Part shown: positions 1 to 29,840 of the stretch, in pieces | Position numbering within the stretch: the stretch's first letter is position 1 | Layout of the letters: each line of letters starts with the position of its first letter | Virus record (IMG/VR): IMGVR_UViG_2513237361_000005 | Reading direction: 5' to 3' (one strand) | Origin: a virus | Taxonomy: Duplodnaviria; Heunggongvirae; Uroviricota; Caudoviricetes | DNA: 29,840 nucleotides | The notes under the pieces: generated by a model | Told to the model about the DNA's origin: nothing | Databases searched by the model: none | The model's input: only the letters and a program-made list of their open reading frames with translations | Made by a program: the position numbers and the translations under genes

Positions 1-1011
1 TTATAACGTCACTCCGCCTTTTAGAGGATTCAGCGCGACGGCATTTTGCAGGTAGTCAGGCGCAAGGTGCGCATAGGCCATCGTCTGCTGAATGCTCGCA
101 TGTCCCAGAATCTGTTGCAGTGCAATTATATTGCCCCCATTCATCATGAAATGGCTTGCGAATGTATGCCGCAGGATGTGGGTTGCCTGATTGGGTGGTA
201 TATCAGGTTTCACTCTGCGTAAAATCCCGCAAAACTTCTCATAATCAACTTTGAATAATTTGGCGCTGGCCTCCTCTTTAACTTTTTTCTCCAGTTCCTC
301 AGAAATCGGCACGGTTCGCTTTTTACCGTTTTTGGTTTTCAGGAAGGTAACCCTGCAATTTGTAATCTGTGCTGGTTTTAGCGTGGCAACTTCCGTCCAT
401 CTTCCTCCGGTGCTCAGACATAAAAGCGCGACAAGTAAGTCATCGCCAGCCAAAACATTTAACAGTTTTTCGATTTCTGCTTTTTCCAGGAACGTCATTT
501 CAGGGTTGGCCTCCGCCAGTGGCGGCAGTCCGTGAATTGGGTGTTGCCCCGAAAATTCATCCAATTGAATTAATTTTGTGAACATGCCGGATAATCGGTA
601 CATGTCACGGTTTATCGTTGCGGCACTGATACCATCACGTAGTCGCATGGAACGATAATCCATCAAAGCCCTTTTGCTCATCCGACTCACTGGTATATCA
701 CCTATGCCGCTGATGGTTTTGAGCAGATGATTAAACTCTTTTGTTCCATGCTCGTGGTTTTGCCCGTGATATTTCCACCAGATGTCCAGCAACTCACTCA
801 AAGTTCGGCGATCTGTTCGCTGACCTGCCCATTCTTTCTGGCTGGCGTAGGCGATTGTGTATCGCTCAAATGCTACAGCCTCAGCTTTTCTTTCAAATTT
901 CCTGCGGATGCGTTTTCCGTCGCGACCGCGAGGTCTAATGTCCACTTCATAGCGTCCATCATCGAGCTTCTTAATTGACATAAGAAAGCCCTCTGACGCT
1001 GTATTCACCAT
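1..1011 (-). CDS. int: tyrosine integrase (P2 Int-like site-specific recombinase)
   Basis: 336-aa ORF at the prophage edge; C-terminal region HILRHTFASHF...LGHASIQQTMAYAH carries the conserved H-x-x-R and catalytic Tyr of tyrosine recombinases; sits downstream of the repressor gene on the same strand as in P2. Confidence 0.9.
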   Translation of the reverse strand: MVNTASEGFLMSIKKLDDGRYEVDIRPRGRDGKRIRRKFERKAEAVAFERYTIAYASQKEWAGQRTDRRTLSELLDIWWKYHGQNHEHGTKEFNHLLKTISGIGDIPVSRMSKRALMDYRSMRLRDGISAATINRDMYRLSGMFTKLIQLDEFSGQHPIHGLPPLAEANPEMTFLEKAEIEKLLNVLAGDDLLVALLCLSTGGRWTEVATLKPAQITNCRVTFLKTKNGKKRTVPISEELEKKVKEEASAKLFKVDYEKFCGILRRVKPDIPPNQATHILRHTFASHFMMNGGNIIALQQILGHASIQQTMAYAHLAPDYLQNAVALNPLKGGVTL

Positions 1012-1050
1012 CTTGGTAACAAATGGTGAAAATGTAATGTTTATAGAGTG

Positions 1051-1344
1051 TTAACCAGTCTGTTTCTCGGAGTGGTCTGATTCTGTTGGTTTTTGCCCAA
1101 TGTGTGCGAGAGCCGGTGCGATCTGACCAGCTTGTGGTGACGTATCACCAGTCATTAACCAGAGCGTATATTTTTTAAATAAAGGTGTATTTGTGACTCG
1201 CATAACGATGCTGAGACCTGGGTCTTTATGCCCACTTTCGTAATTTTTGACTGTTCCTAGAGCTATCCCGCTAATTTCGCTGAATTTCGCCTGTGTTAAG
1301 CCTTCTGCTTTCCTAATCGCTTTCAGTTTTTCGAATGTCTGCAT
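1051..1344 (-). CDS. C: immunity repressor, P2 C-like (HTH DNA-binding protein)
   Basis: 97-aa ORF divergent from the early operon; N-terminal helix-turn-helix-like segment (LTQAKFSEISGIALGTVKNYESG); C-terminal part (KYTLW.MT....GQIAPALAH.GQ) resembles P2 C as I recall it, with a diverged N-terminal half. Confidence 0.7.
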   Translation of the reverse strand: MQTFEKLKAIRKAEGLTQAKFSEISGIALGTVKNYESGHKDPGLSIVMRVTNTPLFKKYTLWLMTGDTSPQAGQIAPALAHIGQKPTESDHSEKQTG

Positions 1345-1373
1345 TTGACAGTAACCTATTGGTGACTTATATT
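1345..1373 (+). promoter_or_regulatory. candidate early promoter (Pe-like): -35 TTGACA (1345-1350), 17-bp spacer, -10 TATATT (1368-1373)
   Basis: Consensus-like sigma70 hexamers read directly from the sequence, immediately upstream of the early operon and abutting the C start codon on the opposite strand. Confidence 0.5.
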
Positions 1374-1400
1374 CCCGTCAAAAGGTTGTGTATTGGTGAC
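1357..1400. promoter_or_regulatory. direct repeats TATTGGTGAC (1357-1366 and 1391-1400) flanking the -10 element: candidate repressor operators
   Basis: Two identical 10-bp direct repeats 34 bp apart, one each side of the -10 hexamer. This mirrors the P2 arrangement where C binds direct repeats flanking -10 of Pe. Confidence 0.45.
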
Positions 1401-1416
1401 CTTTTGAGTGTGTCAG

Positions 1417-1457
1417 CCAGTCCCTAGAAAGGACAGGGGCGACCTAGAAGGGACTGG
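1417..1457. promoter_or_regulatory. palindrome CCAGTCCCT...AGGGACTGG enclosing direct repeats CCTAGAA(A/G)GGAC: candidate second operator (Cox-type) or Pc region
   Basis: Inverted repeat arms at 1417-1425 and 1449-1457; 12-bp direct repeats at 1423-1434 and 1443-1454; lies between the Pe-like promoter and the first early gene. Confidence 0.3.
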
Positions 1458-1496
1458 ATCTAATAAGGGTAACACGAAAGCAAAAAGGGCTAATCA

Positions 1497-1769
1497 ATGG
1501 AAATCAATGACTATGTGATTCAGTACCCGCTTGATGCGGTACATACGGTTAAATTTGCAGAGTTACTTGGTAAGCCAGAAACGGCTGTAGTCAAGATGGT
1601 AAAAGAGAATAAATTGCCAGTTATTGAGCTTCGTGATCCAAGTAAGCCGAACGCTCGTGTCGGTGAGAAGTGGGTTTTCATTCCAGAGTTTAATCGCGCT
1701 GTACGAGAGGCGTTTTATAACCGACCGGTTGAACAGCGTGATGCATGGCTTTTGTGGATGGGGTTGTGA
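1497..1769 (+). CDS. first early-operon protein, Cox-like (excisionase / early regulator) by position
   Basis: 90-aa ORF, first gene transcribed divergently from the repressor, same size class as P2 Cox (about 91 aa). Assignment is by synteny and size, not sequence recognition. Confidence 0.5.
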   Translation: MEINDYVIQYPLDAVHTVKFAELLGKPETAVVKMVKENKLPVIELRDPSKPNARVGEKWVFIPEFNRAVREAFYNRPVEQRDAWLLWMGL

Positions 1770-1771
1770 TT

Positions 1772-1942
1772 ATGAGTGAACCGCGTTGTATTGCTCAGTT
1801 ATTGCGTAACGAAAGCCCCAGGGCGATTGATTTCACCATCACCCACGGGAAGGGTCGCAAAGGAATCATTATCCGCACTAAAAAACAGAGTCCGTTAAAG
1901 AAGGCTCTGACCTTTCTGAAAAGCCGGAGGGTCTGGAAATGA
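1772..1942 (+). CDS. small hypothetical early protein
   Basis: ORF with ATG at 1772 just after the upstream stop; basic C-terminus; start choice uncertain (the listed ORF begins at 1745). Confidence 0.35.
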   Translation: MSEPRCIAQLLRNESPRAIDFTITHGKGRKGIIIRTKKQSPLKKALTFLKSRRVWK

Positions 1943-2439
1943 CAGTGATGACACTTAATCTCGTCGAAAAACAGCCAGCAGCTATGCGCCGGATAATTGG
2001 CAAGCATCTGGCCGTCCCTCGCTGGCAGGAGACATGTGATTATTATAATCAGATGATGGAACGCGAACGGCTAACGGTTTGCTTTCATGCGCAGTTAAAA
2101 CAGCGTCACGCAACGATGCGTTTTGAAGAAATGAACGACGTCGAACGTGAACGACTGGTATGTGCAATTGATGAATTGCGTGGGGCATTCTCAAAACGCC
2201 GTCAGGTTGGCGCAAGTGAGTATGCATATATTAGTTTTTTAACAGTCAGTCAGCGTCGCACTTTATTTATGCACGCACGACTGACAGAAAAAGAATTTAA
2301 CCAGCCATACTGGCGAATTAATGAAGAATCATGTTACTGGCGTGATGCTTTATTCCGTGCATTACGTGAATTATTCAGTCTGTTTGAGTATGCACCGACA
2401 ATTCTGACGTCGGTAAAACCAGAGCAATATCTGCATTAA
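1939..2439 (+). CDS. B: replication protein B-like (helicase-loading accessory)
   Basis: 166 aa, same length and position as P2 B; start overlaps the upstream stop (ATGA), indicating translational coupling. Confidence 0.7.
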   Translation: MTVMTLNLVEKQPAAMRRIIGKHLAVPRWQETCDYYNQMMERERLTVCFHAQLKQRHATMRFEEMNDVERERLVCAIDELRGAFSKRRQVGASEYAYISFLTVSQRRTLFMHARLTEKEFNQPYWRINEESCYWRDALFRALRELFSLFEYAPTILTSVKPEQYLH

Positions 2440-2502
2440 GTAATTAACCAGAGTTTTTAACGCACTTAATTGTGCGGGGCTTCTTTTTGCCTGGAGAAAG
2501 TC

Positions 2503-2727
2503 ATGCATACAGTTTCTGAAAATCAGTGCGGTAAATACGCATTACTGCTGCAACAGGCCAGAACCGAAGCACAGGCCGACGCAGCGACGCGCTTTTCTTC
2601 TCATCTTGACGCCATGATTCGCCACATCACAAAGGCGGAGTTATCCCGCGTGGAGATAGTCGAGCTGCTCAGTCAGGAGTCGGAAAAATTTCACAACATC
2701 GGATTGTCTCGCGGGGAGGTGCTTTGA
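2503..2727 (+). CDS. hypothetical early protein (P2 orf80 position)
   Basis: ATG at 2503 preceded by GGAGAAAG Shine-Dalgarno; stop overlaps the next start. Confidence 0.5.
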
Positions 2728-2993
2728 TGTCCTGTTCTCGTTCAGTTGTATTACTGAATAACGCCTTAAAAATCGCCGTTATGGAGAATGGCGATTTGTC
2801 TCTTATTCAACTTAGGTTTGATAAAGAAAAACGCGAAATAACTGAATCTGTTTTCGCGATTTATCAGAACGAATTAAACCTCCTGTCTGATGTGGTCAAT
2901 TTACTTGTTAAACGTGCTGTATTTCACAAGCAAATTTCCTCCGTGGATGAACTGACAAAATTAACGACAGAAATCGCCCAGCTATTGCGCTGA
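2724..2993 (+). CDS. hypothetical early protein (P2 orf81 position)
   Basis: 89-aa ORF; ATGA overlap with the upstream gene. Confidence 0.55.
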
Positions 2994-3029
2994 TGAATTT
3001 AAGAAACTGAACGATAAAAGGAGCTGGTA

Positions 3030-3254
3030 ATGTCGGACAACGTAGATTTTATTCAGGAACAACAGGCTGAATTACTGGAGCGCCAGATTAACGTGGCAAG
3101 GGTAAAACATTGCGGTGCTTCTGCGCTGGTTTGCGAAGAGTGTGACGCGCCAATACCTGCTGCCCGTCGTGCGGCTTATCCGTCAGCCACGCGTTGTGTT
3201 TCCTGTCAGTCAGTCTTTGAAGCAAAAAACAAACATTACCGGAGAACGGCATGA
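3030..3254 (+). CDS. TraR/DksA-type C4 zinc-finger protein (P2 orf82 position)
   Basis: 74 aa with CxxC-x17-CxxC (CEECDAPIPAARRAAYPSATRCVSC) near the C-terminus, the arrangement of TraR/DksA-family zinc fingers; GGAG Shine-Dalgarno upstream. Confidence 0.65.
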   Translation: MSDNVDFIQEQQAELLERQINVARVKHCGASALVCEECDAPIPAARRAAYPSATRCVSCQSVFEAKNKHYRRTA

Positions 3255-3526
3255 GTATTCGTATTGAAATTGGCGAACGTTATGTCGTTACCAGTGACAG
3301 CTTTCAGTTTATTCTCCACGAGAAAAAGAGAGCTGAAAGCGGTAAAAACGCCGGTCAGGAATGGCTGGCGGTGGTTGGTTATTACCCGAAATTAAGCCAG
3401 CTCGTTTCCGGCCTGATGCATCACGATATTCTGACCGGAAGCGCAAAGTCTTTTGCTGATTTAAACGCGCAGGTTGAGCAACTCAGCAAGCGTTGTTCAG
3501 AGGCTTTTGGCTCATATGGCCGTTAA
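3251..3526 (+). CDS. hypothetical early protein (P2 orf83 position)
   Basis: 91-aa ORF; ATGA overlap with the upstream gene; its end overlaps the start of gene A. Confidence 0.55.
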   Translation: MSIRIEIGERYVVTSDSFQFILHEKKRAESGKNAGQEWLAVVGYYPKLSQLVSGLMHHDILTGSAKSFADLNAQVEQLSKRCSEAFGSYGR

Positions 3527-5801
3527 AGCCTCCGGGCGTTTTGTCCCTCCGTCAGCATTTGCCGCAGGCACCGGTAAGGCGTTTACCGGTGCTTATGCAT
3601 GGAACGCGCCACGCGAGGCCGTCGGGCGCGAAAGACCCCTTACACGTGACGAGATGCGTCAGGTGCAAGGTGTTTTATCCACGATTAACCGCCTGCCTTA
3701 CTTTTTGCGCTCGCTGTTTACTTCACGCTATGACTACATCCGGCGCAATAAAAGCCCGGTGCACGGGTTTTATTTCCTCACATCCACTTTTCAGCGTCGT
3801 TTATGGCCGCGCATTGAGCGTGTGAATCAGCGCCATGAAATGAACACCGACGCGTCGTTGCTGTTTCTGGCAGAGCGTGACCACTATGCGCGCCTGCCGG
3901 GAATGAATGACAAGGAGCTGAAAAAGTTTGCCGCCCGTATCTCATCACAGCTTTTCATGATGTATGAGGAACTCTGCGATGCCTGGGTGGATGCGCATGG
4001 CGAAAAAGAATCGCTGTTTACGGATGAGGCGCAGGCACATCTGTATGGTCATGTTGCTGGCGCTGCACGTGCTTTCAATATTTCCCCTCTCTACTGGAAA
4101 AAATACCGTAAAGGGCAGATGACCACGAGGCAGGCATATTCTGCCATTGCCCGTCTGTTTAACGATGAGTGGTGGATTAGTCAGCTTAAAGGCCAGCGTA
4201 TGCGCTGGCATGAGGCGTTACTGATTGCTGTCGGGGAGGTCAATAAAGACCGTTCTCCTTATGCCAGTAAACATGCCATTCGTGATGTGCGTGCGCGCCG
4301 CCAGGCAAATCTGGAGTTTCTTAAATCGTGTGACCTTGAAAACAGGGAAACCGGCGAGCGCATCGACCTTATCAGTAAGGTGATGGGCAGTATTTCTAAT
4401 CCTGAAATTCGCCGGATGGAGCTGATGAACACCATTGCCGGTATTGAGCGTTACGCCGCTGCAGAGGGTGATGTGGGGATGTTTATCACGCTGACCGCGC
4501 CGTCAAAGTATCACCCGACACGTCAGGTCGGAAAAGGCGAAAGTAAAACCGTGCAGCTTAATCACGGCTGGAACGATGAGGCATTTAATCCAAAGGATGC
4601 GCAGCGTTATCTCTGCCGTATCTGGAGCCTGATGCGCACGGCATTCAAGGATAATGATTTACAGGTCTACGGTTTGCGTGTCGTCGAGCCACACCACGAC
4701 GGAACGCCGCACTGGCATATGATGCTTTTTTGTAATCCACGCCAGCGTAACCAGATTATCGAAATCATGCGTCGCTATGCGCTCAAAGAGGATGGCGACG
4801 AAAGAGGAGCCGCGCGAAACCGTTTTCAGGCAAAACATCTTAACCGGGGCGGTGCTGCGGGGTATATCGCGAAATACATCTCAAAAAATATCGACGGCTA
4901 TGCACTGGATGGGCTGCTCGATAACGATACCGGCAGGCCGCTGAAAGATACTGCCGCGGCTGTTACCGCATGGGCGTCAACGTGGCGTATTCCGCAATTT
5001 AAAACGGTTGGCCTGCCGACAATGGGGGCTTACCGTGAACTACGCAAATTGCCTCGCGGCGTCAGCATTGCTGATGAGTTTGACGAGCGCGTCGAGGCTG
5101 CACGCGCCGCCGCAGACAGTGGTGATTTTGCGCTGTATATCAGCGCGCAGGGCGGGGCAAATGTCCCGCGCGATTGTCAGACTGTCAGGGTCGCCCGTAG
5201 TCCGTCGGATGACGTTAACGAGTACGAGGAAGAAGTCGAGAGAGTGGTCGGCATTTACGCGCCGCATCTCGGCGCGCGTCATATTCATATCACCAGAACC
5301 ACGGACTGGCGCATTGTGCCGAAAGTGCCGGTCGTTGAGCCTTTGACTTTAAAAAGCGGCATCGCCGCGCCTCGGAGTCCTGTCAATAACTGTGGAAAGC
5401 TCACCGGTGGTGATACTTCGTTACCGGCTCCCACACCTTCTGAACACGCCGCAGCAGTGCTTAATCTGGTTGATGATGGTGTTATCGAATGGAATGACCC
5501 GGAGGTCGTGAGGGCGCTCAGGGGCGCATTAAAACACGACCTGAGAACACCAAACCGTCAGCAAAGAAACGGAAGCCCGTTAAAACCACATGAAATTGCA
5601 CCATCGGCCAGACTGACCCGGTCGGAAAGAATGCAAATTACCCGTATCCGCGTTGACCTTGCTCAGAACGGTATCAGGCCGCAGCGATGGGAGCTTGAGG
5701 CGCTGGCGCGTGGCGCGACCGTAAATTATGACGGGAAAAAATTCACGTATCCGGTCGCTGATGAGTGGCCGGGATTCTCAACAGTAATGGAGTGGAGATG
5801 A
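3516..5801 (+). CDS. A: replication initiation endonuclease gpA (rolling-circle Rep, HUH class)
   Basis: Starting at ATG 3516 gives 761 aa, the P2 gpA length. Contains an HUH-type motif (PHWHMMLF) and a tyrosine pair (AGYIAKYISK) typical of rolling-circle initiators. Confidence 0.9.
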   Translation: MAVKASGRFVPPSAFAAGTGKAFTGAYAWNAPREAVGRERPLTRDEMRQVQGVLSTINRLPYFLRSLFTSRYDYIRRNKSPVHGFYFLTSTFQRRLWPRIERVNQRHEMNTDASLLFLAERDHYARLPGMNDKELKKFAARISSQLFMMYEELCDAWVDAHGEKESLFTDEAQAHLYGHVAGAARAFNISPLYWKKYRKGQMTTRQAYSAIARLFNDEWWISQLKGQRMRWHEALLIAVGEVNKDRSPYASKHAIRDVRARRQANLEFLKSCDLENRETGERIDLISKVMGSISNPEIRRMELMNTIAGIERYAAAEGDVGMFITLTAPSKYHPTRQVGKGESKTVQLNHGWNDEAFNPKDAQRYLCRIWSLMRTAFKDNDLQVYGLRVVEPHHDGTPHWHMMLFCNPRQRNQIIEIMRRYALKEDGDERGAARNRFQAKHLNRGGAAGYIAKYISKNIDGYALDGLLDNDTGRPLKDTAAAVTAWASTWRIPQFKTVGLPTMGAYRELRKLPRGVSIADEFDERVEAARAAADSGDFALYISAQGGANVPRDCQTVRVARSPSDDVNEYEEEVERVVGIYAPHLGARHIHITRTTDWRIVPKVPVVEPLTLKSGIAAPRSPVNNCGKLTGGDTSLPAPTPSEHAAAVLNLVDDGVIEWNDPEVVRALRGALKHDLRTPNRQQRNGSPLKPHEIAPSARLTRSERMQITRIRVDLAQNGIRPQRWELEALARGATVNYDGKKFTYPVADEWPGFSTVMEWR

Positions 5802-6253
5802 TGGCAAAAATTCACGAGGTAAAGCTGCACGCAAAATATTTCGACCTTGTGCTGGAAGGAAAGAAACGCGCAGAGTTTCGGAAAAATGACCGTAATTATG
5901 AGCACGGGGACACGTTGATTTTGCATGAATGGGTGCAGGGTGTGTATACGGGGCGAAAGGTTGAAGCCCGGATAACAGATGTTACTGACCTGTCAGACTG
6001 GCTGGAAGATTATGTCTTGCTAAGTATTGAGCTGCTTAATACAGGCGCATATGAGATTGTGAACTGGAAAGAACTTAGTGAGCGTGGTCTGGTATTCAGA
6101 ATTAATCATGAAATTATGCATCAGCTCGGCCTTGCTGTTATGTATGAACCAGAGACGGGGATGTCTGGCGGGGCAATGGTTGCCACGGATGGAGCATGGA
6201 ACTATTCAGATGAACAGATGGAGCGTGCACAGCAAAACGGGTGGCTTGGATAA
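5801..6253 (+). CDS. DUF3850/ASCH-like (PUA-fold) protein with an unassigned C-terminal extension
   Basis: Start overlaps the gpA stop. N-terminal about 80 aa (MAKIHEVKLHAKYFDLVLEGKKRAEFRKNDRNYEHGDTLILHEW...) resembles the small DUF3850/ASCH-like proteins common in phages (recognition by eye, unverified). Confidence 0.5.
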   Translation: MAKIHEVKLHAKYFDLVLEGKKRAEFRKNDRNYEHGDTLILHEWVQGVYTGRKVEARITDVTDLSDWLEDYVLLSIELLNTGAYEIVNWKELSERGLVFRINHEIMHQLGLAVMYEPETGMSGGAMVATDGAWNYSDEQMERAQQNGWLG

Positions 6254-6459
6254 TGCACAGAATACCAGGCGAGATACCGCACCATAAAACTAAAAATATC
6301 AAGCTGATGGCTATTGTTCAGCGTTTACAGCGGATTATGGTCAACGAAAATATGACGCCCGATGAGCTGGTCGGGTGTGCCGAAATAGTCCGGGATAATT
6401 ACGGGCGGTTTAATCATATCGGTCAATCAAGAGTTACGCCACCACCACGCAGACGATAG
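6253..6459 (+). CDS. small hypothetical protein
   Basis: 68-aa ORF whose ATG overlaps the upstream TAA (TAATG); Pro/Arg-rich C-terminus; no recognisable motif. Confidence 0.4.
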   Translation: MHRIPGEIPHHKTKNIKLMAIVQRLQRIMVNENMTPDELVGCAEIVRDNYGRFNHIGQSRVTPPPRRR

Positions 6460-6682
6460 AGAACGCCGCCAGTCGTGAAACTTGTTTTCAGGGCTGGCGG
6501 GGTTGAACAACGAGCGAAGCGAGGCGTTAGTTGACAGACATATTTTTACTGCGTTGGTGCCGGTTTTTGACGGTTGAAAGGAGTTAGGTTGGAGAGCCAA
6601 CAACTTACAAATATTCAAAAGTAAGCATCCTGTTGCTAACATGAGGTCGATTTTTTATGTGGATGATGCAAAAAGGATAGCT

Positions 6683-7414
6683 ATGGATACTATAATCGCT
6701 TTTCTATCACTCGCTTTTTTCGTTGCTTTCTTCATCGGGTTAATCAAGCCATCACTGGTGCGAATGCCAAACCGCAAACGTGCAAGTGCGGTTTATCTCG
6801 GAGGAGGTTTTGTATTGAGCATAATTGGTTCAATACTCTATCCAACAGAAAAAAGCCAGCCAGTTGCTAAAACTGAAACATCAACCGTTGCAGAACACAA
6901 AGTCCAAAAAACATTCGAATATGGTGAAAAAACACTCAAGGAATATCGGAACGAGTCAAAGAAAACACGACACGATATTGTGAATAGTTACATTGATTTT
7001 AAGGAAGTTCCAGCCACCGCGTCAGATGCGTTTTATGCCTGCATGAGTGAGTATACATTTACCAAAGATGATGAGTTGAAACTCGGTGATGTTCTTGGGT
7101 GGTGCTTTAATGATTATGAAAATGACCCGAATTCACTAAACAATAAAATCAATCTTGATACATTTCAGAGTAATTTTAGTGGTTGGGATGGTTCTTATCG
7201 TCCATTGGAAAAACTAATTAAAGATAATATGAACGATGATTCATCTTATAAACATGTGTCAACGGTATATCATTTGGTTTTGAATAAAGACCCGTACGCT
7301 ATTGTGAAAACTACGTTTCGCGGTACTAATGCTTATGGTGGAGTGGTTAAGCAGACTATAGCTGCGCGCGTCGACATACGAACGGGAGAGGTTGTATCAA
7401 TATTAGATAATTGA
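6683..7414 (+). CDS. cargo membrane protein: two N-terminal transmembrane helices plus about 170-aa soluble domain of unknown function
   Basis: ATG 6683 with AGGA 5 nt upstream; hydrophobic helices TIIAFLSLAFFVAFFIGLI and AVYLGGGFVLSIIGSILY separated by a basic loop (RMPNRKRAS); coding sequence is strongly AT-rich compared with flanking phage genes. Confidence 0.6.
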   Translation: MDTIIAFLSLAFFVAFFIGLIKPSLVRMPNRKRASAVYLGGGFVLSIIGSILYPTEKSQPVAKTETSTVAEHKVQKTFEYGEKTLKEYRNESKKTRHDIVNSYIDFKEVPATASDAFYACMSEYTFTKDDELKLGDVLGWCFNDYENDPNSLNNKINLDTFQSNFSGWDGSYRPLEKLIKDNMNDDSSYKHVSTVYHLVLNKDPYAIVKTTFRGTNAYGGVVKQTIAARVDIRTGEVVSILDN

Positions 7415-7423
7415 TTATAAGCA

Positions 7424-7452
7424 ATGAGTGCTGAATGGTTTTCTGCACTCAT
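7424..7452 (+). other. intergenic hairpin between the two cargo genes (8-bp stem ATGAGTGC/GCACTCAT, 13-nt loop)
   Basis: Perfect inverted repeat read from the sequence; no following U-tract, so more likely a processing or attenuation element than a terminator. Confidence 0.3.
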
Positions 7453-7479
7453 ATAAATATGAATTTTTTAGGTGATGTA

Positions 7480-7992
7480 ATGGAATATCAACTGGATTTA
7501 CAAGAGAATGCTATTGATAGTTTTAATGAAGCTTTAGCAAAGTATGAGTTAGGGCAGAGAGGAGAATTGCGGCAATATAAATTTGCTATCTTGCATTTGT
7601 CACATTTTCTTGAGCTGGTGTTGAAGTTATATATTGTTACAGTAGATGAAAATTTACTGTATTCCGATTGCTATAAACAAATAGCTACAAGAGCAAAGCA
7701 AGAATCAATCAGTCTTTTAGACGCATATAATAAAATTATCGAGGATGGCGTTGATTTAGGAAGGTTCATTGAAGGGAAATCTAAGCCATATACGATAACC
7801 TTAGATCAGGCACTAAACTTTGCTAAGTGTGAGAAATGCGGCATAACTGGGGTTGATTTTGTAGATATTGATTTTTGTAATGATATAGCTTGGATAAAGA
7901 ATTTAAGAAATGATATTGAGCATTATCAATTCAGACTTACTCCTAAAGATGCGCGCTTGTGTATTGGACGCCTCGTCCGGGGGGGTAGCTGA
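7480..7992 (+). CDS. HEPN-like protein segment; probable N-terminal part of a single frameshifted gene spanning 7480-8416
   Basis: ATG 7480 with AGGTGA 5 nt upstream; helical-looking sequence with R-N-D-I-E-H (Rx4H) at 7906-7923, the HEPN signature; the frame terminates immediately after a G7 tract (7979-7985). Confidence 0.55.
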   Translation: MEYQLDLQENAIDSFNEALAKYELGQRGELRQYKFAILHLSHFLELVLKLYIVTVDENLLYSDCYKQIATRAKQESISLLDAYNKIIEDGVDLGRFIEGKSKPYTITLDQALNFAKCEKCGITGVDFVDIDFCNDIAWIKNLRNDIEHYQFRLTPKDARLCIGRLVRGGS

Positions 7993-8416
7993 GTTTATTG
8001 ATATCTTCGATCTTTTTAATCTTGAAGATGAAGTCGGTGCAGATAACTTACAGATATTTCAAACTTTAGCTGATGAATACTCTCATCGGCTCTCTGAAGC
8101 CAAGAAAGAAGTTGAAGAAAGAGAGGCTGAAGCTTTTTATGGGGTTAGGCATAAATTTTATGAATTGGTCGATTGGAAAGTTTATGAATGTCCTGAGTGT
8201 TCTAACGACACAATGATTCCCTCTGATGAGTCTTCTACGGGTTACAAATGCACTTTTTGTCAGAATGAAGATAGTGATGATATTGATGTTGCTTGCGATT
8301 GTTGTGGTGCGCAGGCTCCCAGCAGCGAAATGAGCATTTGGCCAATGGATGATGGTGATGTTGAGTATCGTTGTTACTACTGTTCAGGGCAGTATCAGGC
8401 AGATAAAGACTTTTAA
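7910..8416 (+). CDS. Cys-rich zinc-ribbon segment; probable C-terminal part of the same frameshifted gene
   Basis: Overlaps the upstream ORF by 83 nt in another frame with no convincing Shine-Dalgarno before ATG 7910; contains CPEC-x17-CTFC and CDCC-x23-CYYC Cys pairs (two zinc-ribbon-like modules); AT-rich. Confidence 0.5.
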   Translation: MILSIINSDLLLKMRACVLDASSGGVAEFIDIFDLFNLEDEVGADNLQIFQTLADEYSHRLSEAKKEVEEREAEAFYGVRHKFYELVDWKVYECPECSNDTMIPSDESSTGYKCTFCQNEDSDDIDVACDCCGAQAPSSEMSIWPMDDGDVEYRCYYCSGQYQADKDF

Positions 8417-8498
8417 TTTGCTGTTAACTGCTAGGGATGAAGTTAAAAATCATAGGACTCATCGTTAATTTATACTCAAATTTGTTTGATTTCTGCAT

Positions 8499-8522
8499 TG
8501 CATACAAAAGATGCATTTTTTT
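8499..8522 (+). terminator. weak candidate terminator for the cargo genes (TGCAT/ATGCA stem followed by T7)
   Basis: 5-bp stem with 7-nt loop followed by a run of seven T; the short stem makes this tentative. Confidence 0.25.
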
Positions 8523-8542
8523 GCATGCGTCAGACGTGCCTG

Positions 8543-8564
8543 CTCTGACAGTATATTGTCAGAG
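8543..8564. repeat. perfect inverted repeat CTCTGACA-gtatat-TGTCAGAG near cos
   Basis: 22-bp palindrome read directly; possible protein-binding site in the packaging region or a hairpin. Confidence 0.4.
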
Positions 8565-8622
8565 CTGGCGCGAATCTGGATTGTTCGTGCAACTGCATTA
8601 AAACCGCCCTATGAAGCGGGCG

Positions 8623-8641
8623 GGCGAGGCGGGGAAAGCAC
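8623..8641. other. cos site: GGCGAGGCGGGGAAAGCAC (P2-type 19-nt cohesive end)
   Basis: Matches the P2-family cohesive-end sequence as I recall it from memory; located about 170 bp beyond the Q stop, the expected position relative to Q. Confidence 0.55.
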
Positions 8642-8782
8642 TGCGCGCTGGCGGTGGTGCTGATTTTATTTTTTCAGCGTCTGAGCGCGTCGTGATGGCG
8701 TTTAGATTGTGCGCCGGGGCGTTGGTGTGTCTGTGGGGTGTTTTGTGCGGTGGTGAGCGTGTGAGGGCGTGATGACGGGGTG

Positions 8783-8806
8783 TAAAAAAGCCGCCCGCAG
8801 GCGGCG
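8783..8806 (-). terminator. rho-independent terminator of the P-Q operon
   Basis: On the minus strand: GCCGCC-ugcg-GGCGGC hairpin followed by UUUUUU, starting a few nt after the Q stop codon. Confidence 0.55.
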
Positions 8807-8810
8807 ATGT

Positions 8811-9845
8811 TCAGCCGTTGTCAGTGTCCAGTGAGTAGTTTTTAAAGCGGATGACCTCCTGACCGAGCCAGCCGTTTATCTCGCGGATCCTGTCCTGTAA
8901 CGGGATAAGCTCATTGCGGACAAAGACCTTTGCCACTTTCTCAATATCACCCAGCGACCCGACGTTCTCCGGCTTGCCCCCCATCAACTGAAAGGGGATG
9001 CGGTGCGCGTCCAGCAGGTCAGCGGCGCTGGCTTTTTTGATATTAAAAAAATCGTCCTTTGTTGCCACTTCACTGAGGGGGATAATTTTAATGCCGTCGG
9101 CTTTCCCCTGTGGGGCATAGAGAAACAGATTTTTAAAGTTGTTGCGGCCTTTTGACTTAACCATGTTTTCGCGAAGCATTTCGATATCGTTGCGATCCTG
9201 CACGGCATCAGTGACGTACATGATATATCCGGCATGAGCACCGTTTTCGTAATACTTGCGGCGAAACAGCGTGGCCGACTCATTCAGCCAGGCAGAGTTA
9301 AGGGCGCTGAGATATTCCGGCAGGCCGTACAGCTCCTGATTAATATCCGGCTCCAGCAGGTGAAACACGGAGCCGGGCGCGAAGGCTGTCGGCTCGTTGA
9401 AGGACGGCACCCACCAGTAAACATCCTCTTCCACACCACGGCGGGTATATTTTGCCGGTGAGGTTTCCAGTCTGATGACCTTGCCGGTGGTGCTGTAACG
9501 CTTTTCCAGAAACGCATTACCGAACACCAGAAAATCCAGCACAAAGCGGCTGAAATCCTGCTGGGAAAGCCACGGATGCGGGATAAATGTCGAGGCCAGA
9601 ATATTACGTTTGACGTAAATCGGGGAGCTGTGATGCACGGCAGCACGCAGGCTTTTTGCCAGACCGGTAAAGCTGACCGGTGGCTCATACCATCTGCCGT
9701 TACTGATGCACTCGACGTAATCCAGAATGTCACGGCGATCGAGTACCGGCACCGGCTCACCAAAGGTGAATGCCTCCATTTTCGGGGCGCTGGCGGTCAT
9801 TGTTTTTGCCGCTGGTCGCGGTGTTTTCCCTTTTTTCTTGCTCAT
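8811..9845 (-). CDS. Q: portal protein gpQ
   Basis: 344 aa, the P2 Q length; adjacent to and co-oriented with the terminase ATPase gene; cos nearby. Confidence 0.9.
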   Translation of the reverse strand: MSKKKGKTPRPAAKTMTASAPKMEAFTFGEPVPVLDRRDILDYVECISNGRWYEPPVSFTGLAKSLRAAVHHSSPIYVKRNILASTFIPHPWLSQQDFSRFVLDFLVFGNAFLEKRYSTTGKVIRLETSPAKYTRRGVEEDVYWWVPSFNEPTAFAPGSVFHLLEPDINQELYGLPEYLSALNSAWLNESATLFRRKYYENGAHAGYIMYVTDAVQDRNDIEMLRENMVKSKGRNNFKNLFLYAPQGKADGIKIIPLSEVATKDDFFNIKKASAADLLDAHRIPFQLMGGKPENVGSLGDIEKVAKVFVRNELIPLQDRIREINGWLGQEVIRFKNYSLDTDNG

Positions 9846-11616
9846 CAGTAAAACTCCAGAATGGTGGATGTCAGCGGAGTGCTGATACCGGCGGTGAGTG
9901 GCTCATTTAACAGGGCGTGCATGGTCGCCCAGGCGAGGTCGGCGTGGCTGGCTTCCTCGCTGCGGCTGGCCTCATAGGTGGCGCTGCGTCCGCTGCTGGT
10001 CATGGTCTTGCGGATAGCCATAAACGAGCTGGTGATGTCGGTGGCGCTGACGTCATATTCCAGACAGCCACGGCGGATGACGTCTTTTGCCTTGAGCACC
10101 ATTGCGGTTTTCATTTCCGGCGTGTAGCGGATGTCGCGCGCGGCGGGATAGAACGAGCGCACGAGCTGGAACACGCCGACACCGAGGCCGGTGGCATCAA
10201 TACCGATGTATTCGACGTTGTATTTTTCGGTGAGTTTGCGGATGGATTCAGCCTGAGTGGCAAAGTCCATGCCTTTCCACTGGTGACGCTCAAGTATTCT
10301 GAATTTGCCACCGGCCACCACCGGCGGTGCCAGCACCACGCATCCGGCGCTGTCGCCACGGTGTGACGGGTCGTAACCAATCCATACCGGGCGGGAGCCG
10401 AACGGATTCGCGGCAAACGGCGCATAGTCTTCCCATTCTTCCAGCGTGTCGACCATGCAGCGTTGCAGCTCCTCGAACGGGAACACCGATGCCTTGTCGT
10501 CAACAAATTCACACATGAACAGGTTTTTAAAATCGTCGGCGCTGTTTTCGCGTTTGAGCTGCTCAATGTCGAACAACGTGCAGCCACCTTTCAGGGCGTC
10601 CTCAATGGTGACAATCTGCCGCCACTGGCCGTCCGCACAGAGAAGACCACCGGCAAGGGCGTTATGACTGACGTCGATTTCCACGCGTTCGGCGGCGCTG
10701 GCGCGTCCCCGGTTAAACAGTTCACCCGACCAGAACGAGTAGGCGTCGTGCGCCAGCGTGGACGGGGTGGAGAAATAGGTCGAGCGCAGGTGACTCTGTG
10801 AGGCCATACCTGATGCCACCTTACGCAGTACCTGAAAATTCGGGATCCAGAAAATCTCGTCGACGTACAGGTCGCCGTTATGGCTCTGCGCGGTGTTGGA
10901 GTTGGTGCCGAGAAAAATCAGTTTTGCGCCGTTATTGCCCAGGACAATCGGGTCACCGGTCAGGTCAACGTCAACCAGACGGGCAAAGGCGATGATGTAT
11001 TCACGGAACACATACGCCTGCGTTTTACTGGCCGACAGAAAAATCTGGTTATGACCGGTTTTCAGGGCACGCAGCAGCGCCTCGCGGGAAAAATAAAACG
11101 TTGCGCCAATCTGGCGGGATTTCAGGATATCGCGGATGCGGTGCTCAAGCCCGGCGCGATACCAGTGCAACTGATATTCGAAAGACTGCTCAAAGAAAAT
11201 CTGCTCCAGCTTTTCGATGGCCTCGTCACTGAAAAATTCTTTTTCGGTTTGCGCCGCCCGCCTTTGTTGCGGTTAGCGACGTTCGGATTAAGGTCTGCCT
11301 CGTTGCCGGTCTGGCTGTAGCGATTTACCCGTGCCAGTCGTTCAATCTGGCGTCCCAGCAGGTCAATTTCCTTGAAGTCACCGCCGGTTTTCTGCGGTTT
11401 GATGATGAGCTGGGTCAGCCGCGCTTCCAGGCTCATTTCGACACGGCTGATGGGGGCAACGCTGTCCCAGCCGTCGCGCTGTTTCCAGCTCTGCACCGTC
11501 GGGCGTTTCATCTGCAACATGGCGGCAATCTGCGGCACGGAAAATCCCTGCCAGTACAGCAGCGCCGCCTGACGACGCGGGTCGTGTAAAAGAGTGGTGT
11601 CTGTGGTGATGGTCAT
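9845..11616 (-). pseudogene. P: terminase ATPase (large) subunit gpP, interrupted by a 1-nt frameshift
   Basis: N-terminal 5' part (ATG 11616, GAGG Shine-Dalgarno) is in one frame, open to 11122; the remainder is in another frame, open from 11272 to 9845. Total span is 1772 nt (not divisible by 3); one extra nucleotide would give 590 aa, the P2 gpP length as I recall it. Confidence 0.8.
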
Positions 11617-11786
11617 GAATACCTCGCCGTGATGAATACACGGCAAGGCTACTGAGTCGCGCCCCGCGATTCGCTAAGGTGCTGTTGTGTCAGTGATAAG
11701 CCATCCGGGACTGATGGCGGAGGATGCGCATCGTCGGGAAACTGATGCCGACATGTGACTCCTCTAATCACTATTCAGGACTCCTG

Positions 11787-12644
11787 ACAATGGCAAAAAA
11801 AGTCTCAAAATTCTTTCGTATCGGCGTTGAGGGTGACACCTGTGACGGGCGTGTCATCAGTGCGCAGGATATTCAGGAAATGGCCGAAACCTTTGACCCG
11901 CGTGTCTATGGTTGCCGCATTAACCTGGAACATCTGCGCGGCATCCTGCCTGACGGTATTTTTAAACGTTATGGCGATGTGGCCGAACTGAAGGCCGAAA
12001 AGATTGACGATGATTCGGCGCTGAAAGGCAAATGGGCGCTGTTTGCGAAAATCACCCCGACCGATGACCTTATCGCGATGAACAAGGCCGCGCAGAAGGT
12101 CTATACCTCAATGGAAATTCAGCCGAACTTTGCCAATACAGGCAAATGTTATCTGGTGGGTCTGGCCGTCACCGATGACCCGGCAAGCCTCGGCACGGAA
12201 TACCTGGAATTCTGCCGCACGGCAAAACACAACCCTCTGAACCGCTTCAAATTAAGCCCTGAAAACCTGATTTCAGTGGCAACGCCTGTTGAGCTGGAAT
12301 TTGAAGACCTGCCTGAAACCGTGTTCACCGCCCTGACCGAAAAGGTGAAATCCATTTTTGGCCGCAAACAGGCCAGCGATGACGCCCGTCTGAATGACGT
12401 GCATGAAGCGGTGACCGCTGTCGCTGAGCATGTGCAGGAAAAACTGAGCGCCACTGAGCAGCGCCTTGCTGAGATGGAAACCGCCTTTTCCGCACTTAAG
12501 CAGGATGTGACTGACAGGGCGGATGAAACCAGTCAGGCATTCACCCGCCTGAAAAACAGTCTCGACCACACCGAAAGTCTGACCCAGCAGCGCCGCAGCA
12601 AAGCCACCGGCGGTGGCGGTGACGCTCTGATGACGAACTGCTGA
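11787..12644 (+). CDS. O: capsid scaffolding protein gpO
   Basis: Start at MAKKVSKFF gives 284 aa (P2 gpO length); first gene of the rightward late operon, divergent from P. Confidence 0.85.
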   Translation, partial: TMAKKVSKFFRIGVEGDTCDGRVISAQDIQEMAETFDPRVYGCRINLEHLRGILPDGIFKRYGDVAELKAEKIDDDSALKGKWALFAKITPTDDLIAMNKAAQKVYTSMEIQPNFANTGKCYLVGLAVTDDPASLGTEYLEFCRTAKHNPLNRFKLSPENLISVATPVELEFEDLPETVFTALTEKVKSIFGRKQASDDARLNDVHEAVTAVAEHVQEKLSATEQRLAEMETAFSALKQDVTDRADETSQAFTRLKNSLDHTESLTQQRRSKATGGGGDALMTNC

Positions 12645-12702
12645 CCGGCGTCAGTCAGTCCGGGAAAACCTTCACGATTAACCCTTAATTTCAGGAAAAA
12701 CT

Positions 12703-13776
12703 ATGCGCCAGGAAACCCGCTTTAAATTTAATGCCTACCTGTCCCGTGTTGCCGAACTGAACGGCATCGACGCCGGTGATGTGTCGAAAAAATTCACCGT
12801 TGAACCGTCGGTCACCCAGACCCTGATGAACACCATGCAGGAGTCCTCTGATTTTCTGACCCGCATCAACATTGTGCCGGTCAGCGAAATGAAAGGGGAA
12901 AAAATTGGTATTGGTGTCACCGGCTCCATCGCCAGCACCACCGACACCGCCGGTGGCACCGAGCGTCAGCCGAAGGACTTCTCGAAGCTGGCGTCAAACA
13001 AGTACGAATGCGACCAGATTAACTTCGATTTTTATATTCGCTACAAAACGCTGGATCTGTGGGCGCGTTATCAGGATTTCCAGCTCCGTATCCGTAACGC
13101 CATTATCAAACGCCAGTCCCTTGATTTCATCATGGCCGGTTTTAACGGCGTGAAGCGTGCCGAAACCTCTGACCGCAGCAGTAATCCGATGCTGCAGGAT
13201 GTGGCGGTCGGCTGGCTGCAGAAATACCGCAATGAAGCACCGGCGCGCGTGATGAGCAAGGTCACTGACGAGGAAGGGCACACCACCTCTGAGGTTATCC
13301 GCGTGGGTAAGGGCGGTGATTATGCCAGCCTTGACGCACTGGTGATGGATGCGACCAACAACCTGATTGAACCGTGGTATCAGGAAGACCCTGACCTTGT
13401 GGTGATTGTGGGGCGTCAGCTACTGGCGGACAAATATTTCCCCATCGTCAACAAGGAGCAGGACAACAGCGAAATGCTGGCCGCTGACGTCATCATCAGC
13501 CAGAAACGCATCGGTAATCTGCCCGCGGTACGTGTTCCGTACTTCCCGGCGGATGCGATGCTCATCACGAAGCTGGAAAACCTGTCCATCTACTACATGG
13601 ATGACAGCCATCGCCGCGTGATTGAGGAAAACCCGAAACTCGACCGCGTGGAGAACTACGAGTCAATGAACATTGATTACGTGGTGGAAGACTACGCCGC
13701 CGGTTGTCTGGTGGAAAAAATTAAGGTCGGTGATTTCTCCACACCGGCTAAGGCGACCGCAGAGCCGGGAGCGTAA
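12703..13776 (+). CDS. N: major capsid protein gpN
   Basis: 357 aa, the P2 gpN length; follows the scaffold gene. Confidence 0.9.
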   Translation: MRQETRFKFNAYLSRVAELNGIDAGDVSKKFTVEPSVTQTLMNTMQESSDFLTRINIVPVSEMKGEKIGIGVTGSIASTTDTAGGTERQPKDFSKLASNKYECDQINFDFYIRYKTLDLWARYQDFQLRIRNAIIKRQSLDFIMAGFNGVKRAETSDRSSNPMLQDVAVGWLQKYRNEAPARVMSKVTDEEGHTTSEVIRVGKGGDYASLDALVMDATNNLIEPWYQEDPDLVVIVGRQLLADKYFPIVNKEQDNSEMLAADVIISQKRIGNLPAVRVPYFPADAMLITKLENLSIYYMDDSHRRVIEENPKLDRVENYESMNIDYVVEDYAAGCLVEKIKVGDFSTPAKATAEPGA

Positions 13777-13779
13777 CCG

Positions 13780-14523
13780 ATGACGAGTCCCGCACAGCGC
13801 CACATGATGCGGGTCTCGGCAGCGATGACCGCGCAGCGGGAAGCCGCCCCGCTGCGACATGCAACTGTCTATGAGCAGATGCTGGTTAAGCTCGCCGCAG
13901 ACCAGCGCACACTGAAAGCGATTTATTCAAAAGAGCTGAAGGCCGCGAAAAAACGCGAATTGCTGCCGTTCTGGTTGCCGTGGGTGAACGGCGTTCTGGA
14001 GCAGGGTAAAGGTGCACAGGATGACATTCTGATGACTGTCATGCTGTGGCGTCTGGATACCGGCGATATTGCCGGTGCGCTGGAGATTGCCCGTTATGCC
14101 CTGAAGTACGGTCTGACCATGCCGGGTAAACACCGCCGCACCCCGCCGTACATGTTCACCGAGGAAGTGGCACTCGCGGCCATGCGCGCTCACGCTGCCG
14201 GTGAGTCTGTGGATACCCGCCTGCTGACGGAGACCCTTGCACTGACCGCCACGGCTGACATGCCTGATGAAGTGCGCGCAAAGCTGCACAAAATCACCGG
14301 TCTGTTTCTGCGTGACGGTGGTGATGCCGCAGGGGCGCTGGCGCATCTGCAACGTGCGACACAGCTCGACTGTCAGGCAGGCGTCAAAAAAGAGATTGAA
14401 CGACTGGAGCGGGAGCTGAAACCGAAGCCGGAGCCGCAGCCAAAAGCGGCCACCCGTACCCCGCGTAAGACCCGGAGCGTGACACCGGCAAAACGTGGAC
14501 GCCCGAAAAAGAAAGCCAGTTAA
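13780..14523 (+). CDS. M: terminase endonuclease (small) subunit gpM
   Basis: 247 aa; basic Lys/Arg-rich C-terminus (TPRKTRSVTPAKRGRPKKKAS); position after N. Confidence 0.85.
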   Translation: MTSPAQRHMMRVSAAMTAQREAAPLRHATVYEQMLVKLAADQRTLKAIYSKELKAAKKRELLPFWLPWVNGVLEQGKGAQDDILMTVMLWRLDTGDIAGALEIARYALKYGLTMPGKHRRTPPYMFTEEVALAAMRAHAAGESVDTRLLTETLALTATADMPDEVRAKLHKITGLFLRDGGDAAGALAHLQRATQLDCQAGVKKEIERLERELKPKPEPQPKAATRTPRKTRSVTPAKRGRPKKKAS

Positions 14524-14622
14524 CAACCGAATGCGCCCCGCGCCAGGGCGGCACGCCGGTCAGTGACGGTGAATCACCTGACACTGCACCGGCGTCCACC
14601 GCCCGACTTTTCAGAGGTAGTC

Positions 14623-15132
14623 ATGATGACGCTGATTATTCCGCGAAAGGAGGCTCCCGTGTCCGGTGAGGGTACGGTGGTCATCCCGCAACCGGCAGGC
14701 GACGAGCCGGTGATTAAAAACACGTTCTTTTTCCCCGATATCGACCCGAAGCGCGTCCGGGAACGTATGCGCCTTGAGCAGACCGTCGCCCCCGCTCGTC
14801 TGCGTGAGGCCATCAAGTCAGGAATGGCTGAAACGAATGCGGAGCTGTACGAGTACCGCGAACAGAAAATTGCCGCCGGTTTTACGCGTCTGGCGGACGT
14901 CCCGGCGGACGATATCGACGGTGAAAGCATCAAAGTTTTTTACTACGAGCGCGCCGTGTGTGCGATGGCGACCGCGTCGCTTTATGAGCGTTATCGCGGC
15001 GTGGATGCCAGTGCGAAAGGCGACAAGAAGGCTGACAGCATTGACAGCACCATTGATGAGCTGTGGCGGGATATGCGCTGGGCGGTGGCGCGTATCCAGG
15101 ACAAGCCGCGCTGCATCGTGAGTCAAATCTGA
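14623..15132 (+). CDS. L: head completion/stabilisation protein gpL
   Basis: ATG 14623 with GAGG upstream gives 169 aa (P2 gpL length). Confidence 0.8.
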   Translation: MMTLIIPRKEAPVSGEGTVVIPQPAGDEPVIKNTFFFPDIDPKRVRERMRLEQTVAPARLREAIKSGMAETNAELYEYREQKIAAGFTRLADVPADDIDGESIKVFYYERAVCAMATASLYERYRGVDASAKGDKKADSIDSTIDELWRDMRWAVARIQDKPRCIVSQI

Positions 15133-15335
15133 TGAAGACCTTTGCGCTACAGGGCGACACGCTCGACGCCATTTGTGTCCGGTATTACGGGCGCACTGAG
15201 GGCGTGGTCGAAGCCGTGCTCGCCGCAAATCCGGGACTGGCTGAACTGGGTGCGGTGCTGCCACACGGCACCGCCGTCGAACTGCCCGACGTTCAGACCG
15301 CGCCCGTGGCTGAAACTGTCAATCTGTGGGAGTAA
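15132..15335 (+). CDS. X: tail protein gpX
   Basis: 67 aa starting MKTFALQGDTLDAICVRYYG; start overlaps the L stop. Confidence 0.8.
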   Translation: MKTFALQGDTLDAICVRYYGRTEGVVEAVLAANPGLAELGAVLPHGTAVELPDVQTAPVAETVNLWE

Positions 15336-15338
15336 CGC

Positions 15339-15620
15339 ATGACAGCAGAAGAAAAAAGCGTCCTGTCGCTTTTCATGATTGGGGTGCTGATTGTTGTCGG
15401 CAAGGTGCTTGCCGGTGGTGAACCCATCACCCCGCGTCTGTTTATCGGACGCATGTTGCTCGGTGGTTTTGTCTCGATGGTTGCCGGTGTTGTTCTGGTG
15501 CAGTTTCCTGACCTGTCACTGCCTGCGGTGTGCGGCATCGGCTCCATGCTGGGTATCGCCGGTTATCAGGTGATTGAGATTGCCATTCAGCGTCGTTTTA
15601 AGGGCAGGGGGAAACCGTAA
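15339..15620 (+). CDS. Y: holin gpY
   Basis: 93 aa with hydrophobic helices (LFMIGVLIVVGKVLAGG; LLGGFVSMVAGVVLVQF; VCGIGSMLGIAGY) and a charged C-terminus; directly precedes the endolysin. Confidence 0.8.
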   Translation: MTAEEKSVLSLFMIGVLIVVGKVLAGGEPITPRLFIGRMLLGGFVSMVAGVVLVQFPDLSLPAVCGIGSMLGIAGYQVIEIAIQRRFKGRGKP

Positions 15621-16117
15621 TGCCGGTAATTAACACGCACCAGAATATCGCTGCCTTTCTCGACATGCTGGCGGTGTCCGAAGGGACGGCGAATCATCCG
15701 CTGACGAAAAACCGTGGCTATGACGTGATAGTCACCGGACTGGACGGGACGCCGGAAATCTTCACCGACTACAGTGACCACCCGTTCGCACATGGCCGAC
15801 CGGCGAAGGTGTTTAACCGTCGCGGTGAAAAATCCACGGCCTCCGGGCGCTATCAGCAGCTTTACCTGTTCTGGCCGCATTACCGCAAACAGCTTGCCCT
15901 GCCGGATTTCAGTCCGTTGTCACAGGACAGACTCGCCATTCAGTTGATCCGCGAACGCGGTGCACTGGATGACATCCGGGCGGGACGCATTGAGCGCGCC
16001 ATTTCACGCTGTCGCAATATCTGGGCGTCCCTGCCGGGTGCCGGTTACGGTCAGCGTGAGCATTCACTGGAAAAACTGGTCACCGTCTGGCGTACCGCTG
16101 GCGGCGTACCGGCTTAA
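15620..16117 (+). CDS. K: endolysin gpK
   Basis: 165 aa, the P2 gpK length; sits between holin and LysA/LysB. Confidence 0.85.
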   Translation: MPVINTHQNIAAFLDMLAVSEGTANHPLTKNRGYDVIVTGLDGTPEIFTDYSDHPFAHGRPAKVFNRRGEKSTASGRYQQLYLFWPHYRKQLALPDFSPLSQDRLAIQLIRERGALDDIRAGRIERAISRCRNIWASLPGAGYGQREHSLEKLVTVWRTAGGVPA

Positions 16118-16131
16118 ACGGAGTAAACACC

Positions 16132-16557
16132 ATGAAGAAATTATCCCTTTCACTGATGCTGAACGTGTCGCTGGCGCTGATGCTGGCACTGTCCCTGATT
16201 TACCCGCAGAGCGTGGCCGTCAATTTTGTCGCCACCTGGGCGATTCTGGCGACGGTTATCTGTGTGGTTGCCGGTGGTGTCGGCGTGTATGCCACTGAGT
16301 ATGTGCTGGAACGCTACGGGCGGGAGCTGCCGCCGGAATCGCTGGCCGTGAAGATTGTCACGTCGCTGTTTTTGCAGCCGGTGCCGTGGCGCAGGCGGGC
16401 AGCGGCTCTGGTGGTGATGGTGGCGACGTTTATCTTGCTGGTCGCTGCCGGGTGGATTTTTACCGCGCTGATTTATCTTGTGGCGTCGCTGTTTTTCCGG
16501 CTGATACGTAAAGCCTGTCGTCAGCGTCTTGAGGGACGGGAACCATGTCAAAGCTGA
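16132..16557 (+). CDS. lysA: LysA (membrane lysis accessory protein)
   Basis: 141 aa, mostly hydrophobic with multiple predicted TM helices; position after K. Confidence 0.75.
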   Translation: MKKLSLSLMLNVSLALMLALSLIYPQSVAVNFVATWAILATVICVVAGGVGVYATEYVLERYGRELPPESLAVKIVTSLFLQPVPWRRRAAALVVMVATFILLVAAGWIFTALIYLVASLFFRLIRKACRQRLEGREPCQS

Positions 16558-16970
16558 TGATTGTGCTGGTCGTGTTGTTATCGCTGGCGGTGGCCGGTCT
16601 GTTTCTGGTGAAACACAAAAATGCCAGCCTGCGCGCCTCGCTGGACAGGGCGAACAACGTCGCCAGTGGGCAGCAGACGACCATCACCATGCTGAAAAAT
16701 CAGCTTCATGTTGCGCTCACCAGGGCAGAAAAAAACGAGCTGGCGCAGGTGGCACTGCGTCAGGAACTGGAGAACGCCGCGAAGCGTGAAGCACAGCGCG
16801 AGAAAACCATCACGAGGTTACTTAATGAAAACGAGGATTTTCGCCGCTGGTATGGCGCTGACCTGCCTGATGCTGTGCGCCGGTTGCACCAGCGTCCGGC
16901 CTGCACCGACGCCAGTGATTGTCGCCAACGCCTGCCCGAAAGTGAGTCTTTGCCCGATGCCGGGCAGTGA
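16545..16970 (+). CDS. lysB: LysB (Rz-like inner-membrane spanin component)
   Basis: 141 aa with an N-terminal TM helix (LMIVLVVLLSLAVAGLFLV) and a coiled-coil-like periplasmic domain. Confidence 0.75.
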   Translation: MSKLMIVLVVLLSLAVAGLFLVKHKNASLRASLDRANNVASGQQTTITMLKNQLHVALTRAEKNELAQVALRQELENAAKREAQREKTITRLLNENEDFRRWYGADLPDAVRRLHQRPACTDASDCRQRLPESESLPDAGQ

Positions 16971-17115
16971 CCCGGAGACGAACGGCGATTTAAGTGCCGA
17001 TATCCGGCAGCTTGAGAACGCGCTGGCACGTTGTGCCAGCCAGGTAAAAATGATTAAACACTGTCAGGACGAAAACGATGCTCAAACCCGACAGCCTGCG
17101 CAGGGCGCTGACTGA
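16825..17115 (+). CDS. lysC: LysC (Rz1-like outer-membrane lipoprotein spanin), out of frame within and beyond lysB
   Basis: ATG at 16825 inside lysB in another frame; signal peptide with lipobox-like LCAGC and a Pro-rich mature region (RPAPTPV, CPMPGSDPE); extends past the lysB stop into R. Confidence 0.6.
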   Translation: MKTRIFAAGMALTCLMLCAGCTSVRPAPTPVIVANACPKVSLCPMPGSDPETNGDLSADIRQLENALARCASQVKMIKHCQDENDAQTRQPAQGAD

Positions 17116-17545
17116 TGCCGTCACGGTGCTGAAAACTAACCCCGATATGCTGCGGATATTCGTGGATAACGGGAGTATTGCCTCCACACTGGCGGCGTCG
17201 TTGTCATTCGAAAAGCGTTACACGCTCAATGTCATTGTGACCGACTTTACCGGTGATTTTGACCTGCTCATCGTGCCGGTGCTGGCGTGGCTGCGGGAAA
17301 ATCAGCCCGACATCATGACCACCGACGCAGGCCAGAAAAAGGGCTTCACGTTTTATGCAGACATCAACAATGACAGCAGCTTTGATATCAGCATCAGCCT
17401 GATGCTGACCGAGCGCACGCTGGTCAGTGAGGTGGACGGCGCACTGCATGTGAAGAATATTCCGGAACCCCCGCCGCCGGAGCCGGTCACCCGCCCGATG
17501 GAGCTGTATATCAATGGCGAACTGGTGAGCAAGTGGGATGAATGA
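17078..17545 (+). CDS. R: tail completion protein gpR
   Basis: 155 aa (P2 gpR length); synteny. Confidence 0.85.
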   Translation: MLKPDSLRRALTDAVTVLKTNPDMLRIFVDNGSIASTLAASLSFEKRYTLNVIVTDFTGDFDLLIVPVLAWLRENQPDIMTTDAGQKKGFTFYADINNDSSFDISISLMLTERTLVSEVDGALHVKNIPEPPPPEPVTRPMELYINGELVSKWDE

Positions 17546-17990
17546 GTTTAAGCGTTTTGAAGACCGGCTGACCGGACTTATTGAGTCGCTGTCACCGTCA
17601 GGGCGTCGGCGGCTGAGTGCAGAGCTGGCGAAGCGTCTGCGGCAGAGTCAGCAGCGTCGGGTGATGGCACAGAAAGCCCCGGACGGCACACCCTACGCGC
17701 CACGCCAGCAGCAGAGCGCCAGAAAAAAGACCGGTCGCGTTAAGCGAAAAATGTTTGCGAAACTTATCACCAGTCGTTTTTTGCATATCCGCGCCAGCCC
17801 GGAACAGGCATCAATGGAATTTTACGGCGGGAAGTCGCCGAAAATCGCCAGTGTGCATCAGTTCGGTCTGTCGGAAGAAACCCGGAAAGACGGTAAGAAA
17901 ATTGATTATCCGGCGCGTCCTCTGCTCGGCTTTACCGGTGAGGATGTGCAGATGATTGAAGAGATTATCCTGGCTCATCTCGACCGTTAG
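17538..17990 (+). CDS. S: tail completion protein gpS
   Basis: 150 aa (P2 gpS length); start overlaps the R stop. Confidence 0.85.
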   Translation: MNEFKRFEDRLTGLIESLSPSGRRRLSAELAKRLRQSQQRRVMAQKAPDGTPYAPRQQQSARKKTGRVKRKMFAKLITSRFLHIRASPEQASMEFYGGKSPKIASVHQFGLSEETRKDGKKIDYPARPLLGFTGEDVQMIEEIILAHLDR

Positions 17991-18022
17991 TTGTGCCATT
18001 CCCGACACCTCATCGTCACATT

Positions 18023-18044
18023 GCCGCCGGTATGACCCGGCGGC
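18023..18044 (+). terminator. hairpin after S (GCCGCCGG-uaugac-CCGGCGGC): candidate terminator/attenuator before the V operon
   Basis: Perfect 8-bp GC-rich stem with 6-nt loop in the S-V intergenic region; downstream tract only moderately U-rich. Confidence 0.4.
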
Positions 18045-18056
18045 ATCCTTCCCGTT

Positions 18057-18692
18057 ATGAACACTCTCGCAAATATTCAGGAACTCGCGCGCGCACTGCG
18101 CAACATGATCCGCTCCGGCATTATCGTCGAAACCGACCTTAATGCCGGTCGCTGCCGTGTGCAGACCGGCGGCATGTGCACCGACTGGCTTCAGTGGCTG
18201 ACCCATCGCGCCGGACGTTCGCGCACATGGTGGGCACCTTCCGTGGGGGAACAGGTGCTGATTCTGGCCGTGGGCGGTGAACTCGACACGGCGTTCGTTC
18301 TGCCGGGGATTTATTCCGGCGATAACCCCGCACCGTCTGCGTCGGCGGATGCCCTGCATATCCGTTTCCCTGACGGGGCGGTGATTGAGTATGAACCTGA
18401 AACCAGTGTACTCACGGTAAGCGGAATTAAAACGGCCAGCGTGACGGCTTCTGATTCTGTTACTGCCACGGTGCCGGTGGTCACGGTGAAAGCATCAACC
18501 CGCGTCACCCTGGACACACCGGAAGTGGTCTGCACTAACAAGCTGACTACCGGCACGCTGGAAGTGCAGAAGGGCGGGACGATGCGCGGCAACATTGAAC
18601 ACACCGGCGGTGAACTCTCATCAAACGGTAAGGTACTGCATACCCATAAACACCCCGGCGACAGCGGCGGCACAACCGGGAGTCCTCTATGA
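18057..18692 (+). CDS. V: baseplate spike/hub protein gpV
   Basis: 211 aa (P2 gpV length); first gene of the baseplate operon. Confidence 0.85.
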   Translation: MNTLANIQELARALRNMIRSGIIVETDLNAGRCRVQTGGMCTDWLQWLTHRAGRSRTWWAPSVGEQVLILAVGGELDTAFVLPGIYSGDNPAPSASADALHIRFPDGAVIEYEPETSVLTVSGIKTASVTASDSVTATVPVVTVKASTRVTLDTPEVVCTNKLTTGTLEVQKGGTMRGNIEHTGGELSSNGKVLHTHKHPGDSGGTTGSPL

Positions 18693-19036
18693 CAGCGCGT
18701 TATCTCGGAATGAATCGCAGTGATGGCCTGACTGTCACTGACCTTGAACATATCAGCCAGAGTATCGGCGATATCCTGCGCACACCGGTCGGCTCACGGG
18801 TGATGCGTCGTGATTACGGCTCGTTGCTGGCGTCAATGATTGACCAGCCGCAGACTCCGGCGCTTGAGTTGCAGATTAAGGTCGCCTGTTACATGGCAGT
18901 GCTGAAATGGGAACCCCGCGTCACCCTGTCATCCGTCACCACTGAGCGCAGTTTTGACGGGCGAATGACGGTCACGTTAACCGGCCAGCACAACGACACC
19001 GGCCAGCCACTTTCGTTAACCATCCCTGTGAGTTGA
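18689..19036 (+). CDS. W: baseplate wedge protein gpW (gp25-like)
   Basis: 115 aa; overlaps the V stop; synteny. Confidence 0.85.
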   Translation: MTARYLGMNRSDGLTVTDLEHISQSIGDILRTPVGSRVMRRDYGSLLASMIDQPQTPALELQIKVACYMAVLKWEPRVTLSSVTTERSFDGRMTVTLTGQHNDTGQPLSLTIPVS

Positions 19037-19040
19037 AACC

Positions 19041-19949
19041 ATGCCGATTATCGACCTGAACCAGCTACCCGCACCGGATGTGGTCGAGGAGCTGGACTTT
19101 GAAACCATTCTTGCCGAACGCAAGGCGACACTGATTTCCCTTTACCCGGAAGACCAGCAGGAGGCGGTCGCCCGTACCCTGACACTGGAATCCGAGCCTC
19201 TCGTCAAACTGCTGGAGGAAAATGCTTATCGCGAGCTTATCTGGCGTCAGCGTGTGAATGAGGCCGCACGGGCGGTGATGCTGGCCTGTGCCGCCGGTAA
19301 TGACCTTGATGTGATTGGTGCCAATTACAACACCACGCGCCTGATTATCACCCCGGCAGATGATTCGACCATCCCGCCGACACCGGCAGTGATGGAGTCT
19401 GACACCGATTATCGTCTGCGTATTCAGCAGGCGTTTGAGGGCTTAAGCGTCGCCGGGTCGGTGGGAGCCTATCAGTATCATGGTCGCAGTGCCGACGGGC
19501 GTATCGCGGATATCTCTGTCACCAGTCCGTCTCCGGCCTGCGTCACCATCTCCGTGCTGTCACGTGAAAATAACGGTGTCGCATCCGAAGACCTGCTGGC
19601 CGTGGTGCGTAACGCCCTGAATGGCGAGGACGTCAGACCGGTGGCCGACCGCGTGACCGTGCAGTCTGCCGCCATCGTTGAATACCAGATAAACGCCACG
19701 CTTTACCTTTACCCTGGCCCCGAAAGCGAACCCATTCGCGCTGCCGCCGTGAAAAAACTGGAAGCGTATATCACGGCACAGCACCGGCTGGGGCGCGACA
19801 TCCGTCTGTCTGCCATTTATGCCGCTTTGCATGTGGAAGGCGTGCAGCGTGTCGAACTGACTGCACCGCTGGCCGACATCGTGCTCAACAGTACGCAGGC
19901 GTCTTTCTGTACCGAATACCGCGTCGTGACCGGAGGCTCGGATGAGTGA
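19041..19949 (+). CDS. J: baseplate protein gpJ
   Basis: 302 aa (P2 gpJ length); synteny. Confidence 0.85.
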   Translation: MPIIDLNQLPAPDVVEELDFETILAERKATLISLYPEDQQEAVARTLTLESEPLVKLLEENAYRELIWRQRVNEAARAVMLACAAGNDLDVIGANYNTTRLIITPADDSTIPPTPAVMESDTDYRLRIQQAFEGLSVAGSVGAYQYHGRSADGRIADISVTSPSPACVTISVLSRENNGVASEDLLAVVRNALNGEDVRPVADRVTVQSAAIVEYQINATLYLYPGPESEPIRAAAVKKLEAYITAQHRLGRDIRLSAIYAALHVEGVQRVELTAPLADIVLNSTQASFCTEYRVVTGGSDE

Positions 19950-20472
19950 TTCGCGCCTGCTGCCGACCGGCTCATCACCGCTTGAAATTGCTGCCGCAAA
20001 AGCCTGTGCGGAAATTGAAAAAACGCCGGTCAGTATTCGTGAGCTGTGGAACCCGGACACCTGTCCGGCAAATCTGCTGCCGTGGCTGGCGTGGGCGTTT
20101 TCGGTCGACAGGTGGGATGAAAAGTGGCCGGAAGCGACAAAACGCGCCGTTATTCGCGATGCCTATTTCATTCATTGTCATAAAGGCACTGTCGGCGCAA
20201 TCCGACGCGTGGTGGAGCCGCTCGGCTATCTCATCAACGTGACGGAGTGGTGGGAAAACAATGACCCGCCCGGCACTTTCCGGCTCGATATTGGTGTACT
20301 GGAAAGCGGCATCACAGAGGAAATGTATCTGGAAATGGAACGGCTGATTGCCGATGCCAAACCCGCAAGTCGCCACCTTATCGGCCTGAACATTATCCAG
20401 GACATTCCCGGCTATCTGTTCGCCGGTGGTGTGGCTTATGACGGCGATGTAATTACGGTTTACCCCGGATAA
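19942..20472 (+). CDS. I: baseplate/tail protein gpI
   Basis: 176 aa; overlaps the J end; synteny. Confidence 0.85.
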   Translation: MSDSRLLPTGSSPLEIAAAKACAEIEKTPVSIRELWNPDTCPANLLPWLAWAFSVDRWDEKWPEATKRAVIRDAYFIHCHKGTVGAIRRVVEPLGYLINVTEWWENNDPPGTFRLDIGVLESGITEEMYLEMERLIADAKPASRHLIGLNIIQDIPGYLFAGGVAYDGDVITVYPG

Positions 20473-20482
20473 GTGAGGAATA

Positions 20483-22573
20483 ATGAGCACAAAATTCAGA
20501 ACCGTTATCACCACTGCCGGTGCAGCAAAGCTGGCAGCGGCAACCGCACCGGGAGGGCGGAAGGTCAACATTACCACGATGGCCGTCGGGGATGGCGGTG
20601 GTAAATTGCCTGTCCCGGATGCCGGACAGACCGGGCTTATTCATGAAGTCTGGCGACATGCGCTGAACAAAATCAGCCAGGACAAACGAAACAGTAATTA
20701 TATTATTGCAGAGCTGGTTATTCCGCCGGAGGTGGGCGGTTTCTGGATGCGTGAGCTTGGCCTGTACGATGATGCGGGAACGTTAATTGCTGTGGCGAAC
20801 ATGGCCGAAAGTTATAAGCCCGCTCTTGCCGAAGGCTCAGGGCGTTCGCAGACCTGCCGCATGGTCATCATCGTCAGCAGTGTGGCCTCAGTGGATCTGA
20901 CCATCGACACCACAACGGTGATGGCGACGCAGGATTACGTTGATGACAAAATTGCAGAGCACGAACAGTCACGACGCCACCCGGACGCCTCACTGACTGC
21001 AAAAGGTTTTACTCAGTTAAGCAGCGCGACCAATAGTGAATCTGAAACGCTGGCTGCAACGCCGAAAGCGGTTAAGGCAGCGTATGACCTTGCTAACGGA
21101 AAATATACCGCTCAGGACGCCAGCACGGGGCGAAAAGGTCTTGTTCAGCTAAGTAGTGCCATCAACAGCGAATCAGAGACGCTCGCAGCAACGCCAAAGG
21201 CAGTTAAGACAGCATATGACCTTGCTAATGGCAAATACACCGCACAGGACGCCACCACAGCGCGAAAAGGTCTTGTCCAGCTCAGTAGCGCCACCAACAG
21301 CGATTCTGAAACGCTTGCGGCAACGCCAAAGGCGGTTAAGACAGCGTATGACCTTGCTAACGGGAAATACACTGCACAGGATGCCACCACGGCGCGGAAA
21401 GGTCTTGTTCAGCTCAGTAGTGCCATCAACAGCGATTCTGAAACGCTGGCTGCAACGCCAAAAGCGGTGAAGTCTGCCTATGATAATGCTGAAAAACGTC
21501 TTCAGAAAGATAAGAACGGTGCGGATATTCCGGGAAAGGATACTTTCACGAAAAATATTGGTGCCTGTCGTGCTTATAGCGGCGCTTTGAGCACCGAAGG
21601 TGGAGACTGGACTACAGCCCAGTTTATTGAGTGGCTTGATTCGGTAGGTGCTTTTAATCACCCATACTGGATGTGTAAAGGCTCCTGGTCATATGCCAAT
21701 AATAAACTTATTACCGATACTGGCTGTGGCAATATTCATCTTGCTGGCGCTGTTATTGAGGTAATGGGCATAAAGTCTGCAATGACTATTCGTATTACCA
21801 CACCAACAACATCAAGCGGTGGGGGCGCTACAAGCGCGCAATTTACTTATATTAACCACGGGGACAACTATGCTCCTGGCTGGCGGCGTGACTGGAACCG
21901 TTACGGCGATTCTATGTCTGGAACTATTAATCAGGATAGTGGAAGCCAGAATGCCTATATGTCTACGGCCTTATGTTCCGGCACCAGAGGCGGCAAAAAA
22001 TATCTCAGAAAGTTTCGTGGTGGAGAAGGAGACACTATCTGGCATGAAACAGTACAGGGCGGGGTAATTCGCTGGGCGACAGGTAATACTGATGCTCAGG
22101 AAGAATTATCACTCAGCTCTGCTTATGGTCTTCGTTCAAGAGGTGAAATTACATCGCTCAGTGCTAATGGTCTGCGCATTGCTTATGGCAATTATGGATT
22201 CTTTATCAGGAATGATGGCGGCAGCACATATTTAATGCTGACGGCCTCTGGCGATAAATTTGGAACATGGAACGGTTTAAGACCGCTGACTATCAATAAC
22301 GCCAATGGCGGAGTGTCAATGGGGCATGGCCTGAGTGTTACTGGACGTGTTAACCCATCAGATTACGGAAATTTTGATTCCCGCTATGTGAAAGATGTTC
22401 GCCTGGGTACGCGTGTTGTTCAGACCATGCAAAAAGGCGTGATGTATGAGAAATCAGGCCATGTAATTACAGGGCTTGGCATTGTCGGCGAAGTTGATGG
22501 CGATGATCCGGCAGTATTCAGACCAATACAAAAATACATTAATGGCACATGGTATAACGTCGCACAGGTGTAA
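20483..22573 (+). CDS. H: tail fiber protein gpH
   Basis: 696 aa; conserved N-terminal baseplate-attachment part, internal tandem repeats, and an AT-richer C-terminal receptor-binding part. Confidence 0.85.
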   Translation: MSTKFRTVITTAGAAKLAAATAPGGRKVNITTMAVGDGGGKLPVPDAGQTGLIHEVWRHALNKISQDKRNSNYIIAELVIPPEVGGFWMRELGLYDDAGTLIAVANMAESYKPALAEGSGRSQTCRMVIIVSSVASVDLTIDTTTVMATQDYVDDKIAEHEQSRRHPDASLTAKGFTQLSSATNSESETLAATPKAVKAAYDLANGKYTAQDASTGRKGLVQLSSAINSESETLAATPKAVKTAYDLANGKYTAQDATTARKGLVQLSSATNSDSETLAATPKAVKTAYDLANGKYTAQDATTARKGLVQLSSAINSDSETLAATPKAVKSAYDNAEKRLQKDKNGADIPGKDTFTKNIGACRAYSGALSTEGGDWTTAQFIEWLDSVGAFNHPYWMCKGSWSYANNKLITDTGCGNIHLAGAVIEVMGIKSAMTIRITTPTTSSGGGATSAQFTYINHGDNYAPGWRRDWNRYGDSMSGTINQDSGSQNAYMSTALCSGTRGGKKYLRKFRGGEGDTIWHETVQGGVIRWATGNTDAQEELSLSSAYGLRSRGEITSLSANGLRIAYGNYGFFIRNDGGSTYLMLTASGDKFGTWNGLRPLTINNANGGVSMGHGLSVTGRVNPSDYGNFDSRYVKDVRLGTRVVQTMQKGVMYEKSGHVITGLGIVGEVDGDDPAVFRPIQKYINGTWYNVAQV
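21002..21484 (+). repeat. in-frame tandem repeats inside H: about 3.7 copies of a 132-bp (44-codon) unit
   Basis: Unit starts at 21002, 21134, 21266 and 21398, each encoding KG(F/L)(T/V)QLSSA(T/I)NS(E/D)SETLAATPKAVK.AYDLANGKYTAQDA..(G/A)R. Confidence 0.75.
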
Positions 22574-22576
22574 TTT

Positions 22577-23104
22577 ATGCAGCATTTAAAAAATATTACT
22601 GCGGGTAATCCCAAAACTGTTGCCCAATATCAACTGACAAAAAATTTTGATGTTATCTGGTTATGGTCTGAAGACGGAAAAAACTGGTATGAGGAAGTAA
22701 GTAATTTTCAGGAAGACACGATAAAGATTGTTTACGACGAGAATAATATAATTGTCGGTATCACCAGAGATGCTTCAACGCTTAACCCTGAAGGTTTTAG
22801 CGTTGCCGAGGTTCCTGATATTACCGCCAACCGACGTGCTGATGACTCAGGTAAATGGATGTTTAAGGATGGTGCCGTGATTAAGCGGATTTATACGGCA
22901 GACGAACAGCAGCAACTGGCAGAATCACAAAAGGCAACTTTACTTTCCGAAGCTGAATCCGTGATTTTGCCGCTGGAGCGCGCTGTCAGGCTGAATATGG
23001 CAACAGATGAGGAGCGCCGCCGACTGGAAGCATGGGAACGCTACAGCGTTCTGGTCAGTCGTGTGGATCCTGCAAATCCTGAATGGCCGGAAATGCCGCA
23101 ATAA
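22577..23104 (+). CDS. G: tail fiber assembly chaperone gpG
   Basis: 175 aa (P2 gpG length), immediately downstream of H; AT-rich like the H 3' end. Confidence 0.8.
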
Positions 23105-23111
23105 ACACAAG

Positions 23112-23139
23112 GCGGGCTTATTGTCCGCTTTTTCTTTAT
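23112..23139 (+). terminator. rho-independent terminator after G
   Basis: GCGGGC-uuauu-GUCCGC stem (one G-U pair) followed by UUUUUCUUU, 8 nt after the G stop. Confidence 0.6.
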
Positions 23140-23237
23140 CGGTGGTTGTGCTGTCGATTAGCCAACCGGGACAAATAGCCTGATATCTCCGGCACAACTG
23201 AAAATACCACTCACCCATTAACCACGGAGTTAAACGG

Positions 23238-24428
23238 ATGAGTGACTATCATCACGGCGTGCAGGTGCTGGAGATTAACGACGGCACCCGCGTCATTTCC
23301 ACCGTATCCACGGCCATTGTCGGCATGGTCTGCACAGCCAGCGATGCGGATGCGGAAACCTTCCCCCTCAATAAACCGGTGCTGATTACCAATGTGCAGA
23401 GCGCAATTGCAAAGGCCGGTAAAAAAGGCACGCTGGCGGCATCGTTGCAGGCCATCGCCGACCAGTCAAAACCGGTCACCGTTGTCGTGCGTGTGGAAGA
23501 CGGCACCGGCGACGACGAGGAAACGAAACTCGCGCAGACCGTTTCCAATATCATCGGCACCACCGACGAAAACGGTCAGTACACCGGACTGAAAGCCCTG
23601 CTGGCGGCGGAGTCGGTAACCGGTGTTAAACCGCGTATTCTCGGCGTGCCGGGACTGGACACCAAAGAGGTGGCTGTTGCACTGGCATCAGTCTGTCAGA
23701 AGTTGCGCGCTTTCGGGTATATCAGCGCATGGGGCTGTAAAACCATTTCCGAGGTGAAAGCCTACCGCCAGAATTTCAGCCAGCGTGAGCTAATGGTCAT
23801 CTGGCCGGATTTCCTCGCATGGGATACGGTCAGCAGCACCACCGCCACCGCGTATGCCACCGCCCGTGCGCTGGGTCTGCGCGCTAAAATCGACCAGGAG
23901 CAGGGCTGGCATAAAACGCTGTCCAACGTCGGGGTAAACGGTGTTACCGGCATCAGTGCGTCCGTATTCTGGGATTTGCAGGAGTCCGGCACCGATGCTG
24001 ACCTGTTGAACGAGTCAGGCGTCACAACGCTGATTCGCCGTGACGGTTTCCGCTTCTGGGGTAACCGTACCTGCTCTGATGACCCGCTGTTCCTCTTTGA
24101 AAACTACACCCGCACCGCGCAGGTGCTGGCCGACACGATGGCTGAGGCGCACATGTGGGCGGTGGACAAGCCCATCACCGCAACGCTGATTCGCGACATC
24201 GTTGACGGCATCAATGCCAAATTCCGTGAGCTGAAAACAAACGGCTATATCGTGGATGCGACCTGCTGGTTCAGCGAAGAATCCAACGATGCGGAAACCC
24301 TCAAGGCCGGAAAACTGTATATCGACTACGACTATACCCCGGTGCCTCCTCTCGAAAACCTGACCCTGCGCCAGCGTATCACCGATAAATACCTGGCAAA
24401 TCTGGTCACCTCGGTTAACAGCAATTAA
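23238..24428 (+). CDS. FI: contractile tail sheath protein gpFI
   Basis: 396 aa (P2 FI length); followed by the tube gene. Confidence 0.9.
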   Translation: MSDYHHGVQVLEINDGTRVISTVSTAIVGMVCTASDADAETFPLNKPVLITNVQSAIAKAGKKGTLAASLQAIADQSKPVTVVVRVEDGTGDDEETKLAQTVSNIIGTTDENGQYTGLKALLAAESVTGVKPRILGVPGLDTKEVAVALASVCQKLRAFGYISAWGCKTISEVKAYRQNFSQRELMVIWPDFLAWDTVSSTTATAYATARALGLRAKIDQEQGWHKTLSNVGVNGVTGISASVFWDLQESGTDADLLNESGVTTLIRRDGFRFWGNRTCSDDPLFLFENYTRTAQVLADTMAEAHMWAVDKPITATLIRDIVDGINAKFRELKTNGYIVDATCWFSEESNDAETLKAGKLYIDYDYTPVPPLENLTLRQRITDKYLANLVTSVNSN

Positions 24429-24440
24429 GGAGCCTGACCG

Positions 24441-24959
24441 ATGGCAATGCCGCGCAAACTCAAATACATGAATGTCTTTCTGAACGGCTACAGCTATCAG
24501 GGCGTTGCAAATTCCGTCACGCTGCCAAAACTGACCCGTAAGCTCGAAAATTATCGCGGTGCGGGAATGAACGGCAGCGCACCGGTAGACCTCGGCCTTG
24601 ATGATGATGCGCTGTCAATGGAGTGGTCGCTCGGTGGATTCCCGGATTCGGTTATCTGGGAGCTTTACGCTGCAACCAGTGCTGATGCCGTACCGATTCG
24701 TTTTGCTGGTTCTTACCAGCGCGACGATACCGGCGAAACGGTGGCCGTCGAAGTGGTCATGCGTGGGCGTCAGAAAGAAGTCGACACCGGAGAGGGTAAA
24801 CAGGGAGAGGATACCGAATCGAAACTCCCGGTGATTTGTACTTATTTCAAGTTGACGATGGACGGTAAGGAGCTGGTCGAAATCGACACCATCAACATGA
24901 TTGAGAAGGTGAACGGCGTCGACCGGCTGGAGCAACACCGCCGTAATATCGGCCTGTGA
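24441..24959 (+). CDS. FII: tail tube protein gpFII
   Basis: 172 aa (P2 FII length); synteny. Confidence 0.9.
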   Translation: MAMPRKLKYMNVFLNGYSYQGVANSVTLPKLTRKLENYRGAGMNGSAPVDLGLDDDALSMEWSLGGFPDSVIWELYAATSADAVPIRFAGSYQRDDTGETVAVEVVMRGRQKEVDTGEGKQGEDTESKLPVICTYFKLTMDGKELVEIDTINMIEKVNGVDRLEQHRRNIGL

Positions 24960-25015
24960 TTTTCATACGGTCAGCCAGGCTGACCGGTTAACCCTGATTC
25001 AGAAGTGAGAAAACC

Positions 25016-25291
25016 ATGAACAAAGAAAATGTCATTACCCTGGAAAATCCGGTCAAACGTGGTGAGCAGGTTATCGAACAGGTCACGCTGATGAAACCCA
25101 ATGCCGGGACGCTGCGCGGTGTCAGTCTGGCTGCGGTTGCAAACTCCGAAGTCGATGCACTGATTAAGGTGCTGCCGCGCATGACGGCACCGATGCTGAC
25201 CGAGCAGGAAGTCGCCGCGCTGGAACTGCCTGACCTTGTGGCGCTGGCCGGTAAGGTGGTCGGTTTTTTGTCGCCGAACTCGGTGCAGTGA
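25016..25291 (+). CDS. E: tail assembly chaperone gpE
   Basis: 91 aa; contains the slippery heptamer near its 3' end; directly upstream of the tape measure gene. Confidence 0.8.
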   Translation: MNKENVITLENPVKRGEQVIEQVTLMKPNAGTLRGVSLAAVANSEVDALIKVLPRMTAPMLTEQEVAALELPDLVALAGKVVGFLSPNSVQ

Positions 25292-25443
25292 CGTTTCCGA
25301 AAAATCTCTCGGTCGATGACCTGATGGCGGATGTGGCAGTGATATTTCACTGGCCGCCATCAGAACTGTATCCCATGAGCCTGACCGAACTCATCACATG
25401 GCGCGAAAAGGCGCTCCGGCGAAGCGGAAACACGAATGAGTAA
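25016..25443 (+). CDS. E+E' fusion product made by -1 programmed ribosomal frameshift
   Basis: The -1 frame is open from 25270 to a TAA at 25441-25443, ending just inside the T start (ATG 25436). Confidence 0.6.
25264..25270 (+). other. slippery heptamer T-TTT-TTG for the E/E' -1 frameshift
   Basis: GGTTTTTTG read directly (T6 at 25264-25269, G at 25270); conserved position of the tail chaperone frameshift in P2-like and lambda-like (G/GT) phages. Confidence 0.65.
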
Positions 25444-27883
25444 CAATGTAAAATTACAGGTATTGCTCAGGGCTGTTGACCAGGCATCCCGCCCGTTTAA
25501 ATCCATCCGTACAGCGAGTAAGTCGCTGTCGGGGGATATCCGGGACACACAAAAATCACTGCGCGAGCTGAACGGTCAGGCATCCCGTATTGAGGGATTT
25601 CGCAAGACCAGTGCACAGCTCGCCGTGACTGGTCAGGAACTGAAAAAAGCCAGACAGGAAGCCGCAGATCTGGCTGTCCAGTTTAAAAATACTGAACGAC
25701 CGACAAATGCACAGGCAAAGGCAATGGAAGCCGCGCGTAAAAATGCGTCTGAGTTACAGGCGAAATATAACAGCCTGAGATTGTCGGTACAGCGCCAGCG
25801 TCAGGAATTGAGTCAGGCGGGTATTAATACCCGTAATCTGGCGCATGATGAACGAGGGCTGAAAAACCGTATCAGTGAAACCACCGCACAGCTTAACCGG
25901 CAGCGTGACGCGCTGGCGCGTGTCAGTGCACAACAGGCAAAACTTAATGCAGTAAAACAGCGTTATCAGGCCGGAAAGGAACTGGCCGGAAATATGGCCT
26001 CGGTGGGCGCTGCTGGTGTGGGGATTGCGGCGGCGGGAACGATGGCCGGAGTTAAGCTGCTGATGCCCGGTTATGAGTTTGCGCAGAAAAACTCAGAATT
26101 GCAGGCCGTGCTCGGTGTGGCAAAAGATTCCGCCGAAATGGCCGCGCTACGTAAACAGGCGCGCCAGCTCGGCGACAACACAGCCGCCTCGGCGGATGAT
26201 GCGGCCGGTGCGCAGATTATCATTGCGAAAGCGGGTGGAGATGCTGCGGCTATTCAGGCGGCAACGCCGGTCACGCTGAATATGGCACTGGCGAATCAGC
26301 GGTCGATGGAAGAAAACGCGCAACTGTTGCTGGGGACTAAGGCATCCTTTCAACTGTCAAATGATGATGTCAGCCATGTGGGCGACGTGTTGTCGGCAAC
26401 GATGAATAAGTCGGCGGCTGATTTTCAGGGACTCAGTGATGCACTGACTTACCTCGGGCCGGTTGCGAGGACGGCAGGTGTAAGTCTTGAGCAGGCAGCA
26501 GCCATGACAGGTGTGCTGCATGACAATAACATCAGGGGGTCAATGGCGGGGACGGGTAGCAGTGCCGTTGTCACCCGATTACAGGCACCGACTGGAAAAG
26601 CATGGGATGCACTCAAAGAGCTTGGCGTTAAAACCTCGGACAAAAAGGGAAATATGCGTCCGTTGTTCACCATTCTGAAAGAGATTCAGGCCAGCTTTGA
26701 TAAACACAAGCTGGGAACGTCTCAGAAGGGGGAATACCTTAAAACCATTTTTGGTGAGGAAGCCCTGAAATCAGCGAACGTTTTACTGGCAGCGGCAGCA
26801 AGCGGAAAACTGGATACGCTGACCGCCACGCTGAAAGCCTCGGACGGTAAAACGGAAGAGCTGGTTAAAATCATGCAGGATAACCTCGGCGGTGACTTTA
26901 AGGAGTTTCAGTCCGCTTATGAGGCGGTGGGGACTGACCTGTTTGACCAGCAGGAAGGCGCACTGCGTAAGCTCACTCAGACGGCCACAAAGTATGTGTT
27001 AAAACTCGACGGCTGGATCCAGAAAAACAAATCACTGGCGTCAACCATCGGCCTCATTGTCGGTGGCGCGCTGGCGCTTATTGGCATCATCGGTGCCATT
27101 GGTCTTGTAGCCTGGCCGGTTATCACCGGCATCAATGCCATCATCGCGGCAGCAGGCGCAATGGGGGCAATCTTCACGACGGTTGGTAGTGCCGTTATGA
27201 CGGCCATCGGGGCGATTAGCTGGCCGGTTGTGGCCGTGGTGGCCGCCATTGTCGCCGGGGCGTTGCTTATCCGTAAATACTGGGAGCCTGTCAGCGCATT
27301 CTTTGGCGGTGTGGTTGAAGGGCTGAAAGCGGCATTTGCGCCGGTGGGGGAACTGTTCACGCCACTTAAGCCGGTGTTTGACTGGCTGGGCGAAAAGTTA
27401 CAGGCCGCGTGGCAGTGGTTTAAAAACCTGATTGCCCCGGTCAAAGTCACCCAGGACACCCTGAACCGTTGCCGTGACACGGGCGTCATGTTCGGGCAGG
27501 CACTGGCTGACGCGCTGATGCTGCCGCTTAATGCGTTCAACAAACTGCGCAGTGGTATTGACTGGGTACTGGAAAAACTCGGTGTCATCAACAAAGAGTC
27601 AGACACACTTGACCAGACCGCCGCCAGAACTCAAGCCGCCACGTATGGCACCGGTGGTTATATTCCGGCGACCAGCTCTTATGCAGGCTATCAGGCTTAT
27701 CAGCCGGTCACGGCACCGGCTGGCCGCTCTTATGTAGACCAGAGTAAAAACGAATATCACATCAGCCTGACGGGGGGTACTGCGCCGGGGACACAGCTTG
27801 ACCGCCAGTTACAGGATGCGCTCGAAAAATACGAGCGGGATAAACGTGCGCGCGCCCGTGCCAGCATGATGCATGACGGTTAA
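25436..27883 (+). CDS. T: tail tape measure protein gpT
   Basis: 815 aa (P2 gpT length); coiled-coil N-terminal half, Ala/Gly-rich hydrophobic central region; follows E/E'. Confidence 0.9.
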   Translation: MSNNVKLQVLLRAVDQASRPFKSIRTASKSLSGDIRDTQKSLRELNGQASRIEGFRKTSAQLAVTGQELKKARQEAADLAVQFKNTERPTNAQAKAMEAARKNASELQAKYNSLRLSVQRQRQELSQAGINTRNLAHDERGLKNRISETTAQLNRQRDALARVSAQQAKLNAVKQRYQAGKELAGNMASVGAAGVGIAAAGTMAGVKLLMPGYEFAQKNSELQAVLGVAKDSAEMAALRKQARQLGDNTAASADDAAGAQIIIAKAGGDAAAIQAATPVTLNMALANQRSMEENAQLLLGTKASFQLSNDDVSHVGDVLSATMNKSAADFQGLSDALTYLGPVARTAGVSLEQAAAMTGVLHDNNIRGSMAGTGSSAVVTRLQAPTGKAWDALKELGVKTSDKKGNMRPLFTILKEIQASFDKHKLGTSQKGEYLKTIFGEEALKSANVLLAAAASGKLDTLTATLKASDGKTEELVKIMQDNLGGDFKEFQSAYEAVGTDLFDQQEGALRKLTQTATKYVLKLDGWIQKNKSLASTIGLIVGGALALIGIIGAIGLVAWPVITGINAIIAAAGAMGAIFTTVGSAVMTAIGAISWPVVAVVAAIVAGALLIRKYWEPVSAFFGGVVEGLKAAFAPVGELFTPLKPVFDWLGEKLQAAWQWFKNLIAPVKVTQDTLNRCRDTGVMFGQALADALMLPLNAFNKLRSGIDWVLEKLGVINKESDTLDQTAARTQAATYGTGGYIPATSSYAGYQAYQPVTAPAGRSYVDQSKNEYHISLTGGTAPGTQLDRQLQDALEKYERDKRARARASMMHDG

Positions 27884-27897
27884 GGAGGTGACGAAAA

Positions 27898-28377
27898 ATG
27901 ATGCTCGCGTTAGGTATGTTTGTTTTTATGCGCCAGACGCTGCCACACCAGACCATGCAGCGTGAATCAGATTATCGCTGGCCGTCAAATTCCCGTATCG
28001 GTAAACGGGATGCCTACCAGTTTCTCGGTGTTGGCGAGGAAAACATGACGCTTGCCGGTGTGCTTTATCCCGAACTGACCGGCGGCAAGCTGACGATGAC
28101 CACGCTCAGGCTGATGGCAGAGGAAGGCCGGGCGTGGCCGTTGCTGGATGGCACCGGCATGATTTACGGCATGTATGTCATCAGCAAGGTGAGTGAAACA
28201 GGGAGTATTTTCTTTGCAGACGGCACACCCAGGAAAATTGATTTTACGCTGTCGCTCACCCGCGTTGATGAATCACTGGCCGCGCTTTATGGCGATATCG
28301 GTAAACAGGCGGAGTCGCTCATAGGTAAGGCCGGCAGTATGGCGACCAGATTCACAGGTATGGCGGGGGCGGGATAA
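27898..28377 (+). CDS. U: tail protein gpU
   Basis: 159 aa (P2 gpU length); synteny. Confidence 0.85.
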   Translation: MMLALGMFVFMRQTLPHQTMQRESDYRWPSNSRIGKRDAYQFLGVGEENMTLAGVLYPELTGGKLTMTTLRLMAEEGRAWPLLDGTGMIYGMYVISKVSETGSIFFADGTPRKIDFTLSLTRVDESLAALYGDIGKQAESLIGKAGSMATRFTGMAGAG

Positions 28378-29540
28378 TGCTGGATGCGCTGACATTTGAT
28401 GCAGGCAGTACGCTGACGCCGGATTACATGCTGATGCTCGACAGCAGGGATATTACCGGCAATATCAGCGACCGTCTGATGAGCATGACTCTGACGGATA
28501 ACCGGGGCTTTGAGGCTGACCAGCTTGATATTGAACTGAACGATGCCGACGGGCAGGTCGGGCTGCCGGTTCGTGGCGCTGTCCTGACGGTGTATATCGG
28601 CTGGAAAGGTTTTGCCCTGGTATGCAAAGGGAAATTCACCGTTGATGAGGTTGAACACCGGGGCGCGCCGGATGTGGTCACTATCCGCGCCCGGAGTGCA
28701 GATTTTCGCGGGACGCTCAATTCCCGCCGGGAAGGCTCCTGGCATGACACCACGCTCGGTGCGATTGTTGAGGCGATTGCCTCCCGTAACAGGCTGGAAG
28801 CCAGTGTCGCTCCGTCACTGGCCGGAATTAAAATCCCGCACATCGACCAGTCGCAGGAGTCCGATGCGAAATTCCTGACCCGTCTTGCTGAACGCAACGG
28901 CGGCGAGGTGTCGGTAAAAATGGGAAAACTGCTGTTTCTCAAAGCGGGGCAGGGGGTGACGGCCAGCGGTAAAAAAATCCCGCAGATTACCATCACCCGC
29001 AGCGACGGCGACCGTCATCATTTTGCGATTGCTGACCGTGGAGCTTACACCGGCGTAACGGCAAAGTGGTTACACACCAAAGACCCGAAGCCGCAAAAGC
29101 AGAAGGTAAAACTGAAACGCAAAAAGAAAGAAAAACACCTGCGCGCACTGGAGCACCCGAAAGCGAAACCGGTCAGGCAGAAGAAAGCGCCAAAAGTACC
29201 GGAAGCGCGCGAAGGTGAATACATGGCCGGTGAAGCTGACAACGTTTTTGCCCTGACTACGGTATATGCCACAAAAGCGCAGGCCATGCGCGCCGCTCAG
29301 GCGAAGTGGGACAAACTGCAACGGGGCGTCGCGGAGTTCTCCATCAGCCTGGCTACCGGTCGGGCAGATATTTACACGGAAACACCGGTTAAAGTGTCAG
29401 GCTTTAAGCGCGTCATAGACGAGCAGGACTGGACAATCACTAAGGTGACACATTTTCTGAATAATAGCGGCTTCACGACGTCCTTAGAGCTTGAGGTCAG
29501 GCTTTCTGATGTGGAGTACGAAACAGAAGATGATGAGTGA
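28377..29540 (+). CDS. D: tail protein gpD (late control D family)
   Basis: 387 aa (P2 gpD length); start overlaps the U stop; contains an internal Lys-rich low-complexity stretch. Confidence 0.85.
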   Translation: MLDALTFDAGSTLTPDYMLMLDSRDITGNISDRLMSMTLTDNRGFEADQLDIELNDADGQVGLPVRGAVLTVYIGWKGFALVCKGKFTVDEVEHRGAPDVVTIRARSADFRGTLNSRREGSWHDTTLGAIVEAIASRNRLEASVAPSLAGIKIPHIDQSQESDAKFLTRLAERNGGEVSVKMGKLLFLKAGQGVTASGKKIPQITITRSDGDRHHFAIADRGAYTGVTAKWLHTKDPKPQKQKVKLKRKKKEKHLRALEHPKAKPVRQKKAPKVPEAREGEYMAGEADNVFALTTVYATKAQAMRAAQAKWDKLQRGVAEFSISLATGRADIYTETPVKVSGFKRVIDEQDWTITKVTHFLNNSGFTTSLELEVRLSDVEYETEDDE

Positions 29541-29558
29541 TGTATTTTATTTATCTGT

Positions 29559-29587
29559 TTGTTTTGTAAGGATAAATTAACTAAAAT
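29559..29587 (+). promoter_or_regulatory. candidate ogr promoter: -35 TTGTTT (29559-29564), 17-bp spacer, -10 TAAAAT (29582-29587)
   Basis: Hexamers read from the AT-rich D-ogr intergenic region; the -35 match is partial. Confidence 0.3.
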
Positions 29588-29621
29588 GGCACCATCAACA
29601 AAACCGGAAGAGGTGCTCGCG

Positions 29622-29840
29622 ATGTTTCATTGTCCTTTATGCCAGCATGCTGCACATGCGCGTACAAGTCGCTATATCACTGACACGACAAAAGAGCGTT
29701 ATCACCAGTGCCAGAACGTGAATTGCAGCGCCACGTTCATCACTTATGAGTCGGTACAGCGATACATCGTGAAGCCGGGAGAAGTCCACGCCGTAAGGCC
29801 GCACCCGTTGCCGTCAGGGCAGCAAATTATGTGGATGTGA
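29622..29840 (+). CDS. ogr: late-gene transcriptional activator Ogr (Cys4 zinc finger)
   Basis: Starting at MFHCPLCQHAAHARTS gives 72 aa with CxxC-x22-CxxxxC (CPLC...CQNVNC), the P2 Ogr length and zinc-finger pattern; the listed ORF start at 29559 is an upstream in-frame extension. Confidence 0.85.
   Translation: MFHCPLCQHAAHARTSRYITDTTKERYHQCQNVNCSATFITYESVQRYIVKPGEVHAVRPHPLPSGQQIMWM

Follow-up and report, generated by a model that had tools for sequence, protein, structure and literature searches.

Near the left end of the 29,840-nt stretch of viral DNA analysed here (the window), the genes int and C lie on the minus strand and face a 152-bp spacer (1345-1496), beyond which cox opens an early operon that continues with orf78/B/A (Table 1). 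The Pfam domains HTH_3, Phage_Cox, integrase (Int_N and Phage_integrase) and GPA fall on the expected reading frames, and the gene order int-C-Pe/Pc-cox is that of phage WPhi (Peduovirus Wphi, AJ245959 / NC_005056).

Table 1. Features of the switch region and adjoining genes, in window coordinates.
Feature	Position	Strand	Basis or remark
int, tyrosine integrase, last gene of the lysogenic (Pc) operon	1..1011	-	336-aa reading frame; Pfam Int_N and Phage_integrase; homologous to WPhi int
C immunity repressor, helix-turn-helix, 97 aa	1051..1344	-	97/97 to WPhi C; Pfam HTH_3
C start codon (CAT on the plus strand)	1342-1344	-	sequence reading
Early promoter Pe	1345..1373	+	11/12 consensus match; identical to annotated WPhi promoter
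Pe -35, TTGACA	1345-1350	+	followed by 17-nt spacer
Pe -10, TATATT	1368-1373	+	after 17-nt spacer
Pe transcription start	~1380	+	derived from published 82-nt overlap and 60-nt distance from O2 to Pc start
O1, C operator half-site TATTGGTGAC	1357..1366	+	repeat finder; sequence named O1 in PMC1904263
O2, C operator half-site TATTGGTGAC	1391..1400	+	34 bp from O1; +12 to +21 of Pe
Palindrome 1: TCAAAAGGT, 12 nt, ACCTTTTGA	1378-1386/1399-1407	.	9 bp, 100% complementary; brackets O2; begins at Pe +1
Palindrome 2: CCAGTCCCT, 23 nt, AGGGACTGG	1417-1425/1449-1457	.	9 bp, 100% complementary; overlaps both Cox boxes; +5 to +45 of Pc transcript
Cox box 1 (putative), CCTAGAAAGGAC	1423..1434	+	only imperfect 12-nt direct repeat of the spacer; the two boxes lie at +8 to +19 and +28 to +39 of Pc
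Cox box 2 (putative), CCTAGAAGGGAC	1443..1454	+	partner of Cox box 1; 15-nt copy in attP of WPhi and GMS190
Repressor promoter Pc, start 1461	1461..1497	-	maps from promoter feature of GenBank AJ245959; identical sequence
Pc -35 (putative), TTGATT	complement of 1492-1497	-	overlaps cox ATG
Pc -10 (putative), TGTTAC	complement of 1469-1474	-	after 17-nt spacer
cox, Pc repressor and excision directionality factor, first early-operon gene	1497..1769	+	88/90 to WPhi Cox; Pfam Phage_Cox

Identity and occurrence of the switch

The repressor is identical to WPhi C (CAB54523) at all 97 residues, and Cox matches its WPhi counterpart at 88 of 90, the two substitutions, V3I and I12L, both being conservative. 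The spacer differs from that of WPhi by a single mismatch, a C for T at 1414 that lies outside all named elements, in the stretch from O2 to palindrome 2; the two promoters, the two half-sites and the two Cox boxes show no difference. Over the 741 bp from C through cox the identity is 98.8% to WPhi (AJ245959, NC_005056) and 99.9% to Yersinia phage GMS190, the closest record overall. Every sequence feature of WPhi (class III) that was tested is found here, and the region 1345-1496 very probably serves a P2-like prophage of WPhi type (immunity class III) as its bistable switch between lysis and lysogeny. Of 5,426 complete E. coli genomes, 260 carry this switch (at least 95% identity), each time chromosomal and in single copy.

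The sequence-only reading had proposed a heteroimmune P2-like switch, and each sequence element that it described was recovered in place and exceeds chance expectation. The switch is indeed P2-like and heteroimmune to P2, but its immunity type is not new, since C and the spacer are those of WPhi class III. A new type, heteroimmune to all characterised P2-like phages, is extremely improbable and was rejected on sequence identity: the half-sites and boxes are wholly unlike those of P2 (GTTTAGAT at 22-bp spacing; cox-box TTAAA(G/C)NC(A/C)), yet the C protein and all of O1, O2, Pe, Pc and the two Cox boxes are shared with WPhi. That reading had also suggested a comparison with W-phi, in which all named switch elements proved identical, as well as EMSA and reporter fusions, both of which were published for WPhi between 1999 and 2009. 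The WPhi switch has thus been characterised experimentally before; the early promoter, operators and Cox repeats described here are already known, and the operators themselves bring nothing new. For annotation, the window would be a WPhi-immunity P2-like prophage with an intact switch, which should be homoimmune with WPhi and whose Cox, like that of WPhi, should not activate the satellite phage P4.

Elsewhere in the genome the window is about 96% identical to WPhi at 87% coverage. It is bounded by the int stop codon (position 1) and the ogr stop codon, and its last 141 nt (29700-29840) are 100% identical to the WPhi ogr end. The 273-bp attP segment (L001:142-414) that joins the int and ogr ends in the WPhi genome is absent from the window, which therefore looks like the body, or interior, of a prophage. 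Positions 4900-29840 are ~96% identical to GMS190, P37 and WPhi, yet only 87-92% covered, so that some segments are not common to those phages.

The early promoter and the repressor operators

A near-consensus early promoter had been proposed to begin at the C start codon, and it is present as described. The hexamers TTGACA and TATATT, 17 nt apart, match the consensus at 11 of 12 positions, are identical to the annotated Pe of WPhi and form the only sigma-70-like site returned by a consensus scan of positions 1000-1800. The 10-bp direct repeats said to flank the -10 were recovered as well: TATTGGTGAC occurs twice, 34 bp apart start to start, and has no other exact copy in the window. An exact 10-nt direct repeat appeared in 8 of 2000 dinucleotide shuffles of the 152-nt spacer. 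Their suggested role as repressor operators agrees with published work, the two copies being the O1 and O2 of WPhi, which have been tested by CAT assay, EMSA and SPR (PMC1904263, PMC1904268).

WPhi C recognises two 10-bp direct half-sites that flank the Pe -10 with 34 bp between their centres (PMC1904263, PMC1904268). Both half-sites are required in vivo, and a change of O1 to CGCCAACAGT abolished repression in vivo, although C still bound the remaining half-site in vitro (PMC1904263). The synthetic Pe/operator oligonucleotide of plasmid pEE938, used to drive CAT expression in that work (PMC1904263), corresponds to window positions 1345-1401. Native flanking sequence cuts Pe-driven CAT expression almost 100-fold, an effect that the authors left unexplained and unstudied (PMC1904263); the downstream leader, with its palindromes and Pc, is a candidate cause of this drop.

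A copy of the C half-site matching at 9 of 10 positions, TATTTGTGAC, lies at 1188-1197 inside the C gene, 169 bp to the left of O1. With three one-mismatch matches to the half-site in the window against an expectation of about 1.5, TATTTGTGAC may be a product of chance. Among natural variants of the WPhi class (IMG/VR loci L008, L021, L024 and L018), the half-sites change at positions 1-2 only (TGTTGGTGAC, AATTGGTGAC and CATTGGTGAC), and the core TTGGTGAC is invariant.

The repressor promoter and the convergent transcripts

The repressor promoter, which the earlier reading had left unplaced, could be mapped from the GenBank record of WPhi, whose two promoter features fall on 1343-1379 (plus strand) and 1461-1497 (minus strand) of the window. 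The two convergent transcripts of WPhi share an 82-nt overlap, and 60 nt separate O2 from the start of Pc (PMC1904263). Counted from the end of O2 at 1400, these published distances place initiation from Pc at 1461 and from Pe at 1380, which agrees with the GenBank features, and the coordinates fit exactly: the interval 1380-1461 spans 82 nt and 1401-1460 spans 60 nt. Within the 37-nt Pc feature, TTGATT and TGTTAC may be read as the -35 and -10 hexamers; TGTTAC is a poor -10, which would fit a weak promoter. No intrinsic terminator was found in 1000-1800, which rules out the palindromes as terminators.

The sequence AATCAATG occurs twice, at 1492-1499 and 1502-1509, 10 bp apart across the cox start codon. 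The two copies give two minus-strand TTGATT hexamers, the first of which is the putative Pc -35; the WPhi counterpart of the second copy is AGTCAATG.

The probable Cox boxes

Between the operators and Pc, the sequence-only reading had described a palindrome enclosing 12-bp direct repeats, CCTAGAA(A/G)GGAC. Both elements exist, but the 12-mers overlap the arms of the palindrome rather than lying strictly inside it. The two copies are 20 bp apart and can be lengthened to 15 nt, over which they are 87% identical (CCTAGAAAGGACAGG at 1423-1437 and CCTAGAAGGGACTGG at 1443-1457). Further copies of the 12-mer were absent from the window, even when two mismatches were allowed.

According to a secondary source, the Pe-Pc region of WPhi contains a direct repeat of 12 nt that is recognised by Cox (PMC5009727). 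The protein represses Pc, promotes excision and bends DNA; long stretches are shielded from DNase I in its presence, and it is not an activator of P4 (PMC5009727). Because the spacer contains no other imperfect direct repeat of 12 nt, we identify CCTAGAA(A/G)GGAC with the published Cox site, which agrees with the proposal that Cox boxes lie downstream of the operators. By this elimination, and from a copy in attP, the 12-nt repeat described for WPhi would be CCTAGAA(A/G)GGAC. The attP copy, CCTATAAGGGACTGG, is 15 nt long, with none expected by chance, and is located in the arm adjoining int, ~60 bp past the stop codon of int, both in WPhi (L001:344-358) and in GMS190 (L002:892-906). Apart from one change, its sequence is that of Cox box 2 extended by the right arm of palindrome 2. 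Two copies of TAAGAAAAC, 16 bp apart, stand just before it (attP arms L001:321-358 of WPhi and L002:869-906 of GMS190), and the attP of phage P37 carries the related AAGGGTTTGGAGCGGTTT at the same place. Since attP is the other known target of Cox, the presence of CCTATAAGGGACTGG there lends independent support to the identification of the boxes.

It is very unlikely that the 12-mers and the palindrome are instead bound by IHF, H-NS, Int or C, or are chance repeats. H-NS does bind Pe and Pc fragments of a related Yersinia P2-like phage (PMC10321612), and a perfect 9-bp inverted repeat in the spacer, found in 26 of 500 shuffles, is marginal in significance when taken alone. The published description of the WPhi Cox site as a 12-nt direct repeat in the Pe-Pc region (PMC5009727) is, however, matched by a single repeat of the spacer, and the box recurs in attP. 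The boxes also follow the protein: relatives with a 94-97% identical Cox keep boxes of the WPhi type, whereas those at 78-91% carry others, A(A/G)CGGTTT, 11 bp apart. In four loci, Cox box 2 reads CCTAGAAGGGGC, by which a U-A pair of palindrome 2 becomes U-G.

A model of the switch

For the identical WPhi sequence, the promoter positions, the start sites, the C half-sites and the binding of Cox to a 12-nt repeat have been shown experimentally. The model outlined here carries function over from WPhi to a switch that differs from it by the C for T at 1414 and by V3I and I12L in Cox; the exact Cox contacts and the Pc hexamers assigned in the window are putative. Pe would be a strong, near-consensus promoter reading rightward into cox and the replication genes, and Pc a weak one, reading leftward on the minus strand from 1461 into C and int. 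In the lysogen, dimers of the 97-aa C protein would occupy the direct half-sites, O1 in the Pe spacer and O2 at +12 to +21, bend the DNA and block Pe. During lytic growth, Cox would bind the two 12-nt boxes, at +8 to +19 and +28 to +39 of the Pc transcript, bend the DNA and oligomerise cooperatively over neighbouring DNA, so that Pc is repressed; an active Pe would also interfere with Pc. The 20-bp spacing of the boxes may leave room for a Cox protomer of low specificity, by analogy with site X1.5 of lambda Xis.

Comparison with known switches

P2 (class I) resembles the window in its convergent Pe and Pc, in a small helix-turn-helix C protein that binds as a dimer to two direct half-sites flanking the Pe -10, in a Cox that represses Pc and is also the excisionase, and in a hairpin-forming inverted repeat beside Pc. 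It differs in its half-sites, which are 8 bp long (GTTTAGAT) and 22 bp apart, in the overlap of its transcripts (~35 nt versus 82 in WPhi), and in the six or more 9-bp cox-boxes, TTAAA(G/C)NC(A/C), to which P2 Cox binds. P2 C and Cox are 43% and 37% identical to their WPhi counterparts. A P2-type (class I) switch was rejected, as the half-sites differ and P2 cox-boxes are absent from the spacer (1345-1496). The C and Cox of P2 Hy dis belong to the same protein families as those of the window, and its C also has two direct half-sites; these are, in contrast, 8 bp long, 26 bp apart and placed around the -35 rather than the -10.

The pR-pL switch of coliphage 186 likewise has face-to-face promoters, between which Apl, a protein of the excisionase type, binds direct repeats, bends the DNA and spreads cooperatively. 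Unlike the 97-aa C protein, the 186 CI repressor has 196 aa in two domains, forms 14-mers and uses inverted repeats together with distal sites, and 186 has an establishment promoter activated by CII. The Apl sites are one helical turn apart, compared with the 20-bp spacing of the boxes here. A 186-type switch was also discarded: the window has a 97-aa repressor with a single helix-turn-helix domain, a Phage_Cox gene after the spacer and no cII.

For the box spacing itself, the nearest parallel may be the X1-X1.5-X2 array of lambda Xis, in which some two helical turns separate a pair of specific direct repeats and a less specific protomer can fit in between. Binding of lambda Xis is cooperative, head-to-tail and DNA-bending (PMC7498355). 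Lambda Xis differs in acting only at attR and in not being a promoter repressor.

Heteroimmune relatives

When IMG/VR was searched with a Cox alignment, 79 loci were found. Genome contigs (GTDB) gave only five, of which one has a different repressor type and four were usable, and together these loci comprise ~15 distinct spacer types. The C proteins of the relatives are all 97 aa long and 55-75% identical to WPhi C. Their switches have a common scaffold, which runs CAT-TTGACA, 17 nt, (GAC)TATATT, a stem, a loop of ~12 nt, the return stem, ~10 nt, and CCAGnC...GnCTGG-ATC. The sequences at the O1 and O2 positions vary in step with the recognition region of C across at least 15 relatives, and this co-variation supports the operator assignment by comparison.

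Four of the switches (L033, L034, L037 and L087) are mosaic, with Cox (94-97% identical) and boxes of the WPhi type but a C protein that is 70-74% identical and different half-sites, which implies recombination between O2 and palindrome 2. The orientation of the putative C half-sites is mixed. They are direct in WPhi and in L040 (CTATTT(A/G)GGAAC twice), inverted in several classes (L003:614-661 of P37, L034, L036, L039, L078 and L054; for example GACTTAATGAC/GTCATTAATC and TTGACGAC/GTCGTCAA), and self-palindromic in one class, where CCTATATAGG occurs twice, 34 bp apart. Such a mixture across related immunity classes is a side observation of possible interest for work on P2-like switches.

Palindromes of the leader regions

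Palindrome 1, which was absent from the sequence-only reading and was found with a repeat finder, and palindrome 2 both persist in ~15 heteroimmune relatives while their sequences change. Palindrome 1, for instance, takes the forms TCAAAAGGT/ACCTTTTGA, CCCGAAAAGGT/ACCTTTTCGGG, CCGAAAGGT/ACCTTTCGG, TTGTTGGT/ACCAACAA and TGGTTTTA/TAAAACCA. In arm-anchored alignments, which favour the structure, 89% of the cells of palindrome 1 are paired among 15 relatives, six pairs showing compensatory change, and 80% are paired in the 6-bp outer stem of palindrome 2 among 17 relatives, with covariation at two pairs (G-C, A-U, U-A, G-U). For each palindrome the covariation score was reached by none of 500 shuffles.

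This retention with compensatory change is consistent with a function in RNA, and it is conceivable, though we hold it the less probable case, that the palindromes at 1378-1407 and 1417-1457 act mainly in RNA, as stem-loops right at the 5' end of the Pe transcript and of the Pc transcript, respectively. There they might stabilise the messages or help the leaders, complementary over 82 nt, to pair with each other; their overlap with the Cox and C sites would then be incidental. Folds of single sequences recover both hairpins in 12 of 14 spacer types; RNAalifold on an unguided MAFFT alignment of 14 spacers, in contrast, returned a meaningless 5-pair helix, the hairpins being out of register. As RNA, palindrome 1 has a folding energy of -9.9 kcal/mol on the plus strand and -7.8 kcal/mol on the minus strand (z about -3.2), and palindrome 2 one of -20.1 kcal/mol on the minus strand (z -3.4). 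The Pc leader (1461 to 1342), in which hairpin 2 starts at +5, is unusually stable at -35.5 kcal/mol (z -3.1), whereas the full Pe leader, which carries hairpin 1 from +1, is not (z -1.4).

In the core of hairpin 1 all seven departures from Watson-Crick pairing are of the transition type, that is, a wobble on one strand or the other, which favours an RNA stem; the counts by strand, 6 versus 1 for palindrome 1 and 3 versus 2 for palindrome 2, are nevertheless too few to single out a strand. P2 itself has an 8-bp hairpin beside the Pc -10, which favours a role in RNA, whereas a search of the whole window against Rfam 15 at the gathering score matched no family. The attP sequences speak for a role in DNA: the right arm of palindrome 2 recurs there together with Cox box 2 but without its inverted partner, with a similar motif in the attP of P37, and the arm is thus at least partly a determinant of Cox binding at the DNA level. 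Judged from these comparisons, the palindromes may be RNA leader hairpins, inverted determinants for Cox or C, or both.

Our tentative and rather doubtful proposal is that a covarying palindrome scaffold, common to at least ~12 heteroimmune WPhi-like switches from Escherichia, Yersinia, Citrobacter, Kosakonia and Buttiauxella, forms 5'-terminal stem-loops on mutually antisense leaders. If so, an RNA-level layer, either message stability or sense-antisense pairing, would join the two DNA-binding repressors and the transcriptional interference that alone make up present descriptions of the switch, and the stem-loops could account for the ~100-fold lower Pe-driven CAT expression with native flanks that was left unexplained (PMC1904263). 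Conservation of the palindromes with compensatory change across immunity classes has possibly not been described before.

The WPhi-type switch is also found in interrupted form. In phage fiAA91-ss (L005, KF322032; 2062-3562) it is split within cox by an IS21 element (istA/istB); C and the spacer are kept, and an intact cox is gone.

Follow-up and report, generated by a model that had tools for sequence, protein, structure and literature searches.

Overlapping orf91-type genes behind gpA in a P2-like prophage and the conserved hairpin element that follows them

The gpA–ORF1–ORF2 locus

The window, which is the whole stretch of DNA analysed here, comprises 29,840 nucleotides of a virus of the Caudoviricetes (IMG/VR record IMGVR_UViG_2513237361_000005). 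Two small genes lie directly behind the gpA gene of a P2-like prophage, followed by a conserved hairpin element and then by AT-rich cargo. The features are as follows.

3474–5801, + strand: gpA replication nickase gene, annotated as 'replication endonuclease' or gpA in relatives (context)
5798–6253, + strand: ORF1, 151 aa, full-length orf91-type protein (DUF3850/ASCH-like plus DUF7415); full-length match to phrog_1812, E = 1.5e-82
5810–6028, + strand: DUF3850/ASCH-like (PUA-like) domain of ORF1, aa 5–77; Pfam PF12961 E = 8e-18, PF04266 E = 2e-10, PDB 3IUW E = 1e-13
6056–6247, + strand: DUF7415 domain of ORF1, roughly aa 87–150; Pfam PF24187 E = 2e-14; a helix-helix-strand-strand-helix phage domain
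6253–6459, + strand: ORF2, 68 aa, basic (pI 10.8); phrog_11386, E = 1.6e-38
6419–6436, + strand: indel-rich patch in the 3′ part of ORF2, where the similarity of several relatives ends and the length of the ORF2 tail shifts
6462–6530, + strand: conserved 69-nt element ending the ORF1–ORF2 block, a hairpin plus a sequence-conserved tail, TTGAACAACGAGC...GCGAGGCGTTAG
6641–8416, + strand: AT-rich cargo on the right-hand side of the element (context, outside the pair)
6641–7414, + strand: 257-aa membrane-anchored protein in the cargo, phrog_3403
7435–8416, + strand: PDC-S64-like candidate defence gene in the cargo, frameshifted here at 7973–7979; a second frameshift lies near 11231, and the two may reflect either prophage decay or homopolymer errors

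Reading the sequence, the gpA frame stops at TGA (5799–5801) and is overlapped by the ORF1 ATG (5798–5800) as ATGA, with a second in-frame ATG at 5801 that would give a protein of 150 rather than 151 aa. ORF1 stops at TAA (6251–6253), sharing its final A with the ORF2 ATG (6253–6255) as TAATG, and ORF2 stops at TAG (6457–6459). Shine-Dalgarno-like motifs lie upstream of both starts, GGAG (5789–5797) for ORF1 and GGTGG (6240–6244) for ORF2. Both junctions are thus stop/start overlaps, consistent with coupled translation behind gpA as the original prediction had proposed, and divergent relatives also keep such overlaps, as ATGA. A terminator scan found no terminator-like site on the + strand between gpA and 6459, and no promoter-like signal above background was found for the pair. 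The GC content, which had been called intermediate, is 0.46–0.48 over 5800–6400, between the 0.52–0.60 of gpA and the 0.31–0.40 of the cargo (6600–8500).

Both genes are already catalogued, and both are genuine genes under purifying selection. In the annotated frame dN/dS is 0.31 for ORF1 and 0.30 for ORF2, compared with 0.68–1.30 in the two shifted frames. It might be argued that ORF2 is no real gene at all and merely a chance frame in the sequence that borders the conserved element on its 5′ side. It is short, profile searches gave it no match in Pfam, NCBIfam, PADLOC or the PDB sequences, and some phage records leave it unannotated. Yet its homologues form 128 clusters at 90% identity across several genera of the Enterobacteriaceae, with 17 invariant residues, its dN/dS out of frame rises to 0.68 and 1.19, and its overlapping start is kept in divergent lineages. 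The protein has a conserved core (aa 1–52), a variable linker (aa 53–61) and a conserved C-terminal PPPRR(R/P) motif, of which the PPPRR is preserved through synonymous codon changes. Moreover, an ORF2 homologue follows gpA even at loci that lack the 69-nt element. A chance frame is therefore scarcely credible. Protein matches to ORF2 often end at aa 57–61, and in some loci the DNA breakpoints fall at 6419–6472.

Domains and relatives of ORF1

The claim that ORF1 is a DUF3850/ASCH-like protein is borne out by profile search. PF12961 scores 64.8 bits against a curated cut-off of 22.9, and PF04266 41.8 bits against 21.2. The ASCH octapeptide GxKxxExR is present as G21-K22-K23-R24-A25-E26-F27-R28, with K23 and R28 invariant in an alignment of ten sequences. 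Residues 4–79 align end to end with the DUF3850 structure 3IUW ('activating signal cointegrator'), and this full-length sequence match to a solved structure implies that the N-terminal domain would adopt the PUA-like β-barrel fold. AlphaFold2 built this part as helices with pLDDT of 45–68; the alignment has no depth there, and the domain is hence mis-modelled. 3IUW is a stand-alone chain of 83 residues, to which ORF1 adds the DUF7415 domain. Proteins 97–100% identical to ORF1 are found in many genomes, labelled 'DUF3850 domain-containing protein'.

The C-terminal 70 residues, thought at the outset to be unassigned, correspond to Pfam DUF7415. PF24187 scores 54 bits against a cut-off of 27, the shared core RINxEILHPLGLA...DG.W.Y is present in ORF1, and all 61 aligned DUF7415 relatives match the profile. 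With this 61-sequence alignment AlphaFold2 gave pLDDT of 93–97 over the DUF7415 part; the C-terminal domain alone with 16 sequences gave an unusable model (pLDDT 59). When superposed, the predicted structures of phage proteins with DUF7415 agree to 1.3–2.8 Å. A Foldseek search of BFVD matched other DUF7415 phage proteins only, no relative was found among solved structures, and a word-indexed homologue search with the C-terminal domain returned near-identical fragments only. The domain is not confined to relatives of P2: Vibrio phage nt-1 and Morganella phage MP1 are among the unrelated phages that encode it, and elsewhere it is fused to a dATP/dGTP pyrophosphohydrolase (three cases), an Rv2179c-like exoribonuclease and thymidylate kinase. 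Cox–DUF7415 and other odd fusions among the homologues were read as deletion products or assembly joins. An HExxH zincin metalloprotease in this domain was considered and rejected: H104-E105-x-x-H108 is invariant only among close relatives, the first histidine varies across the 61 diverse DUF7415 proteins, and there is no match to a zincin fold. Profile search found no nuclease or other effector domain in either protein of the pair.

The YqfB-type ASCH amidohydrolases, which deacetylate N4-acetylcytidine, belong to the same fold superfamily as ORF1, and there is weak in-register similarity to the YqfB structures 1TE7 and 9KYF, marginal at E about 1. ORF1 might then be a nucleoside-salvage enzyme of this type. 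The lysine and arginine of the octapeptide are conserved from the catalytic set Lys21, Thr24, Arg26 and Glu74, and no residue of ORF1 could be matched to Glu74, but the catalytic nucleophile, Thr24 in YqfB (PMC9599836), aligns with Glu26 of ORF1 within the canonical ASCH GxKxxExR. For ORF1 the DUF3850 profile also gives a far higher score than the generic ASCH one. With the catalytic threonine replaced by glutamate we rejected the assignment, and regard such an activity as very unlikely.

Comparison with phage P2 itself places ORF1 among the orf91-type genes. P2 Orf91 (AAD03307) has the same position, the same ATGA coupling to gpA and a DUF3850 domain as in ORF1, and its first 224 nt are 97.8% identical to ORF1. 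The homology ends at window position 6021, the domain boundary, after which P2 has an unrelated tail of 35 aa that adjoins tin/old; DUF7415, ORF2 and the hairpin element are all absent from the P2 locus. From these alignments the reference P2 Orf91 is a truncated chimera of a two-domain protein, of which the window has the complete form. In phage Wphi the same locus is 97% identical in DNA over the entire 662 nt. The Wphi annotation splits ORF1 into gp91 (the DUF3850 part) and gp92 (the DUF7415 part) and leaves the ORF2 homologue unannotated; gp92 (P0164) matches profile positions 107–150. A further group with DUF3850 in common is formed by the ParB-CTPase-DUF3850 fusions, which are enriched in phages and prophages (PNAS 2025, PMC12704722). 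Unlike these, ORF1 lacks a ParB-CTPase fold, has DUF7415 as its partner domain and does not neighbour a parA gene.

The hairpin element at the cargo boundary

A hairpin (6463–6503) of 14 base pairs, with its loop at 6480–6486, lies 3 nt beyond the operon's last stop codon. Compensatory changes occur in 7 of the 14 pairs, and 97.3% of the cells are paired, a value reached by none of 500 shuffles and compared with 19–57% in slid controls. The folding z-score of the element is −3.65. A covariance model scores 116.9 bits on the + strand and 23 bits on the − strand, and the sole match in Rfam is at chance level (20.3 bits, where the gathering score is 60). An alternative pairing of a 5′ AACGCC with a 3′ GGCGTT lacks covariation, since the 5′ side changes and the 3′ side is fixed. 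A terminator on the minus strand was likewise discarded, as the frequent U-G and G-U pairs would become A-C mismatches there.

Homology with nearly all related loci ends at 6530–6534. The element marks the fixed left edge of the swappable cargo, a sharp junction common to dozens of cargos. It is more widespread than the ORF1–ORF2 pair. Most phages have one copy and none more than two, the occasional second direct copy lying after a single gene, and an integron-like array was rejected on this count.

The core consensus of integron attC sites is GTTRRRY. Like attC, intrinsic terminators and 3′ stabilising hairpins, the element is a stable, conserved, strand-specific hairpin at a cassette junction. 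The 3′ base of the element, GTTGAAC, fits the attC core, but the 5′ base lacks the complementary RYYYAAC core beyond AAC; the element is not present once per cassette, and there is no integron integrase. It differs from intrinsic terminators in having no U-tract 3′ of the hairpin: the 3′ flank GGUUGAACAACG contains only two U residues, and the terminator scan made no call. Because the hairpin lacks a U-tract, it is not a canonical intrinsic terminator. Most likely the element would give the early transcript a structured 3′ end or act as its insulator, and it may also offer a conserved sequence for cargo exchange by recombination.

Distribution and probable role of the pair

The pair is not universally conserved. 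Among complete E. coli genomes its DNA is present at 392 of 1,937 gpA loci (~20% of P2-like prophages), and of the 89 records of sequenced P2-type phages 28 contain it (~30%). Most relatives lack ORF1–ORF2, and the pair is dispensable. The suggestion that these are conserved P2-like accessory genes thus stands as to accessory phage genes and overstates their conservation. Among IMG/VR phages we found 76 loci where gpA is followed by full-length ORF1, and in 72 of these by ORF2 as well. The overlapping starts and the gene order persist in phages whose gpA is only ~75% identical; in one such lineage ORF1 is ~55% and ORF2 ~60% identical. Divergence of the pair has kept step with that of gpA and gpQ. 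One phage, whose gpA is 61% identical, has separate neighbouring genes after gpA for a DUF7415 protein, for an ASCH protein and for a homologue of ORF2, an arrangement that links the parts by fusion or fission.

Other relatives have unrelated genes directly after gpA, and the interval from gpA to the hairpin is a variable slot with alternative occupants. Because this interval varies, ORF1 in part resembles exchangeable cargo. Of the genes that come after gpA, ORF2 is the most persistent. ORF2 without ORF1 is about as common as the two together, which weakens the idea of an obligate complex between the two proteins.

Some 40 unrelated cargo clusters follow the pair at the 76 loci, and two of the loci are near-empty, with only 150–200 nt at the cargo site. 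No co-inheritance of the pair with a particular cargo system was found in this set. The other possibility offered by the original prediction, that the pair leads the cargo cassette, is thereby rejected, and the pair's divergence along with the backbone speaks against it too. ORF1 and ORF2 are optional phage genes, independent of the cargo to their right.

We think it probable that ORF1 and ORF2 are orf91-type distal genes of the P2-like prophage early (replication) operon, forming a non-essential early module for modulation of the host or of nucleic acids that ends in the + strand hairpin element. Being coupled to gpA, the pair would be made in lytic development and not in the lysogen. Through its ASCH barrel ORF1 may bind or process RNA, ssDNA or a (modified) nucleotide, and DUF7415 could be an accessory module linked to the nucleotide or nucleic-acid metabolism of the phage. 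Production of ORF2 would accompany that of ORF1, and the two may act together. The pair would be a dispensable early-lytic module that deals with nucleic acids or nucleotides, for which counter-defence is a plausible specific role.

Two other roles have to be weighed against this. The pair could be anti-phage cargo, either as the first genes of the cassette or as a stand-alone exclusion function in which the ASCH barrel senses modified incoming phage DNA. It lies inside the gpA–gpQ interval that Rousset et al. treat as a defence hotspot, their table has 'DUF3850/ASCH + hypothetical...' arrangements, the GC content of the pair is intermediate, and what fills the slot from gpA to the element varies. 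The ASCH superfamily includes modified-base sensors of defence nucleases and a 5hmC glycosylase (PMC12191111; bioRxiv 10.64898/2026.02.25.707755), so that the domain alone leaves a defence role possible. Yet the same pair stands before many unrelated cargos and at near-empty sites and has kept pace with gpA and gpQ in divergence, it is translationally coupled to a gene of lytic replication and shows no promoter-like signal that rises above background, and DUF7415 is present also in phages unrelated to P2. The pair has no effector domain, and PADLOC returned nothing for ORF2 and only a chance-level match for ORF1 (E = 0.022). We consider a defence role unlikely.

The second possibility, that the pair serves gpA-driven rolling-circle replication as a dedicated cofactor and is needed for phage growth, is less likely again. 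It would accord with the immediate coupling to gpA, with the gene order kept in divergent lineages and with the nucleotide-metabolism enzymes among the DUF7415 fusion partners, and P2 orf91 has been termed 'an essential protein' in a preprint (10.1101/2025.08.28.672839), with no evidence given there. Against this, ~80% of E. coli P2-like prophages lack the pair, as do 61 of the 89 P2-type phage records, isolated phages included, and relatives can carry unrelated genes directly after gpA. P2 itself has the DUF3850 half only, fused to an unrelated tail, and no ORF2.

On the reading we prefer, ORF1 and ORF2 are good candidates, though unremarkable ones, for functions in early accessory roles or counter-defence. 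The gpA–gpQ interval of P2-like phages is widely drawn on for new anti-phage systems, and published locus tables place orf91-type genes beside cargo genes. Sorting backbone from cargo within the interval guards against crediting such genes to defence systems.

The two genes are ordinary, and the more interesting lead is the element. It is conceivable, if improbable, that the element, often with ORF2, is a dedicated device of P2/186-like phages that divides the gpA–gpQ hotspot between a slot for early expression and one for cargo, insulates the cargo from lytic transcription and provides a preferred crossover for cassette swaps; ORF1 and/or ORF2 could bind the element RNA. Were this so, it would be an undescribed cis element behind the rapid exchange of phage-borne defence systems. 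If the element guides recombination or insulates transcription, it would help to explain how defence cassettes are swapped so fast.

Layout and coding status of the genes after gpA

The window is a P2-like (Peduovirus) prophage, reading from left to right integrase, early operon with gpA, AT-rich segment, gpQ and late genes. The features discussed here are:

3474-5801 (+): gpA, replication nickase gene, in the early operon
5798-6253 (+): ORF1, 151 aa
6253-6459 (+): ORF2, 68 aa
6462-6530 (+): 69-nt element, with a hairpin at 6463-6503
6641-7414 (+): gene of a 257-aa protein
7435-8416 (+): second cargo gene
8811-9845 (-): gpQ (portal)
9845-11646 (-): gpP (terminase large subunit)

The start codon of ORF1 (ATG, 5798-5800) overlaps the stop of gpA (TGA, 5799-5801), and that of ORF2 (ATG, 6253-6255) has one base in common with the stop of ORF1 (TAA, 6251-6253), so direct reading of the sequence bears out the predicted overlaps. 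Shine-Dalgarno-like motifs lie upstream of both starts, and a terminator scan found no terminator-like site on the + strand from gpA to 6459. The GC content of the pair (0.46-0.48) is intermediate between those of gpA (0.52-0.60) and the cargo (0.31-0.40), as had been proposed.

ORF1 and ORF2 are genuine genes. In the annotated frames dN/dS is 0.31 for ORF1 (39 distinct close alleles) and 0.30 for ORF2 (35 alleles), against 0.68-1.30 in shifted frames. ORF2 homologues form 128 clusters at 90% identity from Escherichia, Salmonella, Citrobacter, Enterobacter and Buttiauxella; their alignment contains 17 invariant residues, and the C-terminal PPPRR is retained despite synonymous codon changes. 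In a divergent lineage a gap of 5-12 nt separates gpA from ORF1, with a GAGGAG motif upstream, and ORF1 and ORF2 overlap as ATGA. The overlapping arrangement is conserved, with both junctions tight in that lineage.

Domains of the two proteins

Residues 5-77 of ORF1 match Pfam DUF3850 (E = 8e-18), and there is a further Pfam match to ASCH (E = 2e-10), confirming the relationship originally predicted. PDB 3IUW aligns end to end with this N-terminal domain (E = 1e-13), in which G21 to R28 form the ASCH octapeptide GxKxxExR. The C-terminal part had been considered unassigned, but it does have a family, since residues 87-129 match Pfam DUF7415 (E = 2e-14), a family without known function. A phrog_1812 match spans the whole protein. 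An exhaustive profile search gave 4,572 proteins at E ≤ 0.001, each matching one or other domain. By its profile matches, ORF1 is a two-domain protein, DUF3850 plus DUF7415.

The majority of DUF7415 proteins are short or lack another recognised domain. The fusion partners that could be recognised are dATP/dGTP pyrophosphohydrolase (three cases), an Rv2179c-like 3'-5' exoribonuclease, thymidylate kinase, DUF551 and a ClpX-type zinc finger. The AF2 model of the C-terminal domain is confident (pLDDT 93-97), with the order helix-helix-strand-strand-helix. Its structural matches are other DUF7415 proteins only, among them those of phages as dissimilar as Vibrio phage nt-1, Morganella phage MP1 and a Streptomyces phage, and no structural relative was found in the PDB. 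We found no mention of DUF7415 in the papers searched, and in these DUF3850 comes up solely as a domain that is fused to ParB-CTPase folds and enriched in phages (PMC12704722).

Two enzymatic readings of ORF1 were rejected. In the ac4C amidohydrolase YqfB, Thr24 is catalytic (PMC9599836), and because this position aligns with Glu26 of ORF1 the protein is not of the YqfB type. The C-terminal domain has an apparent HExxH motif, invariant among close relatives, but a set of 61 diverse DUF7415 proteins does not conserve it, and a metalloprotease was therefore discarded.

ORF2 is basic (pI 10.8), and no relative was found in Pfam, NCBIfam, PADLOC or the PDB.

Distribution and counterparts of the pair

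The original prediction left open whether these were conserved accessory genes or the leading genes of the cargo. Searches of complete E. coli genomes locate the gpA 3' end at 1,937 places and the DNA of the pair at 392, of which 345 are nearly complete; the corresponding numbers in phage records are 89 and 28. Relatives lacking the pair carry methyltransferases, reverse transcriptases or other genes directly after gpA, so it is dispensable rather than a universal replication factor. The 998-nt gpA query finishes just before the stop codon, and in ORF1-less relatives the gpA similarity already ends 13-30 nt (in some, more) before the query end, at ~5770-5797 of the window, so a cargo junction can fall within the last gpA codons.

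Among 76 IMG/VR loci where full-length ORF1 follows gpA, ORF2 comes next in 72, and in one lineage identity has fallen to ~75% for gpA, ~80% for gpQ, ~55% for ORF1 and ~60% for ORF2. The kept order, together with this divergent lineage, points to long co-descent of the pair with the backbone. The DNA between the pair and gpQ in these loci sorts into ~40 unrelated clusters, the shortest being effectively empty at 150-200 nt and the longest 4.9 kb. Since it adjoins so many, the pair is evidently not the leading part of any single cargo cassette, nor does it belong to the defence cargo. Comparison across P2-like prophages with different cargo, many of which lack the pair, thus leaves the accessory reading standing and removes both the cargo-leading role and universal conservation.

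Twenty-three phage records contain the 662 nt of the pair at 94-98% identity; among them are Wphi, P22H4, P24A7b, S164, 9W and several Yersinia pestis P2-like phages. RefSeq labels the genes 'DUF3850 domain-containing protein' and 'hypothetical protein'; they are thus already catalogued, uncharacterised, and present in complete form in the window. In reference P2 the similarity covers 224 nt and breaks off precisely where DUF3850 gives way to DUF7415. The first 75 residues of P2 Orf91 (L002, AF063097, 4001-4330) are the DUF3850 domain and the rest is unrelated, so Orf91 is a truncated chimera of the two-domain protein, its tail a product of the junction with the tin/old cargo, which falls at the domain boundary. 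Wphi gp91 and gp92 are two halves of ORF1, and L-413C has kept ORF1 and lost ORF2.

A distant P2-like phage (L088 6827-8066, gpA 61%) has a split version of the arrangement, with four genes after gpA encoding a DUF7415 protein, a 116-aa protein, a separate ASCH protein (GEKTEEYR motif) and an ORF2 homologue. The neighbouring separate genes suggest that the DUF7415, ASCH and ORF2 parts are functionally tied together. In another locus, L090, a DUF7415 protein lies upstream of gpA. In three database proteins (P0017, P0018 and P0032) the Cox N-terminus is joined directly to the DUF3850 end or to DUF7415, and one protein of this type was found on 16 contigs. They would imply cox-to-orf91 deletions removing the entire replication operon in some degraded prophages.

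The 69-nt element, its flanking genes and the proposed role of the pair

Similarity of the window to nearly every related locus stops at 6530-6534, in groups of ~97% and ~69% identity alike. The element directly right of ORF2 retains 78-84% identity in the divergent lineage, above that of the genes. Compensatory changes are found in 7 of the 14 pairs of its hairpin, and 97.3% of cells are paired, a value reached in 0 of 500 shuffles (slid controls, 19-57%). We assign the structure to the + strand because U-G and G-U pairs are frequent and the covariance model scores 117 bits on + vs 23 on -. No U-tract follows the hairpin, an Rfam search gave no credible match, and we found no mention of the element in the two papers on the gpA-gpQ hotspot that were checked.

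With 561 occurrences in 522 E. coli genomes the element is commoner there than the pair; P2 and the most distant relatives do not have it. All 117 IMG/VR loci picked by the element pattern are P2-like. Upstream of it lie ORF1 (33 loci), ORF2 without ORF1 (30) or other small genes (54), these being DinI-like, Tum-like, a homologue of the 257-aa protein or a Fic-like gene. Eight loci have two direct copies, which in six bracket a homologue of the 257-aa protein. These contexts indicate that the element splits the hotspot into a left slot (gpA to element), co-oriented with the early operon and most commonly occupied by ORF1-ORF2, and a right slot (element to cos/gpQ) holding cargo. A conserved structured element thus bounds the cargo, at the very junction where dozens of different cargos begin.

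Several prophages lacking ORF1 still have ORF2, as a remnant or a diverged copy, immediately before the element (L095/L096 2277-2700; L097 5293-5536; L170, L183); one such copy is inside cargo and another comes from a plasmid record of 66.8 kb. The more persistent unit seems to be ORF2 together with the element, and ORF2 itself persists behind gpA from one P2-like lineage to another.

The window's own cargo starts at the first base past the element with a perfect TTGACA hexamer (6531-6536, +), for which no convincing -10 partner was found. The 257-aa protein (phrog_3403), encoded right of the element, has an N-terminal hydrophobic segment and no match in Pfam or PADLOC. Where gpA is only ~40% identical (L101, L116, L125, L175) its homologue is found on the left side of the element, preceded by a protein whose C-terminal part is DinI-like; its gene behaves like a mobile one-gene cassette. 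The second cargo gene encodes a homologue of the PADLOC candidate PDC-S64 (phrog_20824), of 326 aa in L011-L013 and split in the window into ORFs of 185 and 168 aa by one extra G in a seven-G run (7973-7979); either the gene is a pseudogene, or the tract is phase-variable, or the homopolymer was misread in sequencing. gpP is likewise split (441 and 174 aa), by a 1-nt deletion near 11231 relative to three close relatives. As both genes are frameshifted, a decaying prophage or assembly errors are suggested.

We regard as established, from comparative sequence analysis, coding, coupling, domain content, synteny, cargo independence and dispensability, and also that a + strand hairpin with covariation lies at the common junction. 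The pair would be expressed together with gpA in lytic growth and not in the lysogen. ORF1 may bind or process nucleic acid or nucleotide through its ASCH barrel, with DUF7415 a module linked to phage nucleotide or nucleic-acid metabolism, and ORF2 may partner it. The hairpin probably closes the early transcript as a structured 3' end, or serves as its insulator, and would also be the homology patch for cargo exchange.

A role of the pair in defence might be considered, as ASCH domains are so used elsewhere (PMC12191111; bioRxiv 10.64898/2026.02.25.707755), but it is disfavoured by the coupling to gpA, the independence from cargo, the lack of a PADLOC match and the fact that phages unrelated to P2 also have DUF7415. 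A counter-defence role is compatible with the early, optional and variable character of the pair. We conclude that ORF1 and ORF2 are real, essentially ordinary, already annotated uncharacterised accessory genes, and that the element merits follow-up more than the genes themselves.

Follow-up and report, generated by a model that had tools for sequence, protein, structure and literature searches.

Phase-variable contingency genes with poly-G/C tracts occur, for example, in Neisseria, Haemophilus and Campylobacter, and the tracts of established phase switches are usually 8 or more residues long. In these genes the homopolymer lies inside the open reading frame (ORF) and its length sets the reading frame. 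The locus described here resembles them in both respects but differs in that its tract is short (6-7), is unconserved in homologues and shows almost no length polymorphism among assemblies. The affected gene encodes a predicted HEPN protein, and HEPN effectors are typically toxic.

Among described HEPN proteins, we compared the product of this gene with HepT (of MNT-HEPN toxin-antitoxin systems), Csm6/Csx1 and the HEPN domain of AbiA. Unlike these, the locus has no MNT antitoxin partner, and the protein has no CARF domain and no polymerase domain; instead it carries a helical linker and two Cys4 zinc ribbons, and its RNase activity is predicted. The closest catalogued family is PADLOC PDC-S64, itself a computational candidate family. 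The likeness lies in the single-gene architecture, which fits because no neighbour is conserved across distant loci, and in the location in a prophage defence hotspot. The differences are that the match here covers mainly the N-terminal ~90 residues of the 339-position model and that this copy is frameshifted. A literature search for PDC-S64 returned no paper that names or tests the family and no defence test of any member.

The setting is also one with described counterparts. The slot between the replication gene gpA and the portal gene Q of P2-like prophages is a reservoir and hotspot of anti-phage systems (PMC9122126; PMC13586616), in which recognisable defence pseudogenes are reportedly rare, making up about 2% of pseudogenes (PMC13586616). 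As in the hotspot defined by PMC9122126, the cargo described here sits between gpA and portal Q and its content varies among related prophages. It has the same flanks (gpA and a DUF3850/ASCH gene upstream, portal and terminase downstream), it is low in GC, and it is exchanged between near-identical prophages. It differs from characterised hotspot cargo in that its HEPN gene is, as judged from sequence, a candidate defence gene.

The prophage and its cargo slot

The window (the whole stretch of DNA that was analysed, 29,840 nucleotides) is 100% identical to AEME01000001.1 of Escherichia sp. TW09308, a freshwater isolate belonging to clade V (PMC3466228, PMC7716201). A P2-like prophage has integrated here beside cpxP, and the order of the prophage genes places the low-GC block in the gpA-portal Q slot (Table 1). 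In the same slot of related P2-like prophages (loci L103-L108) we observed a retron Ec48-associated protein, a DUF87 ATPase and DEAD/ResIII helicases. Such differing cargo in close relatives fits the rapid swapping described for the hotspot.

Table 1. Features of the window, with positions, strand and remarks.
Feature	Position	Strand	Remarks
Integrase	1-1011	-	prophage layout
DUF5405 gene	2727-2993	+	indel ~2975-2977, CCC vs CC near the 3' end; 88 aa vs 100 aa in GN04171
Replication endonuclease gpA	3474-5801		prophage layout
DUF3850/ASCH gene	5765-6253		prophage layout
Low-GC cargo block	6641-8416		37% GC vs 53% for the window
243-aa cargo gene	6683-7414	+	phrog_3403 (function unknown); directly upstream of the HEPN gene
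Shine-Dalgarno AGGTGA	7470-7475	+	4 nt before ATG 7480; from reading of the sequence
Whole gene, frameshifted allele of a 311-aa predicted HEPN + double zinc-ribbon protein	7480-8416	+	PDC-S64-like; phrog_20824 match
ORF A	7480-7992	+	residues 1-168 + out-of-frame 'GS'; 170 aa; annotated WP_202799032.1
Predicted HEPN catalytic motif R143-N-D-I-E-H148 (Rx4H)	7906-7923	+	codons read
ORF B as listed mechanically	7910-8416	+	initial 25 residues are meaningless out-of-frame sequence spanning the HEPN motif codons
G7 homopolymer / +1 insertion site	7979-7985	+	intact alleles: G6, CGG GGG GTA = R167 G168 V169
3' part, residues 169-311, helical linker + two Cys4 zinc ribbons	7986-8416	+	readable only as 'ORF B'
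Two Cys4 zinc ribbons	8189-8383	+	C237/C240/C257/C260 and C272/C275/C298/C301
Portal (gene Q)	8811-9845	-	then terminase, then morphogenesis genes
Large terminase gpP	9845-11646	-	A5 on + strand at 11232-11236 (T5 gene-wise) vs T6 in GN04171

In P2-like prophages the phrog_3403 gene still adjoins the HEPN gene where identity is down to 77-79%. The DNA match stops just past the phrog_3403 gene in 83 complete E. coli genomes, which lack the HEPN gene; the only one of them inspected, MS7163, has a different 260-aa gene at this point. We rejected the phrog_3403 protein as an obligatory partner of the HEPN gene, given its absence at distant loci and its place beside a different gene in MS7163; it could be either a modular partner or cargo in its own right. 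The Klebsiella HEPN gene lies in another island, close to one gene for a PIN-domain protein and to a second whose N6_Mtase/Eco57I domains suggest restriction-modification.

Reading frames at the G tract and the single-chain family

A first-pass annotation of the window had drawn attention to a run of seven G at the junction of two overlapping ORFs, and the sequence agrees in each particular. The run lies near the stop of ORF A, whose 3' end reads ...CGG GGG GGT AGC TGA (protein end ...RLVRGGS, then the stop), and ORF B is open across it in the +1 frame relative to ORF A, since (7910-7480) mod 3 = 1. The two overlap by 83 nt in different frames. The Shine-Dalgarno sequence before ATG 7910 had been called poor, and we found none there or before ATG 7949. 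ATG 7480, with its Shine-Dalgarno sequence (Table 1), is likely the true start, and the RefSeq 311-aa CDS begins at the same site. Removal of one G, predicted to fuse the two ORFs into a protein of about 310 aa, gave a 311-aa ORF (...RLVRG-VAEFIDIF...) that includes the stretch RLVRGVAEFIDIF. ORF B is not an independent gene.

By direct reading, the tract is the sole G/C run of at least 7 within the window. Its presence alone is no excess over chance in dinucleotide shuffles of the window: G7 occurred at a mean of 2.6 per window on both strands, with at least one in 87 of 100 shuffles. G/C homopolymers are in fact depleted rather than enriched in the window, with 4 G6 matches observed against 12 expected. 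The significance of the run therefore comes from comparison with other genomes: it falls precisely where the two frames meet in a gene that elsewhere encodes a single chain.

The nearest relative, E. coli GN04171, contains the same 1.9-kb block at 99.4% nucleotide identity with a tract of G6. Its block is one base shorter, the missing base falls in the G-run (indel at 7979), and it encodes a single 311-aa CDS (WP_004099450.1). A database search with the repaired protein gave 128 significant homologues. Of the 120 listed among them, nearly all are single chains of 270-311 aa, and their hosts range from Enterobacteriaceae to Pseudomonas, Vibrio, Halomonas and Betaproteobacteria. The alignment of the repaired fusion to homologues, proposed at the outset as a check, thus returned single chains, not the pairs of separate overlapping genes that would have spoken against one gene, and it identified intact proteins of identical sequence: the fusion is 100% identical to P0125, found on 46 contigs, and to residues 16-326 of P0001, found on 3. 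Sister alleles are present on 179, 87 and 42 contig records.

All of the intact-allele DNA loci that were read have G6 (9/9, including L001 and L003-L007), as do three IMG/VR contigs; G7 is present in L008 and L009. The G7 allele differs from the intact alleles by 3 synonymous substitutions and the extra G, and because so few sites separate them the frameshift is very recent.

The two prophages also show a small homopolymer difference at ~8778-8782, an intergenic site before the portal terminator (8790-8805). The window reads GGGGTG and GN04171 reads GGGGGGG, so that a G7 run is present in GN04171 at this non-coding site.

A separate disruption of the same gene was observed in E. coli HVH 69 (P0128/P0130 and P0131), ~10 codons upstream of the tract position. 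The first part runs through ...TPK into EGANKSLI and a stop, and the second half begins MCIGRLVRGV.... The unrelated residues at this junction suggest inserted DNA. Two separate PHROGs families, phrog_22563 and phrog_25835 (179 aa and 152 aa), match halves of the HVH 69 type; one broken gene has therefore been catalogued as two families. Since the HVH 69 break is unrelated to the G tract, the HEPN gene is lost now and then by different routes.

Predicted architecture of the intact protein

An AlphaFold model built from a 54-sequence alignment was confident (pLDDT 87.9, pTM 0.77) and predicted the up-down helical bundle of the HEPN fold. The sequence contains an Rx4-6H motif (Table 1) whose H never varies among the 54 homologues and whose R, N and E show at least 90% conservation. 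The C-terminus is modelled as beta-hairpin ribbons, for which Foldseek gave zinc-ribbon matches (prob 0.8-0.98), and 7 of the 8 ligand cysteines are invariant in the homologue alignment.

A sequence search of solved structures gave no significant match, and no Pfam model, HEPN models included, reached its gathering score for the 311-aa protein; family members match DUF3644 and HEPN models weakly. The PDC-S64 model (HMM PDLC05059) matched the 311-aa protein with E=1.6e-17 at partial coverage and matched all 54 aligned homologues (best E-value 3.8e-32). The PHROGs family phrog_20824 (function unknown) matched over the full length. We assign the protein to PDC-S64 by the HMM match and, by predicted fold and motif, to the HEPN superfamily.

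The N-terminal HEPN domain would be an RNase, of the metal-independent kind that marks the superfamily, and the zinc ribbons would serve as a sensor or nucleic-acid-binding module. Domain content and hotspot location together point to a putative role in defence, and by analogy to HEPN proteins of other defence and toxin systems the intact protein would most likely act as a single-gene abortive-infection-type anti-phage effector. The label 'effector', applied before any fold was predicted, was reasonable given the HEPN fold with its Rx4H motif.

The tract falls within the conserved motif CIGRLVRG (R167-G168-V169). In the AlphaFold model the frameshift lies within a helix that spans 155-175 of the 311-aa protein (170-190 as P0001 is numbered) and that comes after the Rx4H-bearing helix, and the break is mid-helix.

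Origin and consequence of the extra G

We consider it likely that a single gene was split into the two overlapping ORFs by the recent gain of one G (G6 to G7), a real +1 insertion. An inactivating insertion in a single gene had been proposed at the outset together with a read error as its possible cause. The proposal of a broken single gene stands, given G6 in GN04171 and ~120 single-chain homologues; the read error is made less likely by the G7 of SRR29904084. On either account, real or artefact, the feature is a frameshift of one gene. It is unlikely that the strain has G6 and that a homopolymer error in the AEME01000001.1 draft added the seventh G, even though the repaired HEPN gene is otherwise perfect and three other ORFs (gpP, the DUF5405 gene and cpxP) are disrupted within ~32 kb of the TW09308 assembly. 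The nearby frameshifts in gpP and cpxP are also the pattern expected of an indel-prone draft assembly, and the T5 terminase split recurs in several obviously indel-ridden assemblies. Against such an error, a 3266-nt contig of SRR29904084, assembled by Logan without a reference, is 100% identical to window positions 5378-8643, G7 included, and the same ORF is on record for SRR29904083. These two accessions could be the same strain as TW09308 or, conceivably, reference-derived reads. The C3 variant of the DUF5405 gene is likewise reproduced, in SRR16763804 and SRR29904084, and because the same 88-aa product is present in these independent accessions that variant is real. With G7 and the DUF5405 C3 both recovered, independent reads bear out at least two of the 'suspicious' indels, and we hold with good confidence that the insertion is a real mutation. 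A different proposal, that the tract is an evolved contingency switch (ON at G6, OFF at G5 and G7) which slips at high frequency and balances toxicity against protection, is very unlikely. It draws on the position of the tract inside an ORF, on the occurrence of both +1 (G7) and -1 (G5, P0150) variants in public data, on a G7 allele that has no secondary damage and therefore could revert, and on the toxicity typical of HEPN effectors. Comparison of homologous loci argues otherwise, the long G-run being confined to the Escherichia allele. Homologues that are 80-83% identical encode the same peptide, GRLVRGVAEF, with codons AGG GGT GTG or CGC GGA GTG; a homologue at 71% identity encodes it with CGC GGA GTG and has no long G-run; and in 61 more distant loci the longest G-run at the tract site is 2-4. 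We also carried out exact protein look-ups for the G5 and G8 products and for G7 in a second allelic background, with both start codons each. G7 was found solely in the TW09308 lineage, G5 on one 1.7-kb contig (P0150), and the G8 product was absent in both allelic backgrounds. A DNA pattern scan for the tract gave 3 matches in IMG/VR, all G6, no match in JGI metagenomes or the phage GenBank collection, and GN04171 alone among complete E. coli genomes. Length variants thus account for at most ~1% of records (one G7 lineage and one G5 contig against >220 intact contig records). The comparison of tract lengths in homologues that had been suggested (G6 in the nine intact loci, 2-4 in the 61 distant ones) gave no switch pattern: close genomes show almost no tract-length polymorphism, and the tract is not conserved where synonymous alternatives exist. 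A G6 tract is, moreover, shorter than those of established switches, and the window is depleted in G/C homopolymers. The sequence comparisons thus oppose the slipped-strand switch of the first-pass annotation and favour an incidental short homopolymer with occasional slips.

Recoding is very unlikely, whether as +1 slippage on G7 (to give ...RGVAEF...) or as a two-chain system with a C-terminal piece made from ATG 7949. A tRNA-Gly could re-pair perfectly one base forward (GGG to GGG), restoring the wild-type sequence, and the G7 lineage alone has a synonymous T at 7950, by which an ATG arises 30 nt ahead of the tract in the frame of ORF B. The A site, however, offers neither a stop nor a slow codon to stimulate slippage, GGU being next; neither ATG 7949 nor ATG 7910 is preceded by a Shine-Dalgarno sequence, and the break interrupts a predicted HEPN-domain helix midway. 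G7 is seen in no other lineage, nor is a natural split; the one further split allele found, in HVH 69, breaks elsewhere, with unrelated junction residues. In programmed frameshifting the site is conserved and both frames are needed; here G7 is present in one lineage and the other homologues are single-frame. There is also little probability in the combined proposal that G6 is a toggle exploited by selection, with G7 and G5 off and revertible, and that ATG 7949 gives a separate zinc-ribbon half as a functional or regulatory two-chain variant. Two truly independent overlapping genes are scarcely credible. RefSeq does list ORF A as a protein (WP_202799032.1) and gene callers do give a 155-aa ORF B, but every homologue found is a single chain and the junction lies inside the conserved CIGRLVRG motif. 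The exact ORF B product (from ATG 7910) is absent from a 15-billion-protein collection, ORF A is present on G7 contigs only (TW09308, SRR29904083 and SRR29904084), and we found no homologue family that starts at the ORF B start, except the halves of the disrupted HVH 69 allele.

Three further observations concern the neighbouring sequence differences. At 7949-7951 the window reads GAT versus GAC, with C at 7950 in 5/5 intact alleles compared (GN04171 and L004-L007); gene callers start the 155-aa 'ORF B' at ATG 7949, and this ATG is probably a coincidence. The gpP frameshift splits a 590-aa protein into fragments of 164 aa and 441 aa. The 441-aa fragment is on record for the TW09308 assembly only. 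The identical 164-aa fragment occurs in 70 blocks of the public collection, from unrelated assemblies and from prophages with different hotspot cargo, and several of these assemblies contain many other broken genes. In IMG/VR the gpP tract is T6 in 119 cases and T5 in 1. The wild-type gpP sequence would be regained exactly if tRNA-Phe slipped by -1 on U5, and the T5 split may be a recurrent error, a recurrent mutation or something tolerated. The chromosomal gene cpxP, next to the attachment site, is frameshifted at ~2112 of L008, ~455 nt upstream of window position 1, where the TW09308 assembly has GAAGGGAG and GN04171 has GAACTGGAG; cpxP may be a true pseudogene here, or the difference may reflect indel errors of the draft.

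Under the favoured explanation, a real insertion in one gene, the intact gene would encode a 311-aa single chain carried as cargo in the slot that a P2-like prophage has between genes A (replication) and Q (portal). Its tract would have arisen by accident of codon choice, with the conserved R-G-V written as CGG GGG GTA, and would be a weak slippage hotspot, which in the TW09308 lineage would have gained one G. Translation of the G7 allele would then stop after residue 168 and an added 'GS', mid-helix after the Rx4H motif, and the product would have neither the helical linker nor either zinc ribbon. At most a trace of full-length protein might arise by a spontaneous +1 slip of tRNA-Gly on the G-run. 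The G7 allele is most likely a null pseudogene, although in principle the shortened HEPN domain, its Rx4H motif being intact, might retain some activity. The event looks like an ordinary inactivating mutation, a homopolymer frameshift pseudogene of a known kind.

For annotation, the finding means that WP_202799032.1 and the downstream ORF make up one frameshifted gene and not two proteins. The mechanism itself is unsurprising, and the mildly unusual point is the presence of a defence pseudogene in the P2 hotspot. Because recognisable defence pseudogenes are reported there as rare (PMC13586616), the frameshifted HEPN copy is a minority case. It would represent a natural loss-of-function allele of a widespread, uncharacterised candidate defence family (PDC-S64-like) that combines a predicted HEPN domain with a double zinc ribbon. 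With one base and three synonymous sites between them, the G6 and G7 alleles form a ready isogenic pair for testing phage protection and toxicity.

Follow-up and report, generated by a model that had tools for sequence, protein, structure and literature searches.

We infer, from comparison with other copies of the same prophage, that the five-T run in the terminase gene P of this P2-like prophage arose as a homopolymer undercall that the 2011 draft assembly of Escherichia sp. TW09308 retained, and we assign this reading a probability of about 0.75. Our comparisons established the position of the indel, its uniqueness among copies of the prophage, and its recurrence in error-prone assemblies. 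An undercall is favoured because the differences between two clonal assemblies are confined to indels, because the run is an error hot spot, and because six T are the ancestral and clonal state. The real prophage would then produce a normal 590-aa terminase large subunit, with HTH, ATPase, and nuclease in one chain, and, if the short run is an undercall, it would package DNA. An earlier note on this DNA had attributed the frameshift either to domestication or to a homopolymer assembly error; of the two, the comparative evidence speaks for the error, and domestication is not supported.

The prophage and the broken frame of gene P

The window, that is, the whole stretch of 29,840 nt that was analysed, is one complete P2-like prophage, bounded by two stop codons, that of the integrase gene at position 1 and that of ogr at 29840. 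When all 42 P2 proteins annotated in AF063097 were used as tblastn queries against the window, the P2 gene order was found to be kept: Q, P, O, N, M, L, X, Y, K, lysA/B/C, R, S, V, W, J, I, H, G, FI, FII, E, T, U, D, ogr, B, and A, together with small early ORFs. As in P2, the Q-P operon is divergent from O-N-M-L. The P2 homologues are full-length and in a single frame each, except P and the accessory gene orf81, and a cargo gene not found in P2 is also broken. The earlier impression that the other structural genes are intact is therefore borne out, the exceptions being this accessory gene and the non-P2 cargo gene.

An exact-protein look-up of the truncated P product led to AEME01000001.1 (GCA_000208565.2, Escherichia sp. 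TW09308), the record of a 2011 draft assembly, which matches the window at 100% identity over 20,495 bp. TW09308 belongs to clade V (E. marmotae) and was isolated from a freshwater beach in Michigan (PMC3850674; PMC6650469; supplement of PMC11546641).

Several features set the prophage apart from P2. The window lacks the P2 accessory genes old, tin, orf30, and fun(Z) (sites 6022-8623, 17992-18057, and 23104-23238), and the old/tin position holds an unrelated cargo cluster consisting of a DUF3850/ASCH protein, a 68-aa ORF, a 243-aa ORF, and a split 311/326-aa ORF. In the immunity region (int, C, cox), identity to P2 amounts to no more than 43-52%. In gene H (window 21133-21499), residues 168-251 of P2 gpH are matched twice, at 20483-21235 and 21248-21499, which suggests an internal duplicated segment in the 696-aa fibre. 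The same integrase occurs with other cargo genes (SocA_Panacea) in a 31.5 kb metagenome contig (ENA ERZ27294565 k141_10601), where the int gene adjoins ogr, the junction expected of an excised or circular phage genome.

The features of gene P and its surroundings are as follows.

9845..11616, minus strand: gene P (P2 gpP, terminase large subunit) as recorded, 1772 nt against 1773 nt in the intact gene
11122..11616, minus strand: N-terminal ORF of 164 aa, made up of 128 native gpP residues (11233-11616) and 36 out-of-frame codons
11232..11236, minus strand: run of five T (five A on the plus strand), the site of the missing base, from alignments and a homopolymer census
9845..11231, minus strand: rest of gpP (native residues 129-590), shifted to the -1 frame with respect to the start codon
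~11410-11583, minus strand: Terminase_5 HTH domain (Pfam PF06056, E 4.4e-28, residues 12-69 of the 164-aa ORF)
~10460-11128, minus strand: Terminase_6N, ATPase (Pfam PF03237, E 5e-60, second frame)
~9905-10381, minus strand: Terminase_6C, nuclease (Pfam PF17289, E 2.3e-47, second frame)
11099..11122, minus strand: KSRQIGAT, putative Walker-A-like motif of the ATPase, read from the translation
11639..11710, no strand assigned: P late-promoter region shared with the divergent O operon, P2 annotation transferred via blastn

At the nucleotide level, window P is 98.3-98.9% identical to the P genes of P2 and hundreds of prophages. The matches, which include P2, Wphi, L-413C, and E. coli prophages, span 1803 nt against 1802 nt in the window, and exactly one gap is found in the alignments: the window has GAATTTTTCAG at this point, and the others have GAATTTTTTCAG. 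Alignment with P2, E. coli XJ55, and approximately 100 other P genes places the missing base in GAATTTTT(T)CAG. P2 and almost all relatives carry six T (T6) at gene nucleotides 381-386, where the window has five (T5), and the frame breaks after codon 128. According to the homopolymer census, this T6 run is the only homopolymer of at least six in intact P. Alignment to intact P genes of P2-like phages, which the earlier note had named as the way to locate the indel, thus pinpointed it as one T missing from T6. The note had considered a GC-rich or homopolymer stretch around 11226-11272 the most plausible place for the shift; the site lies inside that bracket and is an A/T homopolymer, not a GC-rich one.

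The tblastn search with P2 gpP matched residues 1-128 in one frame at 11616-11233 with 100% identity, and residues 123-590 in the other frame at 11251-9848 with 98.7% identity. The stop codon of the 164-aa ORF lies at 11122-11124. The second frame is open from 11272 to a stop codon at 9845-9847, overlaps the first by 150 nt, and is represented by gene callers as a 441-aa ORF starting at TTG 11170. The ORF list and tblastn thus reproduced the two frames that had been described, one running from ATG 11616 to 11122 and one from 11272 to 9845, and the span of 1772 nt was likewise correctly given as one short of a multiple of three, the intact gene having 1773 nt.

The frame break is located in a basic linker between Terminase_5 and Terminase_6N, leaving both domains whole. 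The motif KSRQIGAT, which we take to be Walker-A-like by analogy with SRQLGKT of T4 gp17, lies 3' of the shift and is therefore not translated from the P start codon. When one T is put back, a 590-aa protein results that differs from P2 gpP at 2 residues. All three domains lie in one frame of approximately 590 codons in the sister copies of the prophage but not in the TW09308 record. Frame continuity aside, the gene fits the P2 gpP terminase family in every tested respect. With the P2 coordinates transferred, the predicted P transcription start is at approximately 11639 and an Ogr-type activator site at approximately 11680-11710. The late-promoter region appears undisturbed, the blastn alignment being ungapped across this stretch.

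A clonal assembly and sister copies of the prophage

Sister copies of the prophage were found through look-ups of the 88-aa Orf81, the 243-aa cargo protein, the tape measure protein, and the 326-aa integrase. The closest is in GCA_023275955.1, E. marmotae by its source label, which shows 0 substitutions against the TW09308 record from window position -9999 to 15414 (25.4 kb including 10 kb of chromosome). The supplement of PMC11546641 gives an ANI value of 98.8% for TW09308, which we read as its identity to other E. marmotae genomes. At such divergence, the lack of any substitution in 10 kb of chromosome indicates that the two assemblies represent the same clone, and by this measure they are near-certainly clonal. 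GCA_023275955.1 may be a clonal sister isolate rather than a re-sequencing of the same stock. Over the 25.4 kb, the two assemblies differ by four 1-nt indels and nothing else.

P: T5 in TW09308, T6 in GCA_023275955.1; broken in TW09308
Cargo gene (7979-7985): G7 in TW09308, G6 in GCA_023275955.1; broken in TW09308
cpxP (non-homopolymer site): 1 nt missing in TW09308, base present in GCA_023275955.1; broken in TW09308
kdgT: C6 in TW09308, C5 in GCA_023275955.1; broken in GCA_023275955.1

GCA_023275955.1 encodes an intact 590-aa P. Indels in both assemblies, with 0 substitutions, are to be expected if one clone was assembled twice imperfectly; they do not match the spectrum of natural mutations.

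At kdgT, no gene is called in GCA_023275955.1 (locus L166, corresponding to L165 position 16718), which has its own homopolymer indel there. In cpxP, the TW09308 record has lost a base in the non-homopolymer context GCGAAG-GGAGAC, and 86 aa are called against 166 aa. This lesion lies approximately 450 bp to the left of window position 1 (L153 position 865; L165 position 11434), and the base is present in every other assembly examined, including the clone with 0 substitutions.

The further copies also have T6 and G6. In the compared parts, GCA_020775175.1 (L149 and L146) and Logan SRR16763804 (L144) each differ from the window by 2 substitutions, and GCA_043594345.1 (L156 and L148) differs by 24. 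All 12 of the other assemblies that cover the run, fetched via the cargo gene, integrase, or orf81 product, have T6; among the fetched loci, T5 occurs only in those cut from the TW09308 record. In the four loci compared in full (L144, L149, L154, and L156), P equals window P with one T restored. The 441-aa C-terminal product was not found in any other assembly by protein look-up.

Window 15436-29840 is 100% identical over 14.4 kb to the copies in GCA_020775175.1 (L146) and GCA_043594345.1 (L148). The adjacent chromosome of these hosts, on the fieF-pfkA-tpiA side, is only 90.5% identical to that of TW09308, and the insertion site between cpxP and fieF is common to all of them. This pattern implies a very recent cross-species transfer of active phage, and the prophage is evidently active now or was until very recently. 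Identity over 14.4 kb in hosts whose flanks are 90.5% identical argues against domestication. T5 is not common to any host lineage, being found in the TW09308 record and not in the 12 other assemblies, and a search of the prophage for further decay (deletions, IS elements, several broken essential genes) yielded only the split cargo gene. As far as these comparisons indicate, domestication is not supported.

Two other tracts in the prophage differ in length between copies or from P2. The G7 tract at 7979-7985 splits the cargo gene into 185-aa and 155-aa pieces (ORFs 7435-7992 and 7910-8416). Fifteen other assemblies have G6 and a whole cargo gene, of 311 aa or 326 aa according to which start is called; the intact protein matches the PADLOC candidate defence family PDC-S64 (E 2e-17). 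G7 recurs at 100% identity in the Logan contig SRR29904084 (3266 bp), and the 185-aa product occurs also in SRR29904083, so that the tract may be real, and possibly phase-variable, rather than an error. In orf81 (2727-2993), the window has CCC at 2975-2977 where P2 has CC, and the DUF5405 protein Orf81 has 88 aa against 100. An assembly error at this second site was ruled out, as all sister copies are identical there. The 88-aa product is also called in independent Logan contigs, and the CCC form is therefore a natural allele.

These observations also furnish counterpoints to an undercall in P. Apart from the P and cargo tracts, the window's other runs of at least six match the lengths in the sister copies, so that the TW09308 record is not grossly error-prone. 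The reproduction of G7 in an independent Logan contig indicates that at least one record-specific indel may be real. Moreover, T6 runs are also genuine slippage hot spots in vivo.

Recurrence of the T5 run and its possible meanings

T5 is rare elsewhere. Three of the 1351 matching RefSeq complete E. coli records carry it (exact 81-mer), as does one IMG/VR contig, compared with at least 120 contigs there that have one more base in the run; the full-length P genes analysed in IMG/VR all have T6. A 31-mer scan of GTDB species representatives found none with T5. Full-length P genes with T6 form a single ORF in 97 of 97 cases. The three RefSeq cases are E. coli FDAARGOS_448, CE0032f, and ETEC1703, each annotated as "frameshifted" by PGAP; in FDAARGOS_448, RefSeq marks both P and the capsid gene in this way. 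Intact homologues with the same two-frame arrangement, which the earlier note had regarded as evidence against a lesion, were found in 0 of 64 isolated-phage records, none of which has T5, and the RefSeq cases are the ones flagged by PGAP.

The nearest T6 relative lies at 0 substitutions for the window, 1 for CE0032f, 4 for FDAARGOS_448, 12 for ETEC1703, and 18 for the IMG/VR contig. Each of these five T5 genes is closer to a T6 relative than to any T5 relative, which indicates independent origins. In a large assembly collection, the exact 164-aa product is encoded on 47 contigs. When 14 T5 loci were compared with the 9-kb P2 late region, most had 1 to 10 further single-base deletions, nearly all within runs of A, T, C, or G. 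T5 is the sole indel across the 9 kb in the window's record and in the locus L133, the sole indel within the 2.4 kb examined in CE0032f, and the sole single-base homopolymer change in ETEC1703. Such a pattern is the signature of homopolymer contraction errors, and the T6 run of P is thus a recurrent artefact site.

It is established from P2 genetics that P is needed for DNA packaging and head filling. The main alternative, which we consider unlikely, is that T5 is a real, very recent, strain-private slipped-strand deletion in the stock that was sequenced. Translation from ATG 11616 would then give the 128-residue HTH part and 36 nonsense residues, with neither ATPase nor nuclease and hence no packaging, a consequence that the earlier note had correctly drawn. 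The lysogen would build proheads and tails and lyse, its DNA would be neither cut nor packaged, and no infectious particles would be released; such a packaging-null prophage would be at the first step of decay. The frameshift in the TW09308 record is indeed unambiguous, T6 is the longest homopolymer in P and a natural slippage site, and the G7 allele of the same record is confirmed by an independent dataset; T5 also stands alone as an indel in L133 and CE0032f over the regions given above. However, T5 is not an inherited state, since T6 is present in the clonal sister and in all other copies of the prophage, and the indel-only differences from the clone are unlike natural mutation. In addition, the 441-aa C-terminal product is on record for one assembly alone, and the essential genes of the prophage are otherwise undecayed. 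If real, T5 would simply inactivate an essential head gene, as ordinary null mutations do, and would bring no new biology.

A functional role for the two frames, by programmed -1 ribosomal frameshifting or as a reversible phase-variable switch of terminase expression, has very little probability. Inside the 150-nt overlap, the native frame would be restored by a -1 slip at the U run or at the G AAA AAG that precedes it, and a -1 slip of tRNA-Phe on AAU UUU UCA would, as read from the sequence, give exactly the wild-type N-F-F-S-D-E. When compared with the slippery heptamer X XXY YYZ, U UUU UCA would allow re-pairing of the P-site tRNA only, and G AAA AAG is near-canonical. T5 has also arisen repeatedly in independent backgrounds. 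In contrast, P is one open frame in over 99% of homologues and in all the isolated phage records found, so that nothing has been selected to promote shifting. Folding of 111 nt around and downstream of the run gave an MFE of -27 kcal/mol, against a mean of -26.4 for shuffled sequence (z = -0.17), and thus no stimulatory structure downstream. Programmed frameshifting was rejected on these two grounds, the two-frame arrangement not being conserved in homologues. A tract of 5-6 nt is, moreover, shorter than typical contingency tracts, and most recurrences of T5 accompany other assembly errors. A real T5 allele could be slightly leaky through a -1 slip, judging from sequence alone. Improbable, too, is a broader proposal in which T6 would be a mutational hot spot through which P2-like prophages in nature alternate reversibly between being packaging-competent and packaging-null, with the T5 state leaky at a low level and the TW09308 prophage "locked-in", keeping its lysis, tail, and defence genes.

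We give almost no credence to a P that is truly split into an HTH fragment and a separately initiated ATPase-nuclease, acting as two working polypeptides. The break in the basic linker between Terminase_5 and Terminase_6N would suit this arrangement, as it leaves both domains whole. However, the downstream frame offers no start codon before TTG 11170, which is not preceded by a Shine-Dalgarno sequence and would drop native residues 129-149, and no P homologue is organised as a split gene. A functional split gene was rejected because the downstream frame contains no start codon bearing a ribosome-binding site.

A homopolymer undercall in the draft assembly thus remains the reading that we prefer, and its significance is one of caution: when a homopolymer in an old draft differs by a single base, a phage that is active and was recently transferred can be mistaken for a domesticated, packaging-defective one. 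Since the T6 run of gpP is a recurrent site of false or true frameshifts in public assemblies, automated calls of a "defective prophage" that rest on it need to be verified in the reads. What was found here amounts to an artefact or to an ordinary null allele. Frameshifted terminases are routine in prophage records, and in three RefSeq genomes the identical change already carries a PGAP flag.

Comparison with known systems

The P2 genome has a two-frame gene of its own, the E/E' pair, in which a programmed -1 frameshift produces the tail assembly chaperone. E/E' is conserved in all relatives, whereas the two-frame arrangement of P is absent from relatives and has no stimulatory element. In the window, the E/E' pair is normal (approximately 25016-25443), with a full-length E and a 51-aa GpE-family ORF overlapping its end.

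The lesion in P resembles the homopolymer errors of pyrosequencing and long-read assemblies, in that a 1-base change in a run of 6 breaks a conserved gene and is accompanied by other single-base indels without substitutions relative to the clonal assembly. It differs from them in that the companion indel in cpxP lies outside any homopolymer. The pseudogenes of FDAARGOS_448, CE0032f, and ETEC1703 show the T6-to-T5 change at the identical position. They belong to other prophage backgrounds, with 17-28 substitutions in P and other cargo genes, and are independent events; unlike the window, FDAARGOS_448 has homopolymer deletions also in the capsid gene and elsewhere.

The closest known counterpart is gpP of P2 itself (AAD03269.1, a DNA-dependent ATPase), whose gene is 98.3% identical to window P at the nucleotide level over its length. 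The two share the same position and the same domain order, Terminase_5, Terminase_6N, and Terminase_6C, and at gene positions 381-386 P2 has six T where the window has five.

Follow-up and report, generated by a model that had tools for sequence, protein, structure and literature searches.

Whole-unit variation of a PF03406 repeat array in the tail fibre gene H of a P2-like prophage

The phage tail fibre repeat PF03406 (IPR005068), its occurrence in the fibres of P2, Mu and lambda-type phages and the mosaic nature of the genes that carry it are long established, and the variation of its copy number between related phages is likewise already known. One report portrays the gpH of L-413C as a mosaic formed by recombination (PMC7460101, citing Garcia et al. 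2008). A related kind of variation is found in the side tail fibres EPclA/B of lambdoid prophages, which vary in length in their collagen-like and coiled-coil segments (PMC3368898). In the literature mentioning PF03406 we found no description of the structure of the repeat, and the family is listed among those repeat families for which contact-based and homology models did not agree (PMC8078820); in the literature on P2 fibre engineering and on Mu cryo-EM the repeat segment is not resolved.

Here, we analyze a stretch of 29,840 nucleotides (hereafter the window) comprising a Peduovirus (P2-like) prophage from the integrase to the ogr end, 92% of which is covered by the Yersinia phage GMS190 at 97% identity. 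Its tail fibre gene H contains a tandem array that we interpret, with a probability of roughly 0.85, as four PF03406 units, three full and one truncated, which lie between the gpH attachment domain and an exchangeable C-terminal receptor-binding region and which change in number by whole units.

The P2-type fibre gene and its neighbourhood

The sequence-only reading had named the gene harbouring the array as tail fibre gene H, an identification upheld by the PF12571 domain, by DNA similarity to P2 H and by the gene order W-J-I-H-G-FI, the first two ORFs of which lie at 18689-19036 and 19041-19949. The protein matches phrog_381 ('tail fiber protein') with an E-value of 9e-260, its megablast matches are the H genes of Peduovirus phages, and 51% of its DNA aligns with P2 H, at 88.6% identity. 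PF12571 covers the N-terminal domain over profile positions 1-150 of 150 (E 2.6e-58), and PF03406 matches the protein in four stretches with 265.3 bits against a cut-off of 22 (E 1.1e-80). Further, PF21446, the gp34 trimerisation domain, is found at residues 540-604 within the C-terminal region (Table 1), which is presumed to be the receptor-binding tip. The C-terminal half is itself a composite, Mu S'-like over residues 334-484 and similar to Mu S and T4 gp34 over residues 519-695. Genes W, J, I and G match their P2 counterparts in length, G lies directly downstream of H in the same position as P2 G, and the order W-J-I-H-G with the corresponding Pfam labels recurs in a further locus (L017). 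Thus, full coverage by PF12571, the position in the operon and the PF02413 chaperone gene downstream all place the protein with the P2 gpH type.

Table 1. Gene H of the window, the parts of its product and the adjoining features
Feature	Coordinates	Strand	Residues of H	Basis or remark
Gene I, baseplate protein, directly upstream of H	19942..20472	+		PF09684 Tail_P2_I, E 2.9e-55
Gene H, P2-type tail fibre protein of 696 aa, holds the array	20483..22573	+		ORF, Pfam, phrog_381, megablast
N-terminal 'tail-collar fibre' domain, conserved baseplate-proximal part	20483..20935	+	1-151	PF12571
Repeat unit 1	20999..21130	+	173-216	Diverged copy of the first-position unit type
Repeat unit 2	21131..21262	+	217-260	Atypical 'AINSESE' variant
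Repeat unit 3	21263..21394	+	261-304	
Repeat unit 4, truncated terminal unit	21395..21484	+	305-334	
Antisense ORF of 162 aa through the repeats	21173..21661	-		By-product, not a gene
Distal fibre region, Mu S'-like	21482..21934	+	334-484	PDB chain 8ju3_A, stretch E 1.5e-69
C-terminal region like Mu S and the T4 gp34 trimerisation domain	22037..22567	+	519-695	5yvq_A, 4uxe_A
Gene G, tail fibre assembly chaperone, partner of the H C-terminus	22577..23104	+		PF02413 Caudo_TAP, E 3.9e-34
FI, sheath gene, downstream of G	23238-24428			Pfam

A sequence search of the PDB returned only Mu S/S' and T4 gp34, which match over the last unit and the C-terminus, and no solved structure for the N-terminal domain or for a multi-unit array. 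AlphaFold2 monomer models of residues 141-379 reached a mean pLDDT of 40.3 for the sequence alone and 42.2 with a 23-sequence alignment and are unusable as structures; a weak per-unit pattern of a short strand, a loop and a helix over PKAVKxAYDLANGK carries no weight here. From what is generally known of trimeric fibre shafts, each unit would add a fixed length to the homotrimeric shaft, such that the number of units would set its reach.

Several other features of the prophage deserve mention. The interval between G and FI (23105-23237) spans only 133 bp and is without cargo, whereas P2 has fun(Z) there and many relatives have other genes at this spot. An ORF of 162 aa following gene A (5765-6253, plus strand) combines DUF3850/ASCH and DUF7415 domains. 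A cargo segment at 6531-8586 is missing from GMS190, the closest phage record, and sits at the position of P2 tin/old, a known hotspot for anti-phage genes. Within it, an ORF at 6641-7414 (257 aa) matches phrog_3403, of unknown function, without a Pfam or PADLOC match. Two overlapping plus-strand ORFs follow (7435-7992 and 7910-8416), which match positions 1-168 and 165-311 of phrog_20824 (311 aa) and also the two halves of the PADLOC defence candidate PDC-S64. Judging from these matches, 7435-8416 looks like a single gene of ~311 aa interrupted by a frameshift; seven consecutive Gs (~7971-7977) lie just ahead of the stop of the first ORF, and the frameshift could be a sequencing error, a pseudogene mutation or phase variation.

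Unit structure, divergence and copy number

Tandem Repeats Finder, applied to the whole window, recovered a single strong array at 21001-21483 with a period of 132, 3.7 copies, 84% matches and 0% indels (score 658), the nine remaining rows scoring only 30-37. The periodicity first noticed in the letters of H is confirmed by self-comparison of 20900-21600, in which the match fraction peaks at lags of 132 (0.65), 264 (0.57) and 396 (0.47), against a median of 0.25 for the remaining lags; inside the array the match at lag 132 rises to 0.84, while 1000 codon-shuffled controls reach at most 0.40. The period of 132 bp corresponds to 44 codons, and the array is in frame with H throughout. The individual units differ in their affinities. 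Unit 1 finds its best matches in unit 1 of other phages (87-90%). Unit 2 has at most 89% identity to every unit of the 15 compared genes and clusters with none, its peptide being also present in a database protein (P0115), and the core of unit 3 is 100% identical to the third of the four units in E. coli DETEC-S792. The homology of unit 4 to the other units stops after '...TPKAVKSAYD', where the C-terminal module starts, and this terminal unit together with its junction is also found in Mu S.

A further claim, that only a few substitutions separate the copies, holds for the peptide and fails for the DNA: of the 44 residues, only 2 distinguish units 2 and 3 and 6 separate unit 1 from each of these, whereas the full units differ at 16-28 of their 132 nt. 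Across the 90 nt shared by all units the identity is 77-88%, and third codon positions account for 49 of the 69 pairwise differences among units 1-3 (71%). The units of the window are separated by a dS of 0.63-1.16, with a dN/dS of 0.03-0.15; the peptide of the units is under strong purifying selection while the DNA has diverged. By comparison, the dS of the N-terminal domain against its orthologues in other Peduovirus H genes is ~0.1, and since the between-unit values are far greater, the duplications long predate the split between these phages. Units 1, 3 and 4 of the window have positional orthologues in other phages. This clustering by position across phages, together with the dS and dN/dS values, argues that the units are old paralogues and not a recent unstable expansion. 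The same clustering across genomes led us to reject concerted evolution of the units.

We then counted units in the H genes of 15 phages and prophages alongside the window, all of which share the 44-aa period. P2, Wphi and P2_AC1 have two units; P37, fiAA91-ss, PsP3, E. coli ES5, STW0522-31 and YZ22PE244 have three; and the window, vB_YpM_46, 12474III, P2_2H4, E. coli S10, DETEC-S792 and LR-71-1 have four, in agreement with the expectation that the repeat number would differ between related prophages (2, 3 or 4 units in the 16 compared genes). The H of GMS190 likewise has four units once its record is circularised. A protein search with residues 1-347 of H found 6851 relatives, and unit counts were taken from the best 120 of these, a census that leans to high counts because the query itself had four units. 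Among these best 120 of 6851 matches, some H proteins have 5 or 6 units. Clusters that reach 95% identity or more to the N-terminal domain of the window comprise, by motif count, 2 with two units, 36 with three, 39 with four and 1 with five. Four units are a common, mid-range allele. Beyond H, a search with one 44-aa unit against 1.84 billion cluster representatives retrieved 1511 proteins at E <=0.001; in enterobacterial fibres whose N-termini are of other kinds the number of units rises to 11-12, and one protein of 3377 aa has 19 matched PF03406 stretches.

How these numbers change is best illustrated by two E. coli prophages: the H gene of ES5 equals that of S10 minus exactly one 132-nt unit, with 1955 of 1959 nt identical and a junction that may lie at any point of H nt 837-852, where the two units share their sequence. 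This pair supports the idea that the array expands and contracts by whole units, with the caveat that the ES5 assembly has a frameshifted gene I and that its 132-bp difference could in principle be an assembly collapse. A second line comes from DNA clustering of all units, which groups them by position and not by genome: four-unit arrays read a-b-c-d, P2-type arrays a-e, and three-unit arrays either a-b-d (P37, ES5, YZ22) or a-c-d (STW, fiAA91-ss). As different units are absent in different lineages, several independent whole-unit events are required. Units would be gained and lost by in-register unequal recombination or by slippage between units. Between units of the window no exact in-register match exceeds 23 nt, whereas other alleles have exact runs of up to 81 nt (E. 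coli LR-71-1). A length of 23 nt lies at the lower bound commonly given for RecA-dependent recombination, and for this reason the window array may be comparatively stable. Thus, of the mutability that had been read into the repeats, the whole-unit changes stand, whereas the implied instability was overstated, the units of the window being old, diverged paralogues.

Alternative readings of the array

The part of H around the array is a patchwork. Against its closest relatives the window shows 95-100% nucleotide identity in the N-terminal domain and only 79-91% in units 1-2. Against the H of E. coli S10 it is 100% identical from ~nt 1250 to the stop (the last ~840 nt), and identity falls to 79-92% in nt 460-790 and 1050-1250. 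These alternations indicate recombination patches of a few hundred bp inside H and, as judged from the alignments, a fine-scale mosaicism centred on the array. Moreover, H genes with different C-termini part ways inside or just past the conserved core TPKAVK of the terminal unit, in keeping with the established view that recombination has made mosaics of tail fibre genes; P2, Mu S and the window diverge directly after this core. This core may double as a homology patch for the swapping of receptor-binding modules in fibres of the P2, Mu and lambda type.

Taken further, the same observations could mean that the repeats are mainly conserved homology 'linkers' for the exchange of C-terminal modules and that the number of units is mostly a neutral consequence of such exchanges. 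In P2, the window, P2_2H4 and the database proteins P0067, P0086, P0115 and P0120, quite different C-termini follow one and the same repeat core, which is also common to Mu S and to fibres with unrelated N-termini (P0122, P0124); the divergence points at or directly after TPKAVK, the centring of the mosaic patches on the array and the description of L-413C gpH cited above point the same way. Yet selection for DNA homology predicts the opposite of what is seen in the units, namely a strongly constrained peptide (dN/dS 0.03-0.15) and DNA free to diverge, and one unit would be enough as a linker where 3-6 are kept. We give this reading somewhat less than even odds; it is compatible with, and not exclusive of, an array of PF03406 units that changes by whole units. 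A more elaborate proposal, which we regard as speculative and rather unlikely, is that the synonymous divergence between units was selected to suppress their recombinational loss, the unit number being an adaptive 'reach' matched to the thickness of the O-antigen or capsule. If this were true, homogenised alleles such as that of LR-71-1, with its 81-nt run, would be transient, and alleles like that of the window (23 nt) would be stabilised.

It is very improbable, on the other hand, that the array is a recent unstable expansion of the contingency-locus type or a product of faulty assembly. The variation of unit number between close relatives would suit such an explanation, as would the behaviour of short-read assemblies, which break here: the GMS190 record starts and ends within unit 3, and a large share of the database H proteins among the matches listed are 'partial'. 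However, the 16-28 differences per 132 nt and the dS of 0.6-1.2 are several-fold greater than the orthologous divergence of the flanking domain, units 1, 3 and 4 have positional orthologues elsewhere, and units so diverged are individually distinguishable in reads. Relative to a hypermutable contingency locus, the array has a longest exact run of only 23 nt, a between-unit dS of 0.6-1.2 and a period divisible by 3; given the latter, unit changes cause no frame switching and cannot turn the gene off. As to assembly, records of exactly this 696-aa protein exist on six contigs, including two of >1 Mb, which makes an artefact, and hence a collapse or expansion of the array, unlikely; four-unit alleles are also present in many complete genomes. 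In GCA_020775175.1, 8091 nt around H are identical to the window. Among complete E. coli genomes there was no exact match to H, the best full-length DNA match being that of strain S10 (95.7%). The GMS190 record (OP880302.2, 'UNVERIFIED', linear) has its ends, 1 and 29462, inside unit 3 of H; they are an assembly break caused by the repeat and not the end of the genome, and joining them into a circle gives an intact four-unit H.

The chance that the opposite-strand or other-frame ORFs over the array encode real overlapping proteins is lower still, and we consider it negligible. In its favour, nearly every relative keeps the antisense frame that is codon-aligned with H open along the array. Because of that alignment, however, it can be broken only where H uses the codons TTA, CTA or TCA. 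Its open length merely scales with the number of units, at 74, ~179 and 223 codons for 2, 3 and 4 units, and in the window it is shortened relative to S10 by the synonymous H codons CTA-223 and TCA-231. Substitutions concentrate at the third positions of H, which are the first positions of that antisense frame. In Pfam, none of the ORFs at 21173-21661 (-), 21145-21390 (-) and 21156-21470 (+) had a family match above the curated threshold. With no family and a length that follows the repeat number, these ORFs were rejected as genes, in keeping with the view that the repeats generate spurious antisense ORFs, and antisense ORFs over this array in P2-like H genes should not be annotated.

Comparison with known fibre systems

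The array is no new kind of element. It serves as an example of a modular fibre in which whole 44-residue units come and go and the conserved repeat core is where receptor-binding tips would be swapped, and it explains the frequent fragmentation and 'partial' labels of P2-like H genes in short-read assemblies. It is also useful for the engineering of P2 or R-pyocin-type fibres, where fusion points are usually chosen.

With tandem 44-aa units beginning at residues 173, 217, 261 and 305 of a tail fibre protein, the array falls squarely within PF03406: all four units match the family, the best stretch covering 1-41 of its 42 positions, and they share the signature K-G-x-V-Q-L-S-S-A-T-N-S-x-S-E-T-L-A-A-T-P-K-A-V-K. 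The differences from the family are limited to units 1 and 2, which have the minor variants 'NSESE' and 'AINSESE' in place of the common 'ATNSTSE', with nothing else substantive. Like the window array, the shafts of EPclA/B have a segment that varies between prophages in whole structural periods, and in EPclB a PF03406 unit lies between two collagen segments; the periods there are 3 residues (collagen) or 7 (coiled coil), whereas in the window the unit is 44 residues (PMC3368898). Mu S (PDB 5yvq, 9ki1 and 8ju3 for S / S') has just one PF03406-type unit, after which comes the '...AVKxAxDNAxxRLxKDxNGADIP' junction also seen in the window; besides the unit number, the N-terminal baseplate-attachment region of Mu is different. 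P2 gpH itself (NP_046775, 669 aa) and the other Peduovirus H proteins share with the window the N-terminal domain, the W-J-I-H-G order, the first unit and the 44-aa period; P2 gpH has 2 units and another C-terminal region from residue ~243, whereas the window combines 4 units with a Mu S/S'-like C-terminus.

Follow-up and report, generated by a model that had tools for sequence, protein, structure and literature searches.

Tail fibre gene H and chaperone gene G of a P2-like prophage appear to be exchanged in sub-blocks

H and G close the late operon of a P2-like prophage

The 29,840-nucleotide stretch of DNA analysed here (hereafter, the window) is a prophage of the P2-like (Peduovirus) type. 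Its gene order J, I, H, G, FI, FII, read from open reading frames and Pfam matches, agrees with the P2 annotation, H and G lying in the late V-W-J-I-H-G operon. Gene H (20483..22573, plus strand), the open reading frame between I (PF09684) and G, encodes a tail fibre protein of 696 residues in which Pfam detects a PF12571 collar, four PF03406 repeats and PF21446. Gene G (22577..23104, plus strand) starts 4 nt past the H stop codon, directly 3′ of the fibre gene, and encodes a tail fibre assembly protein of 175 residues (Tfa, Mu U type; PF02413). These domain matches, together with the match of G to Mu U, bear out an earlier note, made from the sequence alone, that had recognized H and G of a P2-like prophage. 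From its collar, operon position, shaft repeats and Mu S/P1 S-related distal region, the product of H can be assigned to the P2-type tail fibre gpH, with fibre formation and binding to an LPS-core receptor as its predicted role. Bacteriophage P2 genes H and G are reportedly the subject of work by Haggard-Ljungquist, Halling and Calendar in 1992 (J Bacteriol 174:1462; cited in PMC13100340).

A Rho-independent terminator-like hairpin (23109..23131, plus strand), found by a terminator scan as a 9-pair stem followed by a T run, closes the V-W-J-I-H-G operon and marks the 3′ edge of the module. Homology to P2 restarts at 23120, upstream of the pF activator site of P2, and the fun(Z) cargo slot after G, occupied in P2, is empty in the window. 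An identical H protein is present in two public assemblies, and no match of at least 99% to H-G was found among complete E. coli genomes. As a separate observation, the terminase gene of the prophage appears split, and GCA_000208565.2 carries the same split terminase together with the exact H protein.

The fibre gene is built of a collar, a repeat array and three distal sub-blocks

The collar, or baseplate-attachment, domain occupies residues 1-151 of H (20483..20935, plus strand; PF12571, E = 2.6e-58). Its DNA is 96-97% identical to that of P2, Wphi, vB_EcoM-12474III (12474III) and fiAA91-ss, and only 77% to that of P37 and L-413C. Further downstream lie tandem 132-bp units encoding 44-residue fibre repeats (21001..21483, plus strand; TRF: period 132, 3.7 copies, 84% matches; four PF03406), whose copy number varies from 1 to 4 among relatives, with two in P2 and four in the window. 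This array would form the shaft and serve as a shared homology patch; the break in homology to P2 falls inside it, at 21210. The last repeat is followed by the constant/variable junction motif NAEKRLQKDKNGADIP (residues 335-350; 21485..21532, plus strand), which occupies the same place in P37, 12474III, the E. coli P2-like prophage remnant S10, fiAA91-ss, D108 S and L-413C H, and directly past which the sequences split by type. In D108 S, the annotated inverted repeat bounding the invertible segment sits just downstream of this motif, and a silent cassette of the 49-kb Yersinia phage vB_YpM_44 (OR545055) opens with the same motif (LQK-NGADIPGKDTF), about 35 bp after its hix-like site.

Beyond the junction, at least three sub-blocks with different nearest relatives can be distinguished, with breakpoints near 21497, ~21895 and ~22340 that were read from pairwise tracks against a small panel and are accurate to about 30-60 nt. 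Sub-block A (about residues 339-471; 21497..21895, plus strand) is a Mu S′-type proximal variable domain; H residues 338-483 match residues 181-328 of 8JU3 (Mu S/S′) with an i-E of 1e-69. It is found in 12474III, fiAA91-ss, P37, D108 Sv′ and the vB_YpM_44 silent cassette and is absent from P2 and Wphi. Over 21620-21920, nucleotide identity is 95-100% to vB_YpM_44 versus 70-87% to other P2-like phages. Sub-block B (about residues 472-620; 21896..22340, plus strand) includes the gp34-type trimerisation domain (residues 540-604; PF21446) and matches both residues 227-339 of Mu S (5YVQ_A) and the T4 gp34 structures. Its nucleotide identity is 100% to S10, 98-100% up to 22160 to vB_YpM_44, and 92-98% to P37 and GMS190, and no DNA match to it was found in P2, Wphi, 12474III, fiAA91-ss or L-413C. 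Sub-block C (about residues 621-696; 22341..22573, plus strand), the distal fibre tip, aligns to residues 385-503 of Mu S in 5YVQ and is presumed to be the receptor- and chaperone-binding end; the match of H to Mu S (5YVQ_A) covers residues 519-696. The nucleotide identity of this sub-block is 100% to GMS190 and S10, 92% to D108 and 12474III, 89% to L-413C and 77% to P2. The tip is shared across families: over residues 631-696, protein identity to D108 S is 97% (DNA identity, about 92%), the other protein identities being 98% for L-413C, about 80-83% for P2, 50% for fiAA91-ss and 44% for the vB_YpM_44 silent cassette.

G is a U-type chaperone whose identity tends to vary with that of the tip

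G aligns to Mu U (5YVQ_B) from residues 1-175 to 1-175 (E = 2.4e-101), and its PF02413 (Caudo_TAP) match has an E-value of 3.9e-34. At the protein level it is 91% identical to P2 G, 97-99% to its counterparts in P37, 12474III and S10, and 87-90% to U of D108 and P1, versus 52-56% to U′-type proteins; like P2 G, it is of the U type. When U- and U′-type proteins are compared, conservation is lower in the C-domain (35-40%, versus 68-71%). The roles of the N- and C-domains of Tfa proteins come from the Mu complex (summarised in PMC9608196), and by homology to Mu S-U the domains of the fibre would function as they do there, with G binding the tip and aiding trimerisation. Over 13 fibre/chaperone pairs, tip identity and G identity co-vary (Spearman 0.80-0.86), the sequences being related and hence non-independent. 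The correlation is not specific to the N-domain of G, which the Mu model would single out: tip identity correlates equally with the C-domain (rho 0.86, versus 0.80 for the N-domain), and there are exceptions. One of these is the vB_YpM_44 silent cassette, whose chaperone is of the U type and 83-85% identical although its tip is 44% identical.

The GC deficit lies at synonymous sites and starts at the end of the collar

GC content is 0.457 in 21485-23104 versus 0.530 in the remaining window, and the 19 backbone late genes have a GC of 0.566 +/- 0.021 and a GC3 of 0.651 +/- 0.043 (minimum 0.587). Within G, the N-domain (22577-22861) has a GC of 0.393 and the C-domain (22862-23101) of 0.525. The same amino acids were re-encoded with backbone codon usage, and the observed GC3 was compared with the resulting expectation. 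H residues 335-696 have a GC3 of 0.395 versus an expected 0.629 (z = -9.5), and G residues 1-95 have 0.358 versus 0.630 (z = -6.0). Intermediate deficits were obtained for the repeat array (GC3 = 0.488, z = -4.3) and the G C-domain (z = -3.5). The collar domain is backbone-like (GC3 = 0.599, z = -1.4), and the control genes I (z = -1.2) and FI (z = +2.6) are not low. The drop in GC therefore sits at synonymous sites, and amino-acid composition was rejected as its cause.

A two-change-point fit to third codon positions from V to FII placed the best low-GC3 segment at about 20935-22960, with a GC3 of 0.414 inside versus 0.649 outside (2*deltaLL = 106, versus a maximum of 23 in 100 permutations). 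GC, GC3, recoding and change-point fit thus agree with the earlier note, which had judged by eye that the 3′ part of H and G are lower in GC than the upstream tail genes; composition across the region is not uniform. The coordinates proposed there, 21485-23104, correspond to real landmarks, the first base past the repeat array and the end of the G stop codon, but the compositional start is at 20935. Indeed, the shift begins about 550 bp before 21485, at the end of the collar domain, spans the fibre repeats and fades within G. The exchangeable, AT-richer part starts at the collar end (~20935), so the repeat array belongs to it.

This trough is not special to the window prophage, since the same one is seen in P2, P37 and 12474III. 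In P2 itself, H residues 241-669 have a GC of 0.474 and G of 0.438, versus 0.579 for V-I. Fibre cassettes likewise have a GC of 0.43-0.48 in P2 (backbone 0.58), D108 (0.54), P1 and vB_YpM_44 (baseplate genes 0.38-0.40). The window is richest in AT not in H-G but at 6500-8500 (GC ~0.36-0.37).

Blocks of distal H and G have been exchanged recently and differ in their nearest relatives

The backbone is 93-97% identical to all P2-like phages. Its best match, fiAA91-ss (97.1%, 100% cover), attains only 62% cover and 79.5% identity in the module, and P2, 96% identical in the backbone, has no DNA match across 21210-22352, nor one to H residues 341-630. The S10 prophage differs from the window at 3 positions in 1365 bp (21740-23104; 99.78% identity), versus 4.2% in V to H-N, a contrast between distal block and backbone with a binomial P of 2e-21; upstream of 21740, its identity falls to about 90%. 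GMS190 shows 5 differences in 897 bp (22341-23237), versus 6.3% in FI-FII and 16.6% in 21484-21893. Finally, 21620-22160 is 95-100% identical to the silent Sv′-type cassette beside hin in vB_YpM_44. Exchange has therefore been recent, and the best matches are discordant by block, with no one set of nearest relatives for the whole of H and G.

The earlier note had held that the H C-terminus and G are exchanged as a module. Exchange is real, but these sequences indicate that it proceeds by at least three sub-blocks with different relatives rather than as one fixed module. A single swap from one donor of an indivisible block spanning 21485-23104 is improbable, as the nearest relative switches at least three times inside this interval. 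The unbroken 1365-bp stretch in common with S10, which covers G completely and H in its distal half, would fit such a swap, but it ends at 21740. GMS190 spans 21485-23104 in one piece at 94.1% (P37, 92.2%), but is 83% identical in 21484-21893 and 99.4% in 22341-23237. The joint variation of tip and G identities would also be expected of one module; however, sub-block A, the tip and G of the window recur in 12474III, but sub-block B does not. Moreover, sub-blocks are found alone in other genera, residues 1-132 of the C-half in Salmonella, Yokenella, Pectobacterium, Xenorhabdus and Vibrio, and residues 132-279 in Enterobacter species, and the compositional boundary is 20935 and not 21485.

Far less probable still is that no exchange took place, and that the amino-acid composition of the fibre or fast diversifying evolution in situ made the region AT-richer and divergent. 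Diversifying selection does act on receptor-binding proteins, and G has a low GC2 (0.375), but the synonymous-site deficit survives recoding with backbone codons, and blocks that have sharp edges and match cassettes of unrelated backbones at 95-100% identity cannot arise by point mutation.

An active variation system, either an invertible fibre segment of the Mu G/P1 C type or the target of a diversity-generating retroelement, is the least credible account despite the homology of the H C-half to invertible-segment cassettes: the gix 26-mer has 0 matches within 3 mismatches in the window and the AAACCNNGGTTT core 0 within 1 mismatch, the inverted repeats around H-G include none longer than 29 nt and are only 72-83% complementary, there is one fibre C-half and one Tfa gene with no second, oppositely oriented Sv′/U′ cassette, the sole direct repeat is the in-frame 132-bp array, and between I, directly before H, and FI, which starts 133 bp after G, there is neither an open reading frame for an invertase nor room for one. 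The crossover-site search recovered the hix-like inverted repeat of vB_YpM_44 as a positive control, and an invertible segment was rejected for the window, as neither the 26-mer and palindromic-core searches nor the inverted-repeat search revealed one.

A shared cassette pool is the probable source of distal H and G

Taken together, these results make it very likely that H and G are P2-like fibre and chaperone genes whose distal parts were drawn from a shared cassette pool by sub-block swaps. The collar would anchor the trimeric fibre on the baseplate and evolve together with the backbone of P2. All of H beyond the collar, and G as well, would come from a pool common to Mu/D108, P1, other P2-like phages and unrelated myoviruses, distal H being composed of four 44-residue shaft repeats, an S′-type domain, a gp34-type trimerisation domain and an S-type tip. 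G would contact the fibre tip through its N-terminal domain and drive trimerisation through its conserved helical C-terminal domain, which may explain why tip and G tend to travel together. As for the mechanism, we infer that recombination would occur at short conserved patches, namely the fibre repeats, the ...RLxKxxNGADI... motif, the borders near residues 472 and 620, and the G C-domain with the terminator. The RLxKxxNGADI junction marks the place where invertible-segment phages put their gix/hix site. The pool would hold its own GC of about 43-48% in whatever genome, and the region would be AT-richer because swaps are so frequent and recent that the cassettes have not ameliorated to the 57% GC backbone; lower GC could also in part be a selected property of fibre genes, and not reflect lack of amelioration alone.

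In the window, the allele is a chimera of three parts in a single, fixed orientation. A more tentative idea, which we rate at somewhat below even chances, is that the window H combines, in frozen form, both arms of an invertible switch (proximal part of the S′ type, trimerisation domain and tip of the S type, chaperone of the U type) and that a P2 backbone captured this hybrid. Capture may have gone through RLxKxxNGADI, which in inversion-competent phages lies directly upstream of gix/hix; the switch would thereby have been lost. If this were true, the identity of 21620-22160 to the vB_YpM_44 cassette would mean that silent invertible-segment cassettes are now donors or sinks for the fibres of P2-like prophages, and the junction motif and the borders at about residues 472 and 620 would be natural splice points for fibre engineering.

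Host range and significance

The closest phage alleles of the window H/G belong to phages isolated on Yersinia pestis, and a host range different from that of P2, as the earlier note had suggested, is plausible. The receptor of P2 is LPS, and P2 has been retargeted by swapping the distal part of its H (PMC9594776); in the P2-like phage P88, two residues near the fibre tip change host range (PMC5285337). Tail-fibre exchange is already known, since 1992, as an ordinary host-range route of such phages, and the H/G finding opens no new question. It quantifies textbook phage mosaicism in one prophage, with a vertical backbone and a receptor-binding fibre end and chaperone re-assorted among unrelated phages. 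For annotation, this means that the host range of this prophage should not be read from its P2-like backbone; for comparative genomics, that the AT-rich trough is the mark of a shared cassette pool and not of a new cargo gene. The collar end, the fibre repeats, the NGADI motif and the borders at about residues 472 and 620 are possible fusion points for engineering.

Comparison with known systems

P2 has H and G at the same position of its V-W-J-I-H-G operon, and its H is 87-100% identical to the window H over residues 1-240, but unrelated over residues 241-630 (13-33% in bins). The same architecture of H C-half plus G is found in the Yersinia phages GMS190, P37 and vB_YpM_46 (Peduovirus) and in the S10 remnant. 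The S10 H protein is 97.8% identical to that of the window, whereas sub-block A of GMS190 and P37 is just 83-84% identical, and P37 has a different collar allele and about 230 extra nucleotides before the tip.

The Mu/D108 G segment (S-U, S′-U′) and the P1 C segment (S-U, Sv′-U′) have the fibre repeat and the NGADI motif in common with the window, sub-block A being like Mu S′ (8JU3), and sub-block B and the tip like Mu S (5YVQ_A). In Mu, D108 and P1, inversion by Gin/Cin at gix/cix toggles two cassettes, whereas the window holds one fixed hybrid (S′ proximal, S distal, U), and its H attachment domain is of the P2 type, unlike that of Mu, D108 and P1. The silent cassette of vB_YpM_44 covers 98% of 21485-23104 at 83.7%. 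It lies inside a Hin-type invertible segment and has a tip of a different type, and the backbone around it is unrelated, neither V-I nor FI-FII having a DNA match there. Finally, the C-terminal trimerisation domain of T4 gp34 (PF21446; PDB 4UXE, 5NXF) matches H residues 540-604 with an E-value of about 1e-17; the likeness is restricted to this domain, and neither the remainder of the protein nor the gene context is related.

Identity of the H-G locus

The ORF map and Pfam assignments place the late genes in P2 order: J (PF04865), I (PF09684), the tail fibre gene H (20483-22573, 696 aa), the fibre assembly/chaperone gene G (22577-23104, 175 aa; PF02413), FI (sheath) and FII (tube). The locus belongs to the P2 H and Mu-U/P2-G families. 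The 7-kb stretch around 21485-23104 matches 247 phage records, among them Yersinia phage P37, at 92.5% over 100% of the query, and P2, at 94% over 84% of it. The exact H protein was found in two NCBI assemblies, one of which, GCA_000208565.2, has the terminase gene split as in the window and a flank, ogr-fieF-pfkA-sbp, that suggests an Escherichia-type context. Among complete E. coli genomes, no H-G match of at least 99% was found, the top match being 96.5%. The split terminase large subunit gene P (9845-11646, minus strand) consists of two overlapping ORFs, of 441 aa with Terminase_6N/6C and of 174 aa with Terminase_5/HTH, and is intact (590 aa) in GCA_020775175.1; the split is either a frameshift making the prophage packaging-defective or a sequencing error. 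Directly after replication gene A, the product of 5765-6253 (162 aa) has ASCH/DUF3850 and DUF7415 domains.

The nearest relatives change along H and G

The V-I and FI-FII backbone segments are 93-97% identical to all P2-like phages in the panel, and a separate search with the region from V to the H N-terminal part gave dozens of records, all at a similar level of about 97%, with fiAA91-ss at the top. By contrast, the module formed by distal H and G, searched separately, is closest to GMS190 (94.1%), followed by P37 (92.2%), in line with the discordance expected from the earlier note. Phage 12474III covers only 70% of the module, fiAA91-ss drops to 62% cover and 79.5% identity, and D108 and P1 match its last 57%. 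DNA homology to P2 ends at 21210, inside the repeat array, and restarts at 22352.

Comparison of protein identity in 30-residue bins along H defined four zones. Residues 1-240 are of the P2 type; residues 341-480 are common to 12474III, fiAA91-ss, P37, D108 Sv' and a cassette of Yersinia phage vB_YpM_44; residues 481-630 are shared only with P37, the E. coli S10 prophage and vB_YpM_44; and residues 631-696, the tip, are common to D108 S (97%), L-413C, 12474III and P37, with about 80% identity to P2 and about 45% to vB_YpM_44 and fiAA91-ss. Identity tracks (60-nt) place transitions near 21500, 21620, 21900, 22160 and 22340.

Two further polymorphisms were observed in H. The collar domain (20483-21000) comes in two allelic forms: at the nucleotide level, P37 and L-413C share only 77% identity with the window there, whereas their V-I genes, immediately upstream, are 96-97% identical, indicating that the baseplate-attachment end is exchanged among P2-like phages too. 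In addition, P37 H is longer than that of the window by about 230 nucleotides immediately ahead of the tip (5213-5443 of the P37 sequence, L002; between 22344 and 22370 of the window), so that length varies at a block border here as well.

Blocks of different sizes moved recently

Between the S10 prophage and the window, 4.2% of sites are different across the stretch that runs from V into the N-terminal part of H, and about 10% across 21001-21739; over 21740-23104 the two are distinguished by only 3 of 1365 sites (binomial P = 2e-21). With GMS190 there are 5 mismatches among 897 sites in 22341-23237, compared with a divergence of 16.6% in 21484-21893 and of 6.3% in FI-FII. These counts show that variously sized blocks, each comprising distal H sequence along with G, moved recently between P2-like lineages. 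The S10 prophage (L005 6622-10622), which carries the closest H-G allele, stops right after G; a BCCT transporter gene and a DUF2254 gene stand where FI would be, identifying it as a truncated prophage remnant.

When a single genome of each species was scanned, residues 1-132 of the distal half of H turned up alone in Salmonella, Yokenella, Pectobacterium, Xenorhabdus and Vibrio, and residues 132-279 alone in three Enterobacter species. This separate occurrence supports a domain border near H residue 472, the same place at which 12474III homology ends (21893). A contig labelled 'MAG: Bacillota bacterium' (L014 4001-4396) carries a block 86% identical to H residues 341-472; finding such a block, of enterobacterial type, in a bin assigned to Bacillota suggests that the contig was misbinned or is a contaminant. 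The horizontal-exchange interpretation is supported, with refinements: exchange proceeds by sub-blocks, not by the whole H C-terminus plus G module proposed earlier, and the boundaries of the module are also revised, as described below.

The module is AT-richer at synonymous sites

The lower GC content of the H C-terminal part and G, first noticed by eye, was borne out: it is 0.457 in 21485-23104 versus 0.566 ± 0.021 in the backbone late genes (n = 19). Expected GC3 came from recoding these protein sequences with the codon usage of the backbone. Observed and expected values were 0.395 and 0.629 for H residues 335-696 (z = -9.5), and 0.358 and 0.630 for G residues 1-95 (z = -6.0); observed GC3 was 0.488 in the repeat array (z = -4.3) and 0.487 in G residues 96-175 (z = -3.5), and was not low in the control genes I and FI. 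The GC deficit is located at synonymous sites. A two-change-point likelihood fit to third codon positions from V to FII delimited a low-GC3 segment at 20935-22960 (0.414 inside versus 0.649 outside; 2*deltaLL 106, with 100 permutations reaching at most 23); the compositional drop is genuine and lies far outside chance expectation. Codon 151, with which the PF12571 collar domain ends, has its last base at 20935. Positions 21485 and 23104 are true landmarks, the former marking where the repeat array ends and the latter the stop codon of G, but the compositional unit begins about 550 bp before 21485 and fades within G.

The trough is also found in P2, P37 and 12474III, and is therefore a property of the family, not of this prophage. 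Homologous cassettes have a GC content of 0.43-0.48 across P2, D108, P1 and vB_YpM_44, in surroundings of 0.58 (P2 backbone), 0.54 (D108), about 0.47-0.49 (P1) and 0.38-0.40 (vB_YpM_44 baseplate genes). The cassette pool keeps its own composition, below that of P2 and above that of vB_YpM_44. Frequent cassette traffic without amelioration would produce the AT-richer module and fits these GC data.

The window is most AT-rich in 6500-8500 (GC about 0.36-0.37), between gene A and the portal gene, at the P2 tin/old cargo position. Three ORFs there lack a Pfam match; the PADLOC candidate defence family PDC-S64 is matched at its N-terminal and C-terminal ends by two overlapping ORFs, 7435-7992 and 7910-8416, which look like one frameshifted candidate defence gene.

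The 3' edge of the module

A terminator-like hairpin (23109-23131) directly follows G. The cargo slot between G and FI (23105-23237) is empty, comprising the terminator and pF region only, whereas it holds fun(Z) in P2, orf44 in Wphi, a SMEK-domain protein gene in 12474III, a hypothetical gene in L-413C and fiAA91-ss, and a Shedu nuclease gene in an E. coli O121 prophage.

Chaperone, tip and host range

The roles of the Tfa domains have been described for the Mu S-U complex (PMC9608196). By analogy, the N-domain of G would bind the distal fibre tip, the conserved C-domain would drive trimerisation, and the chaperone may remain on the fibre. Over 13 pairs, identity in the tip is correlated with identity in G (rho 0.80-0.86), alike for both G domains and with exceptions. 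The host range of the P2-like phage P88 is altered by changes close to its fibre tip (PMC5285337), and P2 was retargeted from LPS to OmpC by swapping the distal part of its H (PMC9594776). The tip (83% aa) and G (91% aa) are of the same type in P2 and the window, and H residues 341-630 are unrelated. A host range that differs from that of P2 is plausible.

Comparison with invertible fibre cassettes

H residues 338-483 match the solved structure of Mu S' (8JU3, i-E = 1e-69), residues 519-696 match Mu S (5YVQ_A), and full-length G matches Mu U (5YVQ_B, E = 2e-101). The two H matches define its distal part as a hybrid of both alternative Mu-type arms. No similarity at the DNA level links the baseplate or sheath genes of the window to phage vB_YpM_44 (49 kb). 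Its Hin-type invertible tail-fibre segment (L007 4329-9424) comprises a hin invertase gene beside two opposed fibre-C-half plus chaperone cassettes. Its hix-like inverted repeat is AAACCTCGGTTTGCAGGAA (sites 4954-5008 and 8016-8070), and a 216-nt, 95% inverted repeat lies across the fibre ends and chaperone starts of both cassettes. In the expressed fibre the tip is S-like (77% to the window) and the chaperone is of the U' type; in the cassette that is silent as deposited, the tip is of another kind and the chaperone belongs to the U type. This silent cassette matches 98% of 21485-23104 and is 95-100% identical over 21620-22160; other P2-like phages are less close, at 70-87% over 21620-21920.

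A shared junction motif, ...DNAxxRLxKxxNGADI..., follows the last fibre repeat in the window, P37, 12474III, S10, fiAA91-ss, D108 S and L-413C H, and directly past it these sequences diverge by type. The inverted repeat annotated in D108 S at the border of its invertible segment sits just downstream of this motif, and the vB_YpM_44 silent cassette starts with it, about 35 bp past its hix site.

An invertible switch at the window locus was rejected, all three tested defining features being absent: the window contains no gix/hix-like site, long inverted repeat or second cassette, and no invertase-coding ORF lies between I and FI, whereas Mu/P1-type segments combine opposed cassettes, crossover sites and an invertase. 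PMC13100340 cites the 1992 paper by Haggard-Ljungquist et al. That paper reportedly described the horizontal exchange of the distal part of P2 H and of G with the fibre genes of Mu, P1, lambda and T-even phages, and the H-G locus of the window conforms to that picture throughout.
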